IMG/VR virus record: IMGVR_UViG_3300013102_000007
Span: 1 to 64,000 of that record
Reading direction: 5' to 3' (one strand)
DNA length: 64,000 nt
Origin: a virus
Shown one piece after another: positions 1-64,000 of this stretch. How positions within the stretch are numbered: position 1 is the first letter of the stretch; the number at the start of each line of letters is the position of its first letter. The notes under the pieces are model-generated. The model worked only from the letters and a program-made list of their open reading frames with translations. It was not told where the DNA came from and ran no database searches. The translations under genes were made by a program, and so were the position numbers.

Positions 1-83
1 GTCTGATGAAAATATTGAAGGGCGAAATTGGTTGTATGAACAGTTATTGACTTTAGCAGTTTGGATTGACTTTGAATTTAAAG

Positions 84-416
84 ATGGTTTCGGCTATTAT
101 ATTGGTAAAAGAATTAAAAACGATTGATATGGAAAAAGAACAATCAGATATTATCGCCAAACAACTTATGAAAGAGATAATGTATGACAATGGTATGGTG
201 GATCGGTGGCACCCTGAAAAATATCCTAAGAAATATGTGGATAAAATCTCTTTAGTAGCTGGTGTATTCTTTGAAAATAACCCTGACGTACTTACTAATG
301 AGGATATAGAAAACATTTGCTGTGGTGAGTTATCAGAAAATGAAGAAATGTATGGAAAATTACATGGATATGAAAACCTGTCTAAAGCTTTAAACGATTA
401 TTTTAATCAAGAATAA
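84..416 (+). CDS. hypothetical protein
   Basis: Long ORF (track 66-416 begins at TTG; first ATG at 84). Acidic product, no motif recognised. Confidence 0.6.
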   Translation: MVSAIILVKELKTIDMEKEQSDIIAKQLMKEIMYDNGMVDRWHPEKYPKKYVDKISLVAGVFFENNPDVLTNEDIENICCGELSENEEMYGKLHGYENLSKALNDYFNQE

Positions 417-419
417 ATT

Positions 420-491
420 ATGGAAATTTTATTAATACTTTTAGTAGTTATATTCATGGGAATTGGCTGGAAAAAATTTTGGAAAAAATAA
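420..491 (+). CDS. mini membrane peptide (23 aa)
   Basis: ATG 4 nt after the previous stop. MEILLILLVVIFMGIGWKKFWKK has one hydrophobic helix plus a basic tail. Below the ORF-track cutoff. Confidence 0.35.
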   Translation: MEILLILLVVIFMGIGWKKFWKK

Positions 492-777
492 AAATTTTGA
501 TATGTATGTCTAGCTGGGACTGTACCGCGATCCATGCCTCCCCCGCCCATCATGGGGTTTTGATTTCCTATACCCCTCCCCCCTTCGATCTACGTTTTGG
601 AAAGTATTTAATTTCTTTGCTTACCTCTATTCTTTACGTGTGGGTTTTTGTCTAACCTATTTTTGTTTGCTAACCTATTTCGCCCGTTGTTAATTCAATG
701 GGCATTTTTGTTTTAGCTTCGTTCGTTGTGGGTAAATGCCTATGCTATGGTAAATGCCAAATTATTTTCAACTATTG

Positions 778-808
778 TTTGCATATCCAAATATTATTCT
801 TACCTTAG
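778..808 (+). promoter_or_regulatory. promoter candidate TTTG-N19-TACCTTAG
   Basis: TTTG 778-781, exactly 19-nt spacer, TACCTTAG 801-808. The same architecture recurs at 7515-7545 and 60186-60216. Confidence 0.5.
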
Positions 809-856
809 TGCTATGGTTTAGCGCGGTGCTAACCAATTACTAAAATTCTTAGCAAT

Positions 857-1063
857 ATGCCAGTATCAAACATTGAGTACAAACGTGTGATGTTACGTAT
901 CCTGCCACAGGGTACACGTTTTAAAACACATCCTAATGACCCGCGATTATACGTCAAAGGTTATATTATTGGAGCCTTAGATAAGTTCGCTTGTTATAGG
1001 TTAGGTAATATGTCTAAGATTAATTACATGTACGCTACTAGGTACGTATTTGTAAGAAAGTAA
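857..1063 (+). CDS. hypothetical protein
   Basis: 68-aa ORF downstream of a promoter candidate and followed by a hairpin-T-run terminator. Confidence 0.55.
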   Translation: MPVSNIEYKRVMLRILPQGTRFKTHPNDPRLYVKGYIIGALDKFACYRLGNMSKINYMYATRYVFVRK

Positions 1064-1071
1064 CAACTAAC

Positions 1072-1096
1072 GGGGGTGTAACAGCCCCCAATTTTT
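1072..1096 (+). terminator. rho-independent terminator
   Basis: GGGGG(tgtaacag)CCCCC hairpin followed by AATTTTT, directly after the stop of 857-1063. Confidence 0.6.
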
Positions 1097-1116
1097 AAAC
1101 TCTAATTCAAATCATC

Positions 1117-1209
1117 ATGAAAAAATTTGACATTGATTCAATCTTAATGCACACAGTTTTAGGTATAGGCTTAATAGGTGTAGCAATTGTATTTATTTAT
1201 TCACTCTAA
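1117..1209 (+). CDS. mini membrane peptide (30 aa)
   Basis: ATG-initiated ORF MKKFDIDSILMHTVLGIGLIGVAIVFIYSL with one TM helix. Below the track cutoff. Confidence 0.35.
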   Translation: MKKFDIDSILMHTVLGIGLIGVAIVFIYSL

Positions 1210-1220
1210 TTAATAACATC

Positions 1221-1403
1221 ATGAAAATTCAACAACTTATTTTAGCATTCTTTACAGTATGCACATTTATAGTTCTTATTGCTACTATCGGCTTAACTAT
1301 TGCTAACCCTAATAAGGCTGGTATATTAGGCTTTATGATTCTGATCAGCGTAGCTATCTTATCACTACAGATTAGCTTAATCATTAGAAAGGATCGTAAC
1401 TAA
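1221..1403 (+). CDS. small membrane protein (2 TM)
   Basis: 60-aa ORF with two hydrophobic helices and a basic C-terminus. Confidence 0.55.
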   Translation: MKIQQLILAFFTVCTFIVLIATIGLTIANPNKAGILGFMILISVAILSLQISLIIRKDRN

Positions 1404-1489
1404 TGGAACAACTACTAATTATCGGGTACGTATCAGCTTGTTTAGCTATTGGTGTCCTAGTCGTAACGGCTTACTTTAATATTAAATAA
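1403..1489 (+). CDS. mini membrane peptide (28 aa)
   Basis: TAATG stop/start overlap with the previous gene. MEQLLIIGYVSACLAIGVLVVTAYFNIK has a single TM. Confidence 0.4.
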   Translation: MEQLLIIGYVSACLAIGVLVVTAYFNIK

Positions 1490-1573
1490 TTATTCACTTC
1501 TATTGCTACCCTTATTAATTGGTTAAAGCTTATCACCATAACAACGGCTAGCAATACATAATAACTTAACATC

Positions 1574-1708
1574 ATGGAAAATATATTGACATACAAAGGG
1601 CATTCGATAACAATGCGAAGTACTAAGGGATTTTTTGTTACCCTTAAAACTGGCCGTCACGTATTCAGCACAATTCTACAGGCTATTAAAGCTATTGATT
1701 TAGATTAG
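1574..1708 (+). CDS. hypothetical small protein (44 aa)
   Basis: ATG ORF MENILTYKGHSITMRS..., followed by a terminator at 1733-1764. Confidence 0.4.
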   Translation: MENILTYKGHSITMRSTKGFFVTLKTGRHVFSTILQAIKAIDLD

Positions 1709-1732
1709 CCAGCTTGTTTAAATAGTTATTAT

Positions 1733-1764
1733 GCCTCTGCTATTAATTTGGTAGAGGCTTTTTT
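1733..1764 (+). terminator. rho-independent terminator
   Basis: GCCTCT(1733-1738)/AGAGGC(1753-1758) hairpin followed by TTTTTT. Confidence 0.65.
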
Positions 1765-2590
1765 ATGCCCAAATAGGTAGTAAAATACACTAAGGGTTTT
1801 TATATCGCCCGCTGTAAAAGTTTATTCACGGTATCTTAAACGCGGTTTTCATTTTTGGCTATTTTGATAGGTTTTTACACTAAGTGGAGATTATTTTTTG
1901 ATTAAAGTGTGTGTTTAATCGACATAGTACCTAGCTTAATAATGCCATAATCCCTATTTAACCACATCTAAGCGCACATTTACACGTTAACAGGCTAAAA
2001 CCCCGATTTACTGGCAAACCCTGTTTATCTTACTTATACTTCTTTATTATTATCTATTGTTATAATGCTATTGACCATTACTATTTGGGTAGCAATTCTA
2101 CAGATCATGCAAACAGATTATAAACCTTAATTAGTGTTAACGTACTTTCAATCTTAAGGTTATCTATATAATTTAATATATACTATCATTCGGCTGAGTT
2201 GCGTATCAATTTACTACACTACGTATGTGTGCGGTGTTAACTTTGCTTTCTTACTTACTTGTTATATTGTATTATATACTTTTGACCTTTTATAATGGAT
2301 AGCAACCTATTTGCCAAAACTAATAAAATACTATTTCGCGTTTAAGCCACTTTTTAAGCGATTTAAGACACTTTGTACCGTTTTGGTACTAACATACCAC
2401 CCAAAGGCAGATCGTTAAAAACAGCCTTCACAGTAGTTTAAAGGCACTATTTTTTCATACTTAGCCAAATCATATCATTTTCATACACTTTTGGCCTGTT
2501 ATAAGTCAACATATAGCTTTACTTTATGCATGCAATAGTTAAGTTATGACTTTACATTAAAATTTTTCTCCCTGATAATCAGTCAGTTAC

Positions 2591-2616
2591 AATTTATTTT
2601 AAAAATAATTTCATAA
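2591..2616 (+). repeat. 26-nt promoter-upstream repeat, copy 1
   Basis: AATTTATTTTAAAAATAATTTCATAA is identical to 57522-57547. Both copies lie just upstream of TTTG/-7 boxes. Confidence 0.85.
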
Positions 2617-2620
2617 AATG

Positions 2621-2651
2621 TTTGGTATTACAAATAAAGTTTGCACCTTTG
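2621..2651 (+). promoter_or_regulatory. promoter candidate TTTG-N19-CACCTTTG
   Basis: TTTG 2621-2624, 19-nt spacer, CACCTTTG 2644-2651 (near TAnnTTTG). Homologous in layout to the 57553-57584 promoter. Confidence 0.5.
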
Positions 2652-2911
2652 AAGTGTCGGAAGTGACAAACACAAAAATACTACTCTAGTATAGAAAGTC
2701 ACTAAGTATCTAAACTAACCCGATAAGCGGTAATAAGCTTTACACCTGTTTAATTATTACACTGGTTAGCAGTTCAACTAATTATATTTACAACGTGCCG
2801 TGATGGTTAACAAAGGTAAATGTACAGTTCTTTGAAGGTCGGGAAGTTTAAATAGAGTTCGCATATCTAACAAGGTTACATAATGCTTGAGCCATTTAAA
2901 CGAGTATAATA

Positions 2912-2986
2912 TACGGGTTAACTCAGCGGTAGAGTGATACTTCAATTCGAAGTAACAAGTCATAGGTTCGAATCCTATACCCGTAG
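2912..2986 (+). tRNA. tRNA-like gene with aberrant anticodon loop
   Basis: Perfect 7-bp acceptor TACGGGT/ACCCGTA, D arm ACTC-AGCGGTA-GAGT, T arm ATAGG-TTCGAAT-CCTAT. The anticodon arm is TACTT(C)-AATTC-(G)AAGTA with no U33 and no 7-nt canonical loop. Confidence 0.55.
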
Positions 2987-3012
2987 CAAACGAAAACAAA
3001 AAATTTAAAGTT

Positions 3013-3246
3013 ATGAAAACACTATTGTTACCTGTAAATTTACAGCAGGGTCTATTTATTGATGAAAATAACATTGTATTAGGTGTTTACACTCATCACA
3101 CTAAAATAATTGTTCCAAAATTTCCTTTTACGGGCAATGATTTAACTATCCCCGACAACATGCGGGATTATGAAATTAAAGAAAATTATGCAGATAGTTT
3201 TGGACTTAATATGTGGACTAATAAAGGCAGAAAGGAGTTATACTAA
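3013..3246 (+). CDS. hypothetical protein
   Basis: 77-aa ORF, first gene of a tightly packed plus-strand array. Confidence 0.6.
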   Translation: MKTLLLPVNLQQGLFIDENNIVLGVYTHHTKIIVPKFPFTGNDLTIPDNMRDYEIKENYADSFGLNMWTNKGRKELY

Positions 3247-3248
3247 TC

Positions 3249-3419
3249 ATGAGCAACAATAAAAAGAAACAAATACAGGAACGTTTAGAATATCTAAGGC
3301 ACGAAATTCAAAACGAACAAATCAGCTACGGGGAAATTGTAGAACTGCAAGGTTTAGCAGACGATATAGAACCAAACGATTTTGAATTATTGGAATGGGC
3401 ACAACCTAATTATAACTAG
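3249..3419 (+). CDS. hypothetical small protein (56 aa)
   Basis: ATG 3249 to TAG 3417-3419 fills the gap between neighbours exactly. MSNNKKKQIQERLEYLRHEIQNEQISYGEIVELQGLADDIEP... Confidence 0.55.
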   Translation: MSNNKKKQIQERLEYLRHEIQNEQISYGEIVELQGLADDIEPNDFELLEWAQPNYN

Positions 3420-3421
3420 TT

Positions 3422-3682
3422 ATGGCAGATCAAACAAATTTTAACCTACTAACATTAAAAACTTTATTGTTAGATACAATCACATATTTAAAATTTGGTA
3501 GTCATTTGGCACCAAATTACAAGGCAGCAAAATATAGCTTATGTGATTTGTCAGGACAAAAACGAACTATTACAAATAAACAATTACTTCACTTAATAGG
3601 AACCGTGTATAAAGACAATGACAAAGAGTCTGATTTTTGGGCTGTCATTGATAAGTTTAACGCGGCTAAATTTTTAAATTAA
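3422..3682 (+). CDS. hypothetical protein
   Basis: 86-aa ORF in the packed array. Confidence 0.6.
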   Translation: MADQTNFNLLTLKTLLLDTITYLKFGSHLAPNYKAAKYSLCDLSGQKRTITNKQLLHLIGTVYKDNDKESDFWAVIDKFNAAKFLN

Positions 3683-3690
3683 AAACTATC

Positions 3691-3789
3691 ATGCAAAATA
3701 TTTTAAACTCAGACCAATTTAAGGCAGCTACAGTTATACTAAGTATAGCTTATGCCGTATCTATTTACCTTTATTTAATCAACTGGTAA
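3691..3789 (+). CDS. mini membrane peptide (32 aa)
   Basis: MQNILNSDQFKAATVILSIAYAVSIYLYLINW with one TM. Its stop overlaps the next ATG (TAATG). Confidence 0.4.
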   Translation: MQNILNSDQFKAATVILSIAYAVSIYLYLINW

Positions 3790-3932
3790 TGGTTACACAG
3801 GAATTAACAATTAGTCAAAAGACTTTTACCGATATGATTAGCGGACTAATCGCAAGCGGTGTAACGTTTAAGGCGTTCGAATCAACAACAAACAAAAATT
3901 ATATAATTATTCAATTCTTAGGAGGTTATTAA
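3789..3932 (+). CDS. hypothetical small protein (47 aa)
   Basis: ATG overlapping the previous stop. It ends 1 nt before the ATG of 3934. Confidence 0.45.
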   Translation: MVTQELTISQKTFTDMISGLIASGVTFKAFESTTNKNYIIIQFLGGY

Positions 3933-3933
3933 A

Positions 3934-4401
3934 ATGAAAAACACAGTAACAAGCTTTAAAGAAAAAGCAGAGCAAAACGGGGCAATAGATGCAATTGCAA
4001 TTACAGACGAAAAAGGTAATCGTGTAGGTATTTCTAAATATGAAAACGGTGAGGCCGTTATTTCAGTAGATTTTAAAAATGTAGGTTATATGGCCTCATT
4101 AAATAATGAAGGTAAACAAGCTATAATAAAATTCTTAAGTGAAGAGGCTACAGAGGTAAAAACTAAACGGGAACTATACGTATTAGTTGGTATACCCGCT
4201 GAAAATGCACCCGTTCTTTTTTCAAATACGCATTTTCTAGTGTATGCTGATAAAAATGAAGCTGATCGAGCTTGTAAAATGTTCAACGATTACTTAGTAG
4301 AAAACAATAAAATGGATATGGGCAAGTTTGTAGTTGATACGTTGGAAAACGCTAAACTATCATTCCCAAATGGTAAGTTTGATTACAGCTTACTAAATTA
4401 A
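3934..4401 (+). CDS. hypothetical protein
   Basis: 155-aa ORF. Confidence 0.7.
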   Translation: MKNTVTSFKEKAEQNGAIDAIAITDEKGNRVGISKYENGEAVISVDFKNVGYMASLNNEGKQAIIKFLSEEATEVKTKRELYVLVGIPAENAPVLFSNTHFLVYADKNEADRACKMFNDYLVENNKMDMGKFVVDTLENAKLSFPNGKFDYSLLN

Positions 4402-4408
4402 GGCATAT

Positions 4409-4470
4409 CCCTGCAATTATGGTAAAGGCTGAAATAATAAGGCTTAACTGTTCGAATCAGTTTGCAGGGG
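4409..4470 (+). ncRNA. 62-nt tRNA-like element lacking an anticodon arm
   Basis: 7-bp acceptor-like stem CCCTGCA/TGCAGGG. Canonical T arm AACTG-TTCGAAT-CAGTT. One further hairpin AUUAU-(GGUAAAGGCUGAA)-AUAAU with a GG-containing loop. No anticodon stem-loop. Confidence 0.55.
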
Positions 4471-4511
4471 CTAAGGTTACAATGTCGTAGCTTTAATTAA
4501 AAATTATTACA

Positions 4512-4790
4512 ATGAAAAATAACTCATTAAACAGCATTTTAGCTGCATTTTTAACTGTAGCAAGTACAGAGGCCGAAACAATTGAAAGATTAGAAAAAAC
4601 TTTATCAGATTATAAAGCTAATCCAAATTTAGAAACTCTTTCCACCCTATCTGCGGCTGCACATTTAGTAGATTTAAAATGGCAACATTTGAAATTTGAG
4701 GAATTGCAAAAAGAAAACCCACAACCTACAAAAAACACTGACGAATCAGACACTGAATTTCTTAAAAAATTTGGTTTCAGTGCAAATTAG
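4512..4790 (+). CDS. hypothetical protein
   Basis: 92-aa ORF. Its stop at 4788-4790 lies 1 nt before hammerhead HH1. Confidence 0.65.
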   Translation: MKNNSLNSILAAFLTVASTEAETIERLEKTLSDYKANPNLETLSTLSAAAHLVDLKWQHLKFEELQKENPQPTKNTDESDTEFLKKFGFSAN

Positions 4791-4791
4791 A

Positions 4792-4849
4792 GTTTATCTG
4801 ATGAGACTTTAATAGTCGAAATAGTAGTGTAAAAGCTACTATCATAAAC
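4792..4849 (+). ncRNA. hammerhead ribozyme, type I (HH1)
   Basis: Stem I GUUUAU/AUAAAC. Core CUGAUGA 4798-4804. Stem II GACU-UUAAU-AGUC. GAA 4818-4820. Stem III AUAGUAG-loop-CUACUAU. C17 at 4843. Confidence 0.85.
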
Positions 4850-4866
4850 AAATAAAAATTAAAATC

Positions 4867-5094
4867 ATGGAAAATCAAACATTTAAATCAACAGAATTAA
4901 TTAAAGGCACTAGATATTTTTTAGATGGTCTTAAAGATGTTAGTGGTGTATTTAGTCACATTAAGGACGGTCGGGTTTATTTTACCGATTTCAAAGAAGA
5001 GAGGCCACAAATTATGCCATACTTAGAGAAAAACGGAGACGATACAGATTTCAATCAACAACTTTTTGATATTTGGGCAGTAGAAAAAGTTTAA
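4867..5094 (+). CDS. hypothetical protein (TRYxLD..KDVSGV family)
   Basis: 75-aa ORF, paralogous to 13954-14154 and 14157-14363. Its stop codon lies inside stem I of HH2. Confidence 0.65.
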   Translation: MENQTFKSTELIKGTRYFLDGLKDVSGVFSHIKDGRVYFTDFKEERPQIMPYLEKNGDDTDFNQQLFDIWAVEKV

Positions 5095-5147
5095 CTGATG
5101 AGGCTTAAAATAGCCGAAACACGGGGTGAAAATCCCCTGTCTTAAAC
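5089..5147 (+). ncRNA. hammerhead ribozyme, type I (HH2)
   Basis: Stem I GUUUAA/UUAAAC. Core CUGAUGA 5095-5101. Stem II GGCU-UAAAAU-AGCC. GAA 5116-5118. Stem III ACA(C)GGGG-loop-CCCCUGU. C17 at 5141. Confidence 0.85.
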
Positions 5148-5164
5148 AATATAATCACGAAATT

Positions 5165-5641
5165 ATGAACAAAGAAGTAACAAACGGGTATGCTAACCTA
5201 AGAAGGTTAAAACCTACAGCACCATTTAGCCAACGTTTAAACGATTTTATTAATGATCGGGCAGAGGGATTAAGATATATAGATGGTGCTTTTCCTGAAC
5301 TATCATTTGAGGAATTTAAAGCAGAATTTAAAAGCAGTGGTGTAATGCCTATCAGTAACGAACATTGTGAAAACAATATTTTCGGGGACATTGAAACAAA
5401 CATAGCTTTTAGGGCTTGGCATGACTCAATACATTTAGAACTAAACGAAGGTTTTGAATATTTTTCTGAAGCTATTGTAGCATTTAAACAAATGAACGAA
5501 TTGCCTTTAGATTGGGTTTTTGAAAGAAATTTAATTTATTGTGAAGTTATAGGGCAAGCTGCCTACCATAGAAACACAGGCAATTTTGTTGAAGATCAAA
5601 GAGAATTTACAATTAACTTTTTAGAATCGGAAAAATTTTAA
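5165..5641 (+). CDS. hypothetical protein
   Basis: The track ORF 5126-5641 starts at a GTG inside HH2. The first ATG (5165) lies 23 nt after the predicted cleavage site. Confidence 0.65.
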   Translation: MNKEVTNGYANLRRLKPTAPFSQRLNDFINDRAEGLRYIDGAFPELSFEEFKAEFKSSGVMPISNEHCENNIFGDIETNIAFRAWHDSIHLELNEGFEYFSEAIVAFKQMNELPLDWVFERNLIYCEVIGQAAYHRNTGNFVEDQREFTINFLESEKF

Positions 5642-5645
5642 AGCT

Positions 5646-5831
5646 ATGAAAACTATAAAAATAACAGATGAAAACTTTTTAAATCTAAAGGAATTTGGTC
5701 ATGTAGTACCGAAAGATTACAGCAAATTTAAAGTATCTAAAGAGTATTTAGTTTGTGGCTTAGATGAAACTGATTTATTAAAAGTAAGATGTACTCAAAA
5801 TTGTCCAGTTAATATAAAAATAGTAGATTAA
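5646..5831 (+). CDS. hypothetical protein
   Basis: 61-aa ORF in the packed array. Confidence 0.6.
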   Translation: MKTIKITDENFLNLKEFGHVVPKDYSKFKVSKEYLVCGLDETDLLKVRCTQNCPVNIKIVD

Positions 5832-5835
5832 AGCC

Positions 5836-6072
5836 ATGCAAAATATCGAAATTAAGCTGCCACAACTCAACAAAGGTAATTGTTTATTATTTACCACTCT
5901 GTTTAAATTAAAGTATCCTAAAGCTAAAGTAATTGTTTGCTGGAATAAAAAGAGTAATATAGTTTCCTTTAGTGCTGTCTTACATGGTAAGAGGTATTTT
6001 TACAAACGTAAAGATAGGAAACAAAGTAAATTCTGGTTTAATGGTCATGTAGTTCCAATGGAACATAAATAA
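5836..6072 (+). CDS. hypothetical protein
   Basis: 78-aa basic ORF in the packed array. Confidence 0.6.
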   Translation: MQNIEIKLPQLNKGNCLLFTTLFKLKYPKAKVIVCWNKKSNIVSFSAVLHGKRYFYKRKDRKQSKFWFNGHVVPMEHK

Positions 6073-6080
6073 AATCTGTT

Positions 6081-6302
6081 ATGAAACAAAAAGAATTATT
6101 ACAGCATATAAAAGACAATTCTATTTGTCTAAATCAATTAAGTTATGATAAATTAACTGGCAACTCTTATGAATTAAGAGCAAAAACAGGGGGATTTAAA
6201 ACCTTTATCCTTTACCAAAATCCAGAGTCTGATTATTGGAATATTTATTTATCAGAGGGTAACGAAATAGCTAAAATAGAAAACAATTTTAACAACTTTT
6301 AA
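6081..6302 (+). CDS. hypothetical protein
   Basis: 73-aa ORF in the packed array. Confidence 0.6.
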   Translation: MKQKELLQHIKDNSICLNQLSYDKLTGNSYELRAKTGGFKTFILYQNPESDYWNIYLSEGNEIAKIENNFNNF

Positions 6303-6311
6303 AAACTGGTT

Positions 6312-7508
6312 ATGAAAAATATTAAAATCTATGGTGATGCTATATCGGCTAACCTTTACCTAATCACAGACTTTTTAAAACGAAGCTCTATACAATTTAG
6401 TTGGGTTAGTTCTCTAACAAATACTAATGCTATTCGCTTTGAAGATGGAACTATCATATATAACCCTACAGTTAACGAAGTAGCAGATAAATTGGGATGG
6501 GTAGCAGAGCCAAAATGTACTGAATATGATGTATCTATTTTTGGCGGTGGTGTAGCTGGTTTAAGTGCAGCTGTTTACGCAGCATCTGAGGGTTTAAGAA
6601 CGGTAATAGTTGAACGTGAAACAATAGGGGGACAGGCCGGAACAAGTTCTTTAATCGAAAATTATTTAGGTTTTCCAAAAGGTATTTCGGGCGCTGAACT
6701 GGCTTTAAGGGCAAGGGAACAGGCTTTAAAATTTGGAGTTGAAATTCTATTACTAAAAGAAGGTATTAAAGGAGTTTCTAAAGATAATAATATTAACATT
6801 CAATTAGCTACAGGTGAAACAATAACCTCTAAAACTACAATCTGTGCTACAGGTGTAGAATACGCAAAATTGAACTTAGCAAACGAAAACAAGTACCTTA
6901 ATAAAGGTTTGTATTATGGTGCTGGTGCAAGTGAAGCTCCATTTTGTAAACACAAAGATGTTTATGTTGTTGGAGGTGGTAATTCAGCAGGTCAGGCCGC
7001 TGTCTACTTTTCTAAATTTGCTAAACGTGTCTACATGGTAATTCGAAAAGGAAATTTATCTGAAACTATGTCAGATTATTTAGTAAAACATATTTCAACT
7101 ATCACAAACATTTCAATACTATATAATTCAGAGGTTACAGACCTTAGCGGTAAAAAAGGTTTAGAAGCTATTAAAATATTTAATAGCAAAACTAATCAAA
7201 CCGACTTTTTTAAAACATCTAAATTATTTGTGTGTATAGGTGGAAAACCAAATACAGATTGGGCTAAAGATACTGCAATTTGCAGGGATCGTAACGGCTA
7301 TCTTTACACTGGAAACGATTTAATAGAATTAGACCAGTATAAGGAATGTTGGAAACATGACAGACAGCCTTTTCATTTAGAAACTAGTGTTGCAGGTGTG
7401 TTTGCCGCTGGTGATGTTAGATTTAATTCTGTAAAAAGAGTAGCTTCAGCAGTAGGCGAAGGGGCTATGGCAGTAACACAAATACATCAATATTTATCAA
7501 AATTGTAA
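6312..7508 (+). CDS. thioredoxin-reductase-like FAD/NAD(P)H oxidoreductase lacking the redox CxxC, with N-terminal extension
   Basis: FAD Rossmann GGGVAGLSAAVYAA, second dinucleotide site VVGGGNSAGQAA, C-terminal GVFAAGDV. The position of the TrxB CATC site reads YGAGASEA. Confidence 0.8.
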   Translation: MKNIKIYGDAISANLYLITDFLKRSSIQFSWVSSLTNTNAIRFEDGTIIYNPTVNEVADKLGWVAEPKCTEYDVSIFGGGVAGLSAAVYAASEGLRTVIVERETIGGQAGTSSLIENYLGFPKGISGAELALRAREQALKFGVEILLLKEGIKGVSKDNNINIQLATGETITSKTTICATGVEYAKLNLANENKYLNKGLYYGAGASEAPFCKHKDVYVVGGGNSAGQAAVYFSKFAKRVYMVIRKGNLSETMSDYLVKHISTITNISILYNSEVTDLSGKKGLEAIKIFNSKTNQTDFFKTSKLFVCIGGKPNTDWAKDTAICRDRNGYLYTGNDLIELDQYKECWKHDRQPFHLETSVAGVFAAGDVRFNSVKRVASAVGEGAMAVTQIHQYLSKL

Positions 7509-7514
7509 AAAACA

Positions 7515-7545
7515 TTTGCATAAGCAAATAATTTATTTATCTTAG
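7515..7545 (+). promoter_or_regulatory. promoter candidate TTTG-N19-TATCTTAG
   Basis: TTTG 7515-7518, 19-nt spacer, TATCTTAG 7538-7545, 24 nt upstream of ATG 7569. Confidence 0.5.
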
Positions 7546-7568
7546 CATTATATTTAAAAACTAAAATT

Positions 7569-7991
7569 ATGAATGTACAGGAAATTATTAAAAGAGCTAC
7601 TGCAAATGGTGGTGGCCTAACGTTTAAAGCTGATTACAGTGCGCCTAAATCTGGCTATATGGTAGCCTTAACAGGTGGTTTGGTTTGTAAAGAGTCAGAA
7701 CTTGAAAAGGTTATGTTTAGGTATTTACATGACCATCATCACATTACAACAGGTGAAAATTATTACTTTGGTTTATGGTTAAAAGATGGTGTTGCTTACT
7801 TAGATGTTAGTCAAAACATTCAGGATAAAGAATACGCTGTGTTTCAAGGTATAGCCCGTGGACAAAAGAGCATTTACCATATTGATAGCAATAAAATTAT
7901 TGATCTACCGACCGGACAAAAAACCGGAACTACAGAACAACAACTATCATACGCTCGTCAAAAAGCTGAACAAATATTTCAAACTCTATAG
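7569..7991 (+). CDS. hypothetical protein
   Basis: 140-aa ORF downstream of a promoter candidate. Confidence 0.65.
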   Translation: MNVQEIIKRATANGGGLTFKADYSAPKSGYMVALTGGLVCKESELEKVMFRYLHDHHHITTGENYYFGLWLKDGVAYLDVSQNIQDKEYAVFQGIARGQKSIYHIDSNKIIDLPTGQKTGTTEQQLSYARQKAEQIFQTL

Positions 7992-8037
7992 CCATGCAAC
8001 TATTATTATTAATCCTAGTGCGCTGTGCCTGTGTGGC

Positions 8038-8205
8038 ATGGTGTGCTTTAATTTTATCTTTCTTATGAAAAAGCTAAGCCCAAAATTTTATCTTATGCTT
8101 AGGAAGCTATTAATTATAGACCTTCTTTTGCAAATACCTCAGATGATAATTATTATAGCATTAATGTTTGCTATGTTATTAGGTCATTTTATTTACATTC
8201 GTTAA
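8038..8205 (+). CDS. possible small membrane protein
   Basis: In-frame ATG within track ORF 7858-8205, lying after the end of 7569-7991. Very hydrophobic product. Start uncertain. Confidence 0.3.
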   Translation: MVCFNFIFLMKKLSPKFYLMLRKLLIIDLLLQIPQMIIIIALMFAMLLGHFIYIR

Positions 8206-8223
8206 CCTTTAAAATTTAAAGTC

Positions 8224-8862
8224 ATGTTACAACTAACAAACTCAACAGACACATTAAAATTTGTAGCCTTTATTCAAGAGGCAATGAACTACGTTAGCTA
8301 TTTAACTCCTACTAAAATAAATTCAGGTGGGTGTGGTATTTTTGCCAGAGCGTTACATAAACTATTATCAGATAATAATATTGAGTCTGAAATTATAGCT
8401 TTATACTTTGATGAAAAAAGTGATAAGGCAGAGAAAAATTTAATAGATTACGTAAATAATAACAATAAAAAAGTATTGAGTGAAGCTGGTGCCGATCACA
8501 TAGTTTTAAAAGTTAATGAAATTTATGTAGATTCTACAGGTTTAGTAAATATGGCCGCTTTAATGAGTAGAAATACTGTTAAGTTAACATTAGATCAACT
8601 AAACGACATAATTGATAAAGGTGAATGGAATGAAGTATTTGATAGGGAACAAGAACCTTTTATAATTGAAAAATTACAGGAAGTTTTTAATAACTACGAA
8701 AATTATCATTTCGGTTTGTATATTAACAAACAATTAGCAGAAAGAAAAATCAGATTGTCCGATCATACTATTAAAACCGCTAAACGTTTACAAAGGGAAG
8801 CCATGAGTAGTATGTTTGGGTTTTCAGGTAATATAAATAACAACAATAATAGTCCATTTTAA
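8224..8862 (+). CDS. hypothetical protein
   Basis: 212-aa ORF with an Asn-rich C-terminus. Confidence 0.65.
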   Translation: MLQLTNSTDTLKFVAFIQEAMNYVSYLTPTKINSGGCGIFARALHKLLSDNNIESEIIALYFDEKSDKAEKNLIDYVNNNNKKVLSEAGADHIVLKVNEIYVDSTGLVNMAALMSRNTVKLTLDQLNDIIDKGEWNEVFDREQEPFIIEKLQEVFNNYENYHFGLYINKQLAERKIRLSDHTIKTAKRLQREAMSSMFGFSGNINNNNNSPF

Positions 8863-8888
8863 TTTTCACATTTTAACAAACTAACGTC

Positions 8889-9197
8889 ATGAGAAAGATT
8901 TTCATCGTAGCAATCTACAAACTATCATCGATTCAAAAAACAGTAATCGGTACATTATCAGAACATTTAGTAGGTGATAACCACACAGTTCACCACAAAA
9001 TTTGCACAGGTCTTATTATAGGATTTATGGGCGTACTTTTAAGTAAAACAGGGGATGGTGCTTGGCATGTAGTGTGCGATTGGGCTGGCTATGGTTTACA
9101 CGGTGTAGGTATGTTACCATTTGTTGAGCCAGTGGCAAAAGCCTATGCCAAACGAATTAACAAAATTGATAACAAAGGGGGTAATAGTGGAGACTAA
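8889..9197 (+). CDS. hypothetical membrane protein
   Basis: 102-aa ORF with hydrophobic segments. Confidence 0.55.
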   Translation: MRKIFIVAIYKLSSIQKTVIGTLSEHLVGDNHTVHHKICTGLIIGFMGVLLSKTGDGAWHVVCDWAGYGLHGVGMLPFVEPVAKAYAKRINKIDNKGGNSGD

Positions 9198-9342
9198 TCC
9201 AATTCAAAAACAGCGCACAAAAGAAAGTGTAGAAGTAAGAGGGGTATGCGCGGCCATTCAAGCAATGGCGTACCCCTCATTTGAAGACTTAAACAAACAG
9301 TTAAATATATTTGGTTATCACCTAGTTAAAAATGCAAAATAA
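9121..9342 (+). CDS. hypothetical protein (start uncertain)
   Basis: Track ORF overlapping the 3' end of 8889-9197. A GTG at 9187 would reduce the overlap to 11 nt. Confidence 0.4.
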   Translation: MLSQWQKPMPNELTKLITKGVIVETNPIQKQRTKESVEVRGVCAAIQAMAYPSFEDLNKQLNIFGYHLVKNAK

Positions 9343-9811
9343 GATGAAAAATTTCGGTTTAATTCCAGTTAAAAATTTTGGACAGGTTAGCGATTTGGTT
9401 TTCAGATCAGCACAACCTATTTACAATTATGAATATCAGTGGCTTAAAAATGTTGTAGGTATTGACTTAATTGTCAACCTACGTGCAGAGAAAGATAGGG
9501 ATGCAAAGTATGCTCCGGTGCATGGCATTGACAGTGTTACAATTCCTGTAAAGGATCATCAGGCACCAAGCTATGATAATGTAGAGGCTTTTAACCATGT
9601 TTTAATTAAAGCTATGGCAGAAAATAAAAAGGTACTCATACATTGTGAACATGGTCATGGTCGGACGTCTACATTTAGTGTTATAGCTAAAATTTTATCA
9701 GGTAGCACTTTTGATGAAGCTATTAATCAGGAAAAAGAAGAATTTAATTATACATTTAAATATCAGTCACAAATTGATTTTTTAAGTGATTACGCTAAAA
9801 CTATTAACTAA
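9332..9811 (+). CDS. dual-specificity / tyrosine protein phosphatase (Cys-X5-Arg)
   Basis: Signature HCEHGHGRTS (C-X5-R-T/S P-loop) with an upstream Asp candidate in VKDHQAP. Size is typical of DSP-fold phosphatases. Confidence 0.8.
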   Translation: MQNKMKNFGLIPVKNFGQVSDLVFRSAQPIYNYEYQWLKNVVGIDLIVNLRAEKDRDAKYAPVHGIDSVTIPVKDHQAPSYDNVEAFNHVLIKAMAENKKVLIHCEHGHGRTSTFSVIAKILSGSTFDEAINQEKEEFNYTFKYQSQIDFLSDYAKTIN

Positions 9812-10020
9812 TGAATAAGGATATTAAAAAATCTATTGTTAGGATTGTAGTAACAGTCCTAGCTTTAGTCGGTCTAAAAATCGCGGAACACAAAGTTGAA
9901 TTTGTAGAAATTGAACTATCATTAGCCATTTTGTTTTGTTGGGTATTGTTAGTTTGTTTTACATTGGTTTTAATAGCTGAGTATTTAAAATATTTGGAAG
10001 ATGAAAAAGAAAGAGATTAA
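9811..10020 (+). CDS. small membrane protein
   Basis: 69-aa ORF with two hydrophobic helices. ATG overlaps the previous stop. Confidence 0.55.
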   Translation: MNKDIKKSIVRIVVTVLALVGLKIAEHKVEFVEIELSLAILFCWVLLVCFTLVLIAEYLKYLEDEKERD

Positions 10021-10435
10021 AGTAATAAGGATAGCTCAACCTAATGGTGGTGAAGGTATATTTAATGCGACTTATAATAATTCCCCTTATGCAGAAGACA
10101 GAATTATATTAAATCACTCTAAAGCCAGAGAGATTTTAAAACGTCATGCAAGTTTTGATGGTTATGGAAAGAAAATATTTCCTAATTATTATTGGGATGA
10201 TGAGTTAAATAGTCAAATATCTGAAAGTGATTTAGAATCTTTAAAGTATCGTTTTGCATTCAATACAATAGAAAAAGTTAAAATTGGTTTTACAAAAGAC
10301 GAACTAAAAGAAGCCATTAATAGGCTAGGTTTTAGAGTTTACGAATATACTGTGGATGATTATTTTCAATCCTCATATCAGACTCTTTTTAGAAATCCTA
10401 TAAAAGAAGAGGATATAACAGAATTATTTATTTAA
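10001..10435 (+). CDS. hypothetical protein
   Basis: 144-aa ORF. Confidence 0.6.
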   Translation: MKKKEIKVIRIAQPNGGEGIFNATYNNSPYAEDRIILNHSKAREILKRHASFDGYGKKIFPNYYWDDELNSQISESDLESLKYRFAFNTIEKVKIGFTKDELKEAINRLGFRVYEYTVDDYFQSSYQTLFRNPIKEEDITELFI

Positions 10436-10446
10436 AAATTAAGAAA

Positions 10447-10713
10447 ATGAAAAATTTAAAATTAGAATTAAAAGTAGTGGATTTTCATGGAACACATTTC
10501 GAAGATAATTGTGATTGTGCAATTTCAAAGGCGATTAAAAGACAGCTTAAAGCTGAAGAAGTGTGTGAGTGTGTGGATAATGTAACAGTAGATGGTAAAC
10601 GTTTCACACATGAGTTTTACGGTTGTGATGAATTTAAAGAAGATCGATTAAAATCGGAATCTCTTTTAAATGACGAGACAGTAAGAATAATTAACCTCAT
10701 TAAACTATCATAA
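10447..10713 (+). CDS. hypothetical Cys-rich protein
   Basis: 88-aa ORF with CDC and CEC motifs. Confidence 0.6.
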   Translation: MKNLKLELKVVDFHGTHFEDNCDCAISKAIKRQLKAEEVCECVDNVTVDGKRFTHEFYGCDEFKEDRLKSESLLNDETVRIINLIKLS

Positions 10714-10715
10714 AA

Positions 10716-10934
10716 ATGTATTTAGACACAGAGATAAAGGGGCACAAATTAACGTGGGTAATGTGGTTAAGTATGTTTAAAGTTGGTGAAAAAAGAGAAG
10801 CCGACTACAATGACCGGAGTAAGCTTGCGGTGTCAATATCTAACAATTTCCATAAACATGGAATAGCAAAATTCAAAACCTACGTAGAAACCGTAGACAA
10901 AGTAAAACACTTATTTGTAGAACGTATAAATTAA
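10716..10934 (+). CDS. hypothetical protein
   Basis: 72-aa ORF. Confidence 0.6.
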   Translation: MYLDTEIKGHKLTWVMWLSMFKVGEKREADYNDRSKLAVSISNNFHKHGIAKFKTYVETVDKVKHLFVERIN

Positions 10935-10940
10935 AATAAA

Positions 10941-11336
10941 ATGAAAAAAGAAATATTTTTGGATGCAGTTAGAAAAGAAGCTAGTGCATTAAGAGAAAAT
11001 TTAACTGATTTAGAGAAATCAAAATTGGACATAAAAACTTTAGATGTTGGTAATCCAAGGTGTTGTATCTATGGACAAGCTACTGGTGATTGTCTTAGTC
11101 CTAGAGCTTTAGATTTAATGGATAAAGGTTGTATTTTTGGTATTGATGGTGGATTTCACACTAAAAATAACATCAAAAATGTAAAGTATTTTTCAGAAGA
11201 AAAAGGATATTTTAAAAATAAACGTGTTATGTATCTTGTAACTTCTCCAATTGAAAACTACATTACTTTCGAAGAAGCTAATAATGAGAATTTAATTTCC
11301 TACATTAAAGGAGAAACTAACACATTAGAATTATAA
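10941..11336 (+). CDS. hypothetical protein
   Basis: 131-aa ORF. Confidence 0.6.
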   Translation: MKKEIFLDAVRKEASALRENLTDLEKSKLDIKTLDVGNPRCCIYGQATGDCLSPRALDLMDKGCIFGIDGGFHTKNNIKNVKYFSEEKGYFKNKRVMYLVTSPIENYITFEEANNENLISYIKGETNTLEL

Positions 11337-11338
11337 AC

Positions 11339-11767
11339 ATGAAAAGTTTTAAAGAAAAAGTACAGTCAATGACTGGAAAAGAAATTGTAATGGCTATGGT
11401 TAATGGCCTACAAAAGGAATGGGTTAAAGTAGATATGAGTACATTTGGTGACTCAAACACAGATACTTGTTTTGGCTGTGCAGCAACGAATTCTATTTGT
11501 CAGATTGAAGGTTGTTTACCTTTTAATACAGAATCTATAGTAGATAGGGATAGGAGAGCAAGTGTGTTAAATGTAGATGAAGATTTCTTATCAGATTTTG
11601 AAAATGCCATTGATTTTTTAAGAAGGGGTGACGTTTATTTATATAATGCCAGAGCTCGTAGAATAGGTATTGCAGAACTCCCATCCACTTGTGATTTACC
11701 TGATTTAGTTACTAAAAAATACAAAAGACAATTACAAGCTTACATTGATTATGCAAACACTTTATAA
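11339..11767 (+). CDS. hypothetical protein
   Basis: 142-aa ORF. Confidence 0.6.
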   Translation: MKSFKEKVQSMTGKEIVMAMVNGLQKEWVKVDMSTFGDSNTDTCFGCAATNSICQIEGCLPFNTESIVDRDRRASVLNVDEDFLSDFENAIDFLRRGDVYLYNARARRIGIAELPSTCDLPDLVTKKYKRQLQAYIDYANTL

Positions 11768-11769
11768 AA

Positions 11770-12174
11770 ATGAGAAAACTAATTCAATCGGTTAAAGCTT
11801 TTATAGTATTAGCTTTTACCAAATTAAAACACTTTTACATTGATAGCACTGTAAAACACAAAGAGCCTGAACTATACAGTAAGGAATGGTTTATTCGTAA
11901 GTTTGAAGCTATTCCTGAAGAAGAAATTGGAAGTGGCTCAGTTCAAGAGCATTGTGCTTTATGGCATGTAGGTGTTAGAATTGATGATGTTGTAGTAAAT
12001 AAAACTGATGAGTCTACTGCCTTAATAAAACTATTTGGTGGTGAAAATGGGGATCAGTGGAAATATGTTTTTAATGTTAATGATGGTTTTAATGAAAATA
12101 GTTGCTTAGGATCAACTCCTAAAGAAAGAATTTTAAACAAACTTAAATATTTACCAGATGTACAAGCTACTTAA
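11770..12174 (+). CDS. hypothetical protein
   Basis: 134-aa ORF. Confidence 0.6.
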   Translation: MRKLIQSVKAFIVLAFTKLKHFYIDSTVKHKEPELYSKEWFIRKFEAIPEEEIGSGSVQEHCALWHVGVRIDDVVVNKTDESTALIKLFGGENGDQWKYVFNVNDGFNENSCLGSTPKERILNKLKYLPDVQAT

Positions 12175-12349
12175 TATAACATTCAAATTGGTGCTATTTC
12201 TTACATTGGGGATAGCACCCTTATTATACTATTACAAAATTGGTATACTGACAGAAAGTCATGCACTTACACTAAGTATTTATCACTTATTGATTGGTGT
12301 TATTCCTGCTTTAGCTTATAATTTACCTAAATTTAAAACTGATGGATAA
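12158..12349 (+). CDS. small membrane protein
   Basis: 63-aa hydrophobic ORF. Confidence 0.5.
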   Translation: MYKLLNITFKLVLFLTLGIAPLLYYYKIGILTESHALTLSIYHLLIGVIPALAYNLPKFKTDG

Positions 12350-12545
12350 TTTAATTCAAAGAGTGGTAGTTGTAGAAGCTTACATAAACCACTGTACCGG
12401 AACACAAATCACAATTAACACACAGCAATTTGTTGATGATCCTTCTAACATTGTTAAACTAAATATAGCATATAACTTTGCGGTTGAGTTTATGGCAAGA
12501 AACAATGGTGAGTATATGTTATATCCTTATCCTCCAACAGAATGA
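12342..12545 (+). CDS. hypothetical protein
   Basis: 67-aa ORF with overlapping start and stop. Confidence 0.55.
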   Translation: MDNLIQRVVVVEAYINHCTGTQITINTQQFVDDPSNIVKLNIAYNFAVEFMARNNGEYMLYPYPPTE

Positions 12546-12757
12546 GAACAGCTTTAAACATATTTATAACTATCATAATTACGTATACCGTAGTGCAGAT
12601 AGGTAAGCTTTATTCGTGGTACAATAGAGGTAAGACTAAGGGTTATACTTGGGCTTTAAATCGACACTACGTAATAGCTAAAAGAAAAGATGAGTTAACA
12701 CGCTATCTATTTTATATAATGGTAGCAATTATTTTATTAATTATAAATAACAATTAA
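12542..12757 (+). CDS. small membrane protein
   Basis: 71-aa ORF with N- and C-terminal TM helices. Confidence 0.5.
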   Translation: MRTALNIFITIIITYTVVQIGKLYSWYNRGKTKGYTWALNRHYVIAKRKDELTRYLFYIMVAIILLIINNN

Positions 12758-12758
12758 A

Positions 12759-13058
12759 ATGGATAACATAGTAAATGTAATTGAAATTGTAGAAGAGGGT
12801 AGTACTTTTACCCTAGAGTTTAGGGTATCTAATCCCCTACGTGTAAGTTATAAAGGAAAACACTGGCCTAAAACAACTCAGTGTCTTGTTTATGCTAATG
12901 GTCGTTTAATAGGTTTTAGTGAAGTGATTAAACATGTAAATGATATTGATAATCAAAAATTAGCTAATAAATTAGCAGCAAAAAAGGCTTTTGATGTAAC
13001 ATATCTTAAAAATTGGAAGTCATTGAGAACTAAATTTTGGAATAAAATTTTAAATTAA
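12759..13058 (+). CDS. hypothetical protein
   Basis: 99-aa ORF. Confidence 0.6.
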   Translation: MDNIVNVIEIVEEGSTFTLEFRVSNPLRVSYKGKHWPKTTQCLVYANGRLIGFSEVIKHVNDIDNQKLANKLAAKKAFDVTYLKNWKSLRTKFWNKILN

Positions 13059-13066
13059 ATAAAGTC

Positions 13067-13954
13067 ATGAAAAATAAAAATGAAATTTATGTAGAAATTA
13101 GTTCAAAAGCAGAGGCACAAGAATTAATAAAAATTTTAAAAGAAGCAAAAGAAGAAATTTTTAGTAGCTCAGATTTGAATGATGTTAATTTTAAAGATTG
13201 GCCTAGAATGGCATCCAAACATTATTCTGATGGAGAATGGGGTTTTTATGTAAATTTACGTGATAAAACAAAGGTAACTTTACACGAGTTAGCAGAAATT
13301 TTAGGTGTAATCAAAGAATTTAAAGTTGGAGATAAGGTTGAAATTGTTGATTTACCTGAAATAGGTAGTGAATTTGAAGGATTCTCTTTTACTTATTCTA
13401 CACATGTGGCTGATGACTTAAAAATTGGGGATATAGTAACAATAACTTCAATAGGTGATAATAAAAGTATCAGAGTTGATACTATAAGTGGTAACAATTG
13501 GGTATTATCTCCATCTAGTGTTAAATTAATTAATAAAATAGTTCAAGTTAATCCAACTGTTACTCGTGAAGCTTTAGCGGAAGTTTATCCTTTAGTTTGT
13601 TCAGAATGGCAAAGTTTAATATCTTTAGCCTTAAGTGAGAAAAAGAGTTTATTCTCTAACACAATTGAAGTAGTCCCTTTATTTTTAGAAAGAGCTTACA
13701 AAGAATGGCCTACCGGAGCACACTCTGAAGAGGTAAAAGCTTGGTTAGATAAGTATTTACCTAAGCCTAAAGTTGAGGTTGAGAAAACTATAACACTTTA
13801 CGGTGTAAGGAATACTAAAGAGGATACAACTTGGGCTACTACTTATAAAACTAGAGTTCTGGCTGAAGAAGCTATATATCGTAGACGTAGTACTCAATAC
13901 AAAGAATCATTAGAGATTGTTAAATTAACAGGAACTTATAAAACATTTGAATAA
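13067..13954 (+). CDS. hypothetical protein with MKKEEIYV-type N-terminal domain
   Basis: 295-aa ORF. The first ~80 aa (MKNKNEIYVEISSKAEAQELIKILKEAKEEIF...VTLHELAEILGV) are paralogous to the N-termini of 16546-17028, 20578-21156 and 63176-63427. Confidence 0.7.
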   Translation: MKNKNEIYVEISSKAEAQELIKILKEAKEEIFSSSDLNDVNFKDWPRMASKHYSDGEWGFYVNLRDKTKVTLHELAEILGVIKEFKVGDKVEIVDLPEIGSEFEGFSFTYSTHVADDLKIGDIVTITSIGDNKSIRVDTISGNNWVLSPSSVKLINKIVQVNPTVTREALAEVYPLVCSEWQSLISLALSEKKSLFSNTIEVVPLFLERAYKEWPTGAHSEEVKAWLDKYLPKPKVEVEKTITLYGVRNTKEDTTWATTYKTRVLAEEAIYRRRSTQYKESLEIVKLTGTYKTFE

Positions 13955-14154
13955 TGAATGTGAAAACAAAAGATTTAGTAGTCGGTACAAGGTACTGGTT
14001 AGATAAAATGAAAGATACTTCAGCCGTTTTTGTTAGGCATGATGTACACAACACTCAGGTGTTTAACAAACAAGAAGGTAAATGTGATTATCCTGAATGG
14101 GGTAAATGTATTTATTTTGAAAACAACAATCACGATTTTTATTCAATTGATTAG
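13954..14154 (+). CDS. hypothetical protein (TRYWLD..KD.S.V family)
   Basis: 66-aa ORF, tandem paralogue of the next gene and of 4867-5094. Confidence 0.6.
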   Translation: MNVKTKDLVVGTRYWLDKMKDTSAVFVRHDVHNTQVFNKQEGKCDYPEWGKCIYFENNNHDFYSID

Positions 14155-14156
14155 TT

Positions 14157-14363
14157 ATGAAGGTAGACGAGAATGATTTATTGATCGATACTAGGTATTG
14201 GTTAGACTACCAAAAAGATGTTAGTGGTGTCTACGATGGAAGAGACGACAGAGCTATATATTTTAAAGATATAGAAGGTAATAATCCTTATGCATTTGAT
14301 GAAGATGGTCGTGTACCATTTCCCATTTACTATGACAAACAACATAGTTTTTTAACACTTTAA
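14157..14363 (+). CDS. hypothetical protein (TRYWLD..KDVSGV family)
   Basis: 68-aa ORF, tandem paralogue. Confidence 0.6.
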   Translation: MKVDENDLLIDTRYWLDYQKDVSGVYDGRDDRAIYFKDIEGNNPYAFDEDGRVPFPIYYDKQHSFLTL

Positions 14364-14379
14364 TTTTTAATTGATAAGA

Positions 14380-14411
14380 GCCTCTAGCATTAAGTTGTTA
14401 GGGGCTTTTTT
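14380..14411 (+). terminator. rho-independent terminator
   Basis: GCCTCTA(14380-14386)/TAGGGGC(14399-14405) hairpin with one G.U, followed by TTTTTT. Confidence 0.7.
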
Positions 14412-14428
14412 ACGTCCTAACTTTTATG

Positions 14429-14436
14429 TATATTTG
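14429..14436 (+). promoter_or_regulatory. -7 box TATATTTG (TAnnTTTG)
   Basis: Perfect TAnnTTTG ending 5 nt before ATG 14441. No clear -33 TTTG. Confidence 0.4.
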
Positions 14437-14440
14437 CCTT

Positions 14441-14920
14441 ATGAAAATTTGCTCATGCGAAGGGTGTACGTACCCTGTATTTAGTCATCTTTATTGCCAA
14501 AGGCATCAATCTATGCGTACTGATGGTAAGTGGCTTAGATCGTTAGAGCGTAAAGCTTCAACTATCATTAATCCGATTAGCAATAAACCTTCAAAATCAA
14601 TCAAACGTACCTCAATAAAATCAAAGTTTCCTAAACCTACTGGTGAGTTACAGCTATTCAAAGAAATTTGGGAAGAACGTAAGCACGTATCAGAAATTAG
14701 TGGTCAGCCTTTAGGAGAATTTAATGTGCACATGTTTAGTCACATTTTGACTAAAGGAGCTTATAAAAAATTCAGACTTAGGAAAGATAATATTAAATTA
14801 GTTACTCCTGAAGAGCACGATCTGTGGGAATTTCACAGAGATAAGATAAAAGAAAACCCAGCTTGGGGCTGGGTCTATACTCGTTATGAGGAATTAAGAT
14901 ATGAATATTACAATTCTTAG
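14441..14920 (+). CDS. Cys-rich protein, possible HNH/His-Me-finger nuclease
   Basis: The track ORF starts at 14426, inside the -7 box, so the second ATG at 14441 is preferred. N-terminal CSCEGC...YCQRH. C-terminal H...N...H spacing (FSHIL..DNIKLVTPEEHD). Functional call is weak. Confidence 0.5.
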   Translation: MKICSCEGCTYPVFSHLYCQRHQSMRTDGKWLRSLERKASTIINPISNKPSKSIKRTSIKSKFPKPTGELQLFKEIWEERKHVSEISGQPLGEFNVHMFSHILTKGAYKKFRLRKDNIKLVTPEEHDLWEFHRDKIKENPAWGWVYTRYEELRYEYYNS

Positions 14921-15171
14921 TAATCCCCTGAAGCTCCACTTCCTGAAAAGTCACCTCCACCAAAGTCTGTACTTCCTGAATCGCTTGAACTGCTACCAGA
15001 GTCATAATTGTCAGAGCTAGGTGCATCGTAACTAGAGTTATCAATTGGTGTCCATTCAATACCAGTTTTAAAAGTATCTTCAATAACTTTTTGAGTAAAA
15101 CTTTTTCTACACTCGTGAGTGTGTTCATACATTGGAGGAATATATTCCCCACATAATTTACAATAATTCAT
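14917..15171 (-). CDS. small zinc-ribbon-like protein with Ser/Gly/Asp-rich tail
   Basis: CKLCGEY...HTHEC motif. Preferred over the overlapping 14802-15152 ORF because its start at 15171 lies 3 nt downstream of the stop (15174) of the upstream gene 15174-15428. Confidence 0.55.
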   Translation of the reverse strand: MNYCKLCGEYIPPMYEHTHECRKSFTQKVIEDTFKTGIEWTPIDNSSYDAPSSDNYDSGSSSSDSGSTDFGGGDFSGSGASGDY

Positions 15172-15173
15172 AA

Positions 15174-15428
15174 TTATCTTTTTTCTATACCGTGAACTTC
15201 AAAACAGGCCACGCCTAATGTTACAACTTTTCTTAATTCATTTAAACCACCAGCTGCACCTTTTTGTGTAGATATGGCTTCAATGGCTTTATTCATATAG
15301 TGCTGCATATATGTTATGAATGCTTCAACTTCATGGTAGTTATCATGATCTTTACCACCCCACTTAGCATCTTGGTAATCTCTTTCTGAGTCTATAGCTT
15401 CATAGACCTCTTTCCTTGTATTTCTCAT
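15174..15428 (-). CDS. small all-alpha protein, weak MazG-like resemblance
   Basis: Internal ATG (M48 of track ORF 15174-15569) lies 2 nt after the stop of the upstream gene. ERDYQDAKWGGKDH motif resembles phage NTP-pyrophosphohydrolase-like proteins, but there is no clear EExGE. Confidence 0.5.
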   Translation of the reverse strand: MRNTRKEVYEAIDSERDYQDAKWGGKDHDNYHEVEAFITYMQHYMNKAIEAISTQKGAAGGLNELRKVVTLGVACFEVHGIEKR

Positions 15429-15429
15429 C

Positions 15430-15657
15430 TTATAACCCGTTAATTTTGTTATCAATCTCATACCAAATAGCACTAACACCAATACGATCTTCAGATGTAA
15501 CTTTTGGTTTATTAGTACCTTCAGGCAAACCTTTTTCAAATTGTGAAGAGTTTTTATTAAATGCTGCATATAGCATTTCTAAATCTCTATATGATTCAAC
15601 TACAATACTAATTGTAATTGGAATAAATTCCATATCTCTTTTTGATGTAACTTTCAT
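15430..15657 (-). CDS. hypothetical protein
   Basis: 75-aa ORF. Confidence 0.55.
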   Translation of the reverse strand: MKVTSKRDMEFIPITISIVVESYRDLEMLYAAFNKNSSQFEKGLPEGTNKPKVTSEDRIGVSAIWYEIDNKINGL

Positions 15658-15670
15658 TTTAAACTAATAA

Positions 15671-15697
15671 GGTTAGCACCCATAAAGAATGCTAACC
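15671..15697 (-). terminator. hairpin (possible terminator/attenuator)
   Basis: GGTTAGCA/TGCTAACC 8-bp stem between 15706-16542 and 15430-15657. T-rich but interrupted tail. Confidence 0.4.
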
Positions 15698-15705
15698 GAT
15701 TAAAC

Positions 15706-16542
15706 TTATTTTTTCTCTCTCACAGCTTCATAAACAGCTTTAATTCTATCAATAGGTTCAGCTGCAACAAATTCACCAACTGATACATAACGTAATTTTT
15801 CAACCTTTAACAAGTGTGCTAAAACTTTAGCTGCTCCAACTTTGTTTAAATAGTTTAAAAGAATTTTACGTTTATCTTCTTCAGTTTGTTCCACCTTATT
15901 TTCTGGCGCTTGTGTAGCTGGCACAGTTGGTTCATCAAAAGATGCATTTGGAGTAATACCAGCTGCCGGAGTACCTGTTAATGCTTTAGAAGCCTCTACC
16001 GATTTAGGTGGATTAGCTATACCTTGAGCAGTTTTCTTTAAAACTTCAGATTGAGCTTTAGCAGGATCAATAGTTGTCGTTTTAGCGGCAGGTGGCGTTG
16101 GTTTAGGTGGTAATTGTTGTTTAGGTTTACCTGTTTGTAAGCCTTTAAACACATCAATACCAATTTCAAGGTAAGAGCAAATTTTAGTAAAGGCATCACT
16201 AGTAGCACCTTTATATGCATCACCTAAATCGAAATTTTTACTACTTTGACCAGAGTTGTCATTACCACCATAACTTTGTAATGTGATGTTGTAATCAGGA
16301 ATGGTTAAAGTTGATTGTACAACTATCATTCCATCGGCACCTACACTAAGCACTTCGCTAATTAAAGTCCATTTACCAATACCAAACACACTGTTTAAAC
16401 GTTCTGCAACGTAAATAGGTTTAATACTGCTTAAAAATGTTTTGGTAGGGTGTTGAGTAACAGCTTCATCTGGAAGTGGTGCAGATAATTCTGCTCTTAA
16501 TTGTTCTTGAGATTTTAATACTTTTTCTTCTTGATTTTCCAT
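15706..16542 (-). CDS. Rad52/Sak-like single-strand annealing protein
   Basis: ERLNSVFGIGKWT and DLGDAYKGATSDAFTKICSYLEIGIDVF match Rad52/22-family hallmark blocks. Pro/Ala-rich linker and C-terminal tail. Confidence 0.75.
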   Translation of the reverse strand: MENQEEKVLKSQEQLRAELSAPLPDEAVTQHPTKTFLSSIKPIYVAERLNSVFGIGKWTLISEVLSVGADGMIVVQSTLTIPDYNITLQSYGGNDNSGQSSKNFDLGDAYKGATSDAFTKICSYLEIGIDVFKGLQTGKPKQQLPPKPTPPAAKTTTIDPAKAQSEVLKKTAQGIANPPKSVEASKALTGTPAAGITPNASFDEPTVPATQAPENKVEQTEEDKRKILLNYLNKVGAAKVLAHLLKVEKLRYVSVGEFVAAEPIDRIKAVYEAVREKK

Positions 16543-16545
16543 TTT

Positions 16546-17028
16546 TTATTCTTTTATTTTTGTGTAAGTAAATGTTGCTGTAGCTGGCCAAAAACCATTA
16601 ACTAGTTCTTCTTTAACGTCTATTACTAACTTTGGCATATATTCATCAGGATCAGCATCTTCAGGAAATCCTAAAAATAAAGTATTACCATCAGCAGTTG
16701 TTAAAGATTGCATAGCTTCGTTAAAGCTTTTATAGTCTTTAGTAAATGTAATAATAACATTTCCGTTTAAAATGTTTTCTAATTCTTTTAGAGAAATTTC
16801 AGTTTTTCCTTCTAAACAACTTTCTTCAAAAGTCCTAACCCATAATGACCAATCTGAATCCTCAAGTTCAATATCAAAATATAATTTATCACCACCACTT
16901 AATCTAGCATTAGATAAACTATCAGCTGACACACAGAATATGGGTTCTTTAGCTTCAGTTAAAATTTTATAAGCCTCTATACATTTTTCAGGTGTATCAA
17001 CCTGTACATAAATTTCTTCTTTTTTCAT
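16546..17028 (-). CDS. hypothetical protein with MKKEEIYV-type N-terminal domain
   Basis: MKKEEIYVQVDTPEKCIEAYKILTEAKEPIF...ISLKELENILNG, paralogous N-domain. Confidence 0.65.
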   Translation of the reverse strand: MKKEEIYVQVDTPEKCIEAYKILTEAKEPIFCVSADSLSNARLSGGDKLYFDIELEDSDWSLWVRTFEESCLEGKTEISLKELENILNGNVIITFTKDYKSFNEAMQSLTTADGNTLFLGFPEDADPDEYMPKLVIDVKEELVNGFWPATATFTYTKIKE

Positions 17029-17081
17029 GTTTTTTTTTATTTATACTACGAATATACAGTTAAATTAATTACTGTGCAAAT

Positions 17082-18152
17082 TTATTTTATTTGAAAGTAA
17101 GCTTTTTTAAATTGAGTAGCTCTTCTATTAGTCATACTATTAGTTGTACCTTTAATACCTTCAAATGATCCACAAGATTCAAGTAATTTAACGCGACAAA
17201 GTGTTTTGTATTCCTCGATCTTGTTAGCTAATTTAATGCATTTTAAATACTGAGCCATATTAAAATCATCATTTTCATCAGCAACTTTAATATTTACATC
17301 TGAGTCAATTGGTTCAGCATAAATTTCCTGCATCAACTCTAAATTATCTTCAGTACCAACTGGTTCCGGTGTAACAGACTCAAGTATCGCATAAAACGCT
17401 TGTGCTGTTTCAATATCTCCTTCAGCTTCAGCCTCTTTCATACCTTTTAAAGCCATTTTACCAACCTTAACCTTCTCAGCAAATTCATTAACCTGTCTAA
17501 GAATCTCCTTTTGCATTTCAGGATCAGCATCAATTTCTTTTATTTTAAAATTAACACCATCAATCATTACAAGTAATAAAGCTTTGTCAACATTAGCAAT
17601 CAACATTTGATATTGAATTTGCTCCATATATTGACGAGCACAACCATTAGTCCATTTAATGTAATATTGCTTATTGGTATGCTTCAATTCGATAGGCATA
17701 TTTTTAGGATACAATTCACCTGTTATTGGAGAATAAGTTACACCTTTAGTGGTATAATCCAAAGATACAAACGAATTTGGATAAGCATCATTAACTAAAA
17801 AATAGTTAGCTTTAGATGCTTTCCTAACACTTACACCATTCAAACTATTATTTAAAGATTCTTGCTCATCATTGTGTACATAAGCTTCATATCTTTTAAT
17901 CGTAGTAGGCTCATTTAAGTGTCCGGCCAAGGTAGTTTCTGTTATAAAGAAACTATGATGATAATTTATCAAATGATAAAAAAGTCTCTGTTTTGACTTC
18001 CAAGGATTACTACCAGTAATAACTGAAACATCACTAGCACCAATTCTGACAATTTCATCATCATTAATGCCCTCCATTTCTGATCGCATGGCAGCCCAAG
18101 CATTCATATCTGCTCCTTTGCCCCACACTATTTTTCTTGGTTTATTTTTCAT
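17082..18152 (-). CDS. YqaJ/lambda-exonuclease-like recombination exonuclease
   Basis: IGASDVSVITGSNPWKSKQRLFYHL matches the YqaJ N-terminal signature. Partner of the adjacent annealase. Confidence 0.7.
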   Translation of the reverse strand: MKNKPRKIVWGKGADMNAWAAMRSEMEGINDDEIVRIGASDVSVITGSNPWKSKQRLFYHLINYHHSFFITETTLAGHLNEPTTIKRYEAYVHNDEQESLNNSLNGVSVRKASKANYFLVNDAYPNSFVSLDYTTKGVTYSPITGELYPKNMPIELKHTNKQYYIKWTNGCARQYMEQIQYQMLIANVDKALLLVMIDGVNFKIKEIDADPEMQKEILRQVNEFAEKVKVGKMALKGMKEAEAEGDIETAQAFYAILESVTPEPVGTEDNLELMQEIYAEPIDSDVNIKVADENDDFNMAQYLKCIKLANKIEEYKTLCRVKLLESCGSFEGIKGTTNSMTNRRATQFKKAYFQIK

Positions 18153-18642
18153 GTTTAAAATTTAAGTTTGCAAATTCTTTAAAATGTTTTTTAGCAAATT
18201 TATCATACGCTTTAGCTGCTTCATGTTCTGTACTGTAATAACCTATATGCATAACTTTACCTTCTATAGTTATTCTAGCTCTCCACGGTTTAGTTACTTT
18301 GCCACTGGCAAAAACTACCCCTTTGTAAGTTGAAGTTGATTTGCTTATTCTAGCTTTAATTTTGTTCCTTGAGTTTTGCATATGATTACAAATTCGAATA
18401 TTACTTCTTCTGTTATCTAATCCATTTGCATTTTCATGATCCACAATAAGATTTTTGTCATAAATATCTAATATAAATCTGCTTAAACGAATATTTTTTC
18501 CTTTAATTTTAGAAGTTGCATACCAACTCCTATTCTTATCAGGCTTAATGGCACACCACTTATGTTGTGATACTTTGTCATAATCTTTTTTATCAATCAA
18601 AGCAACCTTACCCTGAGTTAATTTTATTTCAACTGTTTCCAT
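18142..18642 (-). CDS. HNH homing endonuclease with AP2 DNA-binding domain
   Basis: VDHENANGLDNRRSNIRICNHMQNSRN (HNH_3-type) plus YKGV..WRARI..G....IGYYSTEHEAAKAYD (AP2). Overlaps both neighbours. Confidence 0.85.
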   Translation of the reverse strand: METVEIKLTQGKVALIDKKDYDKVSQHKWCAIKPDKNRSWYATSKIKGKNIRLSRFILDIYDKNLIVDHENANGLDNRRSNIRICNHMQNSRNKIKARISKSTSTYKGVVFASGKVTKPWRARITIEGKVMHIGYYSTEHEAAKAYDKFAKKHFKEFANLNFKHEK

Positions 18643-19685
18643 TATACGAATATATTTGTACTATCATCATCCCAATTGTAATTAGGCTGAATAGCACTTG
18701 ACGTGCTAGTATTTTGAGCTTCGTATTCTCCACAATAATACTTTATACCTCCTATAATTTCATAGAACTTCTGAGCAGGTACGTCATAGTACAATCTAAA
18801 GGCTCCTGTGTCTCCGGCACCAAATACTTTATTTTTTTGAACTAAAAAATCTGTAGCATTGGCTGGATAGGGGGTGCCAACTGATCTTTCCATAACACCT
18901 TCAGGACAGCGCCACAATCCAAACATAGTTTGAGCAGTCCTCCAAACATTCATACCATTAGCAATCTTAGACGGATGTGGTTTACCCATATACTCAACAC
19001 CTGTATCTTTGTCAGTAATTAAATCTTCTCCTTGCAAGTGCATACATATCTGAATATGCATATTCATAGAATCAGCTACATGATTTATATAATAAAGGTT
19101 TTCTAAAATATAATCAGCAATTTGCTTTTTTCTTTCTTCATCATCTTTGGCCACCATGTTGTGAGGGTCAATCAATAAAATATCAATTGGTTCACCATAC
19201 TCTTTGGCTGCTCTAAATATTTGTGAAAACATTTCTTCAGTAGTAAATCTAATTTTATCTTTACCAACAACTTTAGGCGCTAAAAGAATAAAATGTTTAT
19301 CAATAAAAGCTAATGCTTCCATCCACTCTTCATCTGTAGCTTCTTGTTTAAATGCACCATGAAGCTTTTTACCAAGATATACCTGAACTAAATAAGATAC
19401 TAAATAATTTCTACCTCCGGCTTCTGGTGAGTAAATAGCAAACACAGCACCATATTTACGGGCTATATACATATAAATGTCAAATACAAAAGATGTTTTA
19501 CCCATAAAAGGGTGGCTGTAGAGAAAACTTGTGAATCCTTTTTTAAGTGAAAGATACGGTTTAGCTGACTCAAATCCTATATCATAACCACCTTCGAAAA
19601 CTATATTTCTACTTTCAAGTACTTCATTCTGAAATTCGGACACTCTGTAGTATGATTTAGGTGTAAGTTCTTTCTTTTTTTCCAT
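18642..19685 (-). CDS. DnaB-like (RecA-fold) replicative helicase ATPase
   Basis: Walker A SHPFMGKTSF resembles DnaB RPxMGKT. Walker B ILLIDPHN. 347 aa, corresponding to the C-terminal helicase domain only. Confidence 0.6.
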   Translation of the reverse strand: MEKKKELTPKSYYRVSEFQNEVLESRNIVFEGGYDIGFESAKPYLSLKKGFTSFLYSHPFMGKTSFVFDIYMYIARKYGAVFAIYSPEAGGRNYLVSYLVQVYLGKKLHGAFKQEATDEEWMEALAFIDKHFILLAPKVVGKDKIRFTTEEMFSQIFRAAKEYGEPIDILLIDPHNMVAKDDEERKKQIADYILENLYYINHVADSMNMHIQICMHLQGEDLITDKDTGVEYMGKPHPSKIANGMNVWRTAQTMFGLWRCPEGVMERSVGTPYPANATDFLVQKNKVFGAGDTGAFRLYYDVPAQKFYEIIGGIKYYCGEYEAQNTSTSSAIQPNYNWDDDSTNIFV

Positions 19686-19686
19686 A

Positions 19687-20064
19687 CTATTTTAATGGAT
19701 TTATAGCACCCATAACGTTTTTAAACTTATTAATTTGATTTTTTTGTGCAAACTGTGTATTTAGTCTTGCAAAGGTTGCTAATCTACCACCTATCTTAAA
19801 AACTTTTTCCTCTTGAAACTTAAACTTTCCAGTTGGTTCAAGCCTAGTCCAAACACTCAAAAAAGCATTCAACATTTCATTCGTGTATTTATTTTTAGCT
19901 TTAAAGTTCCAAGCATAAACATCCCTTCTAAATTTTTCAAAAATTTCTTTACGATCAGCTAAAGCCTTATCTTTAAACAAAGCAATCACTTGTTGCGTTG
20001 CATCACCTATATTTAACTTATTTAACGAAAAAGCTAAAAAAATTGAATTGATTTTCTCTTCCAT
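19687..20064 (-). CDS. hypothetical protein
   Basis: 125-aa ORF immediately downstream of the helicase. Confidence 0.6.
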   Translation of the reverse strand: MEEKINSIFLAFSLNKLNIGDATQQVIALFKDKALADRKEIFEKFRRDVYAWNFKAKNKYTNEMLNAFLSVWTRLEPTGKFKFQEEKVFKIGGRLATFARLNTQFAQKNQINKFKNVMGAINPLK

Positions 20065-20067
20065 AGT

Positions 20068-20154
20068 TTAAAGAATTTTAGTTAATTTTAAAAATCCGTA
20101 ACCAACAACTAACACATAGATTAGCAATCCTAAAATTTGCAATTGAGCCTCCAT
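20068..20154 (-). CDS. mini membrane peptide (28 aa)
   Basis: MEAQLQILGLLIYVLVVGYGFLKLTKIL. ATG 20154 is 3 nt after the upstream stop, and the stop at 20068 is 4 nt before the next ATG. Confidence 0.4.
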   Translation of the reverse strand: MEAQLQILGLLIYVLVVGYGFLKLTKIL

Positions 20155-20156
20155 AA

Positions 20157-20576
20157 TTATTGATGATTAATATATAAATTCTCAGGATTAAAATACATCA
20201 CACAAGATGGATAATAATCATTAGTATTATCAGTACCAATTTCCATTATTACTTTACCAGTTAGTATGTCTGTAAAAATGTAAATATCACACCTTCTATT
20301 CCATCCATCATCTTCCTCTTCGTACCTATCTTTATGTGTAATATCAACTTCATGTGGCGCAAATGTATTTTTTAACTTCACTTTATCACTAACTTCTACT
20401 ATATCACCAGAGTATGATCTATAACCGTCACTTGGGTCTTCAATAGCCATATAAGTTTTACCATCAAGAACAAATGATATTGATTCAGCATCCCTATCCC
20501 AATAATCATCTTCAGATTTGGGTACAACACCCATTTCAACACCAGATAATATGTGTCTACCTAATAAATTTTTCAT
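20157..20576 (-). CDS. hypothetical protein
   Basis: 139-aa acidic ORF. Confidence 0.6.
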   Translation of the reverse strand: MKNLLGRHILSGVEMGVVPKSEDDYWDRDAESISFVLDGKTYMAIEDPSDGYRSYSGDIVEVSDKVKLKNTFAPHEVDITHKDRYEEEDDGWNRRCDIYIFTDILTGKVIMEIGTDNTNDYYPSCVMYFNPENLYINHQ

Positions 20577-20577
20577 A

Positions 20578-21156
20578 TTATTTTGTTTTTAATTTATTGT
20601 AAAAATGATCAATTGCTACACCATCACGTTGTTGATTTTGCATTACAAGCTGAAGACCAAAAATAATGGCCGAAGCGTGATCTTCAGACTTGTCCCCAGC
20701 TTCTAATGATGCTAAGTGACGATGAATACTTTCAAAGCTTGACTTGTCAGGTTGACCCAATTCAAAGTTACCTTCACCATATTTTTCAGCACCAAGCAAC
20801 ATGTGATAACCAAAACGTTGTCGTGTATATGGTAATAAATCAGCTACACGAGGTTTACCTACATTACTATCTCTTACAGAGCCTGTTTCGAAAGAACGTT
20901 GAGTTGATTTTGTTATTTTTTCACTAACACCAAGTATCTCAGCCAACTCTTCAATTGAAACTTCTTTTAATGATAATCTAGGCTTATAACTCCAATCTTT
21001 ACTATAGGCTACAGAGAATCCAGATGAACCATAAGGTTCACCTCTAAATATACAGCTACTAGGCCATATTGATTCACCAGATTGTTTTAAGATAGATACA
21101 ACTCTTTCACAATCTTCTTTAGTTTTAGGGGCTACATAAATTTCTTCTTTTTTCAT
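20578..21156 (-). CDS. MKKEEIYV-domain fused to dATP/dGTP-diphosphohydrolase-like domain
   Basis: N-terminal MKKEEIYVAPKTKEDCERVVSILKQSGESIW...IEELAEILGV. C-terminal GKPRVADLLPY...GAEKYGEGNFELG...SIHRHL...EDHASAIIFGLQL resembles the phage dNTP diphosphohydrolase N-domain family. Confidence 0.65.
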   Translation of the reverse strand: MKKEEIYVAPKTKEDCERVVSILKQSGESIWPSSCIFRGEPYGSSGFSVAYSKDWSYKPRLSLKEVSIEELAEILGVSEKITKSTQRSFETGSVRDSNVGKPRVADLLPYTRQRFGYHMLLGAEKYGEGNFELGQPDKSSFESIHRHLASLEAGDKSEDHASAIIFGLQLVMQNQQRDGVAIDHFYNKLKTK

Positions 21157-21191
21157 ATTTTAATCTTTAATGTCCAAATATATAATTATTT

Positions 21192-22793
21192 CTAATACAA
21201 CGTAGTATATTTACCTTTTATGATGTTAATGTGACTGATTTTACCATTAGGATACATAAGAATATTAGTATTCATCCAAGAGGTAGCACCATTATTGTAC
21301 CCCACACGTATTTCAGTCAATGTACCTACAGAGGCATGACCCTCAACCCTAATAGGTGAGTGAGTGTGTCCGGTTATGGTTTTAGTATTTAAGTTTTTAA
21401 ACTGAATAGCTGTACCCCTAGAACCATTAGCGCCTAAGTGACCATGTATACCAGTTTCCCAACCTAAAATTCTGTGTGAATCGTTAATACCTAAAGCTTT
21501 TACATTTTTACAACGATCTTCAAGAACATAAGGAATCACTCCTTTTGGCGCGACACCAGTAGCAGTGGCCATAGCAAAGAATAAAAATGCTTCACGATTA
21601 GGATTTTTTCTCCAATCAACATTAATAAGCCACCTATCAAGAAAGTCATCGTGATTTGAACGTACTGCTATAAAGTTTAAATTCTTATGCTCGTTAAAGA
21701 ACTGAACTATGTTTTCAATTTCATTCATTAAATTGCCAGTACCATTACGTTCATTTTCAAGTTGAAGAAATGGATTGTTTATTTCATGGTGAGAGACACT
21801 TTTCCCATCAAAAATATCGTGCACAATAACTTCCTTAACATTAAAATCTTCAGCCATATCTACAGATACTTGTAGTGCACGTTCATTGTGGTGTCCGTAG
21901 TGAACATCGCCCCAAACAATAGCAGGGCACTGTGCTTCATAAGACACAACAAAACCATCAGCTACATGACTTTTAAGGTCATAAAAACTACCATCTTCTG
22001 TAGCCTGTATCTGTCTTACGTGAAATATATCTCCATCTAGTTCAACTATCACAAAACCGAATTGATGATTAAAAGCACCTTTCGCTCCGGCTTTAGTGTC
22101 GGTGTAGTTTGGATAAGTTAAGGCACCAGTAGTTAGTAGTAATTTATTAGGATAACCATCCAGTACAGGTAAAGAGGCCATGTGTACAGCTGGGTGTCCA
22201 ATAATACAACTTTCTAAAGAGCTTAGACCATTTAAACCACTTAGCGGTGTTGATGCTGTAGGTTGTATTTTAAGATCAGCAAATATAGATAGATATTGGT
22301 GAATGTTTTGACGGTTAGCATCTAAATAAGGTTCAACAGAAGTGTCCCAAAAACTTTTATTTCTTTCTTTATTCTCCTGTTTTTCTGAAGCTTCTAAAGA
22401 TGTAGGGTTTTTGTAACGGCCAGCTATAACGTGTATCTCTGCATCTATAGCTTCAGCATAAGCTTCGATATTATTTAAAAAATCTTGGTTAACTGGTGTT
22501 TCAGCTTGTGCCCAAGTAATAATGAAACGTTTTTTGGATGGATCAAACTCGCGTTTTTGAGCAGCTTTAAAAACCGGATTGTCTTCGAGTTTTACGGTGT
22601 TATTAGTTATTTCAGCTTTTTGTAAAATATGTCTGTAGTGTCTTCCTACAGTTTCTCTATACTGCAAGTCAAAGTGGTTACACATTTCACGTGCAGCCAC
22701 CGTAACTTCAGAGCCTTTTTTAACTAAATCAATGACGAATTGGATATTCGCCTTTTTATAGTAGGGATTCCTACTTTCTGATTTTTTGCCCAT
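21192..22793 (-). CDS. calcineurin-like metallophosphoesterase with N-terminal extra domain
   Basis: Ordered motifs GDVHYGHH, HDIFDG, SNHDDF, HGH, GHTHSP in the C-terminal half. Confidence 0.75.
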   Translation of the reverse strand: MGKKSESRNPYYKKANIQFVIDLVKKGSEVTVAAREMCNHFDLQYRETVGRHYRHILQKAEITNNTVKLEDNPVFKAAQKREFDPSKKRFIITWAQAETPVNQDFLNNIEAYAEAIDAEIHVIAGRYKNPTSLEASEKQENKERNKSFWDTSVEPYLDANRQNIHQYLSIFADLKIQPTASTPLSGLNGLSSLESCIIGHPAVHMASLPVLDGYPNKLLLTTGALTYPNYTDTKAGAKGAFNHQFGFVIVELDGDIFHVRQIQATEDGSFYDLKSHVADGFVVSYEAQCPAIVWGDVHYGHHNERALQVSVDMAEDFNVKEVIVHDIFDGKSVSHHEINNPFLQLENERNGTGNLMNEIENIVQFFNEHKNLNFIAVRSNHDDFLDRWLINVDWRKNPNREAFLFFAMATATGVAPKGVIPYVLEDRCKNVKALGINDSHRILGWETGIHGHLGANGSRGTAIQFKNLNTKTITGHTHSPIRVEGHASVGTLTEIRVGYNNGATSWMNTNILMYPNGKISHINIIKGKYTTLY

Positions 22794-22852
22794 AATAAAA
22801 TTTTACTTTGGGCAAATATACTAAAATTAATTAATACTAAACAAATTAAATA

Positions 22853-23110
22853 TTAATTATTAACAGGAGCATCACCTGTTGCTGGATCGGTAGGGGTAGG
22901 ACTTGTGTTTAAAAATTTAGAATAGTCAAAAGAGGCTAATCCAAAGAAAGCTACAGTAAGTCCAGCCATTATAGTCATAGGCTCTGTTAGAGCTAAGAAT
23001 CCAAATGTTATAGCAAATGCTAAACTGATAAACCCACCTACTCTTTTAGAGCTATAAGTGAGTCCATCTGGATTAGAAAGAATGTCAAATATTATTTTTG
23101 GTAGTTTCAT
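22853..23110 (-). CDS. putative holin
   Basis: 85 aa with two TM helices. Its start overlaps the endolysin stop. Confidence 0.5.
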   Translation of the reverse strand: MKLPKIIFDILSNPDGLTYSSKRVGGFISLAFAITFGFLALTEPMTIMAGLTVAFFGLASFDYSKFLNTSPTPTDPATGDAPVNN

Positions 23111-23616
23111 TATAAATTTACATATTTAAGACCATTTGCATCAACAAATGTATCACCTTTATTCCATTTTGCTAAACAAGTTTGCCAAGTATTACCTAAA
23201 GTAAGTTCTACATGTGGGTAATCTTTAAATGATTTCCAATCACCTCCCCAAACAAAACCATGTTTCTTAAAAATATCGGCCACTAGTTTCCAGTTTTTGT
23301 CTACAACCCAACTATCTTTGCCATTTATAATTAACATAAAGTCTAGTGCTAAACCATAATTGTGTAGGCTTTGGCCAGCTTTAGCATTTGATACTTTTTC
23401 ATCAGGCTCATCAATCTTACCATCACCATCATTATCTTTACCGTCTCTAGGTTGATTATAAAGGGCTGTAGAACGTTCAAAAGAACGGTAAGTTTCAGTT
23501 ATAAAGGGGTGTACACCTTTAGGAGTCTTAGCTACAGCCTCATTGTAAGCTGCTAAAGCTTTTAACCTTATTAAGGGGTGTAGTTGTGATATTCTGTTAA
23601 TTGAAGTTTGTTCCAT
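23110..23616 (-). CDS. endolysin, peptidase M15 (VanY/L-Ala-D-Glu peptidase-like)
   Basis: SLHNYGLALDF (H-x6-D) and GGDW...YPHVE zinc-ligand motifs. Asp-rich insertion DGKDNDGDGKIDEPDE. Confidence 0.8.
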   Translation of the reverse strand: MEQTSINRISQLHPLIRLKALAAYNEAVAKTPKGVHPFITETYRSFERSTALYNQPRDGKDNDGDGKIDEPDEKVSNAKAGQSLHNYGLALDFMLIINGKDSWVVDKNWKLVADIFKKHGFVWGGDWKSFKDYPHVELTLGNTWQTCLAKWNKGDTFVDANGLKYVNL

Positions 23617-23635
23617 ATCTTAATTATTTAATTTA

Positions 23636-24838
23636 TTACCAAGTTACCTCAACCGCTGATCTTATCCATGTATTAGCAGCTGTACATTCGTATCGGTATC
23701 CACCTGTAATTATTGTTTGACCTTTTATTCCTGCTCCTGTTGGAGTTGGAGCTGTACCTCCAATAGCTGGTAAAGTTGCTAATACACTATTATACTCAGG
23801 AAGATATGTATTTACATTAGTTGTTAGAGTATTTGATTGTAGTGTATTTAAAAATCCTGATTCAGAATAAGCGCTATAAGGTTGTATGGCACCATTAGTT
23901 AAAAGCTGTAAACCTATAAATGTATTACCTCCTGATAACTTAGCAAAAGTACTTAATGACCATTGCTTAGTTATGTAGCTAAAAGCTGTTTTATTGGCAG
24001 AATAATCATCTATATCACCTAAACCTCTATTAAATAACTGATCTAGTATAGTTATACCTGTACTAGAATTTAAAGTCATACTCATTCCTCCACCAGAAGT
24101 TCCTATACCAAGAGAAGCTGTATTGGAATTATCGTCAAAATTTTTACCAATTGTTAAATTAGAGGTTCTTGTAGTAGTTGGATTGGTGTATACAATTTGA
24201 GCACCTGCGGTAGAAAATAAATCTATGGAAGCATTTGTTGTAGCCCAACTACCATTGCCACCTAGTCTAAAATCTTTACCTACTTTAGTTATACCATTAG
24301 AACTAGTAAAATTAATAGAGTTATCTAACATTTGTTTAGTTATATAACTAAAAGCTGTCTTATTAGCCGAATAGTCTTGAGCATCACCTAAACCTACTCC
24401 AAATACTGTGTCTTCTATTAGAGCACCTAAAGTAATTGAAGTAGTTAAACCTACAAAATCAAAACCTCCTACATTACTACCAAATGATGTAGCTGTATTA
24501 GATAAATAAATTCTACCTTTATTAGACCCTCCAATTATAAGATCATAGGTATCAGTATCAATAGTAGTGTCTCTATCTAAAGCACCCCCTAATACAAAAT
24601 CTCCTGATGGTATATCAATTGATAAACCGTTTTTAACTGATTGACTGCTACCTCCACCAGTAGCACTAGTGCCTGTATCAACTAATCCAATCCACCAGTT
24701 ACCGTTTATACCAATGTAAGGTGTTAAACCATCTGCACCATCGTCACCTTTGGCTCCGGCTACTCCTACATTGTAACTTTTAACAACATTAACATCTTTT
24801 ATATGACAGCTGCAACCGTTTGGATTATTTTTACACAT
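23636..24838 (-). CDS. tail fibre protein
   Basis: Cys-rich N-terminus, short collagen-like GAKGDDGADG, internal duplication of GLGD..DYSANKTAFSYITKQ. Shares modules with 26625-29129. Confidence 0.6.
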   Translation of the reverse strand: MCKNNPNGCSCHIKDVNVVKSYNVGVAGAKGDDGADGLTPYIGINGNWWIGLVDTGTSATGGGSSQSVKNGLSIDIPSGDFVLGGALDRDTTIDTDTYDLIIGGSNKGRIYLSNTATSFGSNVGGFDFVGLTTSITLGALIEDTVFGVGLGDAQDYSANKTAFSYITKQMLDNSINFTSSNGITKVGKDFRLGGNGSWATTNASIDLFSTAGAQIVYTNPTTTRTSNLTIGKNFDDNSNTASLGIGTSGGGMSMTLNSSTGITILDQLFNRGLGDIDDYSANKTAFSYITKQWSLSTFAKLSGGNTFIGLQLLTNGAIQPYSAYSESGFLNTLQSNTLTTNVNTYLPEYNSVLATLPAIGGTAPTPTGAGIKGQTIITGGYRYECTAANTWIRSAVEVTW

Positions 24839-25109
24839 TTTTACTTAATTTTAAAATTTTTGAATACAAGTTCCTAACATCAACATCAGACATAAAATTA
24901 CTGTATTCTTCATTAGTGAATTTACTTTGCTCCCAAGTGTTAACCAATAGATTTCTAATATAACAAATTGTACGGGTAGCATTTAACTTCTTTACTGAAA
25001 AAGGCTTACCTAAATCAATAGAACGTGAGTAAGTTTTAACACATTTTAATGTTAAAGGTCTTACTATATTGATAATTTCATTAAACTCTTCTTTTGTTAG
25101 TACGTTCAT
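24831..25109 (-). CDS. hypothetical protein
   Basis: 92-aa ORF between fibre-module genes. Confidence 0.5.
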   Translation of the reverse strand: MNVLTKEEFNEIINIVRPLTLKCVKTYSRSIDLGKPFSVKKLNATRTICYIRNLLVNTWEQSKFTNEEYSNFMSDVDVRNLYSKILKLSKNV

Positions 25110-25115
25110 GTTATT

Positions 25116-25871
25116 TTAAGGTAATGGTAAAGGTGATGGTGGTGATTGTAAGATTATTTGAGAATCGTCAGAACAACTACACCCATTTGATAGTAATTTT
25201 GAAGCTGTACTATAGTCTTTTTCGGTAAAGGCAATTTCTGCAAATTCCTTTAAACCTAATAATTCTAGGTCTTTACAATTAACGTCACAGCAAAGCGCGT
25301 ATCTACTAGCTTGTTTAGATAATTTATAAGAAATTTGTGTAGTGTTTAACACTTTTAAATTCGATCTATAGGCGGGTAAAAATGAAGTAGCATCTTCTAA
25401 AATATCTTCTACCAATACTAAATTAGATAATGTTGTTCTAGTTTTATCAATATTGTAAACTGAAGAACCAACGATAATACTATCATAAATCTTATAGTCT
25501 ACTGAATTACCAGTCATATTTATAGATATTTCTCCTTTAGTTATGGTGGCAGTAACAGCTGAACCCACAGCCACATAGTAATCTACATTCAACACACCAT
25601 CTTCAAAAGGTAGAAATCCATCTAATACATCTTGTCCTAAAGAAATAGAACTGACTGTAAAAGGTACATGATTAACCTTATCTGTTTTATCTTGTAAAGT
25701 TGTAAAATCTTGTTTAAATATTTCGACTTCATCAAGTTGGGATAAAGTCAACCTGATAAGTTGTATTTGGCCGAGTGATGGGTTAGCACCACCATAAACA
25801 GAATCATCCCTTAAGGTTAAAAGAGAACCTGTTTTATCGAAGCCTAATGAGGTTATAATTGGAAAAGCCAT
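25116..25871 (-). CDS. hypothetical structural-module protein
   Basis: 251-aa ORF. Confidence 0.55.
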   Translation of the reverse strand: MAFPIITSLGFDKTGSLLTLRDDSVYGGANPSLGQIQLIRLTLSQLDEVEIFKQDFTTLQDKTDKVNHVPFTVSSISLGQDVLDGFLPFEDGVLNVDYYVAVGSAVTATITKGEISINMTGNSVDYKIYDSIIVGSSVYNIDKTRTTLSNLVLVEDILEDATSFLPAYRSNLKVLNTTQISYKLSKQASRYALCCDVNCKDLELLGLKEFAEIAFTEKDYSTASKLLSNGCSCSDDSQIILQSPPSPLPLP

Positions 25872-25910
25872 TCTTTATTGTTTTACACAAAGATAGCTTT
25901 AAAATAAGTT

Positions 25911-26315
25911 TTATTTACGCGAAGGTTCCTTTGCCCACAATACTAAATCACCTACTGTACCCCATTTGATGCCGTTTTTAGTAGACCAAATAGCGTAAGT
26001 TGTTTTTGAACTTTTTGTTATTTTAGTGTTAGGGTTTTGAAATACCATTCTAATATCTAAATCTGGATTTTGTTTTACAACTAACAACATTTTTTTTCTA
26101 GTTGCAGCATCCATATACCCCTTCAGTTCACATATAATACCATTCTCTAAAATTATATCAGGAGTATATTTATGTGGAGTAGCTGGTATTTCATATTTCA
26201 ATACAACACTTTCGTAAGTATGATTTATTTTAGCTAAATTTAACCCTTCTATAACAACATCCTCAAATTCCGATCTGTGGAGTAAAATGTTTTTCTTTTT
26301 CTTTCTAATTGCCAT
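25911..26315 (-). CDS. T7 endonuclease I-like Holliday junction resolvase
   Basis: HKYTPDIILENGIICELKG...RKKMLLV..QNPDLDIRMVFQNP aligns with the T7 gp3 PD..E.K core. ATG 26315 is preferred because 26333 lies inside the upstream terminator hairpin. Confidence 0.8.
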   Translation of the reverse strand: MAIRKKKKNILLHRSEFEDVVIEGLNLAKINHTYESVVLKYEIPATPHKYTPDIILENGIICELKGYMDAATRKKMLLVVKQNPDLDIRMVFQNPNTKITKSSKTTYAIWSTKNGIKWGTVGDLVLWAKEPSRK

Positions 26316-26349
26316 AAAATAAAAATACAGCACTCTTTTGGAATGCTGT
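26316..26349 (-). terminator. rho-independent terminator
   Basis: On the minus strand, ACAGCA/TGCTGT hairpin followed by ATTTTTATTTT, just after the stop of 26379-26579. Confidence 0.5.
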
Positions 26350-26378
26350 TCAAAGTTACTAATAAATTAAAGCTTATT

Positions 26379-26579
26379 TTAATCTACTTTTTTAAGTTTC
26401 TTATTAGCTTTTTCTACAACTTCTTTTTCAGTATCAGGAGCTACAGGTGCTGGTTTTGGTTTTATGAAAACTCCTACTGCTTGAGCCACTTGTGCAGCTT
26501 CTTCTAATTTAAAGGCTCCACGACTTTGAGCCACTTGTGCAGCTTCTACTAAAATTTGCAATGCTACTTGTTCATTCAT
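26379..26579 (-). CDS. hypothetical small protein with internal repeat
   Basis: Second ATG (M13 of the track ORF); the first ATG lies inside a TATATTTG -7 box. Repeat EAAQVAQ appears twice. Confidence 0.5.
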   Translation of the reverse strand: MNEQVALQILVEAAQVAQSRGAFKLEEAAQVAQAVGVFIKPKPAPVAPDTEKEVVEKANKKLKKVD

Positions 26580-26624
26580 CTTCTTTTCTCTTATTTTATT
26601 TATACAAATATACAAAAAATTATT

Positions 26625-29129
26625 TTAATGTACTACTTTTAGTAAATCACCTGTTCGATAAAATTGTCCTGCTACTAACCCACCTGTTAATGCTGCTGCA
26701 TTATCTGCATATTCATCAACAGCCAACACACCTAAAGTACCATCTGCTGCTGCTGCTACTGGCCTAGTTCCTGTGCCTGATAAAGAAACTGTTTTAACCG
26801 AACCTCCTTCTGGATTAAGACTTAATGGCTTTACAGTAACACCATCTCCTTGATAAGCTTGAATGCCAGAAATAAGGTCAGATATGTCAAATGAAAGAAC
26901 ATTGTCTGACTCGGGGTTTTTTAAAGTAAGATTTCCGTTAACTATGCCACTGCTGAAAGACCCCCAAGTCCCATCTGTGTGTATATAAAAAAGTTCTTGA
27001 CCTGAACCTGCTGCTCTATAAGATATGTTTTGAAACATTCTAAAAAATGTTTCCCCTCCTATTTGACCAATAGTTAATAGCCTTTGATCCCCACTTAAAG
27101 ATTTATTGGCTAATATCAAAACACCACCTGCATCAAGATTAGATGGAGAAGCACCTAATGATGGGAAAACCAAGGCTGTTCCGTCTGTTTCAAAATTACC
27201 TAAAGCAGTAAAATCTCCATTTGAACCAAACGAAAAAATTGATGCTGAGTCAGATGCGTTTCTTATTACAAACGCATCTTTAAATAGCCTCATAAAAGCA
27301 TTATTATTTCTTTGTCCTAGTGTAATGATTCTAGTCTCTGGATTTACAACACCTTCTTGTATGTAAGAATTATTATTTAATGTTAATAAAGTTCCTGTAT
27401 CAGAATTTATAGGATTAGTACCTAGTGATTTTGCAGATGATATACCTTCTGAAATTATTAAGTTTTCTGATATTAGTTCTTTTGTATCACTTGAAAATGT
27501 AATTCCTGCTTTTTTAAACACAGATGGAATACTTTTACCAGTCAATAATCTATTATCTTCTCTAAATAGGTATTGAAAGTTATCTACAACAAACTGAGCA
27601 GCTAAAATATTGCCTGCTGAGTTCATGTGCGTTTCATCAAACATTAGTGAAGGGGGAGGTACATCCCTACTATGAGCTAACACATCAGCAGGCAAAGATG
27701 GATTGTATTGTGATATAATAAAATCTCTAACATTTAAATAGTGATCACCAAATTCTACTTCTAAAGCTGCATTTAAAGCTAATATAGTATTATAATCAGC
27801 AGTTCCTTGGTATTGGGTTGGTATATCAGAATTAAAAACACTCAAAACAATATAATTGTTATGATCTAATAAATCAACCATGCTTCTTATATCTGATACT
27901 ATTGTAGATATCTGATTAAAATTATTCTTTCCACTCCATATCAATACAGCATTATCCCTTTGGGAAGTATTAGCTATAAATTGATTTTTAATATAAGTAG
28001 AGGTTTGCCCAGGGAATCCATTGTTGGCTGTATAAATCCCACTATTATTAGTTAATGCATTTGGGAACCTTAGTATGGTTACATCTCCTACACCACCAAT
28101 GAAACTGTCCCCCCATGCTGCTATTCTTAAGTACTTTTCAAGAGAATTACCACTTGCAGATAAAAGCCCAACATTCCCCGCCTGCACATAGTCTTCTGGG
28201 TCTGTAATTGTGAATAATTCTGATCCTGTTAATCCTCTATGTAATACATCATCTTTTATAGTAATTGGATTATTTCCTTGTAAGAACGATATAGACTGTT
28301 CTAAACTATTCCTAATTTTTTTTAGATTAAGATTATCTCCACCAAATCCAAATGAAGTATTGCCAGATCCATCACCATTCGTAGCTTGACCTGCAATTCC
28401 TCCATTAGGTATTAGTGCAAATACAGTCCCATTATTAACATCTGCTATAATAGTAGGTTCAGTTATAATACCACCTAATTTTACATTATCACCAGTACGA
28501 GTTAGTCCATTATTGAATGTTAAATTACTTCCTACACCAAAAGTATCTAATGCCCATTTTTTAGTAATAAGAGAGTTATCTGTCCAATTAGCTGAAAAAT
28601 CTTCATCATTTTCTAAACCTTTAAATCCTATAGTATCAATCACTTTCATGACACCAGTTGTACCTATTGGAGCGTTTGTTAATGTAATACTTCTTCCTTT
28701 TAGATTAACATCTTGAGCAGCTATTGAAACTTGACTTACTGACAAGTTAGGTACATCTTGTACCAATACTGAAGCATTACGTCCACTTAACTTACCATTA
28801 CCTAATACACCTAGAGTAAATGTATCAGTACTACCTGCAAATGCAATAAATGGTTTATCACTATTAGTAATATTACCTATAATAAAAGCTGTACCATCAT
28901 TGCCAAAACTATAGTCTCCACCTATTTGTACATCACCACTAGTGAGATCAACATGAAGTCCTTGAGAGGCTGTAACAGAGCCAATATCCCCTTTGTCCCC
29001 CTTATCTCCTTTCTGTAATATTATAGAAACAGGTTTATCAAAAATATCCCCATCACCACAATTACAAGAATCTTTACAACCACACTTTTTAGTGTTGTAC
29101 TCTACTGTTGTATTTTTCTTTTTAAACAT
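26625..29129 (-). CDS. tail fibre with collagen-like segment and SGNH/GDSL esterase domain
   Basis: N-terminal CGCKDSCNCGDGD, then KGDKGDKGD. Central AAWGDSFIGG (block I), SGKNN (block III), DETHMNSAGN (block V D-x-x-H). Confidence 0.75.
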   Translation of the reverse strand: MFKKKNTTVEYNTKKCGCKDSCNCGDGDIFDKPVSIILQKGDKGDKGDIGSVTASQGLHVDLTSGDVQIGGDYSFGNDGTAFIIGNITNSDKPFIAFAGSTDTFTLGVLGNGKLSGRNASVLVQDVPNLSVSQVSIAAQDVNLKGRSITLTNAPIGTTGVMKVIDTIGFKGLENDEDFSANWTDNSLITKKWALDTFGVGSNLTFNNGLTRTGDNVKLGGIITEPTIIADVNNGTVFALIPNGGIAGQATNGDGSGNTSFGFGGDNLNLKKIRNSLEQSISFLQGNNPITIKDDVLHRGLTGSELFTITDPEDYVQAGNVGLLSASGNSLEKYLRIAAWGDSFIGGVGDVTILRFPNALTNNSGIYTANNGFPGQTSTYIKNQFIANTSQRDNAVLIWSGKNNFNQISTIVSDIRSMVDLLDHNNYIVLSVFNSDIPTQYQGTADYNTILALNAALEVEFGDHYLNVRDFIISQYNPSLPADVLAHSRDVPPPSLMFDETHMNSAGNILAAQFVVDNFQYLFREDNRLLTGKSIPSVFKKAGITFSSDTKELISENLIISEGISSAKSLGTNPINSDTGTLLTLNNNSYIQEGVVNPETRIITLGQRNNNAFMRLFKDAFVIRNASDSASIFSFGSNGDFTALGNFETDGTALVFPSLGASPSNLDAGGVLILANKSLSGDQRLLTIGQIGGETFFRMFQNISYRAAGSGQELFYIHTDGTWGSFSSGIVNGNLTLKNPESDNVLSFDISDLISGIQAYQGDGVTVKPLSLNPEGGSVKTVSLSGTGTRPVAAAADGTLGVLAVDEYADNAAALTGGLVAGQFYRTGDLLKVVH

Positions 29130-29797
29130 TATTTTTTAAGAATAAATTTTCTATAAGACCAAACTCCACCAACGATTAAAATTATTAAACCAATCGCTAT
29201 AAATATTATGGTTAAAGGCTTAATAGTAGAAATAATATCTTTTGAAGAATTTATATGTTCATAGCCTACAGTAGAATTGCTGTCTACTTTACCTGATTTT
29301 ACTTCTAATTTTTTACTTCCGGTATCTACTTTAGAGGTATTTTCTTGATAATTTCTTTTTATCTGTAATTCTTCAAAAGGTACTGTTCTACTAACACCTC
29401 TGCCAGTAGAAACTTTTGCCATTAATTCATTTGTTTTTTTATTTTGAAAAATGGATACACTCACACCATTGTTGTTCACATCCACCAATTTAATAGCTGT
29501 GTCCCCTTTTAATGAACTGGAAGTGTCTAATCTAAAGGTCGCACTTAATTCAATGGGAGCTAATTCATTAGAACCTTTTCTATAAGTTATTTCCTCTGAT
29601 AAGACTTTCGAAGTTGTTTCTGACAATCCACTTTTTTCTAAAAGTGCAGAATCTTTAAATTCTTTTTTAACTGCTGTGTTACTGTTGTACTCAACTTGAT
29701 CCAGTTTTTTATTAACTGTTCTAGTTTTAAATAAACTACAGCTGTGTAAAAATACTAGTGTAAATACAAGTAGTGCTGTTATAATTGAACGTTTCAT
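29129..29797 (-). CDS. lipoprotein with C-terminal TM anchor (u-spanin-like architecture)
   Basis: Signal plus lipobox LVFLHSC, Ser/Thr-rich body, C-terminal helix LTIIFIAIGLIILIVGGVW followed by basic residues. Confidence 0.6.
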   Translation of the reverse strand: MKRSIITALLVFTLVFLHSCSLFKTRTVNKKLDQVEYNSNTAVKKEFKDSALLEKSGLSETTSKVLSEEITYRKGSNELAPIELSATFRLDTSSSLKGDTAIKLVDVNNNGVSVSIFQNKKTNELMAKVSTGRGVSRTVPFEELQIKRNYQENTSKVDTGSKKLEVKSGKVDSNSTVGYEHINSSKDIISTIKPLTIIFIAIGLIILIVGGVWSYRKFILKK

Positions 29798-30117
29798 TAT
29801 TTCTTTGGTTTAATAGTAATCGTACCTCTATTAGATTTAATATCTAAAATTTCCTTTAATTCTTCAAAGCTTTTCGAGTTGTCAATAATTCTAAGACCTT
29901 GTAAACTATCACTTTTTGCATTTGCTTTTGCTAAAGCTTTGAGTAAATCTTTCTCACGTTGGTTACTTATATCTTTTTCTTCTTTTCTAACTTTTTCTAT
30001 ATCTTGTACGCGCAGATTTTGCAAAACGGCAACATAACTACTAAGCATGAGCAAACCAGCCCAAACGCCCCTTATTACCCATTTTACAAATCCATTGTTT
30101 TCATTTGTAGTTGCCAT
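29797..30117 (-). CDS. N-terminally anchored coiled-coil protein (i-spanin-like)
   Basis: TM VWAGLLMLSSYVAVL followed by a charged helical region. Its stop overlaps the start of the lipoprotein gene. Confidence 0.55.
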   Translation of the reverse strand: MATTNENNGFVKWVIRGVWAGLLMLSSYVAVLQNLRVQDIEKVRKEEKDISNQREKDLLKALAKANAKSDSLQGLRIIDNSKSFEELKEILDIKSNRGTITIKPKK

Positions 30118-30184
30118 TAAGATTCCTATATTTTATACCTACAAAAGTAGTGTTAATTAGGAATTAATTTTTGTTAAGGTATGC

Positions 30185-30484
30185 CTACTTTTTAGTAGAC
30201 TTACCTCCTTGACCATTACGTCCTCTGTTAGTTTTTTGTGATTCTGATACGAGATTACCTTTCTTAGTGTGACTCATATCTTTTTTATCACCAACTTTTG
30301 TTTTACCAGCTGCTTGAGATTTGCGATTAGCTGCATTAAGGCTTTCACGATAATTAACTCTAGCAGGTGATTTCTGATACTCAGAGTCATATTTTTTCTT
30401 AGCTGCTATTTGAGCAGCAGTTTTACCTTTATAAGATGGATGCTTTCCGGCATTCCTATTTCTTTTATTTATATCTATGGCCAT
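30185..30484 (-). CDS. highly basic Lys/Arg-rich small protein
   Basis: 99 aa dominated by K/R/N/G, with no hydrophobic core apparent. Confidence 0.55.
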   Translation of the reverse strand: MAIDINKRNRNAGKHPSYKGKTAAQIAAKKKYDSEYQKSPARVNYRESLNAANRKSQAAGKTKVGDKKDMSHTKKGNLVSESQKTNRGRNGQGGKSTKK

Positions 30485-30486
30485 AA

Positions 30487-33400
30487 CTATTTATTTTGAT
30501 AATCTACTCTTGTTTTTCTCTCATTTGCTTTAGCTTTTAAAGCTTCTACAGCGGTTTCTTTCAAAGCTTCACCTTCTTCACCCATAGATTGTAGTGTCAA
30601 TTGTTCGGCCATTTTATCAGCAACATTTCTAATAACCTTCTCGTATTCTTCTTTAGTAAGTCTATTTTTATATTTTTCAAAAGGGTACTTACTTTTTATT
30701 TCATTTAAAGATTTATCTCTTTGTTGAAAATAAGTAACTTGTTGTTCAGGATTCAAATCATAGTCTTGTTTCAAAGTTGTTATTTTATCTACAATACCTG
30801 CATCCCTAATAGCTTTATCTAAATCTTTTGTTTTTTCACCACCTCTATCTTGTTTAACAAGTTCTTTTGTAATTCTGGTAGCAATACGTCTCATATTACC
30901 AACTTCTTGAGTAGTTGCACCAAACATACTAACACTTGCTGAAAGAGCAGAAGCATAGTTTATAAATCTATCATATTTAGGTACACCGTACTGCGCTTTT
31001 CCCTCTTCAGTTAATCTTTGCTCATCAACTACAATATCGTTGAGTTCCGCGTTTAAAACGCCATAACGTTTAAGAATAAAATCCTTATCGGTCTGAGTAG
31101 CTGCTGAAAAAGCTTTAAAAGCATCAACACCTCTTATTATAGGCAATCCAGCTGATCCTAGCGGTAAAAGACCTACTTTTAAGGCATTTGGTGTCATAGT
31201 TCTACCTAGCTCTGCATCCTTAGCTTCTTTATCAGTGTAAATAGCTTCTGTAGTCAAATCAATAACAGGGTTAAAAATTAATTCTAAGCTTGCACCACCT
31301 ATACCACCGTATAAAAAGTCTCTTAAAAGATTTTGAGTTCCAGAAACTTCTGCTTTGGTTAAAGCCACATCTGTTTCTTTTGTAACAGTCTGATTTAATT
31401 TTTTCTTTTTATTTTCATCATCTACCATAGAAGAAATAACACCTTGAATGGCGGCACCGGAACCTACTATACTTGCATATTTTAATCCTTGGGATACTTT
31501 ATTGAAAGCGTATATACCAGCTAAATTACCCATCATATTTCTAAGAGCATGACCTTTCGAAACACCATCTTGAGAACTTAAAGCTCTGTTAGTATTTGAT
31601 ATAAGTTCCATTTTACTATTGATAGCAAATGAAGAGAATAAAAGATAAGTTTTAACTAAACTATTTTTACTGAATTTACTTTTCATTGTAGCATCAGACT
31701 CATTCAATGTAACAGAAGTCATATGATTAGCGTAGTCCATAGCTTTTCTATCTACGTTTGTAGGACTTAAGTCTACACCAGCTTCGTTATTTTTCTTTTG
31801 ATAATCTATATAAAAACTTAACCAACCTATTTTAGCAGTTAATTTATCTACGCTTGCTAAAGGTTTTAAAGATAATTCTGTACCTCTGTCAATAGTTTTT
31901 TCAACACCCTCGCCTAAACTTCTTAGTAATGTTCTACTATTTGTACCATCAAACTGTCTTTGTTTTATATTACCTTGAGGCAACTCACTATATATAGCAT
32001 CCCTCCATTTAACATTAGATTGATCTATAAGTGCAACTGCATCTTTAGTATTCCCAGCTAAGTGTGATAAAGCTTGAACAAAGGCAGTATTAGTTTTCAA
32101 GCCAATATTTACAACCTCAACAAATTGTTTAGGGGCTGCAAATAAACCACCTAATGTTTGAGCTATACCTAACTTAGCAGCGGTTCTCCAAGTTCTTTTT
32201 AAAGTTTCAGGATTACTTTTGCCGTACTGCATAGCAGCAACAGTTTCAAAAACTTTTTGTTCAGCTAAAGCACTGTAAGTTTCAAACAGTCCAGTATCTG
32301 AAAATTTTTCAACAACAGGTGAAGATTTAAGGTCTAAAGCATTTTTAATATAAACTCTATCTGATCCTGTAAAAGCATCATAAGACATAATAGATAAATT
32401 CGGTAAAAAATTATCCATAAAATTACCATTCAAAACAGATTCACTAGGTAATTGATTACCTTTTAACTGTCTTGTTTTACCTGATCCTGATTTAGCAGTG
32501 TTTATACTAGAAAATGATTGACTGCCATAAGGATCAATACCTGCTGCTTGTCCTGATAATGCCTCTAATTGATTGGTGTTACCACCTAAAAAATCATATT
32601 TCCTAGTGGTATAATTTTGCCAATCAGCTTCAATATCAATATTACTATTAACACGAGCATTAAAAAAGAAATCATCTTTTATACTATCATGACTTTCTCT
32701 AGAAAGTTTATAAAATTCTTTGTGGCCTTGATCGAATAAACCAAATAAATCGCGAGAACTTATTTTAGGTTCAACACTTACAACAACACCTTTATCATTT
32801 CTTTCAACATTACCTATAATAGGTTCTAGAGCTTTTTCTAAATTTTTAATATAGTTTTCATTTTCAGCTTTAAAACTTGAATTCTGTTCAGCTCTTAATT
32901 TTAAACGCTCCAAAGTATTTTGCCAAGCGGCTAATCTATTGCCATATTCGGCAGTTATTTGTTCTGGTGTCCAAGAATTTCTGTATTGAACAACATCCGC
33001 ATAAATACCTAATTGAATATTTTTTACAACATTTTTAAAATCTTTAGAATATTTTTTATTTAAACTAACTAATTTTTGTCTTACTCCATCTACAAATTTA
33101 TAATGTTTATTATTAGTATTAAATACTAAATCAGAAAGACCTGTTACATTTTCAATTTCAGGTATTTTCATCTGATTTTTAAGTCTTAAATCTTTACGTT
33201 GACTACCAGAACCAAATTCATCAAATTGTTTTTGTAACCAAACTTTAGGTACAAGAATTGCTTTTTGAATAGTGCCTATTAAATTTTCATCTAAAGATTT
33301 TTTATAAACTTCATTTTTAGCAACTATATCACCTAATCCAGTCACGCTACCATAATTAACTAAATTAGTCAATCCGGCTACTAAGCTAGGTAAATTTGAG

Positions 33401-36400
33401 TCTTTAACTCCGTCAATGTCTATATTTTTAACTTTGTCATTAATAAAATCAATTTCTCTTTTAGTAAAATCCACATTGCCATTTTCATCAATAACAGTCA
33501 AATCAATATCTTCAACCATATCTTTTAAAACCTTGGCTGTTTCTCTATAGGCATCAACCAATTTAGGTTTAGCATCTTCTAAGGTTTTTGTTAATTTTTC
33601 TAAAAGCGCATCAGGATCGCCTGAGTAGAGATTATCTATTACAGAAGTATCTACACCCATTTCATCTAATCTCTCTTTTACAGCCTCTATTCTTGCTTCT
33701 TTATACTCTTTGGTTAATTTTTCAGCATCAGAAAGTATTTTTTGTGCATTTTTATATGCATCACTTACTTTAGCCAAATCACTACCATTTCTAAGTTCAA
33801 GTGTTGGACTTTCTAAAAGTTTAGCTATTTCTGAAGTAGATTTAACTAAATCATCTATGTTGTTTATATATTTTGGATTAATCGAAATAATTTCCCTTAA
33901 TTTAGTTTTTAAATCAGCCGGAATATTTTTATTTAAAAGAGATTTAATTTTTCTTTTATTTTTACTAACCTCATCTAATTTATCTAAATATCTAGCATCA
34001 CCTACTACTTTAAGTAGTTTTTTACCAAAATTTTGTAATGTAGCTAAAGTATTGGCTTTAGATAACTCAGTTACTAATCTTTGGTGAGTACTATTGCTAA
34101 TTTTATCTTTACCGTTAGATGTTAAAAGATTATTAAGTATTTTACCCAATTCTTTGTTTGCTGTTTTAACACTTTCTCTTGTATCTTTAACACCTTTTTT
34201 TATACCTTCTCCAATACCACTAGACAATGTTTTTAAATGTTGCACTAAAGCATCACGATTAGATATTGTGGTTGTACCTGTTATTTTACCCTCTGTTTTT
34301 GCTTTAACAACTTCTTTAATAGGAGCTTGTGTTGAAGTTTTTTGGGCTTCTACACTGGCTTCAACTCCCCCTTTTACAGCTCTATTAAATGCTTCTTCTG
34401 TAAATTTGTTTTTAACTCCTATAAAATCTTGAAAATCTTTAACGGTTTTAATAGTACCACCATCATAAACTTTTTTAGCATAATCTACTAAAGGTTTAAT
34501 ATCAGTTTCAGCATTAGCTTTTTTAGCTAAATCTTGCATGTTAACTAAAATTTCTCCCTGTCTTTCTTTAGCACGTACGAAATCTGGATTAGTCGCTTCA
34601 TATTCTTTAGCAGAATCTACAGCTTTATAATAAATATCATCTATTTCTTTAGAATGTTTTAAACCTAAAGCTGTAGATAAAGCTTTGGCAGATTTAATTG
34701 TACCATCAGCTATACTTAAAACAGCATATTCTAATAAAGCTTTTACACTCTCAGGGTTGAAGCCTGATGTAGCAGTTCTTCTGGATTCTTTTATACCAGC
34801 TAACAATCTTTGTTTAACAACTTCTTTGTAGTCAGTAATACCTTGTTCTCCACCTTTAAAAGCTTCTAAAATATTTTTAGGCGCAACAACTGGTGCCCCT
34901 GATTGTTCAGCAACTATTTTGTTTAATTCATATTGATCTTGTTGTATGTTTGCTTCAGCTTCTTGTTTTTGAACTTCTAACTCAGATTTAGCAACAGGAT
35001 CATTAGAAATTTTAGCAGTTTGTTCAGTTTGCTCTATAACTTGTTCTGATTCTTTAATACGATCAGCAATTTCTGTTTTTTGTACTTCCGTAGGGTTATA
35101 TAAGCGATAAACTTGTTCAACCTTTGCTTCTAGTTGAGATTTAACTTCATTAGGTAAATCAGAACTACGTATGCCCTCAATAAATTTACTAGGGTCTTTT
35201 GATATATTGGCAGTTAATTCTTTAATATCAGCTGCATTTTGCAATGCAACTTGACTTAAGTGTTGTTGATTTTTAGTAGCCTCATCTTTTGCATCAATAG
35301 CTTTAACACCAAGCTCTACAGATTCAGCTCGTAAGTCATCTGCTGATTTGTTTAATTTGAAAATAGCATCAATCTGATCGGGAGTAGCTTTGATAAAGTT
35401 TGCAATTTTATTTTGTTTATTTCTTTCTGCTATATCTTTTGAGACCTTAGCATCTAATGCAATTTTATTACCAATTGCTTTACCAACAGCCGGAGCCTCG
35501 AAAGCAAACCCTGTACCAAATTGTACAGCAGCATCCCTCCAATTTATAGGTTGGCCATTTAACAAATTATCACCAACTGAAGTAGCCCCAAAAGTTGATC
35601 CTACACCAATAGCTTGAAATAATTTTTGAGTTACTTCTCCACCTTTTAAATAACCTTTTTCAAATAATTTTTGAGTTACGCCTTTACCAAGCATCATTTG
35701 AGCTTCTATTGTGTAACCTTCTACAGCACCTTTAAGTCCTTCTTTACCAGCAGCAACCAAAGATTCGCCTGTTGTAGCTCCTTCATTTCTTGAAGTACCA
35801 TAACCTGACAATGCTTTAGAAGCAGTTAAGAATTTAACTAAACTTGAAAAATATTGAGGTGTCGCTGCTGCTATACTTTCTCCACCAGTGGCTGTTGTAG
35901 CCATAATTAAAGGAACAGCTGATACAACACCATGACCTACATCTAATAATCCTCTACCTAAATCTGAAGATACTGTACCATCACCCAATGAATTTGCGCG
36001 TACTGTTAATGATCTTTCTCCATCACGTCTAGCATTTTCTGCAAGATTATCAAACAAACCACCTTTTTGAGAAGTATATTTTTTACCAGTTACACCAGTA
36101 TAAATATCTCCTATTACATCATCAACAAAAGTTGTAGCACCAGCTAAAGGCTCATAAATAAATTTACCAAAACCTTCTGACAAAGTTGATATACCAGCAG
36201 CATCAGCAAATTTAGTTAAACTATCACGACCTGCATCACCCTCTGAAATTTGTGCTTCATTAGCTAAATGTTCATTGAGAGTTGGTAACTTCACATTAGG
36301 ATTGGCAGCTTGATAAGTTGCTAAGGCATTTTGTAATTGATTTTCTGATAAACTATATTTATTTGGATTACTGAAAACAGGTAACTTAACATCAGGATTC

Positions 36401-36825
36401 GCAGAACTGTAAACACTAGATGCGTTTTGTAATTGTTCTTGAGATAATTGAAATTTTTCAGGTTTTTTCGCAGTAATCTGCACTTCATCTAACTGAGTAG
36501 CCGGAATGGTTTGTTCAATAAAATCAGGTGTAGGAAATCCAAAAGGATTATTATTAACACCTTGTTCAGGAAGTTTACCTTCAGGATATTGACTTAAGTC
36601 TACTTTTGGCTCTTCAGTTTTAGTAAATTCAGGAAATTTAGCATTTACCTCAGAAAGGTTTTTATACTTACCACTATTCGCTGTAGCTACGTAATCACGT
36701 AAAAGTTCCTTATCATAAGAATGAAGTTCAGGAAACTTACCATAAACTTCATCCAAATTTTTATACTTACCACTATTCGCTGTAGCTACGTAATCTCTTA
36801 ATAATTGTTCTAATTTTTCGTCCAT
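30487..36825 (-). CDS. giant virion protein (tape-measure / internal ejection protein-like), 2112 aa
   Basis: Uninterrupted 6.3-kb ORF with long coiled-coil stretches and Gly/Ala-rich hydrophobic segments. N-terminal 17-aa motif LLRDYVATANSGKYKNL is duplicated. Confidence 0.8.
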   Translation of the reverse strand: MDEKLEQLLRDYVATANSGKYKNLDEVYGKFPELHSYDKELLRDYVATANSGKYKNLSEVNAKFPEFTKTEEPKVDLSQYPEGKLPEQGVNNNPFGFPTPDFIEQTIPATQLDEVQITAKKPEKFQLSQEQLQNASSVYSSANPDVKLPVFSNPNKYSLSENQLQNALATYQAANPNVKLPTLNEHLANEAQISEGDAGRDSLTKFADAAGISTLSEGFGKFIYEPLAGATTFVDDVIGDIYTGVTGKKYTSQKGGLFDNLAENARRDGERSLTVRANSLGDGTVSSDLGRGLLDVGHGVVSAVPLIMATTATGGESIAAATPQYFSSLVKFLTASKALSGYGTSRNEGATTGESLVAAGKEGLKGAVEGYTIEAQMMLGKGVTQKLFEKGYLKGGEVTQKLFQAIGVGSTFGATSVGDNLLNGQPINWRDAAVQFGTGFAFEAPAVGKAIGNKIALDAKVSKDIAERNKQNKIANFIKATPDQIDAIFKLNKSADDLRAESVELGVKAIDAKDEATKNQQHLSQVALQNAADIKELTANISKDPSKFIEGIRSSDLPNEVKSQLEAKVEQVYRLYNPTEVQKTEIADRIKESEQVIEQTEQTAKISNDPVAKSELEVQKQEAEANIQQDQYELNKIVAEQSGAPVVAPKNILEAFKGGEQGITDYKEVVKQRLLAGIKESRRTATSGFNPESVKALLEYAVLSIADGTIKSAKALSTALGLKHSKEIDDIYYKAVDSAKEYEATNPDFVRAKERQGEILVNMQDLAKKANAETDIKPLVDYAKKVYDGGTIKTVKDFQDFIGVKNKFTEEAFNRAVKGGVEASVEAQKTSTQAPIKEVVKAKTEGKITGTTTISNRDALVQHLKTLSSGIGEGIKKGVKDTRESVKTANKELGKILNNLLTSNGKDKISNSTHQRLVTELSKANTLATLQNFGKKLLKVVGDARYLDKLDEVSKNKRKIKSLLNKNIPADLKTKLREIISINPKYINNIDDLVKSTSEIAKLLESPTLELRNGSDLAKVSDAYKNAQKILSDAEKLTKEYKEARIEAVKERLDEMGVDTSVIDNLYSGDPDALLEKLTKTLEDAKPKLVDAYRETAKVLKDMVEDIDLTVIDENGNVDFTKREIDFINDKVKNIDIDGVKDSNLPSLVAGLTNLVNYGSVTGLGDIVAKNEVYKKSLDENLIGTIQKAILVPKVWLQKQFDEFGSGSQRKDLRLKNQMKIPEIENVTGLSDLVFNTNNKHYKFVDGVRQKLVSLNKKYSKDFKNVVKNIQLGIYADVVQYRNSWTPEQITAEYGNRLAAWQNTLERLKLRAEQNSSFKAENENYIKNLEKALEPIIGNVERNDKGVVVSVEPKISSRDLFGLFDQGHKEFYKLSRESHDSIKDDFFFNARVNSNIDIEADWQNYTTRKYDFLGGNTNQLEALSGQAAGIDPYGSQSFSSINTAKSGSGKTRQLKGNQLPSESVLNGNFMDNFLPNLSIMSYDAFTGSDRVYIKNALDLKSSPVVEKFSDTGLFETYSALAEQKVFETVAAMQYGKSNPETLKRTWRTAAKLGIAQTLGGLFAAPKQFVEVVNIGLKTNTAFVQALSHLAGNTKDAVALIDQSNVKWRDAIYSELPQGNIKQRQFDGTNSRTLLRSLGEGVEKTIDRGTELSLKPLASVDKLTAKIGWLSFYIDYQKKNNEAGVDLSPTNVDRKAMDYANHMTSVTLNESDATMKSKFSKNSLVKTYLLFSSFAINSKMELISNTNRALSSQDGVSKGHALRNMMGNLAGIYAFNKVSQGLKYASIVGSGAAIQGVISSMVDDENKKKKLNQTVTKETDVALTKAEVSGTQNLLRDFLYGGIGGASLELIFNPVIDLTTEAIYTDKEAKDAELGRTMTPNALKVGLLPLGSAGLPIIRGVDAFKAFSAATQTDKDFILKRYGVLNAELNDIVVDEQRLTEEGKAQYGVPKYDRFINYASALSASVSMFGATTQEVGNMRRIATRITKELVKQDRGGEKTKDLDKAIRDAGIVDKITTLKQDYDLNPEQQVTYFQQRDKSLNEIKSKYPFEKYKNRLTKEEYEKVIRNVADKMAEQLTLQSMGEEGEALKETAVEALKAKANERKTRVDYQNK
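36659..36696 (-). repeat. 38-nt perfect direct repeat, copy 1 (in-frame)
   Basis: TTTTTATACTTACCACTATTCGCTGTAGCTACGTAATC is identical to 36758-36795, offset 99 nt. Confidence 0.85.
36758..36795 (-). repeat. 38-nt perfect direct repeat, copy 2 (in-frame)
   Basis: Identical to 36659-36696. Encodes the duplicated DYVATANSGKYKN segment. Confidence 0.85.
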
Positions 36826-36826
36826 C

Positions 36827-38284
36827 TTATCTTACATTACCACCTTTAGCTATTCCAACTTTTATTTTTGTTGTAGGTGTTGTGGTTTTTGTTGTAGGTT
36901 GTTTTGTACCTCTAGCTGCCTCTTGTCTATCGTACTCTTGTTCGTATACACTATAAGCACCTCTGGCAGCTTTAGTTAATTTAACTCTTGGTATTACCTC
37001 TTTAGGGTCGGCAAAATAAGTTGTTTTAATATCACCTAAACCACCAATACCTTTATCAGTTTTTACTATAATAGCTTTCTTTTGATAATTAATTTTATCA
37101 GGATTTTTTTCAGCATAATCTTTTGTGACAATACTACCAGCTTTTAAAGTTTTGCTAGAAATGACTTTACCACCTTTACGTTGTGTTTCGGTAGCAGATG
37201 ATTTAAGAACCGGAACTGTAGCAATTCTGGCCACTTTAAATTCATCAGTTGTATTATTGTTAGCGACAGTATTACCATCAGCATCTTGCATTTTGAATTT
37301 ACCAGCACTTAAAGTAGTACCAATTGGTAAAGCAAACGATTCTCTTGCAGTTATTGTACCAGTTTTCTTAGAACTATTCGATCCATAATTAATATCGTAA
37401 TTTGTATCAATTACAGTACCTGTAGTACTTCCATCACCTCCACCACTTTTACTACCTTTACTTACACTTAAAGGACTTAAATCAGTACGTTGTTTTAATT
37501 TACTGGCTTTATCGTATTCATCAACTACATTAAGTATGTATTGGTCTTTAGTCATACCTAGCTGAGAAGCTACTGTATCTAAAGTATTTTTAAACTTAAT
37601 ATCACCGTTATACTGTCTGTATAAATCTGTAGCAAATTGATCTTTAGGAACTTGTTGTAGTTGATATTGATCAGTAAGTATAGAATTACCTTCTTCGTAT
37701 TTTCTACCAGCTATTCTACGTTTGTCAGCATTTAACAAAAGATTTTTTGCACTTAAGTCAATTGCTTTGTCCAAATAACTTGTATCTCGTGAAGTATATA
37801 AATCTCTTGAAAAAGCATTAGCTGGCAATTTGCTTGTAGGTAAATCGCTGTATTGTTTTATTTTGGTTAAAGCATCTGAAGAAACTAGTCCCATATTATT
37901 AGGATTACCTACCCAATCAGTAAGTTTAACTTGTTGAACACCTCTATCTTTAGAGATATTAACAAATTGCTCCATATCTTCAATCTTTTTTTCTAAATCC
38001 ATTCTTAGAGAAAGTCTGGTTCCTCTATCGGTTGCTTTATTAGCTTTGTAATATGTATCATATACATCATTAAGCTTTTCATTTACTTCAGGTATATCTA
38101 CTTTTTGTACACCATTAGTATTTACCTTTTTAACTATATCAGTTAATTCTTTTTGTTCAGCAGCTAATCTGGCCGCCTCATCTTGTTGTTGTTTAGCGAT
38201 ACGAGCCGCATTACGGGCAAATGCATTGTTTATGCCACTATAATTTAGTATCGTATCGTTTCCACCTTGGTAATCTACAGCCAT
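36827..38284 (-). CDS. hypothetical virion protein
   Basis: 485-aa ORF in the structural block. Its stop is 2 nt before the giant gene start. Confidence 0.65.
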   Translation of the reverse strand: MAVDYQGGNDTILNYSGINNAFARNAARIAKQQQDEAARLAAEQKELTDIVKKVNTNGVQKVDIPEVNEKLNDVYDTYYKANKATDRGTRLSLRMDLEKKIEDMEQFVNISKDRGVQQVKLTDWVGNPNNMGLVSSDALTKIKQYSDLPTSKLPANAFSRDLYTSRDTSYLDKAIDLSAKNLLLNADKRRIAGRKYEEGNSILTDQYQLQQVPKDQFATDLYRQYNGDIKFKNTLDTVASQLGMTKDQYILNVVDEYDKASKLKQRTDLSPLSVSKGSKSGGGDGSTTGTVIDTNYDINYGSNSSKKTGTITARESFALPIGTTLSAGKFKMQDADGNTVANNNTTDEFKVARIATVPVLKSSATETQRKGGKVISSKTLKAGSIVTKDYAEKNPDKINYQKKAIIVKTDKGIGGLGDIKTTYFADPKEVIPRVKLTKAARGAYSVYEQEYDRQEAARGTKQPTTKTTTPTTKIKVGIAKGGNVR

Positions 38285-38322
38285 TTTATAATTTTTTACT
38301 AAGTTACTAAAATATTTTTATA

Positions 38323-38958
38323 TTAGGAAACTACTCCATTAAACCCATAATTAGGAGTTCCATAAGCACCCATAGCACCAAAGAAACCTCCATTACCTGT
38401 TTGTCCACCTTTACTACCATCAAATGCACCTCCTATAGCCATTTGAGTGGCAGAACTTAAACCACCAAAAATATTTTGATTACCAGCATTTCTTAAACTG
38501 GCTACTTGTTGTGCTGTCCTTAAATAGGGTTGAGCAAAATTCCAGTTCCAAACTCTTTGTTCTTCATTAGCAAGCACACCATTCTGTTGTATGGCGAACT
38601 TTTGATTTCCTAAACGTGCAGCTTGATCTTGAGCATTCAAATTTTGTGAAGCTAAATCTGATTGTCTTAAAATACCAGCTAAAGGTATATTTTTACCAGA
38701 CCTAGAAGCAACATTTAAAACGTTCGCTAAATTTTGATCTTGTTGAGTTCTAGCGTTATTATATTGTTGGGATGCTATACCTACATTAGCCATATTATTG
38801 GCAATAGCCGCATTTTTTGCAATATTAGCATTTACCGTAGCAAATGGTAGCTTATTTTTCTTTTCTAAGTTACGAGCTTGTATTTTCTGTACTGCTCCAA
38901 ATCCAACTCCTAAAGCTGCACTTCCTAACCCAAAAATTGATCCTATACCTAAAGCCAT
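38323..38958 (-). CDS. Gly/Asn/Gln/Ala-rich hypothetical virion protein
   Basis: 211 aa with a glycine-zipper-like hydrophobic N-terminus. Confidence 0.6.
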   Translation of the reverse strand: MALGIGSIFGLGSAALGVGFGAVQKIQARNLEKKNKLPFATVNANIAKNAAIANNMANVGIASQQYNNARTQQDQNLANVLNVASRSGKNIPLAGILRQSDLASQNLNAQDQAARLGNQKFAIQQNGVLANEEQRVWNWNFAQPYLRTAQQVASLRNAGNQNIFGGLSSATQMAIGGAFDGSKGGQTGNGGFFGAMGAYGTPNYGFNGVVS

Positions 38959-39011
38959 TATTTTAATATTTTATTGTTTACAAATTTATCGTTTTTTATG
39001 CACCTTATTTG

Positions 39012-39884
39012 TTACTCATTAGGTGTTGAGAGCTGTGATTTAGAGACTATTTTAAATAATTGTAATTTCTTACTACCATCTACTGTAATAAATTCCATAA
39101 CTATAAATCTACCTTTTAATCGATCACCATTTATAATATCTGTTAATTTATCTCTCAAAAAATTAGCATAGTATATATTTTCTTTTTCAATAAAATCTTG
39201 CTCTATTAAATCGGATACATGGCCTAGTTCAGTTTCAATACCATTAAGCACTGTTACAATCATACCATCAGAGTGTATAGCAATAGACTGGTAAGTTTTA
39301 ACACCTACAGAACTAATTGGAAATTTAATTTTAGTTTGAAATTGATTACCATAAAAAGAATTTCTAACATTACCTTCTTTGTGAACGAATAATTGTCCAT
39401 CTTTACAAGTAAACATATCAGTAAACATACTAAAACCTTTTTCCGGTCTGTAGCTTCTAAAAGAAACCCACCTATTAGAGTTTTCTGACCAAGTTATAGT
39501 ATTTTTACTATCATTAGTTTCTTGCTCAATTTCTTTTTGAACTGTTAAAAATCTTACCTCTAAGTAACCACTTCCCCAAAATGAGATTTTCTTACCAGAT
39601 GTTGATGCATTTAAAGTTAAAGTAACATCTTGTGGTGTTGTGTAGTTATAAAGTGGTGTATCAAAACCTACAGCCAAATTTGGACTTTCACTCGCTGCCA
39701 ATATTTTAAAGCTAATTTTATAGTCAACATTTGGTTCTATGTTAAAAGTTACTAATTTTAAAAGATCATTAGTATTACACGCATAATGTATAGCCTTATC
39801 ACCTAAAAGCTCCCAGCCCCTGTCATTAACAAGGTCTTGGAAGTTTAAAATTATAGGTGTATTTTGAATTGTTTCAAATTTCAT
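39012..39884 (-). CDS. hypothetical structural protein
   Basis: 290-aa ORF. Confidence 0.65.
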   Translation of the reverse strand: MKFETIQNTPIILNFQDLVNDRGWELLGDKAIHYACNTNDLLKLVTFNIEPNVDYKISFKILAASESPNLAVGFDTPLYNYTTPQDVTLTLNASTSGKKISFWGSGYLEVRFLTVQKEIEQETNDSKNTITWSENSNRWVSFRSYRPEKGFSMFTDMFTCKDGQLFVHKEGNVRNSFYGNQFQTKIKFPISSVGVKTYQSIAIHSDGMIVTVLNGIETELGHVSDLIEQDFIEKENIYYANFLRDKLTDIINGDRLKGRFIVMEFITVDGSKKLQLFKIVSKSQLSTPNE

Positions 39885-39896
39885 TTTATCTTTATT

Positions 39897-42800
39897 TTAA
39901 AGACCATCATCAGGACAACCTAAAGTATAATTCCAAGCTGTTCCAGACATAGGTGCGTAAACTCTAACTATTGCTACAGTAGGGTTAGCAGTTGTTTTTG
40001 TGAAAGACATAGTACCTGCCCCTACACCTACTATGGTTTCTGACGGTAATCCTCTAGCTGCCAATGCGGCATCCAGTGCAGCTTGGTTAGACGAGTTACC
40101 TCTATATCCTGTATCAATAACTACATCACCATCGTACTCTACAACAAATTTATCAGGTATGTCAAGAGCATCAAAAGTTAATGTTACAGTACCAAGACCA
40201 CTACCTAAAGTTATCATTGTTTCGTTAGGGAAAGATTCTCCACCACTAAAAGCGTTGTCTACACCACATGCTATAATAGGTATGTCTTCTTCTTTTGTTT
40301 CTATATTCCAAGTAGCTGATTTATCACCCATAGTAAGTGTTAAACTAACTGTTTCATCGTTATCAGGACTAGATAATCTTCTAGTTTTTACTAAAGCATT
40401 CGGAGGAACCATTCCTGCAATCGATGTAAAAGCACCACCATTTATGTTGTACTCTCCACCAACTATACTGATAGGAACTGAAATATTTATACCATTAGAA
40501 TAAACAGTATTACTTTCTAATAATGTATTAACTTCTTGGTCAAATAAATCAATAAAAGAGAATACATCTACAGTAGTATCACCTAAAAGTACAGTACCAC
40601 AAGCATTTTTAAATTTCACAACTCCATCTATTGTAAAAGTGACTCCCATAGAATCAGAACCTACATAATCTGTTGTTGGTGTGTACAATAAATCGCTTCC
40701 TAATACGGATAAAACACCATGTGAAGGTTGAACTAAAGTAACATCATCCACATCTATGTCGTAATTATCTTTGTACTCCCAAGCACCGTCACTAGTAAAA
40801 CTAAAAACTACAGGGTGTCCAGATACATCTGTGAAAGTTACATTCCACTCTTTATTAAAATTATCAAAATAACTTACTATTTCAGTTGGTTTAGCAGTTT
40901 TAAGTTTGTCAACAAAGAATTTTTCGTTTTTAACAGTAATAGCTTTCACACCATCATAACCATCCCTACAAGGATAGCCGTTATTTGGATCAATAAAATA
41001 AACTGTTCCATTAGTAGAAACTGCTATAGCTCTTTTTGCTAGTCCGGCACCAAGTTTACTCCCTATATAATTTGCATTATTAAAAAGTTTATTACTAATT
41101 GCTACATTAGCCTGTTCATTTTGATCTTCTAAAATGGATGTATAAACTGGTATATGAGCCACATCTAATTCTTGTAATACAATTAAGTATCTACTTCTCA
41201 TAACCATTTTAGCAATGGCACCATATAAAGAAGTAGTTTCTCCACCAACATCCCCATATATTCTATTTGCATAAAATCTGTTTATGTTGTTGTTAAGGCT
41301 ACCAATACTAAATGTATCTGAAAATCTTAAAGATGCTTTTCTTCTTACTTTACCTACTTCATCATTGTAAGTCCTACCGCGACCTTTACTCCAAAATGCA
41401 CTAGCATATTCATCAGAGAAATTAAAATCCTCTACATTAAACGCAAAAACATCATTTGAATTAGCAACATTAGACAAGAATTTCCTTGGTCTGATGTAAG
41501 AATCAACTTGTTTTATTACTCCTTGAGTAACACTATGTTGTCCATTTACAATATCGTATTGTTCTCCTATTTCATAAAATATTTTAGTATCTATATTTTC
41601 GTTATTTTTCTTAGGAGTATATAACTCTAGTAAAAGCTCTTTACCATTCAAATCACCTGATATGTTCATTAGACTTGACTTTTTGATCTTTAGCAAATAC
41701 TTGGTTATAGCAATAGATGATACAGTTACTACTTTTATTTCAAAACCCGAAATAGCAAAATCCAAAGGTGGTTCATTAAACCATTTTATAGGAGTTGATG
41801 ATCCACTAAAATTATGTATAAAAGCAACCCTATCCCCTTCTGCAAAGTCGTAAGAAACAACCCCACTTTCTGAGTTTTTATTAAATCTATCTAGCGAAGC
41901 TATATTTATAGCTATAAAATCATCTTTACTTTCATCAGCATCATAGATACCAGTTAAATAAAGATTTTTTGCATATTTAGTATTTTCTGATATAAGCCAT
42001 TGATAGCTAACTGCACCTACAGGTGGTTGATGATTAATCTTCCAACCGATTTGAGGAACCAAACCTTCAGTAATGGCGTAATTAGGTGTAGGTGCTACAT
42101 ATTCAGCACCAGTAGCTATAGGCGCAAGTTTACCTTTTGGATAAATATATTCTAAAGCCAATTGATAACTTGTACCAGTTTTAATTACATTAATTGATCG
42201 ACCTTCAACATCGCCACTTCTATTTAATAAAAGAATAGTTGATTTTAACTCATCACCGCTAACTGTTACAAAAAACAATGTTACATGATCTGATGAATGT
42301 ACTTCTCTACGTTTTGTTATACTAAAAAACTGTTCATCGGGTAATCTGTTAAATAAATTAAGGGTAAAAGATTCTAAGTTATTGTCATCAGCTGCTACAG
42401 CAGTATAGTCTATTACAGATGTAGTATCACTAGAATCTAGTGCACCAATATTTATTACTATTCTGTCCCCTGCTTTTGGTGTACCAAAAAAATCTAAAGC
42501 TACATATCTTCTATGTGTCCCACTAATTCTTGATTGTGAAGTATCAACTCTAAAATTTCTTACATCATTTAATACAATTCCGGTGTCCACTTGATATGAC
42601 GTTACTGAAATGTCAACGTCAGTAACTGGCCTATCGTAACCTTCCTCTAAATCACCTAGAACAACTATATCACCATTTACAACTTCTAAAGCACCTGCAT
42701 TATCAGGAATCGCATCATAAGGTTCGTCAGTGTCTAAATCTGATATAGGATCACCAGCACTATTGTTATAAAATATAAATGAATATAAATTGGTAGAAGG

Positions 42801-43688
42801 ATCGTAAGCTTCGTATATTTCATTAGGTATATCAATTGCTGTAGATAAGCTAAGGATATGTTCTCTTGTCACAATTTTAAATTCATACCAAGAGTATTCA
42901 GAGGCTCTCATTGCAAGATGCAATTTCTGAACTCTGTCATCACCAATATTAACTTTTAAAAGTATACCATTTATTTTAGTTGGATCGTTACCAATTGTAT
43001 CAGTTAATTCCAACTCAGGTACAGGTCTTTTAGATATAGTACTCCAAGCAGATTTTTGATTATCATAAAATTCAAACTGTGATCTAAATTGAAAAAGTTT
43101 ACCTTTAATTAAATTAGACTTAGTATTAGGATCATCAATATATTCCGCTAATATTGGTTTTAAGTTTTGTGTCTTTAATAGATTGAAGTCATCTTGCGTA
43201 ATCACTGCACCGTACCCACCATTTTTCAATCTTTCTATGTTGATACAATAGATTAGTCCACTTACACCATCAGTCATCAAAAGATAGGTATCGTGTAAAA
43301 GTTTTACATCATTAAAATAATTGGCCGGAGTTATCTTAAAAACCGGAACACCACCAGTGTCAGTCAAGTCTTCGAATATAACTTGTTCCACTAATGTGTT
43401 ATAATCTAACTCAGTTATCTGATGCCTACCTTGAGAGTTGAATTTAATGTTATACGCTTTTTTTATATTCTTAAATTCGCCTGTGCCTATAACGGTATTT
43501 ATTCCTGAAGGTAACTGTCCATTTGGTGTTAAAAGTGTTGTACTCTCAATATTGGTTCCGTAGCCAGCTTCTTGCTCTGAAGTGCCACCTGTACGATAAT
43601 TAGTTGCGCTAATATAATCGTTAGGAGCTAAATACTCAGGAGCATCATCTGTGTTAAGTCCACCATTTAATAATTTTGTCTCTTGCAT
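39897..43688 (-). CDS. large tail/baseplate-type structural protein (1263 aa)
   Basis: Long beta-rich ORF. The C-terminal part has Ig/cadherin-like segments (e.g. LLYTPTTDYVGSDSMGVTFTIDG). Confidence 0.7.
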   Translation of the reverse strand: MQETKLLNGGLNTDDAPEYLAPNDYISATNYRTGGTSEQEAGYGTNIESTTLLTPNGQLPSGINTVIGTGEFKNIKKAYNIKFNSQGRHQITELDYNTLVEQVIFEDLTDTGGVPVFKITPANYFNDVKLLHDTYLLMTDGVSGLIYCINIERLKNGGYGAVITQDDFNLLKTQNLKPILAEYIDDPNTKSNLIKGKLFQFRSQFEFYDNQKSAWSTISKRPVPELELTDTIGNDPTKINGILLKVNIGDDRVQKLHLAMRASEYSWYEFKIVTREHILSLSTAIDIPNEIYEAYDPSTNLYSFIFYNNSAGDPISDLDTDEPYDAIPDNAGALEVVNGDIVVLGDLEEGYDRPVTDVDISVTSYQVDTGIVLNDVRNFRVDTSQSRISGTHRRYVALDFFGTPKAGDRIVINIGALDSSDTTSVIDYTAVAADDNNLESFTLNLFNRLPDEQFFSITKRREVHSSDHVTLFFVTVSGDELKSTILLLNRSGDVEGRSINVIKTGTSYQLALEYIYPKGKLAPIATGAEYVAPTPNYAITEGLVPQIGWKINHQPPVGAVSYQWLISENTKYAKNLYLTGIYDADESKDDFIAINIASLDRFNKNSESGVVSYDFAEGDRVAFIHNFSGSSTPIKWFNEPPLDFAISGFEIKVVTVSSIAITKYLLKIKKSSLMNISGDLNGKELLLELYTPKKNNENIDTKIFYEIGEQYDIVNGQHSVTQGVIKQVDSYIRPRKFLSNVANSNDVFAFNVEDFNFSDEYASAFWSKGRGRTYNDEVGKVRRKASLRFSDTFSIGSLNNNINRFYANRIYGDVGGETTSLYGAIAKMVMRSRYLIVLQELDVAHIPVYTSILEDQNEQANVAISNKLFNNANYIGSKLGAGLAKRAIAVSTNGTVYFIDPNNGYPCRDGYDGVKAITVKNEKFFVDKLKTAKPTEIVSYFDNFNKEWNVTFTDVSGHPVVFSFTSDGAWEYKDNYDIDVDDVTLVQPSHGVLSVLGSDLLYTPTTDYVGSDSMGVTFTIDGVVKFKNACGTVLLGDTTVDVFSFIDLFDQEVNTLLESNTVYSNGINISVPISIVGGEYNINGGAFTSIAGMVPPNALVKTRRLSSPDNDETVSLTLTMGDKSATWNIETKEEDIPIIACGVDNAFSGGESFPNETMITLGSGLGTVTLTFDALDIPDKFVVEYDGDVVIDTGYRGNSSNQAALDAALAARGLPSETIVGVGAGTMSFTKTTANPTVAIVRVYAPMSGTAWNYTLGCPDDGL

Positions 43689-43691
43689 TTG

Positions 43692-44408
43692 TTATGATTT
43701 TATAGCGGATTTTTCGCTTTCTCTAACAGCTTTATTTAGTTGTTGTACAGTTAATGATTTTATACGAAGTCTAGCTTTTCTTTTTTCATTATAATACATA
43801 CGTTCATTATTTGTTTTCTCACCTAAACCTATTCTTGCATCGTCTAGGCTTAACTGCCAACGAATATAAAATTTCAAAGCCGGAGCTGCTAATTCATTAA
43901 TTTCATACTCACCTTCAACTGTATTATAAGATAAATATTTTAAAAGGTAATTATCGCTGCTACAGTTATTTTTTACGTATATTTTTCTTTCATTCATTTT
44001 AACCATATAGTAACCTATAGTTTCATAGCTACCTAGTCCTAATGACCCCCTGTCATAAACATAATTGATACCGTCTCCCCTAAAATCACCTCTTACATTT
44101 GATGGACTAGAGTTAGTTATTGGTTCACATAAATTAAGATCATCTGTCTTATCAAATGACGAAATTCCTTGACCATTATCTGAATCATTAGCAATTCCAA
44201 AATCTTTTATACTTAAAGCATCTTCAGGTATTTCAACACAACCATCGGAACCTACACATACTGGTTTAGTTCTAACACTACCTACAATATCCCAATTAAG
44301 CTCTCTCCAACCCCATATTGCTGTTGCGTATGTTTTTGCATACTCGGAAGCCCCTAGATTTTTACCATCTAAGTAACTTGCCACTATTTCTGATACACGA
44401 ATATTCAT
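43692..44408 (-). CDS. hypothetical structural protein
   Basis: 238-aa ORF. Confidence 0.65.
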   Translation of the reverse strand: MNIRVSEIVASYLDGKNLGASEYAKTYATAIWGWRELNWDIVGSVRTKPVCVGSDGCVEIPEDALSIKDFGIANDSDNGQGISSFDKTDDLNLCEPITNSSPSNVRGDFRGDGINYVYDRGSLGLGSYETIGYYMVKMNERKIYVKNNCSSDNYLLKYLSYNTVEGEYEINELAAPALKFYIRWQLSLDDARIGLGEKTNNERMYYNEKRKARLRIKSLTVQQLNKAVRESEKSAIKS

Positions 44409-44416
44409 TTATATTT

Positions 44417-45034
44417 TTATAAAAGCGGTATACCATCGTTAGCACGATCTGGTTGTACCATTGGGTTTGTTAATAAAATAAAAGCATTTTGTATTAGCTT
44501 ATTTTCAAATTCAGCTGGCAAAGTTAAATCAGAATTGTCATCAGTTGGTATAGAGTATCTATCTGATATTAAAACTTCTTTTGTCTTAACTTCTTGGTTA
44601 TAGAAATAAAGCTTACCGTCCTCTCTATAAAACATTACAACACATGGTATCTGTGGTTGTAACCTTCTTAGTAAAATTTCTTCTCTTCTGATGGGTACGT
44701 ATATAGTAGAAAACCTATTTACTTGATTAGCATCTGATATTTGTGTGAACCTATTTCCAGCTACACTTATTGTTTTTGCTTTAAGTTCAACATAATTTAA
44801 AGATTTATCAGTGTCATATTTAACTGTAGCCTTGTAACTAGCAGTTATACTATCATCACCATACTTAAAATCTTCTGAATTTCTTTGAAAATTATAACTG
44901 GCCAATAGTCCATCAGCTATTCCAGCTTTAATGTGACCTACAAGCTCGCGATAAGTGTATTTTGAATCATCACTAATGTTACCACCATCTAGTCGTCTCC
45001 ACAAACGATATGTTAATTCTTTTAAAGTACTCAT
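44417..45034 (-). CDS. hypothetical structural protein (head-tail connector region)
   Basis: 205-aa ORF. Function assigned by position only. Confidence 0.6.
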   Translation of the reverse strand: MSTLKELTYRLWRRLDGGNISDDSKYTYRELVGHIKAGIADGLLASYNFQRNSEDFKYGDDSITASYKATVKYDTDKSLNYVELKAKTISVAGNRFTQISDANQVNRFSTIYVPIRREEILLRRLQPQIPCVVMFYREDGKLYFYNQEVKTKEVLISDRYSIPTDDNSDLTLPAEFENKLIQNAFILLTNPMVQPDRANDGIPLL

Positions 45035-45678
45035 TATTCTTTATCTTTGTTTGTGTTACCTAATTGTAGTGCTAAAACGTCTCTCATACTCATGCCAGCT
45101 TTAACTAAAATTCTACTAGTTAATTCGCTTTCTTCATTAGCACCCCACTCATAATGTATAGAGGTATTATTATCATAAACTGCTCTATTATTTACAGTAG
45201 TGTAGCCGTATTTAATTTCAGAAGGTTCTTTTAAATAATGTATTTTAACATCTAAAGAACTTTCACCTAATAAGGTTAGCGTAGAAGCATTTTCCAAATA
45301 ATATTTATCTTGTTCATTTGGACTTGCCAATGGATCATCAAATATTCTGGCGTATCTGTCTTCATCTATTGGCTTAACTGGTATTTTTCCTACAGCCGTA
45401 TAAATAGCTGTTATATTTCTCAATCCCTGTGGAATTGTTAATAGCTCATCAATAAAAGATGCTGATGCAATTTTTCTAAAAGGTCTTAATCTTTCATCAA
45501 CTAGCCTATTTTTTCCATAAACAATTCTTGGGGTAGTTTTAATACCAGAAAAATCATCAAACATTTCTTGACTAGCTTGATTGCCGTATCTTTCGTACTC
45601 TTCTGGTGCTATATAAACACCATTATTTTTAGAAAGTAAATCGTTTACTAAATTATAATTACTGCCTACGTTAATCAT
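45034..45678 (-). CDS. hypothetical structural protein (head-tail connector region)
   Basis: 214-aa ORF. Function assigned by position only. Confidence 0.6.
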   Translation of the reverse strand: MINVGSNYNLVNDLLSKNNGVYIAPEEYERYGNQASQEMFDDFSGIKTTPRIVYGKNRLVDERLRPFRKIASASFIDELLTIPQGLRNITAIYTAVGKIPVKPIDEDRYARIFDDPLASPNEQDKYYLENASTLTLLGESSLDVKIHYLKEPSEIKYGYTTVNNRAVYDNNTSIHYEWGANEESELTSRILVKAGMSMRDVLALQLGNTNKDKE

Positions 45679-45747
45679 GTAGTTATCTATTTTTATTACT
45701 ACAAAGATACTTTATAATTGGCGTAACATTTGAAAATGGTATAAACG

Positions 45748-45775
45748 TAAAAAGCTACCTCCGAAGAAGTAGCTA
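45748..45775 (-). terminator. rho-independent terminator
   Basis: On the minus strand, AGCTAC-(loop)-GTAGCT followed by TTTTT, after the stop of 45802-46731. Confidence 0.6.
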
Positions 45776-45801
45776 GTTGGACAAGAGAGAAAAAGAAGTC
45801 C

Positions 45802-46731
45802 TTATTCAGCCAATTTGGCTTCCATTCTTTCTTTGAAAGCTTTCGCTCCGGCATCGCCTATTAAAACATATTTTGTTAAAGCATCGTCTGCTCTTTCATC
45901 ATCTGAATAGGTTATAATAACACCTTGTGAATCTTTCCATTTAACCATGTTGTTGTCATCAGTTAAAGCACCTTTGGTGAAAAGTTTCTGAATGTTTGAT
46001 TTAATTTCGTGTTTTGGATCAGTAAATTCTTTTAAGAAAATATATGGATCATTTTGAGCTTGTTCATAGGCGAATGTCTTAATTGCATCAGCACTCATAG
46101 AATCAACTGGTTGTAAAAATACAGAACGAATAAAATTCGAAATGTCTTTTGGTGAAGCAGCTCTAATAATTAATTGTGCATTAATTTTAGCATCAACAAG
46201 CGATAATTTTTGTTTATCCTCTTTAACTTCATCAACAAGTCTATACATATCGCGAATATACTCATTTGATGGTAGGACTTTTGATTTTCTATCAAAACCA
46301 TCTAAGGCCAACATAAAGCGTAGACGTGAAGCATCCATTCCACTAATTACTAATTCTCCATCAGTAAAAATAGGAGTTGTTGCATCAATAAGCGCATTTG
46401 GGTCTTGTTCATCCAAATATGGAGATTGCTCACTGCTACATAACCTAATTGATCTTGTAGTTTGAGTTTGTTCGTCCCAAACTTTAGCCTCCCTCGGCAT
46501 AATAGAACGAGGATTAGATTTATGTTTCAGTTTAAATTTGTAGTCTCTTGAAGGATCAATTACTACTCCGTTAAAAACTTCTAAATTGCTTTCACTACCA
46601 GATTCATCATCGGTCAAAGCATCAATTTTTTCTTGTAATTTTTCAACTGTGTTCCAAGCTGGTGTGGGATTTTTACCTGAAAGCTCTTTGTATTTAGCTC
46701 TTAATTCGGCAAGTTCTTCTTTTTGTGACAT
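45802..46731 (-). CDS. hypothetical capsid-associated protein
   Basis: 309-aa ORF bracketed by terminators. Coiled-coil N-terminus. Confidence 0.65.
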   Translation of the reverse strand: MSQKEELAELRAKYKELSGKNPTPAWNTVEKLQEKIDALTDDESGSESNLEVFNGVVIDPSRDYKFKLKHKSNPRSIMPREAKVWDEQTQTTRSIRLCSSEQSPYLDEQDPNALIDATTPIFTDGELVISGMDASRLRFMLALDGFDRKSKVLPSNEYIRDMYRLVDEVKEDKQKLSLVDAKINAQLIIRAASPKDISNFIRSVFLQPVDSMSADAIKTFAYEQAQNDPYIFLKEFTDPKHEIKSNIQKLFTKGALTDDNNMVKWKDSQGVIITYSDDERADDALTKYVLIGDAGAKAFKERMEAKLAE

Positions 46732-46761
46732 ATCTTACTTTTCTTTCTTAGTACAAATTTA

Positions 46762-46791
46762 AAACAAAAAAGGGGTTATTTTACAACCCCC
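46762..46791 (-). terminator. rho-independent terminator after capsid gene
   Basis: On the minus strand, GGGGG-(ttgtaaaataa)-CCCC followed by TTTTTTGTTTT. Confidence 0.7.
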
Positions 46792-46816
46792 TTCTTAACT
46801 TATTTTAAAGCCACTC

Positions 46817-48172
46817 TTACAAGTGGATTTTAGCAAATTTAAACGCTTTAATGTTGTACATTTCAATACCTTTGTAAGAGGTTAAAGCTAAGTCAACAAC
46901 ACGTTTTGTGCTTTTACCAACTAACGCACCGTCAGTATCTAAGAAAGTCATTTGACCACCTTCTGAATCTGATTGGTAACGTACTCTGAAGTAAGGTAAT
47001 TGTCCTTCAGCAGCATCGTTGTAACGAGTACCAATTGGGAAAAATACAGCTGAACCTCTCCAAAAACCTGTGTTCATATCGGCACCGTGGGTACGGGCAG
47101 AGTTGAAGTAAGCATAATTTTTAAGGGTCAACTCAATACCGTAGATTTTAACTGAATCAGAGAAATCAAATACTCCTTGAATTTCTTTAGTTGCAGAATC
47201 TACGTCTACGTTAACTACAATGTTTGAAGCTCCACCACCTAAAGATTGTAGGTAAGCTTGGTAAGCAATCCAAAACTCAGTATCACATAATACCTCGTAT
47301 TTAGTTGTGTAACCATCGGCATCATTCGCACGTTTTAAATCTTGGAAAAAGCTTGTTGATAAAGCTGTTGTAGCTGACAAGTCAGTACCTTCCGCGATAA
47401 TAGTTGGGATAAAACCTCTTGCAGTAGTATTTGCGTTTCCGGCTGCTTCGGTCATGTTATCCATAAAGTCACCAAACATCAATTTCAATTCTTGAGACAT
47501 AATGTGCTCTGGCTCCATTTTTGTCCTGTCAATTGTGTAATAACTTTGGTTTTTGTATTCCAGAATTTCGAATTTGGCTAAATCTGTGTAAGATTTGTTT
47601 GTACGAATGATCTGCATATCTCTGTCACGAGAAGTAAATCCTTCATAGATACCATCTTGTTGTTCAGAACCTTCTTTAACAGAAGTTCTACCTTGGAATT
47701 TAAGGAATGAAGCAGTTGTCAAAGCAGCAGTTTGTGAAGCTTTTGTTGGAGCTAATGTAACTGTGTGAGCACCGTCAGTAGTTTTATTTACTGCACGAAC
47801 CTCGTATTGAATACCGTCTTTGTCATCCTCATAAACTTGACCAACGGATACTGGTGAATACCTTCCAGCTGATAAGTGAGAACCTGAAGTTAATGTAACT
47901 GTTACAGCTGCTCCTGCACTACCACCTGTTCCGGCAGCAGTTACTTTAAATGCTGGCAATGGTTTGTTGTTATCTAGCCATTGTTTCCATTTTTTAGTTG
48001 GGCTATATTTAGCTGAACCACTGGCTTCAGTTTTCATGATAAATGAATCCTTAACCAAGTCTGGATAAGTTGTAATGTAATCGGTGTAATTGTGTGTGTT
48101 AAGTAAGGCAAATTGTGATAAAATGTCATACTTCATAATAGGAACCGAAAACTGATTGGGAATTGTTGGCAT
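46817..48172 (-). CDS. major capsid protein (by synteny)
   Basis: 451-aa ORF directly after the scaffold-like gene, followed by a strong terminator. Order is TerL-portal-scaffold-this gene. Confidence 0.6.
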   Translation of the reverse strand: MPTIPNQFSVPIMKYDILSQFALLNTHNYTDYITTYPDLVKDSFIMKTEASGSAKYSPTKKWKQWLDNNKPLPAFKVTAAGTGGSAGAAVTVTLTSGSHLSAGRYSPVSVGQVYEDDKDGIQYEVRAVNKTTDGAHTVTLAPTKASQTAALTTASFLKFQGRTSVKEGSEQQDGIYEGFTSRDRDMQIIRTNKSYTDLAKFEILEYKNQSYYTIDRTKMEPEHIMSQELKLMFGDFMDNMTEAAGNANTTARGFIPTIIAEGTDLSATTALSTSFFQDLKRANDADGYTTKYEVLCDTEFWIAYQAYLQSLGGGASNIVVNVDVDSATKEIQGVFDFSDSVKIYGIELTLKNYAYFNSARTHGADMNTGFWRGSAVFFPIGTRYNDAAEGQLPYFRVRYQSDSEGGQMTFLDTDGALVGKSTKRVVDLALTSYKGIEMYNIKAFKFAKIHL

Positions 48173-48191
48173 CGTTCTTAATGTTTAATTT

Positions 48192-49334
48192 TTATAATCT
48201 GTTATCTGATTGGGCTTTTGCTGCTTTAAATAAACCTCTATCAAAAGGTTCATCGTTATCCGGCATTTGCCTTTGTTTAGTACCGTCATCAAAGTTTAAT
48301 AAGTCGTTTTTAACGAACTCTTTTCTAGCAGTAGCAGCGGCTTCTTTAGCAACTGTTTTAAGTAGTTTTTTAAAGTGAATTTCTTTAGCTTTATCCTGTA
48401 CAAACCTCTGTAAATCAGGATTACCTTGAGCATCAACATATTTACTATCTCTAGCACTAGCAATGTATTCGTTTAATTCTTCTTGAATTTCACTTTTTTC
48501 TTCTTTACTCAACTTGTAGTCTACATTAAGAACGACCTTGTTCCCATTATCTTCATATTCTACTTGTTCAGTTAGAGATTCAAGAGGATCAATAACTTGC
48601 TTTAATTGTGGTATCCAATATTCTTCTTTATTTTTAATAGCCTGTTCAACTAAATCTTCCTGATACTTTTCAGGACTAAAATTTTCTTGTTGAACTGTTT
48701 CTTCTTCTACCTCAAATTTAGGTAGGGTCAAAGATTGTTTTTGCTGTTCAAAATATTCTGCTGCTTGGGCTGAGTCTTTTTTCAAAGCTCTAGCACCTTT
48801 AGCAATTTCTTTTTCTATCAGTTTGTTTTCACGTTTAGCAGCAGCAACTTCTTCCGGTTCCATCACATCCTCATCTATTTCAATTAAGGATAATCCAATA
48901 CCGTACTTATCTTCAAGCTCGTGAGTAACATCTTCTGAATCAAATTCAGGATTTTCTGCTGATATTTTTCTTTTAACCAATTCTAAAGCTGGTAAAGCTT
49001 TGTAATCAGTATTTTTTTCATTCAAATATTCTCTTAATGTTTTTTCATTTTCAGTAAGAAAACTTGAATAGTCAATTTCTTTTTTGGTTGGTTGGCTTTC
49101 GGCTTTTAATCTAGCTTCTTCAGCATCTTTTTCAGCTTGAATTTCTTCAGCTGTTTTTTCTTGACCTTCAGCAGCCAATCTATCTGCTTCTGCTTTTTCC
49201 TCGGCAGCTTTATCAGCTAAAGCTTGAGCTTCATCATTTGCTATTTTTTCAGCCTCTAATTCTTCTGCTGTTTTAATAACATTTTCTGGAAGTTCAGCAC
49301 CTAATTCTAATGCTTTATCTAAAAAATTTGACAT
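48192..49334 (-). CDS. scaffolding protein (by composition and synteny)
   Basis: 380 aa, very acidic, Glu/Ala/Lys-rich predicted coiled coil, located between portal and capsid genes. Confidence 0.55.
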   Translation of the reverse strand: MSNFLDKALELGAELPENVIKTAEELEAEKIANDEAQALADKAAEEKAEADRLAAEGQEKTAEEIQAEKDAEEARLKAESQPTKKEIDYSSFLTENEKTLREYLNEKNTDYKALPALELVKRKISAENPEFDSEDVTHELEDKYGIGLSLIEIDEDVMEPEEVAAAKRENKLIEKEIAKGARALKKDSAQAAEYFEQQKQSLTLPKFEVEEETVQQENFSPEKYQEDLVEQAIKNKEEYWIPQLKQVIDPLESLTEQVEYEDNGNKVVLNVDYKLSKEEKSEIQEELNEYIASARDSKYVDAQGNPDLQRFVQDKAKEIHFKKLLKTVAKEAAATARKEFVKNDLLNFDDGTKQRQMPDNDEPFDRGLFKAAKAQSDNRL

Positions 49335-49401
49335 AAATATTTTTCTTTTCTTTCTTGACTACAAAATTAATATATTAAAAAATATAATTTAGAACAGGGT
49401 T

Positions 49402-51834
49402 TTACATTAGCCCCTGTTCTTGTGCTATTTTTGTCGCTTCATCTTCGGATATTTCACCTGATTTAACACCTTGTTGCAATTGATCTGCCACTTGCTGTTT
49501 TTGTTCTGCATCTACTTGTTGTTCAATTTGTTGATGAGTTATATCAGCAGATTGTTGAGTTTTTAAAGTAGCATTTTGTATTGCCATTTGAACAAGTGGT
49601 GCGTATGCATCTGGTATAGGTTGTCCTGTTTTAAAAGACTCAGTTATTAAGGTCAAAGCCCCATTCATCATAGCTAAGATTTGGGCACCATTATTTTTTG
49701 CTTCTTCTTTAGCAGCTTCTGCTTGCATGGTAATTTGAGCAGTTTGTTGTTTAGCCTGTTCAACTGCAACTCCGGCCTGTGCAGAATAGTCAGCAGCAGA
49801 TTTTTGATTCTGTTGAGCTTCCTCTTGTTTTTGTTTTCTACGTTTTTCATATAGATAAGCTAAAACTTTTTCCGCTTGAATAGGGTCTTTAATATTATTA
49901 ATTTTAATAGCATCTGGAATTTCCAAGTTACCAGCAGATAAAGCAGTGTTAATATACTGTTCCAAAGTAGCTTTATCCTCATCAGATATTCCTAAAGAAA
50001 ATTCAATATCATAACTAGATGCAGTGATTTCTTTTCTTTTTTGAATAAATTCTACATTTTCTTTACCCAAATATTTAAGATAACCTTTATTTACATCACC
50101 ATAATTAAGTGCATCCCAAATACGAATACCTATTTGACGGATTAATTCTCCTACAGATTTATAGTAAGCTCTGTATATAAACCAAGTAGCTGTATTAGAA
50201 GCTTCATTTTGAGCTTGCATAAATTTAAAACCTGTTCTAGGTGCAGCAGCTGATCCATCACGAAACTCATTTACACCTAAGTAATCTCTTATATTAGAAA
50301 GTTCTTGATTGTACTGAGTAATGAATACATTCATTTTGGCATCTATGGCATTTTGATTTGCCCTAATAGGTGGCTGATTAGTTGGCATCCCATTTTCACC
50401 CTTACTACTCCAATATAAACGTCCGGTTTGTTGGTGAATCTGCATAATATCCAAAGGTTGTAATTCTTCACCATTACCTAAATCTAAATTCATCAAACCA
50501 TCAATATCAATTATGTAGTCATCTGGTGTTGATTTAGCTATCAATTGCTTAATCTTAAGCACAGCAATATCCATATTTCTGACTGAATCAATCAAAAATG
50601 TCATTAAAGATTTAGGCAACATTCTACCTTTATTCATAGGCATGAAGAATATAAAAGGACATAAAAGTTCTTCTTTATCTTCACCTTTTCTCAAAATATT
50701 TTTTTGTTCACCCCACTCTAAACAAATAGATGCATCACTTGTAAAAAATCCTTCGTAAGCAGTTTGAGGATATTTATATCCAACTTTTTTACGACCATCT
50801 GATTTTTCTTGTTTTAAAGGTAGACTGTAGTCAATATCGAATACCTCTCTACCATACCTATCTTTACCTTCTACATAGGACATTACTTTAGAAGTCTTCC
50901 ACCAGATGTGTAGGATTTCTATTGTATAGTCATCATAAGGTCTTGAGTTAGCATTTCTATAGTCTTCTGACCAACTAAAAGTTCTGGATGGATTACCAAA
51001 TCTACCCATACAATCTTTGGCACATGAAAATAAGGCTCTTTCCTGCTCTGGTTTTAATGCGTATTTTCTTCTAACTGAAGAAATAGTTGTTCTTATATAC
51101 CTACCTTTAAACTCCGCATCGTGAGTATCTTCAAAACGAGAATTATCACATATAATATCCTCAGCCATTACAGTATCTACAACAAGTCTACCATTGTCAT
51201 CAATGTAGTTATACAAACCATGATACTGAGCAACGAACTGTTCATCAAGTATATGATTCTTCATAGCCTCAATGTCATTATCTTTTAAAGCGAAAGAAAT
51301 CATTTTTTGCATAAGCAATTCCTCATGCTCTTTATCGTTTAAAGCAGAGTAAACATCCAACTCTTCTTTACTGGTTGGAGTAAATTCACTTTGATCGATT
51401 AATGGTAATCCGGCTTGCTGAGATATTTGTCCCAACTTATCACCGTACTCCATCCTAAATTGAGCATCTGATTTTTTTCTATCTTTTCTTTCTTGAATAT
51501 CTTTTGATGTAGCTATTGCTGAAGGGTACTCATTCCTCATAAGATAACCATTAACAACAACACTTTTAAATTTTGGTGCTATAGGTCTAGCTCTATAAGA
51601 CATATTTGCATACATCTTTTTACCATCAATTTCTAGCTCATCTAAATATTGTGAAATATCTTGATTACCTTCCGCGTATTTTCTGCTCTCCGAAATGGTC
51701 TTACTAAGTGCTTGTCTATGAGTTAATGTAACGCCCAATATGGCACTTGCTACCTGTTTACCGTACTCAGGTGAGTCTTTTACAGATTTTGGTTCAAGAC
51801 CATTAGGAAAATTTACAATTGTATTTGTAGCCAT
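49402..51834 (-). CDS. portal protein (by size and synteny)
   Basis: 810-aa ORF immediately after the large terminase. Gln/Ala-rich helical C-terminus. Confidence 0.6.
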   Translation of the reverse strand: MATNTIVNFPNGLEPKSVKDSPEYGKQVASAILGVTLTHRQALSKTISESRKYAEGNQDISQYLDELEIDGKKMYANMSYRARPIAPKFKSVVVNGYLMRNEYPSAIATSKDIQERKDRKKSDAQFRMEYGDKLGQISQQAGLPLIDQSEFTPTSKEELDVYSALNDKEHEELLMQKMISFALKDNDIEAMKNHILDEQFVAQYHGLYNYIDDNGRLVVDTVMAEDIICDNSRFEDTHDAEFKGRYIRTTISSVRRKYALKPEQERALFSCAKDCMGRFGNPSRTFSWSEDYRNANSRPYDDYTIEILHIWWKTSKVMSYVEGKDRYGREVFDIDYSLPLKQEKSDGRKKVGYKYPQTAYEGFFTSDASICLEWGEQKNILRKGEDKEELLCPFIFFMPMNKGRMLPKSLMTFLIDSVRNMDIAVLKIKQLIAKSTPDDYIIDIDGLMNLDLGNGEELQPLDIMQIHQQTGRLYWSSKGENGMPTNQPPIRANQNAIDAKMNVFITQYNQELSNIRDYLGVNEFRDGSAAAPRTGFKFMQAQNEASNTATWFIYRAYYKSVGELIRQIGIRIWDALNYGDVNKGYLKYLGKENVEFIQKRKEITASSYDIEFSLGISDEDKATLEQYINTALSAGNLEIPDAIKINNIKDPIQAEKVLAYLYEKRRKQKQEEAQQNQKSAADYSAQAGVAVEQAKQQTAQITMQAEAAKEEAKNNGAQILAMMNGALTLITESFKTGQPIPDAYAPLVQMAIQNATLKTQQSADITHQQIEQQVDAEQKQQVADQLQQGVKSGEISEDEATKIAQEQGLM

Positions 51835-51895
51835 TTAAACTGTGTATTATATACTTGCAAAGTTAAGTTATATTTGAGGCTAGTTTTAAAACAGG

Positions 51896-53938
51896 TTAAG
51901 CAATAATTCTACCTTTTATAAGAACTTTGAATTCACCTCTTTTCACTTTTTTCTTTTTTATAGGCATACCTAGCGCCATTAATGCGTAGCCATCCCCCAT
52001 ACAAGCATCAAAATCTGTACGATTATTTACATCAAAAGCCAACCTATCTCTAATCAATCTAATGAAAGGCACCTTAAATACATCGGATTGTGCTACCTCA
52101 ACCATTAAAGTTAAGTGCTCTTCTCTTCCTTCCTTATTTTGTGCGTTTATACCACGTATTATAGTACCATCAGACTTAATTTGAGTTATTATGCAATACT
52201 CTTCAAAATTCTTTTTAAGGTCTTTATCTTTAGCAAATTCAACCCAATCAGAAGGAGCAAGTTCCCCAAGGAGTTCGACTCCATAGTATTGTAAACCCCA
52301 AAATAATTGTTCGTGTACTTCTTTTTTTGTATTTAACCTGCCTAAGAACATAGCTACAGGTCTTCCTGTATTATCGGGGTCTAAGCTAGAGTATCTGTTT
52401 CTAATCATACAGCAAGCATCTGAACCCTTATTTCCCACCATAATTGAGTGAGAATAAGTATCCCATCCAGCTGCTCCAAAAGATTGGTTAGTTGGAAATT
52501 TTTTACCAGCTTTGTTAAACTCAAATTTGTTACTTTCTTCTTCTGGTAAAAGATAATCTATATACCAAAGTCCTGACTTATCATCGACAAATTTTGTACG
52601 ACCATCGTCCATCATAACAAATTTACCTCTACGGCCTAATTCGTCTTTAAGTACATTTTTACCTTCTCGTATAAGTTTTTCTTCTAACTGACCTAATCTC
52701 TCTTTTAATTGTTCAACATTTCTAAAGTGAGATAATGTAGTAGCTGTGCTAAAAACTTCTTCCCAAGTAAATGGAGCTGTACGAATTTCCTCTGCTAAAA
52801 GCTCAGGATCATGTTCATTAAGTTTTCTTTGTAATTCTAAGTATTCTCTGGCACCCATGTGTGGTGCAGGACAACCCATTGATTTAAGATATTCAGATTG
52901 TTCTGGTGTAGGTGTATCAACTACTGAATTACCAAATTGATCTATAAAACCTTCATATCCTCTATAAGCCGGAATAAATATTCTGAACAAACGAGAAGAG
53001 GTCTGGTTAAGCTCATTTCTTTTTGCAGGATCAGAGTCGATCCACATTGTTTTAAAGTTGTCCCCACCTTTATCTCCCCTATTTACAGTTGAAACAATAG
53101 CAGCTTTACCTTTAACAATAGCACCTTTAACAAATACTTTTTGAACAGTTTTCCAATAAAGGGCGATATTAACTTCTTCCCATTTAGCAGCTTCATCAAT
53201 AAGTATTCTCAAGAATTTACCAGAGTCATAAGAGTTGGCGGCAGTTGATCTCCAATCTATTTCATTATTTAAACCTTCCCTTACTCCACCAGTATTTTGA
53301 TCTTTTTTAATACGACCAGCTTGTTTTTTGATACTTAGTTTTGATTTACCAGCCTCATTACCTTCAATCCTTGGTTTTAAGAATACGGGTAAAGCTTGAA
53401 ATGCAGAAACTATAAATTGAAAAATATCACTCGCATCCGTACCTGTCTTAGAAATAGTACCCTGTCTTTTATTACGCTCTATAATACCATTACGTAGCTG
53501 TATACTGGCTTCCATAGATGAAGCACCCAAACGTCTACCTTTTATAAGTATAGTACCTAAACAAAGAAAATCTCTTTCAGCTATTTCTACAAATCTAAAA
53601 TATTCTAATGAAGTATCTCTATATTCTGGATAATATTCATTTTCCAACAAAAACCATTGCAAGAAAAAATAACACATACCATTTAGATATGTGGCCTTAC
53701 CATCTATATAAATCCATTCACCATCATAGATTCTGTCTAGCTCTTGTGATAACCATTCAATTTGATCTTCTCCCCATTGAGTTACATCATTCGGCCAATC
53801 CCAATTTTCATATTCAGTCCTACGAGTCCAAAGTTGTTTACTTCTTGGGAGTCCATAGTTTCTTATCTTTGTTAAAGTTGGTCTTTTAGGGGGTAAGTAC
53901 TCTAAATCGGAAATTATTATTTTTTCCTCTGATTCCAT
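51896..53938 (-). CDS. terminase large subunit
   Basis: 680 aa. Walker-A-like KGRRLGASS and Walker B ILIDEAAKW. Head of the morphogenesis block. Confidence 0.7.
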   Translation of the reverse strand: MESEEKIIISDLEYLPPKRPTLTKIRNYGLPRSKQLWTRRTEYENWDWPNDVTQWGEDQIEWLSQELDRIYDGEWIYIDGKATYLNGMCYFFLQWFLLENEYYPEYRDTSLEYFRFVEIAERDFLCLGTILIKGRRLGASSMEASIQLRNGIIERNKRQGTISKTGTDASDIFQFIVSAFQALPVFLKPRIEGNEAGKSKLSIKKQAGRIKKDQNTGGVREGLNNEIDWRSTAANSYDSGKFLRILIDEAAKWEEVNIALYWKTVQKVFVKGAIVKGKAAIVSTVNRGDKGGDNFKTMWIDSDPAKRNELNQTSSRLFRIFIPAYRGYEGFIDQFGNSVVDTPTPEQSEYLKSMGCPAPHMGAREYLELQRKLNEHDPELLAEEIRTAPFTWEEVFSTATTLSHFRNVEQLKERLGQLEEKLIREGKNVLKDELGRRGKFVMMDDGRTKFVDDKSGLWYIDYLLPEEESNKFEFNKAGKKFPTNQSFGAAGWDTYSHSIMVGNKGSDACCMIRNRYSSLDPDNTGRPVAMFLGRLNTKKEVHEQLFWGLQYYGVELLGELAPSDWVEFAKDKDLKKNFEEYCIITQIKSDGTIIRGINAQNKEGREEHLTLMVEVAQSDVFKVPFIRLIRDRLAFDVNNRTDFDACMGDGYALMALGMPIKKKKVKRGEFKVLIKGRIIA

Positions 53939-54381
53939 TTACCTTCTTGTAATTGTTCCAAAGCATTACCTTCAGCTAGTTTAATTTCTTGTTTTTTAAT
54001 TGACTCAGCTATTTCCGGTCTAAGACTAGCAGCTTTATCAGATACAACACTAAAATCGCCAATCATCTTAATCATAGTTGTGATAGTTGACATAATTGTA
54101 TCATTACCTAAAAGCTCTAATTTAGATGCGCCTTTTATAGTTTTTTCCTTTTTAGTTTTTTCATCAACAAAAGTAAAATCTGGTTCAGCAATATCTCCCC
54201 TACTGATACGTTCAATATCATCAGTCATCACACCCACTACATTATCTAATGCAATGATTAATCGTTTGACATTACTAGCATCAAAGTTCATAACATAGTC
54301 ATGTATTTCATTTAAGTAGTCATCAACTTCTTTAATACCAGATTTTAAATCAGGTCTAATTTTAAATTTCTCTTCAGCCAT
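53917..54381 (-). CDS. hypothetical protein (terminase small subunit by position only)
   Basis: 154-aa ORF overlapping the TerL start by 22 nt. Confidence 0.55.
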   Translation of the reverse strand: MAEEKFKIRPDLKSGIKEVDDYLNEIHDYVMNFDASNVKRLIIALDNVVGVMTDDIERISRGDIAEPDFTFVDEKTKKEKTIKGASKLELLGNDTIMSTITTMIKMIGDFSVVSDKAASLRPEIAESIKKQEIKLAEGNALEQLQEGKWNQRKK

Positions 54382-54383
54382 AA

Positions 54384-54410
54384 AACAAAAAAGCCACGTA
54401 GTTTGTGGCT
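54384..54410 (-). terminator. rho-independent terminator
   Basis: On the minus strand, AGCCAC-(loop)-GTGGCT followed by TTTTTTGTTTT, after the GroES-like gene. Confidence 0.6.
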
Positions 54411-54447
54411 ACATGGCAAATTTACGGATATTATATCTTGTATTTCT

Positions 54448-54774
54448 TTAGTCCTCTATGACTGCATAAATATCTTGATCGTTTTGTAAAAGATAATCTA
54501 ATTCTTTGTATTTGATTTTTGTTCCAGTTCTCTCATTAAAAATGGCAACATCACCTTCTTTTAAATCGTCAATTTTTGTTTCATCAAATCTGTGTATAAT
54601 ACAACGATCAGTTGGAGTTCTTCTTTCTTTTTCTACTATTTCAGGCGCAACTAAATCGGAACCACTAATAGGTTTGCCTCCTGTTAAATTTTCTACGGTA
54701 GAGTAAGTTTCTACATCAAATAATACTTCTATAAGCACACGACCACCGCGAGGTCTAATTTTCAATCTTTCCAT
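54448..54774 (-). CDS. GroES/Cpn10-like co-chaperonin
   Basis: IRPRGGRVLIE N-terminal strand and LKEGDVAIF...ELDYLLQNDQDIYAVIE C-terminal pattern parallel GroES (RPL.DRVLV ... VGD.V.F ... EYLIL.E.DILAV). Confidence 0.6.
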   Translation of the reverse strand: MERLKIRPRGGRVLIEVLFDVETYSTVENLTGGKPISGSDLVAPEIVEKERRTPTDRCIIHRFDETKIDDLKEGDVAIFNERTGTKIKYKELDYLLQNDQDIYAVIED

Positions 54775-54782
54775 TTTATAAT

Positions 54783-55463
54783 TTAATCTAATTTTTCACC
54801 ATGTATAGCATGTAATCTTTCTTCATCAACTCTCCACTCAGGACTGTCCACTATAGCTAATACGTCATCGAAATATGTATCAACCTTCATCCATTCTCTT
54901 CCACCATAATCAAAGTAATAATCCCCCCCTTTATTTAAGAGTACGTAATCACCGACTTTATAATCTGTACAACCTGTCCAAACCTTTTCTACAATAGCAA
55001 TATCTCTACGTTTACCAAAATACTTTCCAGTAGTGAGAACAGTAGTATCCACAAGTTTATCAACCACTGGCTTACAAAGTAAAACTCCTTCTCTTGGTTC
55101 AAGGTCATTATTGACTATACCTGCTATAATATCAAGGTTAACAGCTTTAAAGTACTCAACGTCTGATTCTTTAAAAATACCTTTAGATTTAAAAGTTTCG
55201 TCTTGAAAAGCAAAATGAGTTGTAAGTATACTTGTACCAACTGAAAATTGTGCACCTTCAGTAGCAAAAGCTATTTCACCTGTATTTGGATGTGCATATT
55301 TATGATCTTGAATAGCTTCGGATGCAATAAACAAAACAAACTCTTGTCCATTGTCCCCAATAAACTTATGAGTCTTTTTCTGATCCAAATCAACAGTACA
55401 AAAATATGTATCTCTGAAATAATATGCCCCTTTAGCATTGTAAGATATATGCGCTCTTATCAT
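54783..55463 (-). CDS. hypothetical protein with GroES-like segment(s)
   Basis: C-terminal half LEPREGVLLCKPV...YKVGDYVLLNK...DDVLAIVD follows the Cpn10 pattern. The N-terminal half matches only weakly. Confidence 0.45.
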   Translation of the reverse strand: MIRAHISYNAKGAYYFRDTYFCTVDLDQKKTHKFIGDNGQEFVLFIASEAIQDHKYAHPNTGEIAFATEGAQFSVGTSILTTHFAFQDETFKSKGIFKESDVEYFKAVNLDIIAGIVNNDLEPREGVLLCKPVVDKLVDTTVLTTGKYFGKRRDIAIVEKVWTGCTDYKVGDYVLLNKGGDYYFDYGGREWMKVDTYFDDVLAIVDSPEWRVDEERLHAIHGEKLD

Positions 55464-56296
55464 AATATTGATTTTCCGTAGCTTAAATAGTTTTTATAAT
55501 CTTTAATAAGTTCTTTACCTTTAACAGAAACATACCAGTACTTAGCTGATCCTTTTAAACCATAACTAGAATTTAACCATCCGGCATCTTCAAGTTTATT
55601 TAAAATTACATACTTTGTGTTTACATCGGCACTTTTTACGTTACCTAATAATTCAGCTTGCAAAATTATAGCCATATAATCTAGTGTTATATGATTATCT
55701 TTTAAAAATTTGGCACTACGTATAAGGTATTCTAGGTTATTTACCATCTTATTATCTACACCATTTTCCACCATTCTCTCTAACTTTTTAGCTTCTGGTG
55801 TTAAAGGTTTTATTTCAGACTTTACAATAACTTTTCGTTTAAGGCTTTTAACCTCATTTATTAGTTCATCTTTTTTATCAATTTCTCTATGAAGTTTAGC
55901 TATTTCTCTATCTCTAGTTTTAACAGCCAATTCCATTTTCTCTAATTCTAAATCCAAATCTTCAATTTTATCTTCACGTCTTCTTAATTTGTTAAGGACA
56001 AGTTTACGATTTTTAATTTGTTGATTTGTTTTTAATTTTTGATGAATTAATTTTTGAGTTTTATCATTTTCTTTGTAAAGATTAATTACATATTTTAGCT
56101 TTTTGATACGCACTAATTGGTGGGTTACACAGTTTCTAACATCAGCAACCATGAGTTTTAATTCTTTACCACTTTTTCCTCTAACATCCCATTTGCTAAA
56201 ATCTGCATAGAACCCACCTAGACTACTTTTTTTAGTCTTATCAGTACGTTTATTTTTAGTTTCTTCCATAATAATTAAAAAATAGCTGTGATTCAT
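55460..56296 (-). CDS. coiled-coil protein with C-terminal winged-helix-like region
   Basis: 278-aa ORF (alternative ATG at 56269). Lys/Glu-rich heptad region, then ...ILNKLEDAGWLNSS...YWYVSVKG. Confidence 0.6.
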   Translation of the reverse strand: MNHSYFLIIMEETKNKRTDKTKKSSLGGFYADFSKWDVRGKSGKELKLMVADVRNCVTHQLVRIKKLKYVINLYKENDKTQKLIHQKLKTNQQIKNRKLVLNKLRRREDKIEDLDLELEKMELAVKTRDREIAKLHREIDKKDELINEVKSLKRKVIVKSEIKPLTPEAKKLERMVENGVDNKMVNNLEYLIRSAKFLKDNHITLDYMAIILQAELLGNVKSADVNTKYVILNKLEDAGWLNSSYGLKGSAKYWYVSVKGKELIKDYKNYLSYGKSIL

Positions 56297-56350
56297 GAGG
56301 AATATAAACCCTGTCTTAGATTGCCTGAAGACAACACACCAGCTATTCTA

Positions 56351-56590
56351 TTATCCTAACAAACTATCTAATTTGTGAATAACATTGTTGTGTTTAACAA
56401 CTAATTTAGCGCGATCTTCACTTTCTTTTTGAAGTCTAGCTATAACAGCCTGTGCTTCTTCGTTTTCTTTAAGGGCAGCTTCATTCAAAGAAGATAGTTT
56501 CTTTTGCATAATATAAATGGAATGCAACGCTTTTGAACTTGATTTTTCGTAGTTCTTTTTTCCAAATAGGAATTGAAATAATTTTTTCAT
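56351..56590 (-). CDS. hypothetical coiled-coil protein
   Basis: 79-aa ORF. Confidence 0.55.
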   Translation of the reverse strand: MKKLFQFLFGKKNYEKSSSKALHSIYIMQKKLSSLNEAALKENEEAQAVIARLQKESEDRAKLVVKHNNVIHKLDSLLG

Positions 56591-56594
56591 TGTT

Positions 56595-56750
56595 TTAATT
56601 TAATTTTTCTGTTAATCCAAATTCTTCGGGATGAGCTAGAACCATTTTTATTCCAGCCTCAAAGTCCACTGCTACATGTTTTGCTATATTACTGTTACCA
56701 GTTATATTTAACGCATATTCAGTAGCTAATTGTTTAATGTGTTCTTCCAT
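56595..56750 (-). CDS. hypothetical small protein (51 aa)
   Basis: ATG 56750 is 3 nt after the SSB-like stop, and the TAA at 56595 is 5 nt before the next ATG. MEEHIKQLATEYALNITGNSNIAKHVAVDFEAGIKMVLAHPEEFGLTEKLN. Confidence 0.5.
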   Translation of the reverse strand: MEEHIKQLATEYALNITGNSNIAKHVAVDFEAGIKMVLAHPEEFGLTEKLN

Positions 56751-56752
56751 AC

Positions 56753-57097
56753 TTAGAATGGTAAATCCCCATTGTCATCACTAGTCTCCTGACTTACTTC
56801 TTCCGGCTCACCATCAACACCATCGGCAGCGTTAATTTTCCAAAGAACCAAGCTGTTGTAATAATTTGTATAATCACCTTTTGTAACAGCCCTACCACGA
56901 ATGTTAAAACCAATTGTTACTGTTTGACCTTCTTCAAATTTATCTAGCAAAGACACTTTATCTTGCATAGCTTCAAATTTAATAAATTCTGGATATAACG
57001 GATTTTCCGCATACTCAAGAATTAAATCACGTTTTTTAAACGTATCGCTAACTTGATTTGTTACATCAATAGCATAAATTTTACCTGTAATTTCCAT
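56753..57097 (-). CDS. SSB-like OB-fold protein (DUF3127-type) with acidic DLPF tail
   Basis: MEITGKI...FKKRDLILEY... layout typical of Bacteroidota DUF3127. C-terminus SDDNGDLPF mimics the SSB DDDIPF tip. Confidence 0.6.
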   Translation of the reverse strand: MEITGKIYAIDVTNQVSDTFKKRDLILEYAENPLYPEFIKFEAMQDKVSLLDKFEEGQTVTIGFNIRGRAVTKGDYTNYYNSLVLWKINAADGVDGEPEEVSQETSDDNGDLPF

Positions 57098-57122
57098 TGT
57101 TTTTAAATTTTAATTTTTATTG

Positions 57123-57193
57123 TTTGCTCTGCGAGACTCGAACTCGCATCTACTGCGGAGAAGCAGCTTTCTACCAAATTGAACTAAGAGCAA
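57123..57193 (-). tRNA. tRNA-like gene, anticodon uncertain (UCC if the 7-nt loop UCUCCGC is used)
   Basis: Acceptor TTGCTCT/AGAGCAA and T arm GCGAG-TTCGAGT-CTCGC are perfect. The anticodon arm folds either as a 7-nt loop with C33 and a 2-nt variable region, or as a 6-nt loop. Confidence 0.5.
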
Positions 57194-57349
57194 TCCATTA
57201 GTCTTTCCTAAAAGTCAACCTATCCTCCTTATATCCTCAACAACAATGCTACACTTTTCTACAAAACTTCTACGTCTTTCCGTATATCGTCATGTTGTTA
57301 CGTCTTGAATATATCTACTTTCGGTATTCGTCTATCTGAATTTGTGTTG

Positions 57350-57423
57350 TAGTTCCTGAAGGATTTGAACCTCCGACCAGATGAATATAAGTCATCCACT
57401 CTACCAGACTGAGTTAAGGAACC
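57350..57423 (-). tRNA. tRNA-Ile (anticodon UAU)
   Basis: GGTTCCT/AGGAACT acceptor, D arm ACTC-AGTCTGGTA-GAGT, anticodon arm GATGA-CTTATAT-TCATC, T loop TTCAAAT. Confidence 0.8.
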
Positions 57424-57491
57424 ATGTGCAGGTATATTATTGACGTAACATACCTACTTGAAAGTTTATTAGATTCATCCGAACCGATAAA

Positions 57492-57523
57492 CAAATATAA
57501 TAACAATAATTGAAACAAACAAA
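57492..57523 (-). promoter_or_regulatory. promoter candidate TTTG-N20-TATATTTG (minus strand)
   Basis: Reverse complement reads TTTG (57523-57520), 20-nt spacer, TATATTTG (57499-57492). Divergent from the plus-strand promoter at 57553-57584. Confidence 0.5.
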
Positions 57524-57547
57524 TTTATTTTAAAAATAATTTCATAA
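57522..57547 (+). repeat. 26-nt promoter-upstream repeat, copy 2
   Basis: Identical to 2591-2616. Confidence 0.85.
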
Positions 57548-57552
57548 CCCTA

Positions 57553-57584
57553 TTTGAATATGTAAAATTAAATTTGTACATTTG
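57553..57584 (+). promoter_or_regulatory. promoter candidate TTTG-N20-TACATTTG
   Basis: TTTG 57553-57556, 20-nt spacer, TACATTTG 57577-57584. Heads the tRNA array. Confidence 0.55.
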
Positions 57585-57685
57585 TACTGTGAATAAAAAC
57601 ATGACATATTGTAATTCGTTTAGTTGGGATCAACACCGACAGAGGATTGCTATGTTTTAAGTTTTAAATTACAAAAATATATAGA

Positions 57686-57711
57686 AGCCTCTAAGAAATT
57701 AGGGGCTTTTT
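57686..57711 (+). terminator. rho-independent terminator
   Basis: AGCCTCTAA/TTAGGGGCT hairpin followed by TTTTT. Confidence 0.65.
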
Positions 57712-57719
57712 GCATTTAT

Positions 57720-57792
57720 AGCCGTGAATGTACCAAGGTGGCGACGGAAACTCCAAATCTCTGTGCGTAAGGTTCGATTCCTTAGACGGTTG
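57720..57792 (+). tRNA. tRNA-Trp (CCA), weak D arm
   Basis: T arm TAAGG-TTCGATT-CCTTA, anticodon loop CTCCAAA, 6 of 7 acceptor pairs. The D stem pairs poorly. Confidence 0.5.
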
Positions 57793-57804
57793 CTTTTTTA
57801 AATT

Positions 57805-57877
57805 GTGGGTTAAGCTAACTTGGTAGAAGCACCAGCCTGAAAAGCTGGGGGATTAAGATCGTAACTTAAAACTCACA
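57805..57877 (+). tRNA. tRNA-Phe (GAA)
   Basis: Acceptor GTGGGTT/AACTCAC, anticodon arm CCAGC-CTGAAAA-GCTGG. T loop is ATCGTAA (A54/T58 instead of T54/A58). Confidence 0.7.
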
Positions 57878-57881
57878 CAAT

Positions 57882-57957
57882 GTACAAGTACCTAATATTG
57901 GACTTGGGGTTAGTCCGCAAAACTAATTAAATAGCAGTTCGATTCTGCTCTTGTACT
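57882..57957 (+). tRNA. tRNA-Cys (GCA) with C33
   Basis: Acceptor GTACAAG/CTTGTAC is perfect. Anticodon arm TTAGT-CCGCAAA-ACTAA. T arm AGCAG-TTCGATT-CTGCT. Confidence 0.65.
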
Positions 57958-57966
57958 CGTAAAAAT

Positions 57967-58053
57967 GGAAGATTAAACCGAGTTGGCTTGGTGACTGTTT
58001 GCTAAACAGATCGTAGTTATAAAAGCTATGGGAATCGTGATCTCAATCTTCCG
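57967..58053 (+). tRNA. tRNA-Ser (GCU), type II
   Basis: Acceptor GGAAGAT/ATCTTCC, loop TTGCTAA, long variable arm. T loop is ATCGTGA (A54/T58). Confidence 0.75.
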
Positions 58054-58064
58054 CTTAATGAAAT

Positions 58065-58146
58065 AGTAGATACTTCTCATGGGAGAAAGCAGTCTTGAAA
58101 ACTGTCGGTGCGTGAAAGCGTAGGAGTTCGATTCTTCTATCTACTG
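58065..58146 (+). tRNA. tRNA-Ser (UGA), type II
   Basis: Acceptor AGTAGAT/ATCTACT, anticodon arm GCAGT-CTTGAAA-ACTGT, long variable arm, T loop TTCGATT. Confidence 0.75.
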
Positions 58147-58154
58147 CTTAATTT

Positions 58155-58224
58155 GGGAAAACGCTAAGGTTGTCGGAAGGATTGTAACCCCTAACCGCAT
58201 AAAGTTCGAGTCTTTTCTTTCCCA
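58155..58224 (+). tRNA. 70-nt tRNA-like element without a canonical D arm
   Basis: Acceptor GGGAAA(A)/(C)TTTCCC and T loop TTCGAGT are present. The middle folds best as one long bulged hairpin (58168-58196) with loop ATTGTAA (UGU). Confidence 0.4.
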
Positions 58225-58231
58225 CTAGGTA

Positions 58232-58262
58232 TTGTAATTGTAAAAAATTATTTGTACCTTTG
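58232..58262 (+). promoter_or_regulatory. internal promoter candidate TTG-N20-TACCTTTG
   Basis: TTG 58232-58234 and TACCTTTG 58255-58262. The box ends 5 nt before the first nucleotide of the tRNA at 58267. Confidence 0.5.
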
Positions 58263-58266
58263 TATT

Positions 58267-58338
58267 GCGTGGTGCTAGTAATGGTAACTGGTCAGTCTCA
58301 TAAGCTGCACGATGAGGGTTCGAGTCCCTCCCAACGCA
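58267..58338 (+). tRNA. tRNA-Met or Ile2 (CAU)
   Basis: Anticodon loop CTCATAA, D arm TAGT-AATGGTA-ACTG, T arm GAGGG-TTCGAGT-CCCTC. The acceptor has two mismatches. Confidence 0.65.
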
Positions 58339-58384
58339 ACGATAACGGTTAGCACTATACATGAAACAGAAAGGAAGTGCAATT

Positions 58385-58457
58385 GGGGATAAAGCACAAG
58401 TGGACGTGCACCTGCTTTGCAAGCAGAAGGTTCTCGGTTCAAGGCCGAGTTTCTCCA
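58385..58457 (+). tRNA. tRNA-Ala (UGC)
   Basis: G3:U70 identity pair present, D arm GCAC/GTGC, loop TTTGCAA, T arm CTCGG-TTCAAGG-CCGAG. Confidence 0.8.
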
Positions 58458-58554
58458 CGTAGTAAGAAACAGGGGTTCGAATCCCCTACTGAATCACTTG
58501 ATTGTTGGCTCGGTTCGTTTAGGGGTGAGGACGCTTACGTTGAAATTTTAAAAT
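58458..58554 (+). other. tRNA 3' half followed by tRNA 5' half (permuted order)
   Basis: 58462-58495 reads GTAAG-AAAC-AGGGG-TTCGAAT-CCCCT-ACTGAAT-C. 58508-58545 reads GCTCGGT-TC-GTTT-AGGGGTGA-GGAC-G-CTTAC-GTTGAAA. CTTAC/GTAAG are fully complementary, and the acceptor strands pair at 6 of 7 positions. Confidence 0.5.
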
Positions 58555-58629
58555 AGCTTGTCGGTCTGGTCTGGAACAGATAGCGCATTGTCAGTGCGAA
58601 GAACACGGGTTCAAATCCCGTACGAGCTG
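58555..58629 (+). tRNA. tRNA-Asp (GUC)
   Basis: Acceptor AGCTTGT/ACGAGCT, loop TTGTCAG, T arm ACGGG-TTCAAAT-CCCGT. Confidence 0.8.
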
Positions 58630-58713
58630 CATAATCCCTTCGGTGTAAATCAAAATCCACATTAAGCAAGAGGGCAGTAAGTGGTCTGCCTCATCCGATA
58701 GTGATTTAAAATT

Positions 58714-58786
58714 GCGATTATAGCATAAATGGCAAGTGTTAGGGATTTCCAATCCTTAGATTTCGGTTCGAATCCGAATAGTCGCT
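58714..58786 (+). tRNA. tRNA-Gly (UCC)
   Basis: Acceptor GCGATTA/TAGTCGC, anticodon arm AGGGA-TTTCCAA-TCCTT, T arm TTCGG-TTCGAAT-CCGAA. Confidence 0.85.
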
Positions 58787-58791
58787 CATAA

Positions 58792-58863
58792 GCTTCTTTA
58801 ATTTAACTGGTAAAATCCCTGTCTTGTAAACAGGTGTTCAGCGTTCGAGTCGTTGTTGAAGCT
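58792..58863 (+). tRNA. tRNA-Thr (UGU)
   Basis: Anticodon arm CCTGT-CTTGTAA-ACAGG, D arm ATTT/AAAT, T arm CAGCG-TTCGAGT-CGTTG. Acceptor ends with U6.U67 and U7.U66. Confidence 0.7.
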
Positions 58864-58874
58864 CTTTAAAATTC

Positions 58875-58947
58875 GTATTTGTAGCTCAGTTGGTAGAGCA
58901 AGGCACTGTTAATGCTTAGGTCGTAGGTTCGAATCCTTCCATTTACG
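58875..58947 (+). tRNA. tRNA-Asn (GUU)
   Basis: GCTC-AGTTGGTA-GAGC D arm and loop CTGTTAA. Acceptor GTATTTG/CATTTAC has U4.U69 and U5.U68. Confidence 0.75.
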
Positions 58948-59005
58948 CAAAATCCATAAGGCAATTGTGCTAGGTGGTCGTGGGAGACACGTTAGTCCTC
59001 ACCAT

Positions 59006-59078
59006 ATCTAGGTATCTCAACTGGTAGAGAACCATCCTGATAAGATGGGTTATGAAGGTTCAACTCCTTCCTTAGATA
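59006..59078 (+). tRNA. tRNA-Ile (GAU)
   Basis: Acceptor ATCTAGG/CTTAGAT, anticodon arm CCATC-CTGATAA-GATGG, T arm GAAGG-TTCAACT-CCTTC. Confidence 0.85.
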
Positions 59079-59083
59079 CTTAT

Positions 59084-59156
59084 TCAGAATTAGTTCAATT
59101 GGTAGAACGTGGCTCTTCTAAAGTCATGGTTAGGAGTTCGAGTCTCTTATTCTGAA
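59084..59156 (+). tRNA. tRNA-Arg (UCU)
   Basis: Perfect acceptor TCAGAAT/ATTCTGA, D arm GTTC-AATTGGTA-GAAC, loop CTTCTAA. Confidence 0.9.
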
Positions 59157-59185
59157 CCACATTAGAATATATGGATTATTATATC

Positions 59186-59193
59186 TATATTTG
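59186..59193 (+). promoter_or_regulatory. -7 box TATATTTG
   Basis: Perfect TAnnTTTG inside the tRNA array. No clear -33 element. Confidence 0.35.
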
Positions 59194-59315
59194 TATTACA
59201 AAGAAATTAAAAATGTTTTCAAATTTTTTACATCAGCCGCAACGTCTGCACTTGAATAGTCGAGGTTGTATTGGTATGTAAAATTTTTTAAATTAGAAAT
59301 TTACTCATAGTTTTT

Positions 59316-59344
59316 AGCCTCGGATTTTTATTCGGGGCTTTTTT
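59316..59344 (+). terminator. rho-independent terminator
   Basis: AGCCTCGGA/TTCGGGGCT 9-bp hairpin followed by TTTTTT. Confidence 0.7.
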
Positions 59345-59349
59345 GTTAT

Positions 59350-59423
59350 CAGGATGTTCCAGCAGAGGCATACGGGCTAGACTTGGAATCTAGTGTTCGT
59401 GGGTTCGAATCCCACTATCCTGA
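59350..59423 (+). tRNA. tRNA-Pro (UGG)
   Basis: Acceptor CAGGATG/TATCCTG, anticodon arm CTAGA-CTTGGAA-TCTAG, T arm GTGGG-TTCGAAT-CCCAC. D arm irregular. Confidence 0.75.
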
Positions 59424-59433
59424 CTTTATATAA

Positions 59434-59504
59434 TGCCTTATAGCACAATGGTAGTGCGACCGACTTTGACTCGGTTTATCTAGGTTCGATCCCTAGTAGG
59501 GCAT
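59434..59504 (+). tRNA. tRNA-Gln (UUG)
   Basis: Acceptor TGCCTTA/TAGGGCA, D arm GCAC-AATGGTA-GTGC, anticodon arm ACCGA-CTTTGAC-TCGGT. Confidence 0.85.
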
Positions 59505-59506
59505 CT

Positions 59507-59579
59507 GTGCTTTTGTCCGTATTGGTAGCGGAGGGAAACTGTGAATTTCCTTGAGTCGGTTCGAATCCGACATTGCACC
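59507..59579 (+). tRNA. tRNA-His (GUG)
   Basis: Anticodon arm GGAAA-CTGTGAA-TTTCC, D arm TCCG/CGGA, discriminator C73. Acceptor GTGCTTT/ATTGCAC has U5.U68 and U6.U67. No encoded G-1. Confidence 0.75.
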
Positions 59580-59583
59580 CCAT

Positions 59584-59655
59584 GTTTCCTTCGTTTAACG
59601 GATAGGACATAGCACTACGAATGCTATAATAAAGGTTCGACTCCTTTAGGAAACT
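59584..59655 (+). tRNA. tRNA-Arg (ACG)
   Basis: Perfect acceptor GTTTCCT/AGGAAAC, anticodon arm TAGCA-CTACGAA-TGCTA, T arm AAAGG-TTCGACT-CCTTT. Confidence 0.85.
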
Positions 59656-59661
59656 CTATAT

Positions 59662-59735
59662 GCGCTTATGGTGGAACGGTATACACAATGGCTTTAGAAC
59701 CCATCCAATTCTCAGTTCGAATCTGAGTAAGCGTA
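59662..59735 (+). tRNA. tRNA with anticodon UAG (Leu by code) but short variable region
   Basis: Acceptor GCGCTTA/TAAGCGT, T arm CTCAG-TTCGAAT-CTGAG, anticodon arm ATGG(C)-TTTAGAA-(C)CCAT. 6-nt variable region, no type II arm. Confidence 0.6.
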
Positions 59736-60185
59736 CTAGGCTTTTGACCATATTAATTAGCTACCTTAATTATGGTAATTAATCTATAGTGTGTTAGCTA
59801 ATTTCATAGAGGGAATGTGAAAGAAAATGTAAGTCTACCCTGTAGTCCCTTAATTACAAGTTTTTACTAGATAAATTTACATTTTTTCTTAACTTCATAT
59901 CGGTCATTTAGTTAATCGTGGTAGGTGTAAGTCTGAGAAATTCCTATAATCCACTCTTTGTTTGTGTCCCTTCGCCCGAATACATAATGCCGTTGCTTCC
60001 TGTAAACTTAGCCACATCTTCTAGCTTTGTTCCTCACTCGTTTAGCAATGAAGTTCCCCTGTTTTAAACTTCATGGACACTCTAACTAAGTGTGTTAACT
60101 TTAATTGTTTGGCGTTAACAACCAATAGAACTGCAAACTTAAACATAATTTTGTTATAAAACAAATAAAATAGTTTAAAATAAAT

Positions 60186-60216
60186 TTTGTACCTTCATAT
60201 CCTTTTCCTACCTTAG
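60186..60216 (+). promoter_or_regulatory. promoter candidate TTTG-N19-TACCTTAG
   Basis: TTTG 60186-60189, 19-nt spacer, TACCTTAG 60209-60216. Ends 5 nt before ATG 60221. Confidence 0.5.
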
Positions 60217-60220
60217 TATT

Positions 60221-60394
60221 ATGATTGAAAATAAGAAAAAATTGGAAGGTGCCATACTAGGAGTATCTCAATGTAATTTAGCATCCATTTTAAAAAGAAT
60301 TAATCCCAAACCAATTATAGTAAAATTTGGAGAGGGTAATTATTATCTCGATTCGGAAATTATTAAAAATAATAAAAATGAAAAAATTATATAA
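60221..60394 (+). CDS. small helix-turn-helix-like protein (57 aa)
   Basis: ATG 60221 to TAA 60392-60394. ...LGVSQCNLASILKRINP... resembles a short HTH. Below the track cutoff. Overlaps the next gene by 17 nt. Confidence 0.45.
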   Translation: MIENKKKLEGAILGVSQCNLASILKRINPKPIIVKFGEGNYYLDSEIIKNNKNEKII

Positions 60395-60584
60395 AATCAG
60401 GCATAAACCTACAGGTAAATTTGTATCATTAGGATACAATTCAAAATCAACTTGGAGAATTTATCCATCAGAAGCAATTTCATATTCAAGAGAAATACAA
60501 CAAAACATGCAAGACTACGAGATTGTAGTTTATACGTATGTGGAAGATCACTCAGAACCTCTTAAAGAATTAAAACAAAAATAG
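60378..60584 (+). CDS. hypothetical protein
   Basis: First ATG of track ORF 60327-60584 (the track start is TTG). 68 aa. Confidence 0.55.
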   Translation: MKKLYKIRHKPTGKFVSLGYNSKSTWRIYPSEAISYSREIQQNMQDYEIVVYTYVEDHSEPLKELKQK

Positions 60585-60585
60585 A

Positions 60586-62523
60586 ATGAATAAAAGCACA
60601 AAAATTTTAAGTGAAATTACCATTTTTTCAAAATACGCAAAGTACTTACCTAAATTACAAAGACGTGAGACGTGGCCGGAAATTGTAAAAAGATATACGG
60701 ATATGATGATTGATAAGTATCCAAAATTAAAAGACGAAATATTAGAGAACGCCAAGCTTATTTTAGACAAAAAAGTCCTACCATCAATGAGAGCTTTACA
60801 ATTTGCTGGTAAACCTATAGAAAAGAATCCCACTCGTGTTTACAATTGTGCTTTTTTGCCAATAGATGATTACCGCGCATTTGGGGAAACTATGTTTTTA
60901 CTTTTAGGTGGGACAGGGGTTGGGTATTCAGTTCAATTTCATCATGTAGATAAGCTGCCGGAAGTTACCAAACCTACCAAGCATAAACGATACCTAATTG
61001 GGGATAGTATTGAAGGATGGTCTGATGCGGTTAAGATGCTAATGAAATCTTATCTTGGTAAGAGCCAAGTTAAACCTGTGTTTGATTTTAGAGATATACG
61101 AGAAAAGGGTGCCAGATTGAAGACCACAGGAGGCAAAGCCCCTGGGTCTGAGCCACTTAAAACTTGTTTATTTAACATTGAAACCATTTTAGAGCGTAAA
61201 CAAAACGGAGACAAATTAACTCCTATTGAATGTCACGATATTCTTTGTTATATTGCTAATGCCGTTTTAGCAGGTGGTATCAGAAGAGCTGCAATGATAA
61301 GTTTGTTTAGCTTTGATGATGAAGAAATGTTGGCTTGTAAATCTGGTAATTGGTGGGAACTGAATGAACAACGTGGTAGATCAAATAATTCAGCTGTGAT
61401 AGTTCGAAACAGGATTAAAAAAGATGAGTGGGATTCAATTTGGGCTAAGATTAAAGCTTCAGGTTCTGGTGAACCAGCTGTATACTTTACAAATAATTCA
61501 GATTGGGGGACTAATCCATGTTGTGAGGTAGCACTAAGACCTTTTCAATTTTGCAATCTTTGTGAAGTTAATGTGTCTGATATTACTTCTCAAGAAGATT
61601 TAAACCGGAGAGTATCAGTGGCTGCTTTCTTTGGGACATTACAAGCAGGTTTTACAGACTTTCACTATCTGAGAGATATTTGGAAAAAGAATACTGAAAA
61701 AGATGCTTTGATTGGTATTGGAATGACAGGCATCGGATCAGGTGTAGTAGAACAATATGATCTAAAAGAAGCTGCTAAATTGGTTAGCAAAATTAATGAG
61801 GTTACAGCTAAACTTATTGGTATAAGAAAATCAGCTCGTGATACAGTTGTTAAACCAGCAGGTACAACTTCTTGTGTTCTTGGTACAAGTAGTGGAGTCC
61901 ACGCTTGGCATAATGATTATTATTTACGTTCTATTCGTTTAGGTAAAAATGAATCTTTATATACTTATCTAAGCATTTATGCTCCTGCTTTATTAGAAGA
62001 TGACTTCTTTAGACCAGAGACTCAAGCAATTGTTAGAATACCACAAAATGCTCCTGAAGGTGCTATACTTAGGACTGAATCAGCTTTAGACCTTTTAGAA
62101 AGAACTAAACGATTCAATTTAGATTGGGTTAGAAGTGGACACGTATCAGGAGATAACACAAACAATGTATCAGCTACTGTATCGTTAGGTAACGAACGTA
62201 CTTATATACATGACCATATTACAAATACTTATATGGATAGTAGTTTAGTAGAGCCAATAACAGATAAGACACACTTATTAGATGAATGGGAAATGGCTGG
62301 TGAGTGGATGTGGGAGAATAAAAATACTTTTAATGGGTTAAGTGTTTTGCCTTATTTAGGAGGTACTTATGTTCAAGCCCCTTTTGAAGATATAACAAAA
62401 GAAGAGTTTGAAAGTAGATTAAAATCATTAGTAGACATTGATCTTTCTAAAGTAGTAGAAATTGATGATGAAACTGAACATAATCAAGAAAGTGCGTGTG
62501 CAGGTGGTAAGTGTGAAGTTTAA
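60586..62523 (+). CDS. nrdJ: ribonucleotide reductase, class II (B12-dependent, monomeric type)
   Basis: GTNPCCEVAL thiyl-radical loop (NPCGE-like), GGTGVGYS and GGIRRAAMI blocks, C-terminal redox pair CAGGKCEV. 645 aa. Confidence 0.75.
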   Translation: MNKSTKILSEITIFSKYAKYLPKLQRRETWPEIVKRYTDMMIDKYPKLKDEILENAKLILDKKVLPSMRALQFAGKPIEKNPTRVYNCAFLPIDDYRAFGETMFLLLGGTGVGYSVQFHHVDKLPEVTKPTKHKRYLIGDSIEGWSDAVKMLMKSYLGKSQVKPVFDFRDIREKGARLKTTGGKAPGSEPLKTCLFNIETILERKQNGDKLTPIECHDILCYIANAVLAGGIRRAAMISLFSFDDEEMLACKSGNWWELNEQRGRSNNSAVIVRNRIKKDEWDSIWAKIKASGSGEPAVYFTNNSDWGTNPCCEVALRPFQFCNLCEVNVSDITSQEDLNRRVSVAAFFGTLQAGFTDFHYLRDIWKKNTEKDALIGIGMTGIGSGVVEQYDLKEAAKLVSKINEVTAKLIGIRKSARDTVVKPAGTTSCVLGTSSGVHAWHNDYYLRSIRLGKNESLYTYLSIYAPALLEDDFFRPETQAIVRIPQNAPEGAILRTESALDLLERTKRFNLDWVRSGHVSGDNTNNVSATVSLGNERTYIHDHITNTYMDSSLVEPITDKTHLLDEWEMAGEWMWENKNTFNGLSVLPYLGGTYVQAPFEDITKEEFESRLKSLVDIDLSKVVEIDDETEHNQESACAGGKCEV

Positions 62524-62533
62524 ATAATTATTC

Positions 62534-62577
62534 AAAAAAGAAACCCCGACTAGAGTAATATCTGATCGGGGTTTTTG
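62534..62577. terminator. bidirectional rho-independent terminator
   Basis: AAACCCCGA/TCGGGGTTT hairpin flanked by an A-run upstream and a T-run downstream, between convergent genes. Confidence 0.7.
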
Positions 62578-62579
62578 CT

Positions 62580-62960
62580 TTACTTAGCTTCCATAAGGTC
62601 TTTATGTATTTGCTTGAATAGTTTTTTTCTTTCTGTTTTATTTAATTTTTTATTATTTACCATACCCATGTAATAGGCTTGTTCGGCTGGTGTTATTTTC
62701 CACCAAATATTGTAAGTAGTAAAATCAGATACATTTCTTAAATATGGGGTTAGTTCAAAAGCTCCCATACCACTATGAGTTGCATAGTGTTTAATAATAG
62801 TATTTTTTCCTACTGATTGGGCTTCATATCCAAGTTCTATTAAAATTGACTTTAATAACATTGGATCATTTTCATAATTTTCAATTGCTATTTGCAATCT
62901 TGGGCTTTCCATTAAATCCTCTACTGTAGTATTTAACGTTCTTCCTTTTTTCTGGATCAT
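62580..62960 (-). CDS. hypothetical protein (lone minus-strand gene)
   Basis: 126-aa ORF, opposite in orientation to all its neighbours. Confidence 0.6.
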   Translation of the reverse strand: MIQKKGRTLNTTVEDLMESPRLQIAIENYENDPMLLKSILIELGYEAQSVGKNTIIKHYATHSGMGAFELTPYLRNVSDFTTYNIWWKITPAEQAYYMGMVNNKKLNKTERKKLFKQIHKDLMEAK

Positions 62961-63175
62961 AATTAATATCTTTTAAATTGTATCTGTGCTAGTATATAAG
63001 GAATAAACTCGTTAATGATTAATAAGTGACCTACTACTATTTGTAAAACATTCATTTCTTGCTAAAATTATTAGTCAAAGTTACCACAATAATTTATTAT
63101 TTCCAAATCTGACTTATATGTGACAATAGTTATGACTCAAGTACATATCTTAGCGTTATAATTAAAAACAAAGAA

Positions 63176-63427
63176 ATGAAAAAACAAGATGTTTACGTAT
63201 CTACAGATACACCAGAAAAATGCAAAGCATTATTTGCAGTGTTAGAAAAACACAATGAACCCATTTACTTTCACTCTTTAAATTTAAAAGAAGGTGCTTT
63301 AGAAGGTGGTAATTTTGTTGACTTTGACGATGAAGAATGGATTAGAGGTACTATAGGTTGGTTAGAAGAAAAAACAGAAATTTCTGTTGAAGAATTGGAT
63401 CAAATTTTATCATCACAATATGAATAA
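63176..63427 (+). CDS. stand-alone MKKEEIYV-type domain protein
   Basis: MKKQDVYVSTDTPEKCKALFAVLEKHNEPIY...ISVEELDQILS. 83 aa, equal to the shared N-domain alone. Confidence 0.65.
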   Translation: MKKQDVYVSTDTPEKCKALFAVLEKHNEPIYFHSLNLKEGALEGGNFVDFDDEEWIRGTIGWLEEKTEISVEELDQILSSQYE

Positions 63428-63899
63428 GTATACAGAAGAAGAGTTAGTAGGGATGACTGCTGAAGTAGTTGAGCATCCTGAAATGCAAGAAATTATTAAT
63501 CAAGGTTTAGGTGGATTGTTAGGCTTGGTAGCAGAGTTTAATTTTGTAGGAGAGCAAAATATTTATCCTGCTCCGGTTCAACAAAATGAAAAAGATATAA
63601 AGCTTACTGTTGATTTGATTCAAGAAGAGTTGAATGAATTGAAAGAGGCTTTGGAAACTGGTGATAAAGTTGCACAATTAGATGCATACATTGATTTGGC
63701 TTACGTACTTTTTGGTGGTGTTCATAAAAGTGGAATGATGAAAGAGTTTGTTAAAGGCTTTTTACCAGTTCATATTAACAATATGTCTAAATTCCAAAAT
63801 GGAAAAGCTATTTTTAACGAAGCCGGAAAAATTATCAAACCTGAAGGTTATCAACCTATTGATTTAGGTGTTAATTTTCCTTACTTAAAAAACAAATAA
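63420..63899 (+). CDS. MazG-like / HisE-like nucleoside triphosphate pyrophosphohydrolase
   Basis: LIQEELNELKEAL...AQLDAYIDLAYVLFG...NNMSKF...GKIIKPEGYQPIDL all-alpha NTP-PPase pattern. ATG 63420 overlaps the upstream stop by 8 nt (track start is 63387). Confidence 0.65.
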   Translation: MNKYTEEELVGMTAEVVEHPEMQEIINQGLGGLLGLVAEFNFVGEQNIYPAPVQQNEKDIKLTVDLIQEELNELKEALETGDKVAQLDAYIDLAYVLFGGVHKSGMMKEFVKGFLPVHINNMSKFQNGKAIFNEAGKIIKPEGYQPIDLGVNFPYLKNK

Positions 63900-63900
63900 A

Positions 63901-64000
63901 ATGAAGAAATCTGTTTATTTAGCTGGTGGTTTTTATGCTAATGATTGGCAAGAAACTGTTAAAGATGCTTGTTCTGAATTAGACGTTAAATTTTTTGATC
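63901..64000 (+). CDS. partial CDS, possibly nucleoside 2-deoxyribosyltransferase-like
   Basis: MKKSVYLAGGFYANDWQETV... The N-terminal VYLAGG motif is typical of that fold. Truncated by the window end. Confidence 0.4.
   Translation, partial: MKKSVYLAGGFYANDWQETVKDACSELDVKFFD

Follow-up and report, generated by a model that had tools for sequence, protein, structure and literature searches.

The locus examined here raises two connected questions: what occupies the two odd intergenic gaps in a block of small rightward phage genes, and where does the gene that follows the second gap begin? It lies in the window (i.e. the whole stretch of 64,000 nt that was analysed), which comes from a metagenomic contig of 78,471 bp (ENA ERZ27252506) and is attributed to a tailed phage on account of the terminase large subunit, portal, ribonucleotide reductase, DNA-transfer protein and approximately 16 tRNAs encoded there. 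Read rightward, the gene order is: a 92-aa ORF (4512-4790, + strand), a single A, a first element (HH1), a 23-nt leader, a 75-aa ORF (4867-5094, + strand), a second element (HH2, situated over the stop codon of the 75-aa ORF), another 23-nt leader, and a 158-aa ORF (5165-5641, + strand; phrog_7806). The proteins themselves offer little orientation: PHROG searches assigned no function to the 75-aa or the 92-aa ORF, no homologue of the 75-aa ORF other than itself was found among 5.8 billion proteins, and when IMG/VR was searched for peptide patterns of the 158-aa and the 75-aa protein, no relatives came up. A scan of positions 2000-10000 for sigma-70 promoters and terminators stayed at shuffle level, and thus the transcript boundaries around the two elements are not assignable.

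A sequence-only reading of this DNA had taken HH2 for a type I hammerhead ribozyme, and its identity as such is upheld by the core, the topology, the covariation within a large phage family and the presence of orthologous copies on a related contig (all detailed below). HH2 (5089-5147, + strand) is complete, in the sense that it possesses all the invariant hammerhead core nucleotides and three helices in type I topology; it is matched by a type I descriptor, and by an independent covariance model (R1) over 5085-5151. Stem I is formed by GUUUAA (5089-5094), which ends in the TAA stop (5092-5094) of the 75-aa ORF, and by UUAAAC (5142-5147), the predicted 5' end of the downstream RNA; in the family as a whole 99.1% of the stem I cells are paired. 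The remaining parts are the core C3-A9 (CUGAUGA, 5095-5101; invariant in 129/129 family members except for N7, which is U in 116 of them), stem II (GGCU at 5102-5105 with AGCC at 5112-5115; pair probability 0.84-0.99 in native context) with its loop UAAAAU (5106-5111), the core G12 A13 A14 (GAA, 5116-5118; invariant in 129/129) and stem III (5119-5140), which starts with A15.1-U16.1, a C-G and an A-U pair and continues as a G/C-rich helix with two alternative registers. Watson-Crick pairs adjoin the core at U5142-A5094 (1.1-2.1), G5102-C5115 (10.1-11.1) and A5119-U5140 (A15.1-U16.1), as the criteria applied by Perreault et al. 2011 (PMC3088659) require, and the order of the elements (5'-I-core-II-GAA-III-H17-I-3', with stem I open-ended and stems II and III closed by loops) is that of type I. 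Hammerheads cut 3' of C17 and leave 2',3'-cyclic phosphate and 5'-OH ends; following this chemistry, the cleavage site is predicted between C17 (5141) and U1.1 (5142), position 17 being C in 116/129 members. Stem I is furthermore capped by family-specific unpaired adenines, one on the 5' side (5088; A in 126/129 members) and two on the 3' side (5148-5149; A in 121/129 and 97/129 members). The coordinates given earlier for the stems, core, GAA, C17 and stem I strands are all correct as read from the sequence.

The folding calculations refine this picture in stem III and complicate it in stem I. The register of stem III described before, with a bulged C5122, does exist (7-nt loop; whole fold -13.8 kcal/mol), but the MFE structure prefers a nearly equal one in which C5122 and C5137 are mismatched beneath a GAAA tetraloop (-14.2 kcal/mol). 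The stem I duplex is worth approximately -1.7 kcal/mol; nearest-neighbour folding in native contexts of 160-360 nt gives it a probability of at most 0.03, and the MFE structure of the isolated element omits it, from which it follows that activity would depend on core and tertiary stabilisation outside the nearest-neighbour model. The family-wide pairing (99%) shows that stem I forms despite this low computed probability. It is known that in natural hammerheads loop II has to make a tertiary contact with stem I at low Mg2+ (PMC3088659). Fast cleavage at physiological Mg2+ calls for this contact, be it of the loop-loop or of the pseudoknot kind. In HH2 no classical loop-loop contact, internal loop or pseudoknot partner for stem I/loop II is visible, and a search for pseudoknot or tertiary partners of loop II (20 nt upstream and 30 nt downstream, 125 members) brought up no conserved motif apart from the capping A's and the overall A-richness of the leader. 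Three features together, namely the fixed 6-bp length of stem I, its capping A's and the family consensus UNANU in loop II (followed by HH2 with one inserted A), suggest that such a stem I/loop II tertiary contact may be made by these elements.

The sister element HH1 (4792-4849, + strand) is situated 297 nt upstream of HH2 on the same strand, with a single gene (the 75-aa ORF) between them; it begins one base (A) after the TAG stop (4788-4790) of the 92-aa ORF, has its C17 at 4843 (predicted cut C4843/A4844) and is followed by a 23-nt leader up to ATG 4867. Both elements are intergenic and on the coding strand of the block of small rightward genes. HH1 is built of stem I GTTTAT/ATAAAC, stem II GACT/AGTC and an 8-bp stem III, so that it departs from HH2 in one flipped stem I pair, one compensated stem II pair and a wholly different stem III. 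These compensated differences, together with further ones in every stem of the orthologous elements described below, support the proposal that the fold is under selection, as opposed to being the product of a recent duplication.

Could such a pair of motifs arise by chance? Within the 64 kb searched on both strands (128 kb) the type I descriptor matched HH1 and HH2 only, and in 1000 dinucleotide-preserving shuffles it produced 0.001 matches per window when stems had to reach the observed stringency (6/4/3 bp or more), and 0.026 when 4/3/3 sufficed. The covariance model R1, trained on 29 hammerheads that all come from viral contigs other than that of the window, likewise found exactly two sites in the 64 kb: HH1 with 58.0 bits and HH2 with 55.2 bits (rough E-values of ~1e-13 and ~1e-12, respectively). 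Rfam 15 at gathering scores recovered no hammerhead in the whole window (only 16 tRNAs); in E-value mode the best matches were to the RAGATH-1-hammerhead (RF03152), with 30.2 and 27.3 bits as compared to a gathering score of 56.3, and apart from sub-threshold RAGATH-1 and Hammerhead_3 matches no other ribozyme family was detected in the first 16 kb. Membership of HH2 in RAGATH-1 was rejected (30.2 bits vs 56.3; 4-bp stem II), and the best match within clan CL00010 was a partial one to RF00008 (15.5 bits vs a gathering score of 48.5), which places HH2 outside its member families as they are modelled. The same gathering scores recovered none of the 19 R1 matches in seven loci, which indicates that the curated Rfam models do not cover this phage subfamily; that HH2 falls below the Rfam thresholds is a limit of the models and not of the motif. 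At the nucleotide level, megablast of positions 3000-9000 against 50,697 phage records found nothing, and blastn of the 76-nt element gave one weak match; following it up revealed a true member of the family in a cultured phage, Pelagibacter phage Jormungand (MT375528, approximately 38215-38283), where an unannotated copy overlaps a called CDS in the vicinity of ArdA, MarR and integrase genes.

The reading most at odds with a ribozyme would be that HH2 arose by chance or is a relic devoid of activity, and that 5126-5164 is coding sequence translated from GTG 5126, a start that ORF finders list and that gains some room from the Rfam gathering scores not being reached. We consider it extremely improbable, given the shuffle expectation (0.001 per window) and R1 E-value (~1e-12) cited above, the compensated changes in the orthologous pair, and the evidence on the downstream gene itself. 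GTG 5126 lies inside stem III of HH2, which is why the sequence-only reading had favoured ATG 5165, and this relocation of the start is supported by five kinds of comparison. Firstly, 21 homologues of the downstream protein (141-197 aa) were found, and in an alignment of 18 of them conservation begins at RLK.T.PFSQRLN, preceded by 0-14 residues; the N-terminus produced from ATG 5165 (MNKEVTNGYANLRRLK, i.e. beginning MNKEVTNGY) aligns with MKQSNNGLTYLKRIK, MENNKNGYSIEQLLRLK and similar ones, and the 13-residue extension from GTG 5126 is without counterpart in most homologues. Secondly, public gene calls give the downstream gene a length of 158 aa. Thirdly, residues 47-155 of the protein match profile positions 45-156 of phrog_7806. 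Fourthly, the A/U-rich leader (5142-5164, + strand), in which no Shine-Dalgarno-like run can be read, holds the conserved AAUCACGA, and the motif AATCACGA(A/T) stands directly 5' of the ATG and recurs in three homologue contigs (L124, L126 and L134). Lastly, the resulting leader of 23 nt is the modal length in the family. The gene thus appears to start at ATG 5165, and recognition of HH2 both corrects the gene start and accounts for the two odd intergenic gaps.

HH1 and HH2 turned out to belong to an abundant and uniform phage subfamily. The pattern CTGATGAGRCT-N5-7-AGYCGAAA occurs in at least 120 IMG/VR contigs, and among the matches listed 118 of 130 core matches are of type I; R1 located, again among the matches listed, 138 copies in the window plus the contigs L001-L099 and a further 37 in L100-L123. 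Of the helix cells of 129 distinct members, 99.2% are in standard pairs, a share that drops to 26-38% once the partners are displaced by 1-3 columns, and the covariation score is 0.762 (0.05-0.08 in the displaced controls), figures to be read with the caveat that the family alignment was fitted to R1. Double-sided changes are present in 14 of the 16 pairs, and the two invariant ones are the canonical G10.1-C11.1 and A15.1-U16.1. Stem II is partly fixed by the search pattern, although copies whose stem II differs in sequence were picked up by R1 too. Besides the capping adenines, the members are characterized by a stem I of exactly 6 bp (with the outer pair G-C in 113/129), a stem II of 4 bp starting with G-C, a loop II of the form U-N-A-N-U/G and a stem III of free sequence. 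HH2 carries all of these features (plus the extra A in loop II), and its 55.2 bits were obtained on a model built without it, so that it falls within this 6-bp-stem-I type I subfamily. As a rule, family members form same-strand clusters around single genes, with up to 7 copies in 5.3 kb; the hammerheads of L001 and L003 were found by ARAGORN to have no tRNA-like elements downstream of them.

A more demanding comparison, and one called for by the sequence-only reading, is that of the homologous gaps in related phages, and its outcome is divided. On the one hand, 87 of the 88 other contigs with a homologue of the downstream gene are free of hammerheads (the eight homologue contigs L124-L131 contain no hammerhead and no Rfam family at all, and 79 of the 80 metagenome loci with a homologue lack a hammerhead), which indicates that the ribozyme is dispensable for the downstream gene; the idea of a ribozyme tied to this gene family was rejected on the same count. 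On the other hand, the single exception is the closest relative (Ga0247815_10062746, hereafter L134; 60% amino-acid identity in the downstream gene), and it reproduces the arrangement of the window: an ORF with its TAA inside stem I, a first hammerhead (HHa, 427-494), a 23-nt leader, a 66-aa ORF, a second hammerhead (HHb, 706-773), a 19-nt leader and the 157-aa orthologue. The four stem I's (GUUUAU/AUAAAC, GUUUAA/UUAAAC, GUUUAA/UUAAAC and GUUUAG/CUAAAC) vary in the innermost pair alone, always with compensation; the four stem II's (GACU/AGUC, GGCU/AGCC, GUCC/GGAC and GAAU/AUUC) all differ and all pair; and stem III is of unrelated sequence in all four copies and paired in each. Such compensated changes are direct evidence of selection on the fold. 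The bracketed genes (75 and 66 aa) show no detectable similarity between window and L134, and neither do the upstream genes.

This last contrast, in which hammerheads and downstream gene are shared and the bracketed and upstream genes are dissimilar, would be expected if the hammerheads bordered an exchangeable gene slot (acting at the DNA level as short homologies) or were selfish, self-spreading elements, with RNA cleavage being secondary. The patchy distribution just described and the lack of any homologue for the 75-aa ORF in the 5.8 billion proteins fit this view as well, and so does the observation that in 42% of the members (15% of shuffles) none of the three incoming frames stays open up to the cut, which would allow insertion at any ORF end to be tolerated. 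Small, fast-evolving phage genes, however, often lose detectable similarity, a single syntenic relative is available for comparison, and the strictly kept catalytic nucleotides and heavy compensation speak for selection on an active RNA fold and not merely on DNA homology. We therefore regard the slot as an unlikely explanation of the pair.

The motif, its topology, its covariation, its orthologous conservation and the gene boundaries are matters of observation, and we infer from them that HH2 would cleave, release its product and influence expression. Our preferred reading, which we consider probable, is that HH2 is a functional type I hammerhead within a rightward, densely packed early operon, and that it divides a polycistronic early phage transcript into single-gene messages. 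As soon as transcription has passed 5142-5147, which supplies the 3' strand of stem I, the RNA would fold into the three-way junction and HH2 would cut itself between C5141 and U5142, as HH1 would between C4843 and A4844. Since the type I topology leaves nearly the whole ribozyme on the upstream product, the message of the 75-aa ORF would keep its TAA inside stem I, and no non-stop message would be generated; this product is predicted to end in two stable hairpins (stems II and III) and a 2',3'-cyclic phosphate. The downstream product would carry a 5'-OH and a 6-nt scar (UUAAAC) at the head of its 23-nt unstructured, A/U-rich leader, followed by ATG 5165. A weak, A/U-rich, A-capped stem I of 6 bp (approximately -1.7 kcal/mol) would let the 3' product leave, making the cut effectively irreversible. 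The net effect would be single-gene messages with defined ends, whose stability and translation are uncoupled. The processing of a polycistronic phage transcript into single-gene messages was already proposed by Perreault et al. 2011 (PMC3088659), and a 2019 review (PMC6765202) reads phage hammerheads in terms of differing message stability and translation, with the role being unproven for any of them.

The spacing of the family members with respect to their neighbouring genes is in agreement with such a division of messages. The stop/leader statistics were drawn from 108 unique copies, 100 of which have a clear upstream ORF. In 75 of these 100 the upstream stop lies at most 7 nt from the first base of stem I, and in 51 it overlaps or lies inside the ribozyme; the overlap of HH2 with the upstream stop, pointed out in the sequence-only reading, is hence a family habit. 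The preferred stop positions are -3 (17), -2 (13), +3 (8) and +7 (15, using the UGA of the core), and HH2, with its stop at +3, shares its position with 8 other members. The distance from the cut to the ATG of the next long ORF has its mode at 23 nt and lies within 19-26 nt in 46 of the 108 copies. We regard this spacing as suggestive of function, and as nothing firmer, because genome compaction alone could produce such tight packing.

The position of the TAA (5092-5094) within stem I, and the 51/100 members with overlapping stops, also raise the prospect of translational gating, whereby ribosomes terminating at the TAA would unfold stem I and core, so that cutting would be limited to poorly translated RNA or to the time before the first ribosome. 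It would refine the division of the transcript into single-gene messages and would not exclude it; if true, downstream expression would be tied to upstream translation. In about half of the members (HH1 included) the stop is outside the ribozyme, so that the overlap is not required, and compaction alone, as noted, accounts for the tight packing. We judge gating to be very unlikely.

A different fate of the cleaved RNA was also weighed. The pair HH1/HH2 could excise a 298-nt RNA (4844-5141) that is circularised or re-ligated, through the reverse hammerhead reaction or an RtcB-type ligase, into an exonuclease-resistant circular mRNA (in the logic of retrozymes and viroid-like RNAs), a possibility that Perreault 2011 (PMC3088659) had raised. 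What lends it substance is the behaviour of stem I among neighbouring copies: the 3' strand of an upstream copy and the 5' strand of the next one pair 6/6 in 19 of 47 neighbours (40%, as compared to 7% of random pairs), stem I is identical in 30% of neighbouring pairs (4.8% of random ones), and the 14 neighbour pairs whose stem I is identical do not exceed random pairs in the similarity of stems II and III. Within the window and L134, moreover, the four copies all keep GUUUA/UAAAC, stems II and III having diverged. Gene conversion or a lineage-specific constraint could also explain a shared stem I, the weak 6-bp stem I favours product release, and in the window the hybrid that would have to form (HH2 body with HH1 3' strand) places A opposite A at the critical 1.1-2.1 pair, beside the scissile bond; we hence see circularisation here as quite improbable. 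A broader version, in which each lineage maintains one stem I (as in L060, where GGUUAA is common to all five copies) so that any ribozyme body can pair with any 5'-OH end, would permit re-ligation or circularisation of excised RNAs and combine this with a gene-exchange slot. We think it unlikely; if true, it would mean that messages of accessory genes are stabilised or shuffled at the RNA level. The division of the transcript into single-gene messages by irreversible cleavage remains our preferred reading.

How does HH2 relate to the known hammerhead systems? With the families of Rfam clan CL00010 (RF00163, RF00008, Hammerhead_II and others) it has the ribozyme class in common, by virtue of its core and three-way junction. 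RAGATH-1 (RF03152) resembles it in being of type I, in the CUGAUGAG..CGAAAC core and in the shortness of stem I, but its model includes a 5' hairpin and reduces stem II to 1 bp. In HH2, stem II is a regular helix of 4 bp, and the upstream hairpin aligns poorly. In fungal and plant RNA viruses, type I hammerheads of the 5' UTR enable translation initiation, cleavage producing the 5' end of the translated RNA (bioRxiv 10.1101/2024.05.16.594327); like HH2 they are situated just upstream of an ORF, and they sometimes occur as tandem pairs enclosing 186-399 nt, but these are eukaryotic, cap-independent systems with RNA genomes, and HH2 belongs to the operon of a DNA phage in a bacterium. In retrozymes and viroid-like RNAs (PMC7761336, PMC7229834), as in HH1/HH2, two same-sense hammerheads delimit an RNA of a few hundred nt with 5'-OH and 2',3'-cyclic-phosphate ends (predicted ones in our case); those units, however, repeat directly, carry the same ribozyme each time and have a non-coding or replicative character, whereas HH1 and HH2 differ from each other, bracket a protein-coding ORF and would form a hybrid mismatched at 1.1-2.1.

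The closest precedent comes from phages, in which all three hammerhead topologies are known (PMC7761336). Perreault et al. 2011 (PLoS Comput Biol, PMC3088659) described clustered hammerheads flanking single genes or short blocks in prophages, and demonstrated cleavage of three tandem prophage sets in vitro and of one in vivo. The window presents the same situation (two same-strand hammerheads, 297 nt apart, around the ORF 4867-5094 of a phage genome), and the likeness extends to the canonical core and to the intergenic same-strand copies that bracket small genes of changing identity; the ArdA, MarR and integrase neighbours of the Jormungand copy resemble the Agrobacterium example of that study. 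A difference is that the sets tested in 2011 mix types I, II and III, whereas HH1 and HH2 are both of type I and represent one uniform subfamily. As gene-flanking prophage hammerheads have been published and biochemically validated since 2011, HH2, previously unannotated, will not surprise the specialist; what we consider mildly new is the abundance and uniformity of the subfamily, its non-detection by Rfam 15 and the unannotated copy in Jormungand. The curated thresholds of Rfam 15 miss the subfamily and thereby render it invisible to standard annotation, even in a cultured phage. Its regularities (i.e. a stop codon abutting or inside the ribozyme, a leader of approximately 23 nt, the capping A's and a stem I common to neighbouring copies) appear not to have been pointed out before, in a comparison made without the 2011 alignments. 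These regularities translate into concrete predictions on the role of phage hammerheads that can be probed by mutation in a cultured system.

Between the window and its closest relative (locus L134, which carries two hammerheads in the same synteny), conservation was found to extend to the ribozymes and the downstream gene, while the bracketed genes (window 4867-5094 versus L134:508-708) and the genes upstream of the orthologous hammerhead pairs (window 4512-4790 versus L134:260-436) are not detectably similar; for the bracketed 75-aa window ORF no homologue was found among 5.8 billion proteins. Furthermore, all four hammerheads of the two phages (window 4792-5147 and L134:427-773) share GUUUA/UAAAC in stem I. 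Within a set of 47 neighbouring hammerhead pairs (drawn from loci L001-L099 and the window), stem I was identical in 30% of pairs (as compared to 4.8% of random pairs) and could cross-pair at 6/6 positions in 40% (7% of random pairs), while in the neighbours with a common stem I the similarity of stems II and III was at background level. These sequence comparisons suggest that the stem I sequence itself is under selection or subject to gene conversion. A 243-nt non-coding gap (L124:3759-4000) lies upstream of the homologue of the 158-aa downstream gene in another related phage, and neither a hammerhead nor an Rfam family was found in it.

Copies of this subfamily (phage type I hammerheads with a 6-bp stem I) recur in groups, with 2-5 of them on one strand in 30 of 91 IMG/VR locus-strands. 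Same-strand clusters include those of L060 (1254-2959; five copies within 1.7 kb, all with GGUUAA as stem I), L107 (6748-12071; seven within 5.3 kb), L047, L045 and L024, and the spacing between clustered copies (247-1895 nt, median about 610) corresponds to approximately one ribozyme per small gene. Within the ribozyme body, the three incoming frames are all closed upstream of the cut site in 42% of the 129 members (15% of composition-matched shuffles), and inside the first 29 nt in 34% of family members versus 3% of shuffles. In the second window hammerhead (HH2, window 5089-5141) these closures are the TAA at +3 in stem I, the core UGA at +7 and the loop II UAA at +17.

On the 3' side of the cut, six family members have an ORF at least 40 codons long whose ATG begins 2 nt past the cut, within the 3' strand of stem I (TCATGC in L012, L048 and L081), an arrangement that would yield an almost leaderless 5'-OH mRNA and that may be a coincidence. 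tRNA T-arm-like GGTTCGATTC motifs with acceptor-like pairing at their flanks are present 100-170 nt 3' of the L001 and L003 hammerheads (at about 8795-8835 and 9870-9905, respectively); ARAGORN detected no tRNA at these motifs, which may be tRNA-like minihelices. The window itself harbors a 15-tRNA array on both strands (57123-59735) and a single tRNA (2912-2986) 1.8 kb upstream of the first hammerhead, neither of which showed a relation to the ribozymes in the tests made.

Rfam 15, at gathering thresholds, returned zero matches in seven loci (L060, L020, L091, L014, L107, L134 and L133) that total 19 strong matches to R1, a covariance model built from 29 hammerheads of other viral contigs; the phage subfamily is outside the coverage of the curated Rfam hammerhead models. 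One of these loci (L133, MT375528.1) belongs to a cultured virus, Pelagibacter phage Jormungand EXVC012P, whose unannotated family member (L133 3002-3070, record about 38215-38283; R1 53.1 bits) overlaps the 3' end of gp49, annotated as a hypothetical gene. With two ArdA genes upstream and MarR and integrase genes downstream, its gene neighbourhood is that of the Agrobacterium triple-hammerhead locus (Perreault 2011, PMC3088659).

Follow-up and report, generated by a model that had tools for sequence, protein, structure and literature searches.

A small phage-restricted domain with a conserved frame and a hypervariable central cassette heads unrelated proteins of uncultured phages

Four proteins encoded in the window, i.e. 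the whole 64,000-nucleotide stretch of viral DNA that we analysed, begin with the same ~80-residue alpha/beta domain, which is restricted to phages and is absent from every curated family tested. Across ~155 copies of this module the conservation is limited to two parts, residues 1-29 (strand 1 and helix 1) and residues 65-80 (the last strand and helix 3), which form a frame around a hypervariable cassette of helix 2 and a beta-hairpin at residues ~30-64. Comparisons of the DNA indicate that the cassette has been replaced wholesale by recombination between conserved arms, and not by drift. We tentatively propose that the module is a non-catalytic protein-recognition domain, in which the cassette would set the specificity and the C-terminal tails would be the cargo. 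The features are collected in Table 1.

Table 1. Module-bearing genes of the window with their parts and neighbours, and the arms and cassette of the module gene in other phages
Feature	Position	Strand	Remarks
Protein A	13067..13954	+	295 aa; leave-one-out HMM E = 1.9e-10
Domains of A			Module, aa 1-80; putative SH3/Tudor/KOW-like beta-barrel, ~aa 88-155; helical domain, ~aa 164-230; beta/alpha C-terminal unit, ~aa 237-294
Cassette of A	13157..13264	+	Type 1; hypervariable, central; ~aa 31-66
Protein B	16546..17028	-	160 aa; module, aa 1 to ~88, and 70-aa orphan tail; leave-one-out HMM E = 2.7e-17
Neighbours of B	17082..18152; 15706..16542		YqaJ exonuclease on one side; single-strand annealing protein gene on the other
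Cassette of B	16807..16941	-	Type 3, common to D and P0003; ~aa 30-74
Protein C	20578..21156	-	192 aa; module, aa 1 to ~78, then a linker, then an enzyme-type domain; leave-one-out HMM E = 1.2e-9
Tail of C	20626..20877	-	aa 94-177; predicted dATP/dGTP diphosphohydrolase-type all-alpha NTP pyrophosphohydrolase domain (PF18909)
Cassette of C	20968..21069	-	Type 2; ~aa 30-63
Protein D	63176..63427	+	83 aa; module without tail; leave-one-out HMM E = 1.7e-15
Cassette of D	63263..63367	+	Type 3; aa 30-64
MazG/PRA-PH-like NTP pyrophosphohydrolase gene	63420..63899	+	PF01503 and phrog_671; ATG inside the last codons of D
5' arm, other phages	nt 1-85 of the module gene		DNA identity 87-100% (four syntenic phages); 78-87% (second subfamily)
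Cassette, other phages	nt ~90-170 of the module gene		DNA identity 20-55%, with length changes (four syntenic phages); 18-51% (second subfamily)
3' arm, other phages	nt ~190-260 of the module gene		DNA identity 87-98% (four syntenic phages); 67-90% (second subfamily)

The preliminary description of this DNA had noticed a common N-terminus in the four open reading frames (ORFs) A, B, C and D, and this observation holds. All four ORFs are as described, and they align over ~80-90 residues with 16 invariant columns. We built profile HMMs from three copies and tested each on the omitted fourth, which avoids the circularity of a four-copy profile, in a search space of all 799 six-frame ORFs of at least 30 aa in the window. 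Every omitted copy was recovered, with E between 1e-9 and 1e-17, and no fifth copy was found among the 799 ORFs; recovery by a profile had been named beforehand as the check that could overturn the claim. Single-sequence phmmer searches detected 10 of the 12 ordered pairs (E = 3e-13 to 3e-3), and only A/D was missed. The N-terminal MKK motif given earlier also stands in the alignment of the copies, except that A starts with MKNKNEIYV, i.e. with one residue more, and lacks the motif Cys. The DNA of the four copies is only ~65% identical per column, in a genome of 33% GC, and they thus appear to be old paralogues. Identical DNA between B and C extends over the first 24 nucleotides only and can be put down to codon bias. 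A recent duplication or a shared promoter was ruled out by the ~65% identity together with the lack of a consistent upstream motif.

The module is predicted to fold autonomously. The AlphaFold2 model of D, made from a 61-sequence alignment, has pLDDT 94.5 and pTM 0.84 and contains the elements b6-9, a13-25, a32-39, b47-51, b54-58, b67-69 and a71-81, giving the topology b1-a1-(b)-a2-b-b-b-a3. In the N-terminus of A the elements are b7-11, a14-26, a short helix at 36-38, b49-54, b57-60, b68-70 and a72-78. The agreement of folds asked for earlier was thus found in the two predictions made, D alone and the N-terminus of A, which have the same order of secondary structure elements and were built with overlapping alignments. 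The cassette residues 30-70 of D have pLDDT 88-97, so the cassette is predicted to be structured and not a floppy loop.

The D model resembles small early proteins from cultured phages in BFVD, with Foldseek TM 0.55-0.79 and a best match of E = 6.5e-6 at 32% identity; most of these matches are weak (E > 0.01), and the proteins are uncharacterized, without name or function. They include A0A345BQ40, A0A345BPL4 and A0A345BQ39 as well as proteins of the Acinetobacter phages Petty and Aristophanes, Pseudomonas phage phiK7A1 and Leuconostoc phages. Five of the matches are A0A345B accessions, four are from Aristophanes and two from phiK7A1, and several matches from single genomes suggest that a similar fold is multi-copy elsewhere too. 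There is no characterized protein among the Foldseek neighbours, so a binding role receives no support from known structures. We also considered the module as a helix-turn-helix domain. HTH_11, HHH_2 and WhiA HTH match the last helix of C over 16-34 residues with 12.6-13.5 bits versus cut-offs of 25-27. We rejected this assignment on these sub-threshold scores, on the alpha/beta fold and on D, which ends two residues past the 'SLEELAEILG' helix and hence has no recognition helix after it.

An exhaustive HMMER search of 1.84 billion representatives collected 207 clusters of the module family at E <= 1e-3, all of them unnamed proteins from metagenomes, and 29 clusters at E <= 1e-10. Word-indexed searching with the four copies found only two outside relatives, and when the query was a 61-member profile an indexed search retrieved 115 proteins, nearly all 'hypothetical' and nearly all metagenomic; no precomputed Pfam domain lies on any of the 115. 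None of the 61 modules matches PHROGs v4, and none matches Pfam, one chance hit aside. The best match of a module among the PDB sequences has E = 0.09, and the best Foldseek match to the PDB has E = 5.9 and TM 0.28. In cultured phages, tblastn of the B module, D, P0010 and P0022 gave no module, only the SH3-like segment of A. An HMM scan of the whole genome of the cultured relative elemoA found no module, and pattern scans of 185,579 species-representative cellular genomes found no true one; the candidate L075 was rejected, as it is an unrelated protein whose N-terminus matches by chance. DNA-pattern scans of IMG/VR gave 26 loci, 14 of which score with the module HMM, with one copy in each. 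By these searches, the module is rare and appears to be known from uncultured low-GC phages only.

The earlier view of the module as a portable domain is well borne out. Besides its predicted autonomous folding, it has unrelated tails in the window and in more than 200 protein clusters of other uncultured phages. In 146 of 152 proteins of the family it starts no later than residue 12; it stands alone in 17 of the 152 and occurs in tandem in three (P0053, P0013 and P0033). BLAST groups the tails into 23 clusters, of which 15 are singletons, and at least 20 tails are unrelated. Recognisable tails are rare, i.e. dGTP_diPhyd_N in C, P0029 and P0045, DUF3850/ASCH in P0016, and DUF6378 and DUF3310 once each. 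Many relatives have a barrel-like 'KVGD' motif directly after the module. The tail of P0039 looked MazG-like by eye, and this was discarded since BLASTP gave E = 0.28 and neither Pfam nor the PDB gave a match.

The tail of C, previously described as dATP/dGTP-diphosphohydrolase-like, matches PF18909 (dGTP_diPhyd_N) with E = 1.4e-9 and 38.2 bits against a cut-off of 27, which confirms that reading. In PHROGs it matches phrog_801 'dATP/dGTP pyrophosphohydrolase' (E = 3.1e-7) and also phrog_18716, and no solved homologue was found by sequence. We annotate it as a dATP/dGTP diphosphohydrolase-type domain with predicted activity. D had been presented as a module alone, which is right for the 83-aa ORF, but its 3' end overlaps the start of a MazG-like gene by 8 nucleotides, ATGAATAA; the junction was read directly, and the last codons of D are CAA TAT GAA TAA. 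Such an overlap is typical of coupling, and the two genes are probably translationally coupled. The second gene matches PF01503 with E = 1.8e-8 and 35.1 bits (cut-off 21.3), and phrog_671 with E = 7.6e-27.

In the AlphaFold2 model of full-length A (pLDDT 79.8, pTM 0.40) the single domains are confident but the low pTM suggests beads on a string without a fixed mutual orientation. This architecture recurs in 19 representative clusters. In Foldseek searches of the PDB only the middle domain of A found neighbours, all of them SH3-like barrels (E = 7e-3 to 8e-2, probability 0.96-1.0, 73-120 columns), and the match to Pfam SH3_15 is weak (E = 0.0095, 16.6 bits vs 24). The structural matches are SH3/Tudor/KOW barrels of ribosomal eS4, SETDB1 Tudor, PetP and B. 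subtilis SPbeta YorP; they are below strict significance, carry no functional annotation and concern the tail of A, not the module.

No homologue of the B tail was found anywhere we searched. The locus L003 of another phage is syntenic to the B locus, with the order exonuclease, small ORF, module and annealing protein, and its P0003, the orthologue of B, occupies the same slot as a standalone module of 86 aa that has 54% identity to the B module and no B tail. The families PF18909 and PF01503 (MazG superfamily) cover the cargo domains only. Since elemoA has the MazG homologue without a module, and B has an orthologue without its tail, the module appears to be an accessory addition, separate from the enzymes to which it is fused or coupled.

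Most of the kept positions belong to the frame. They are the core hydrophobics V8, L23, W55, L74 and L78, the helix N-caps S/T12 and S/T70 with E/Q73, and the charged or polar residues K3, E28, K/R66 and T67; within the cassette W55 and the hydrophobic positions 37, 48 and 50 are kept. We found no catalytic signature among the conserved positions of the module. The pI is below 6 in 59% of the modules of the family and above 8 in 30%, with 4.3-5.4 for the window copies, and the net charge ranges from -11 to +6 and is unconserved.

Cassettes differ even between modules with nearly the same frame. In 749 pairs with frame identity of at least 85% the cassettes are on average 25% identical, and in 74% of the pairs they are less than 25% identical, a contrast that is exaggerated by the databases being clustered at 50% or 90% identity, which removed the pairs similar throughout. 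The same pattern is seen in the DNA of four syntenic phages and of a second subfamily (Table 1), and outside the module gene the DNA of the four phages is mostly unalignable. Near-identical frame DNA around an unalignable cassette argues for replacement of the segment by recombination. We rejected a DGR as the source of the variation on the different cassette lengths, the 20-55% DNA identity and the lack of a reverse-transcriptase Pfam family in the context tables. Neutral mosaicism, in which the cassette merely tolerates replacement, would give the same picture.

Among the window copies the frames are 28-53% identical (28-47% for A versus B, C and D). The A cassette is 12-15% identical to those of B, C and D, and the C cassette 9-12% to those of A, B and D. 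The cassettes of the pairs B-D, B-P0003 and D-P0003 are 35% identical each, and those of all other pairs 9-15%. This phage hence has three cassette types, one in A, one in C and one in B and D, which are alike. The nearest family member of D is B and that of B is P0003, and A and C are distant in the family (ranks 14-238 of 262).

Five residues at columns that vary in the family, i.e. S34, L62, K65, E72 and I76, are common to all four copies. Quartets drawn from the 15 nearest outside relatives of each copy share 0.79 on average (P ~5e-4, post hoc), a stricter definition of the columns gives P ~0.02, and replacing any single window copy by an outside relative lowers the count. We take the five residues as modest evidence, compatible with a shared constraint specific to this genome. 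Such sharing would be harder to explain by entirely independent specificities than by a constraint common to the four copies.

The window contains a tRNA array, a class II RNR, a YqaJ exonuclease, an annealing protein, a DnaB-like helicase and large structural ORFs, and has no nucleotide match among GenBank phages. The terminases of Flavobacterium "elemo", Cellulophaga and Tenacibaculum podophages share 28% identity with that of the window, and from these relatives the host is probably one of the marine or freshwater Flavobacteriaceae. The elemoA protein gp02 is 50% identical to the 533-aa ORF immediately upstream of C, and the pyrophosphohydrolase gp01 is 43% identical to the MazG-like ORF behind D. 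The module genes were found embedded in series of small unannotated ORFs in nine independent contexts. These series adjoin ERF/RecT, DNA methyltransferases, helicases and primases, and so belong to an early or accessory region of the phage. Most 10-20 kb loci in other phages have one module copy, and in L032-L034 a standalone module and a fused module are encoded by an overlapping pair of genes, in this order. An anti-defence island, considered on account of a precomputed Acb2/Tad1 match next to the module in L003, was rejected, as PF24729 scores 18.1 bits versus 27 (E = 0.0032) and the window has no counterpart.

The module has no catalytic constellation and its conserved positions are largely explained by folding, and we therefore read it as non-catalytic. 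In the protein-recognition reading that we favour, the cassette would determine what is bound, and the fold would come from the frame, which might in addition offer a common face for docking or self-association. As cargo the module would carry its C-terminal tail, i.e. NTP pyrophosphohydrolases, SH3-like barrels, an ASCH/PUA-like domain, coiled coils and many orphans. The near-identical frame DNA may serve as homology arms, so that cassettes and tails would be exchanged between phages and new module combinations would arise by recombination. With three cassette types, the four window copies probably have up to three targets and not a single one. We speculate further, and regard this as a rather doubtful extension, that phages shuffle the variable region between the DNA arms and thereby retarget effectors or a bare binder onto fast-evolving host proteins, e.g. 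those of defence; such a modular system of targeting, built into early phage proteins, would have a logic comparable to that of polymorphic toxin/immunity systems.

Other explanations have to be weighed against this. The preliminary description had suggested an adaptor for one common partner, with SSB, a helicase and RNR as candidates. In this model a conserved face would dock all four proteins onto a hub of the phage or the host, which might also be the annealing protein. A single-partner adaptor acting through a face of the frame is possible but in our opinion unlikely. Four copies with different tails in a single genome, the conservation of the frame throughout the family, the five residues common to the quartet and the position of B inside an exonuclease/annealing-protein operon in two phages are what one would expect from it. 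However, folding explains most of the conserved positions (core residues and N-caps), the exposed faces of helices 1 and 3, placed on the surface from helical periodicity only, vary, and a charge running from -11 to +6 is odd for a docking face. The cassettes of A, C and B/D are wholly different, which points to several specificities; most loci of other phages have a single copy, and the quartet test is post hoc and concerns 5 positions. Alternatively the modules could bind one another, and so mix standalone and fused paralogues or multimerise the tails. The tandem modules in P0053, P0013 and P0033 and the adjacent standalone and fused genes in L032-L034 make this a serious rival, even if we hold it to be quite unlikely on the whole. 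The four copies in the window with their genome-specific shared residues, and the several BFVD fold neighbours from single phage genomes, also speak for self-association. The all-alpha NTP pyrophosphohydrolases of the MazG superfamily act as oligomers, which we count on the same side. Yet most loci have one copy per 10-20 kb, and oligomerisation needs no hypervariable structured cassette.

The two remaining explanations are less likely. If the conservation were at the level of DNA, the arms would be recombination linkers and the protein domain merely a tolerated N-terminal leader. The arms as 87-100% identical islands in unalignable DNA, the identical first 24 nucleotides of B and C and the extreme diversity of the tails, many of them orphans, would suit this idea, but the frame is kept as protein down to 25-40% identity despite diverged DNA (~65% in the window). 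Together with the confident model (pLDDT 94.5) and the standalone protein in 17 of 152 representatives, this suggests selection on the protein, and we find the DNA-level explanation improbable. The module might also be a sensor of a ligand, e.g. a nucleotide, controlling the attached enzyme, or a nucleic-acid-binding tether to DNA or RNA, which we consider highly improbable. One could cite for it the fusion or coupling to NTP pyrophosphohydrolases in C, P0029, P0045 and the D-MazG overlap, the few conserved polar residues K3, E28, K/R66 and T67, and the weak sub-threshold HTH/HHH matches on the last helix of C. Against these stand tails that are mostly non-enzymatic, the lack of a Gly-rich or pocket-like motif in the module, an unconserved charge with acidic window copies (pI 4.3-5.4), and HTH scores of 13 bits versus 25-27 on one helix, with no recognition helix in D.

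That domains are shuffled among the accessory proteins of phages is nothing new; this one, however, is uncatalogued, and the exchangeable cassette inside it is unusual. Other promiscuous modules at the N-terminus of accessory proteins of phages and viruses, such as Bro-N and KilA-N, were reportedly described by Iyer, Koonin and Aravind in 2002. The module studied here is like them in size (~80-100 residues), N-terminal position, many unrelated C-terminal domains, frequent multiple copies and spread by shuffling. It differs from them in having no sequence relationship (0 of 61 in Pfam) and in its unconserved charge, which is acidic in the window copies, whereas the Bro-N and KilA-N families bind DNA. 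Neither Bro-N nor KilA-N is known to have an internal swapped cassette.

Constant and variable parts are also combined in the T4 internal proteins, which share a capsid-targeting sequence, and in the polymorphic toxins of the CDI/Rhs type, which have a constant N-terminal part and a variable C-terminal effector. Like the module proteins, they have a constant N-terminus with diverse C-termini, recombination at the conserved part and hyperplastic loci. The constant part of the module proteins, in contrast, is a folded 80-residue domain, whereas theirs is a short peptide for targeting or a large apparatus for delivery; the module genes lie in early, replication and recombination regions and not in virion or structural modules, and a variable element is found inside the N-terminal domain as well.

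A conserved frame with a structured core that is replaced wholesale between near-identical DNA arms suggests that diversity is selected for in an early, non-structural protein. If specificity does reside in the cassette, the family would be a natural library of small binders and would offer a handle on the early-infection targets of Flavobacteriaceae phages; it would also explain the N-terminal extensions of NTP pyrophosphohydrolases and other enzymes in some phages. A curated domain entry is warranted and would annotate several hundred 'hypothetical' proteins. Three of the 115 proteins from the indexed search bear implausible automated names.

The possession of several paralogous module genes by one phage is not peculiar to the window phage, as the overlapping gene pairs found in three loci from other phages indicate. 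In L032 (9753-10411), L033 (3708-4366) and L034 (1421-2070), a gene for a standalone module of 80-83 aa is followed, with a 4-nt overlap, by a neighbouring gene for a 136-aa protein consisting of the module and a tail. The tail of the module gene (nt 260-450) was also observed to be mosaic in the subfamily represented by L032, L121, L122 and L123. Over nt 374-450, the subfamily member P0208 has 31-38% identity to the other three, versus 90-97% among those three themselves. This divergence indicates that sub-genic recombination in this subfamily extends past the hypervariable central cassette.

The pyrophosphohydrolases encoded next to the 'DNA transfer protein' gene represent a non-orthologous swap. 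The slot after this gene is occupied by a PRA-PH/MazG enzyme in elemoA, a cultured Flavobacterium phage relative (NC_055852 gp01/gp02; L020 1-1964), and by protein C (20578-21156) in the window, which belongs to another NTP-pyrophosphohydrolase family and carries the module. The elemoA-type MazG of the window (63420-63899) is located 42 kb from that slot, behind the standalone module gene D. Nucleotide metabolism is a heavy investment of the window phage: besides its two or three NTP pyrophosphohydrolases, it encodes a thioredoxin-reductase-like flavoprotein and a class II ribonucleotide reductase. A small ORF contains 'ERDYQDAKWG' within its C-terminal 84 aa, a region with a putative likeness, by eye, to phage NTP-pyrophosphohydrolase-like proteins; a Pfam scan of this ORF gave zero matches at E <= 0.01.

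Coordinates of further window genes
Feature	Position	Strand	Remark
GTRY-motif paralogue	4867-5094	+	shared motif
Thioredoxin-reductase-like flavoprotein	6312-7508	+	N-terminal extension of ~70 aa
Dual-specificity/PTP-type phosphatase	9332-9811	+	top Pfam match PF22785, E = 6.8e-14
GTRY-motif paralogue	13954-14154	+	shared motif; tandem after A
GTRY-motif paralogue	14157-14363	+	shared motif; tandem after A
Small ORF with 'ERDYQDAKWG'	15174-15569	-	
HNH + AP2-domain endonuclease-like ORF	18142-18642	-	both matches below Pfam cut-offs
Very large ORF	30487-36825	-	2112 aa
Very large ORF	39897-43688	-	1263 aa
B12-dependent (class II) ribonucleotide reductase	60586-62523	+	

A second family of small paralogues (66-75 aa) has the common motif '..L..GTRY(W/F)LD..KD(V/T)SGV(F/Y)', and two of its copies directly follow the module protein A; no match to these paralogues was found in a Pfam scan. 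The endonuclease-like ORF lies between the genes of a DnaB-like helicase (18642-19685) and a YqaJ exonuclease (17082-18152), overlapping each of them, and looks like a candidate homing-endonuclease insertion. The phosphatase, whose best Pfam match is a 'polymorphic toxin system' phosphatase, is unusual as phage early-region cargo. The two very large ORFs probably have their counterparts in elemo-like phages, namely the giant virion proteins. At 57122-59736, 17 tRNA genes form an array that uses both strands; one of them has an unassigned two-base anticodon call, and a lone tRNA far from this array (2912-2987) was called Asn with anticodon ATT.

What the first reader, a model, noticed from the sequence alone, without database searches (positions are those of the whole stretch)
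58458..58554. Permuted tRNA halves: a 3' half lies upstream of a matching 5' half
Between tRNA-Ala and tRNA-Asp lies a 3' half: GTAAG (3' anticodon-stem strand), AAAC, T arm AGGGG-TTCGAAT-CCCCT, acceptor strand ACTGAAT, then C. After a 12-nt linker comes a 5' half: GCTCGGT, TC, D arm GTTT-AGGGGTGA-GGAC, G, CTTAC, GTTGAAA. CTTAC and GTAAG are perfectly complementary. The acceptor strands pair at 6 of 7 positions, two of them G.U. The RNA could therefore fold into a cloverleaf whose acceptor end is closed by the linker and whose anticodon loop is open. This is the layout of the circularly permuted tRNA genes known from the red alga Cyanidioschyzon merolae. I know of no phage example. Alternatively it is debris from a tandem duplication.
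Basis: partly seen in the sequence, partly recalled or inferred. Interest (0 to 1): 0.7.

Follow-up and report, generated by a model that had tools for sequence, protein, structure and literature searches.

The report
Permuted tRNA-shaped RNA in phage
Between two tRNA genes of an uncultured crAss-like phage lies a small RNA gene with a complete tRNA core in rearranged order, an acceptor end closed by a hairpin and no anticodon loop; a second, unrelated phage contig keeps the same fold through compensating mutations, so it is most likely a tRNA look-alike RNA, not gene debris and not a working tRNA.

Summary
At 58462-58538 (+) a tRNA 3' half lies upstream of its cognate 5' half. The two halves form 11 of 12 possible inter-half pairs. 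The maximum is 9 in 182 mixed combinations of real tRNA halves from the same cluster.

One homologue was found, in an unrelated phage-like contig (L097). It has the same order and an identical D arm, T loop and 4-nt variable loop. All 23 predicted pairs form in both sequences, and 11 pairs are changed on both sides. This argues strongly against the debris alternative.

The comparison also argues against a Cyanidioschyzon-type permuted tRNA gene:
- The supposed anticodon loop is not conserved (GTTGAAA versus TAGTATA, with no U33).
- The "linker" is a conserved, covarying hairpin with a hexaloop, which closes the acceptor end.
- There is no bulge-helix-bulge motif.
- No RNA ligase, RtcB or Ro60 gene was found in the 78-kb genome.

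The element order (closing stem, 4 nt, T arm, closed acceptor hairpin, D arm) is that of the tRNA-like module of bacterial YrlA Y RNAs. However, the Ro60-binding motif, an rsr gene and the Rfam score are all missing.

Best reading: a new variant of non-decoding tRNA mimic, co-transcribed with phage tRNAs. Its partner is unknown. Only two members are known.

The parts
58458..58461 (+). 4-nt leader CGTA between the discriminator of tRNA-Ala (58457) and the element
   Evidence: Not conserved in L097.
58462..58466 (+). P1 closing stem, 5' strand GTAAG (corresponds to tRNA positions 39-43)
   Evidence: Pairs 5 of 5 with 58534-58538. Four of the 5 pairs are changed on both sides in L097 (ACTGG/CCAGT).
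58467..58470 (+). 4-nt variable-loop analogue AAAC (A44...C48)
   Evidence: Identical in L097. C48 can form the Levitt pair with G15 (58522).
58471..58487 (+). T arm AGGGG-TTCGAAT-CCCCT
   Evidence: The loop is identical in L097 and 3 of 5 stem pairs are compensated (GTAGG/CCTAC).
58488..58514 (+). Closed acceptor-like hairpin. Outer pairs 58488-92 with 58510-14; inner pairs 58494-97 with 58504-08, with bulged T58506; hexaloop TTGATT at 58498-58503.
   Evidence: Predicted de novo by RNAalifold. In L097, 4 pairs are changed on both sides, the architecture is the same and the hexaloop is GTGATA.
58515..58516 (+). TC, corresponding to U8 and C9
   Evidence: Identical in L097.
58517..58532 (+). 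D arm GTTT-AGGGGTGA-GGAC (A14, G15, G18, G19 and A21 all present)
   Evidence: Part of a 23-nt block (GGTTCGTTTAGGGGTGAGGACGC) identical in L097. The D-loop architecture matches the phage's own tRNA-Arg(ACG) at 59584.
58533..58533 (+). G26 analogue
   Evidence: Identical in L097.
58534..58538 (+). P1 closing stem, 3' strand CTTAC (corresponds to tRNA positions 27-31)
58539..58554 (+). Non-conserved 3' tail GTTGAAATTTTAAAAT.
   Evidence: No similarity to the L097 tail TAGTATACTTCGAAAG. tRNA-Asp starts at 58555.
58385..58457 (+). Flanking tRNA-Ala(TGC). Its 3' processing would set the 5' end of the element.
58555..58629 (+). Flanking tRNA-Asp(GTC). RNase P cleavage at its 5' end would set the 3' end of the element.
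58255..58262 (+). Bacteroidota-type -7 promoter motif TACCTTTG, upstream of tRNA-Met. It is the likely start of the transcription unit that contains the element.
   Evidence: This is a motif match only. The next terminator-like hairpin is at 59316-59339.

Best explanation
58462-58538 encodes a small structured RNA that I call X: a non-decoding tRNA mimic.

Structure. X contains a complete tRNA core in circularly permuted order: closing stem P1 (equivalent to the anticodon stem), a 4-nt variable loop, the T arm, an acceptor-like arm closed by a hairpin, U8-N9, the D arm, G26, and back to P1.

Likely mechanism. All four steps below are inferred; what is shown is the fold and its conservation.
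1. X is transcribed with the tRNA operon, from a promoter near 58255.
2. It is released by the normal 3' processing of tRNA-Ala and by RNase P cleavage at the 5' end of tRNA-Asp.
3. It folds into an L shape. P1 stacks on the D arm and the closed hairpin stacks on the T arm. The elbow is held by G18/G19 with U55/C56, U8-A14, G15-C48, G26-A44 and T54-A58, all of which are present and identical in both known copies.
4. It has no free CCA end and no anticodon loop, so it can be neither charged nor decode. It most likely acts by being bound by a protein that recognises the tRNA body or elbow, either as an adapter or as a decoy. This is how the tRNA-like module of bacterial YrlA Y RNAs is thought to act.

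The partner is unknown.
For: - The halves are cognate: 11 of 12 inter-half pairs, against at most 9 of 12 in 182 mixed combinations.
- An independent homologue, L097 188-263, was found with a pattern that specified only the T loop and the first 11 nt of the D-arm block. Beyond the pattern it shares the rest of a 23-nt identical D-arm block and the AAAC loop. Its closing stem is perfectly complementary but differs at 4 of 5 pairs.
- RNAalifold predicts the permuted cloverleaf de novo. For that structure, 23 of 23 pairs form in both sequences and 11 pairs are changed on both sides. Slid controls give 0-1 such pairs and 37-51% pairing.
- L097 X on its own folds into exactly this structure as its minimum-energy fold, -19.0 kcal/mol.
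- The two loci share nothing else apart from generic tRNA similarity. The contexts differ: a crAss-like phage, against a contig carrying NMN adenylyltransferase/Nudix and NAMPT genes.
- The covariance model R1 gives 99.6 and 94.7 bits to the two copies. It gives at most 26.5 bits to everything else in about 1.5 Mb, including junctions between neighbouring tRNAs.
- The 'linker' is a conserved helix with a conserved bulge and hexaloop, and the sequence after P1 is not conserved.
- The Rfam YrlA consensus has the same order of elements. YrlA is described as T arm, acceptor stem-loop, D arm, with the tRNA tertiary pairs (PMC4201824).
Against: - Only two members are known, so the covariation rests on a single pairwise comparison.
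- There are no expression data.
- For the window copy the predicted cloverleaf (-16.8 kcal/mol) is 4.7 kcal/mol less stable than an alternative fold that pairs CCCCT with the G-rich D loop.
- No Ro60/TROVE gene, no GNCGAAN0-1G motif and no Rfam YrlA hit were found. The analogy with YrlA is therefore topological only, and no binding partner can be named.
- The 7-8 bp acceptor-like helix of the window copy resembles M. smegmatis YrlA, which RNase P does cleave (PMC4201824). A two-piece form is therefore not excluded.
Confidence: 0.6

Rival explanations
1. True circularly permuted tRNA gene. The transcript's ends are joined in the anticodon loop by an RNA ligase. RNase P and RNase Z then open the acceptor end, CCA is added, and a decoding tRNA results, as in Cyanidioschyzon merolae.
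For: - The layout and complementarity fit.
- The core tRNA nucleotides are intact.
- The window copy has a 7-bp acceptor helix and a U at position 33 of GTTGAAA.
Against: - The anticodon-loop equivalent is not conserved, and L097 has A at position 33. The implied anticodons differ (TGA versus GTA) although the D arm is identical.
- The outer acceptor helix is only 4 bp in L097, and the linker is a covarying hairpin.
- There is no bulge-helix-bulge motif. The flanks are tRNAs 4 nt and 16 nt away from P1.
- No RNA ligase, RtcB or splicing endonuclease domain is found in the genome.
- A class-I tRNA body with a Ser anticodon lacks the long arm that SerRS needs (established knowledge). A normal tRNA-Ser(TGA) already exists at 58065.
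Confidence: 0.07
2. Two-piece tRNA-like RNA. RNase P cuts in the hairpin at 58507/58508 and the 3' side is trimmed and receives CCA, as shown for Mycobacterium smegmatis YrlA. This gives two base-paired fragments with a free acceptor end that might even be aminoacylated, although they could not decode.
For: - The window copy has a 7-bp acceptor-like helix, plus G58507:C58495, stacked on a 5-bp T stem. That is the main RNase P determinant.
- There is precedent in PMC4201824.
Against: - L097 has only 4 outer pairs followed by an internal loop.
- The helix continues through the would-be cleavage site.
- The hexaloop and the bulge are conserved, which suggests that the closed form is the selected one.
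Confidence: 0.12
3. Non-functional debris. A tandem duplication of a tRNA gene was followed by loss of the outer halves, or a rearrangement was caused by the homing endonucleases common in phage tRNA clusters.
For: - This is the accepted route by which permuted tRNA genes arise.
- Relatives carry HNH and PD-(D/E)XK genes inside their tRNA clusters.
- L097 has a weak colinear tRNA-like alignment that uses sequence upstream of the same T arm (18.9 bits, below the threshold of 29). It could be a decayed outer 5' half.
Against: - The permuted unit itself is what is conserved between two unrelated contigs. It has a 23-nt identical block and 11 doubly compensated pairs, including the stem that joins the two 'halves'.
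- Neutral decay would break these pairs, not compensate them.
- No other orphan halves occur in the cluster.
Confidence: 0.07
4. A genuine Y RNA that tethers a host-encoded Ro60/Rsr protein.
For: - It has the same module order as YrlA.
- YrlA-like RNAs occur in phages (PMC4201824).
Against: - In the window copy tRNAs abut P1, so there is no room for a Ro60-binding stem.
- There is no GNCGAAN0-1G motif near either copy.
- There is no TROVE gene in the phage.
- No Rfam YrlA match was found, even at E-values up to 10.
Confidence: 0.08
5. Remnant or miniature of a permuted (two-piece) tmRNA tRNA-like domain.
For: - A relative, L082, has a permuted tmRNA in the same cluster position.
- Rfam tmRNA aligns the T arm of X at 13 bits.
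Against: - There is no G3:U70 pair.
- X has a normal D stem, which tmRNA lacks.
- There is no room for a tag reading frame, because tRNA-Asp starts 16 nt after P1.
- Rfam RF04321 finds nothing here.
- X shows no sequence similarity to the L082 tmRNA.
Confidence: 0.03

Closest known systems
tRNA-like module of YrlA Y RNAs (Rfam RF02553; Chen et al. 2014, PMC4201824)
   Same: - The order of elements is the same: closing stem that stands in for the anticodon stem, short variable region, T arm, acceptor-like stem-loop with no free CCA end, two nucleotides, D arm.
- The tRNA tertiary-pair nucleotides are kept.
- D- and T-arm sequences are the most conserved parts, while the acceptor stem-loop is conserved in structure only.
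- YrlA also occurs in some phages.
   Different: - There is no Ro60-binding stem or GNCGAAN0-1G motif. In the window the closing stem is only 5 bp and is flanked directly by tRNAs.
- There is no rsr/TROVE gene.
- There is no Rfam hit.
- The D-arm sequence (GUUU-AGGGGUGA-GGAC) differs from the YrlA consensus (GCUC-AauuuGGUA-GAGC).
- X is embedded in a tRNA operon.
Circularly permuted tRNA genes of Cyanidioschyzon merolae and other algae, and of Thermofilum pendens (from my own knowledge; Soma et al. 2007)
   Same: The 3' half lies upstream of the cognate 5' half on the same strand, and the two together give a full cloverleaf.
   Different: - Those genes have a bulge-helix-bulge junction, a defined anticodon loop and a disposable linker, and they are matured by a splicing endonuclease and a ligase.
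- Here the loop is not conserved, the linker is a conserved hairpin, and the organism is a bacteriophage.
Permuted (two-piece) tmRNA genes (Rfam RF04321)
   Same: - It is a permuted tRNA-like gene in bacteria and phages, with the T arm and 3' acceptor strand upstream of the 5' acceptor strand.
- One is present in the tRNA cluster of a related crAss-like contig (L082).
   Different: tmRNA has G3:U70, no D stem, a tag reading frame and pseudoknots. X has none of these and is only 77 nt long.
Phage T4 RNAC and RNAD (species 1 and 2 RNAs)
   Same: They are small stable non-tRNA RNAs encoded inside a phage tRNA cluster, with tRNA-like parts and unknown function (PMC3014915).
   Different: The T4 RNAs are colinear, with the T arm and acceptor strand at the 3' end. 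They are longer (119 and 139 nt) and are not matched by model R1.

Membership tests
Circularly permuted tRNA gene (C. merolae type) | The 3' half lies upstream of the cognate 5' half on one strand, and the halves together form a cloverleaf. | tested here: met
Circularly permuted tRNA gene (C. merolae type) | Leader and trailer form a bulge-helix-bulge motif that defines the joining site. | tested here: not met
   In the window the flanks are CGTA and GTTGAAATTTTAAAAT, bounded by tRNAs. In L097 there is only a one-sided 7-nt loop next to a possible GAAG/CTTC helix. Neither forms two 3-nt bulges around a 4-bp helix.
Circularly permuted tRNA gene (C. merolae type) | After joining, a 7-nt anticodon loop with U33 and a conserved anticodon. 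| tested here: not met
   GTTGAAA in the window versus TAGTATA in L097.
Circularly permuted tRNA gene (C. merolae type) | A 7-bp acceptor stem joined by a dispensable spacer that RNase P and RNase Z remove. | tested here: not met
   There are 6 of 7 pairs in the window but only 4 outer pairs in L097. The spacer forms a covarying helix with a conserved bulge and hexaloop.
Circularly permuted tRNA gene (C. merolae type) | A circular intermediate and a mature, aminoacylated tRNA. | not testable with these tools
   Needs RNA data.
YrlA Y RNA (RF02553) | tRNA-like module in the order closing stem, variable region, T arm, acceptor stem-loop, D arm. | tested here: met
   The Rfam consensus structure compared with the RNAalifold structure of X; PMC4201824.
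YrlA Y RNA (RF02553) | Nucleotides for the tRNA tertiary interactions (8-14, 15-48, 18-55, 19-56, 54-58, 26-44). | tested here: met
   All are present and identical in both copies.
YrlA Y RNA (RF02553) | GNCGAAN0-1G motif and Ro60-binding stem formed by the RNA ends. | tested here: not met
   The motif is absent from window 57000-60400 and from L097 1-470. tRNAs abut P1 in the window.
YrlA Y RNA (RF02553) | Encoded next to an rsr (Ro60, TROVE domain) gene. | tested here: not met
   No TROVE hit in the precomputed Pfam lists for contig 636-78223, nor in direct Pfam scans.
YrlA Y RNA (RF02553) | Reaches the Rfam gathering score of 69 bits. | tested here: not met
   No YrlA match at X, even at E-values up to 10.
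Permuted tmRNA (RF04321) | T arm and 3' acceptor strand upstream of the 5' acceptor strand. | tested here: met
Permuted tmRNA (RF04321) | G3:U70 alanine identity pair. | tested here: not met
   Position 3-70 is U-A and position 2-71 is C.A. By contrast, L082 has GGGGATG/CATCTCC.
Permuted tmRNA (RF04321) | Resume codon and tag reading frame downstream of the 5' tRNA-like part. | tested here: not met
   tRNA-Asp begins 16 nt after P1.
Permuted tmRNA (RF04321) | Reaches the Rfam gathering score of 47 bits. | tested here: not met
Canonical tRNA (RF00005) | Colinear cloverleaf that reaches 29 bits or is called by ARAGORN. | tested here: not met

The most novel reading that the evidence does not exclude
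The element is a true circularly permuted, or split, tRNA gene of a bacteriophage. Host RNase P and RNase Z, together with a host RNA ligase such as RtcB, convert it into a chargeable tRNA-like molecule. This would be the first permuted tRNA outside eukaryotic algae and archaea. A somewhat less exotic reading, which I rate more likely at about 0.25, is that X founds a new class of phage-encoded tRNA-body decoys. These would titrate a host factor that recognises tRNA, for example a tRNA-targeting defence nuclease.
Probability: 0.07. Interest if true: 0.9.

Novelty: new variant of a known kind. Interest (0 to 1): 0.62.

Why it matters
Phage tRNA clusters are usually read as sets of decoding tRNAs. 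Here one slot is occupied by a conserved RNA that keeps the whole tRNA core but can be neither charged nor decode.

If that is right, three things follow:
- It extends tRNA mimicry of the YrlA type to phages that have no Ro60.
- It suggests that the tRNA-shaped module works on its own, with a different partner.
- It gives a compact 77-nt candidate for a phage RNA that engages host tRNA-binding machinery: processing or modification enzymes, or tRNA-directed defence systems.

It also has a practical side. Such elements are invisible to tRNA finders and to Rfam, and they can be mistaken for junctions between two neighbouring tRNAs or for gene debris.

Tried and rejected
Searches for relatives that found nothing useful:
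- INPHARED phages with the tRNA cluster, near and distant modes, gave nothing beyond generic tRNA hits. With X, its 5' half and the L097 region the result was the same: only T-arm matches.
- IMG/VR exact and degenerate patterns for either half, for the joined anticodon stem-loop, for the D arm and for the permuted layout gave no true hit.
- The GTDB genome scan for the D-arm 18-mer gave two chance hits.
- 80 ribonucleotide reductase-anchored loci from IMG/VR were not syntenic, had no tRNAs and had no X.
- The terminase has no relative in IMG/VR. The closest terminase is 68% identical.
- Five related crAss-like contigs were fetched: L082, L083, L110, L112 and L114. Some have tRNA clusters at the same place, but none has X.
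- Relatives of the L097 contig (L105-L107) have neither tRNAs nor X at that place.

Ideas tested and dropped:
- ARAGORN acceptance as proof of cognate halves: it also accepts chimeras of neighbouring tRNAs.
- A better partner half elsewhere in the window: none exists.
- Other orphan halves in the gaps of the cluster: none. The gaps hold low-scoring but colinear tRNAs.
- Phage-encoded RNA ligase, RtcB, splicing endonuclease or Ro60: none found.
- Ro60-binding motif: absent.
- Permuted tmRNA: rejected.
- T4 RNAC and RNAD as homologues: rejected.
- The upstream 'colinear' 5' half in L097: my estimate is that its pairing is within chance once free spacing is allowed. I treat it as only a possible remnant.

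Full report
**Context.** The window is part of a 78,471-bp metagenomic contig (ENA ERZ27252506 k141_2765687; the window covers contig positions 4325-68324). Its terminase is 28% identical to those of Flavobacterium and Cellulophaga phages. Related contigs carry crAss-type marker domains. Promoter motifs of the Bacteroidota type (TAnnTTTG) precede the tRNA blocks. This is therefore a crAss-like phage of a Bacteroidota host. It carries a cluster of about 22 tRNA genes at 57720-59736. No close relative exists in INPHARED, IMG/VR or the protein collection. The nearest terminase is 68% identical.

**The observation.** It reads: GTAAG, AAAC, T arm, ACTGAAT, C, 12 nt, GCTCGGT, TC, D arm, G, CTTAC, GTTGAAA.

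The 5' and 3' halves joined artificially are called a tRNA by ARAGORN. That alone is weak evidence, because ARAGORN also accepted four chimeras of neighbouring real tRNAs. I therefore counted inter-half pairs directly. The element, which I call X, has 11 of 12. The maximum among 182 cross-combinations of halves from 14 real tRNAs of the cluster is 9, and those tRNAs score 9-12 with their own halves. The halves are cognate. The D arm and the 4-nt variable loop resemble the phage's own tRNA-Arg(ACG).

**A second copy.** A scan of JGI metagenome contigs used a pattern that fixed only the T loop and the first 11 nt of the D-arm block (GGTTCGAATCC, 20-40 nt, TCGTTTAGGGG). It returned four chance hits and one real one: L097, a 1,494-bp contig that is also present in ENA and Logan assemblies. 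Compared with the window:
- The order 3' half, connector, 5' half is the same.
- A 23-nt block covering the D arm is identical, as are the AAAC variable loop and the T loop.
- The closing stem is CCAGT/ACTGG where the window has CTTAC/GTAAG.
- The T stem is GTAGG/CCTAC where the window has AGGGG/CCCCT.

The rest of L097 is unrelated to the window. It carries tRNA-Met and NMN adenylyltransferase/Nudix and NAMPT genes. The nearest homologue of the Nudix-domain protein (44% identical) sits in a 172-kb phage-like contig.

**Structure.**
- RNAalifold predicts a permuted cloverleaf de novo from the two sequences. It consists of P1 (5 bp), the T arm, a long closed hairpin and the D arm.
- For that structure all 23 pairs form in both sequences, and 11 pairs are changed on both sides. 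Sliding the partners by 1-3 columns gives 0-1 such pairs and 37-51% pairing.
- The 'linker' is the top of the acceptor-like arm. In both copies four or five outer pairs are followed by a mismatch, four more pairs with a bulged U at the same place, and a hexaloop (TTGATT in the window, GTGATA in L097).
- L097 X folds into exactly this structure as its minimum-energy fold.
- The window copy's cloverleaf is 4.7 kcal/mol above an alternative fold. This is a caveat.
- All nucleotides needed for the tRNA tertiary interactions (U8-A14, G15-C48, G18/G19 with U55/C56, T54-A58, G26-A44) are present and invariant.
- A covariance model built from the pair scores the two copies at 95-100 bits. Nothing else in about 1.5 Mb of fetched phage DNA exceeds 26.5 bits. 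Junctions between two neighbouring tRNAs reach at most 25 bits.

**What this excludes.**
- Debris from a duplication would not keep the stem that joins the 'halves' through four compensated changes. It would also not keep a 23-nt block identical in an unrelated genome.
- A permuted gene for a decoding tRNA would keep an anticodon loop and a 7-bp acceptor stem. Here the seven bases after P1 are unrelated (GTTGAAA versus TAGTATA, with A at position 33 in L097). The outer acceptor helix has only four pairs in L097. The connector is itself a selected hairpin, and no bulge-helix-bulge junction can form.
- No RNA ligase, RtcB, splicing endonuclease or Ro60 domain is detectable in the whole contig.
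- Rfam places nothing on X apart from a 13-bit T-arm fragment of tmRNA.

**What it resembles.** The Rfam YrlA consensus shows the same order: closing stem, 4 nt, T arm, acceptor stem-loop, 2 nt, D arm, closing stem. Chen et al. (PMC4201824) describe YrlA in three points that match X:
- It is a tRNA mimic whose T and D arms are the most conserved parts.
- Its acceptor stem-loop is conserved only in structure.
- It retains the tRNA tertiary pairs.

They also show that the M. smegmatis YrlA, which has a 7-bp acceptor stem, is cut by RNase P and receives CCA.

X fails the other defining features of YrlA. It has no GNCGAAN0-1G motif, no room for a Ro60-binding stem in the window, no rsr gene and no Rfam score. 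I therefore do not file X as a YrlA. I regard it as a stand-alone tRNA-mimic module of the same topology.

Permuted tmRNA is the other permuted tRNA-like gene known in bacteria. A related contig, L082, carries one in its tRNA cluster. X, however, lacks G3:U70 and a tag frame, and it has a normal D stem. T4 RNAC and RNAD are a looser precedent for non-tRNA stable RNAs in phage tRNA clusters.

**Mechanism proposed.** The fold and its conservation are shown; every mechanistic step below is inferred.
1. X is co-transcribed with Met, Ala, Asp and the following tRNAs, from a promoter near 58255. The next terminator-like hairpin is at 59316-59339.
2. It is released by processing of the flanking tRNAs.
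3. It folds into an L shape with an intact elbow, a capped acceptor end and an open, anticodon-less end.
4. It acts by binding a factor that recognises the tRNA body, as an adapter or as a decoy.

**Confidence.**
- About 0.6 for the stand-alone, closed-hairpin, non-decoding tRNA mimic as the best explanation.
- 0.12 for an RNase P-cleaved two-piece form.
- About 0.07 each for a true permuted tRNA and for debris.
- About 0.08 for a Ro60-tethering Y RNA.
- 0.03 for a tmRNA remnant.

**Limits.** The family has only two members, there are no RNA data, and the database scans could use only exact patterns.

Noticed in passing
L082 4764-4991 (-): A related crAss-like contig (terminase 62% identical) carries a permuted (two-piece) tmRNA gene inside its tRNA cluster. 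It scores 49.3 bits on Rfam RF04321 (threshold 47). ARAGORN gives an acceptor GGGGATG/CATCTCC with G3:U70 and the tag GKIVTMSTRSLRAVA*. The window phage has no tmRNA.
   Followed up: partly
L097 151-221 (+): Sequence upstream of the L097 copy aligns weakly to the Rfam tRNA model as a colinear tRNA that uses the same T arm: 18.9 bits against a threshold of 29, with an 11-nt 'anticodon loop' and no D stem. It may be a decayed outer 5' half left from the duplication that created the permuted gene, or it may be chance.
   Followed up: partly
L101 2219-2273 (+): An Acidobacteriota MAG contains the 18-nt D-arm sequence. About 12 nt upstream lies AAACAGGGTTCGAGTCC, which is similar to X's AAAC plus T arm (3 of 5,000 shuffles score as high). 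Both lie inside an ORF for a P-loop ATPase. No hairpins can form there. This is probably chance, but it remains unexplained.
   Followed up: partly
window 57122-57193 (-): A tRNA (Rfam 44 bits) to which ARAGORN cannot assign an anticodon ('tRNA-???', anticodon 'ct'). It appears to have an irregular anticodon loop.
   Followed up: no
window 2912-2987 (+): A solitary tRNA 55 kb from the cluster (Rfam 44.6 bits). ARAGORN calls it Asn with the unusual anticodon ATT. Its anticodon arm reads ACTTC-AATTC-GAAGT, so the loop may not be standard.
   Followed up: no
window 57720-57793, 58155-58225 and about 57968-58056 (+): Further tRNAs that ARAGORN misses at default settings. Trp(CCA) and Tyr(GTA) appear only at a relaxed threshold. 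A Ser(GCT)-like gene with a long variable arm is seen by eye only. Many tRNAs of this cluster have mismatched acceptor stems.
   Followed up: partly
window 59737-60330: A 594-nt stretch with no ORF after the last tRNA and before the ribonucleotide reductase module. No Rfam match.
   Followed up: no
P0006, P0026, P0032, P0079, P0083, P0112 (terminase homologues): Several homologues of the large terminase are about 350 aa longer and carry intein/homing-endonuclease domains (PF05203, PF05204, PF14528). Inteins in the terminase therefore recur in this phage group.
   Followed up: no
L092 1361-1564 and L093 20308-20480 (contig ends, outside the window): DUF551-like ORFs lie near both ends of the 78-kb contig. 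This suggests a terminally redundant or circularly closed, complete genome.
   Followed up: no
L105 3153-7635: The 172-kb phage-like contig holding the nearest homologue of the L097 Nudix gene carries an RNA-repair gene set just upstream. It includes an Rnl2-type RNA ligase, a T4 Rnl1-type RNA ligase, an AAA_33 kinase-like protein, a PolyA_pol-family (CCA-adding enzyme family) protein and a tRNA_bind protein. There are no tRNAs and no X in the 20 kb fetched.
   Followed up: no
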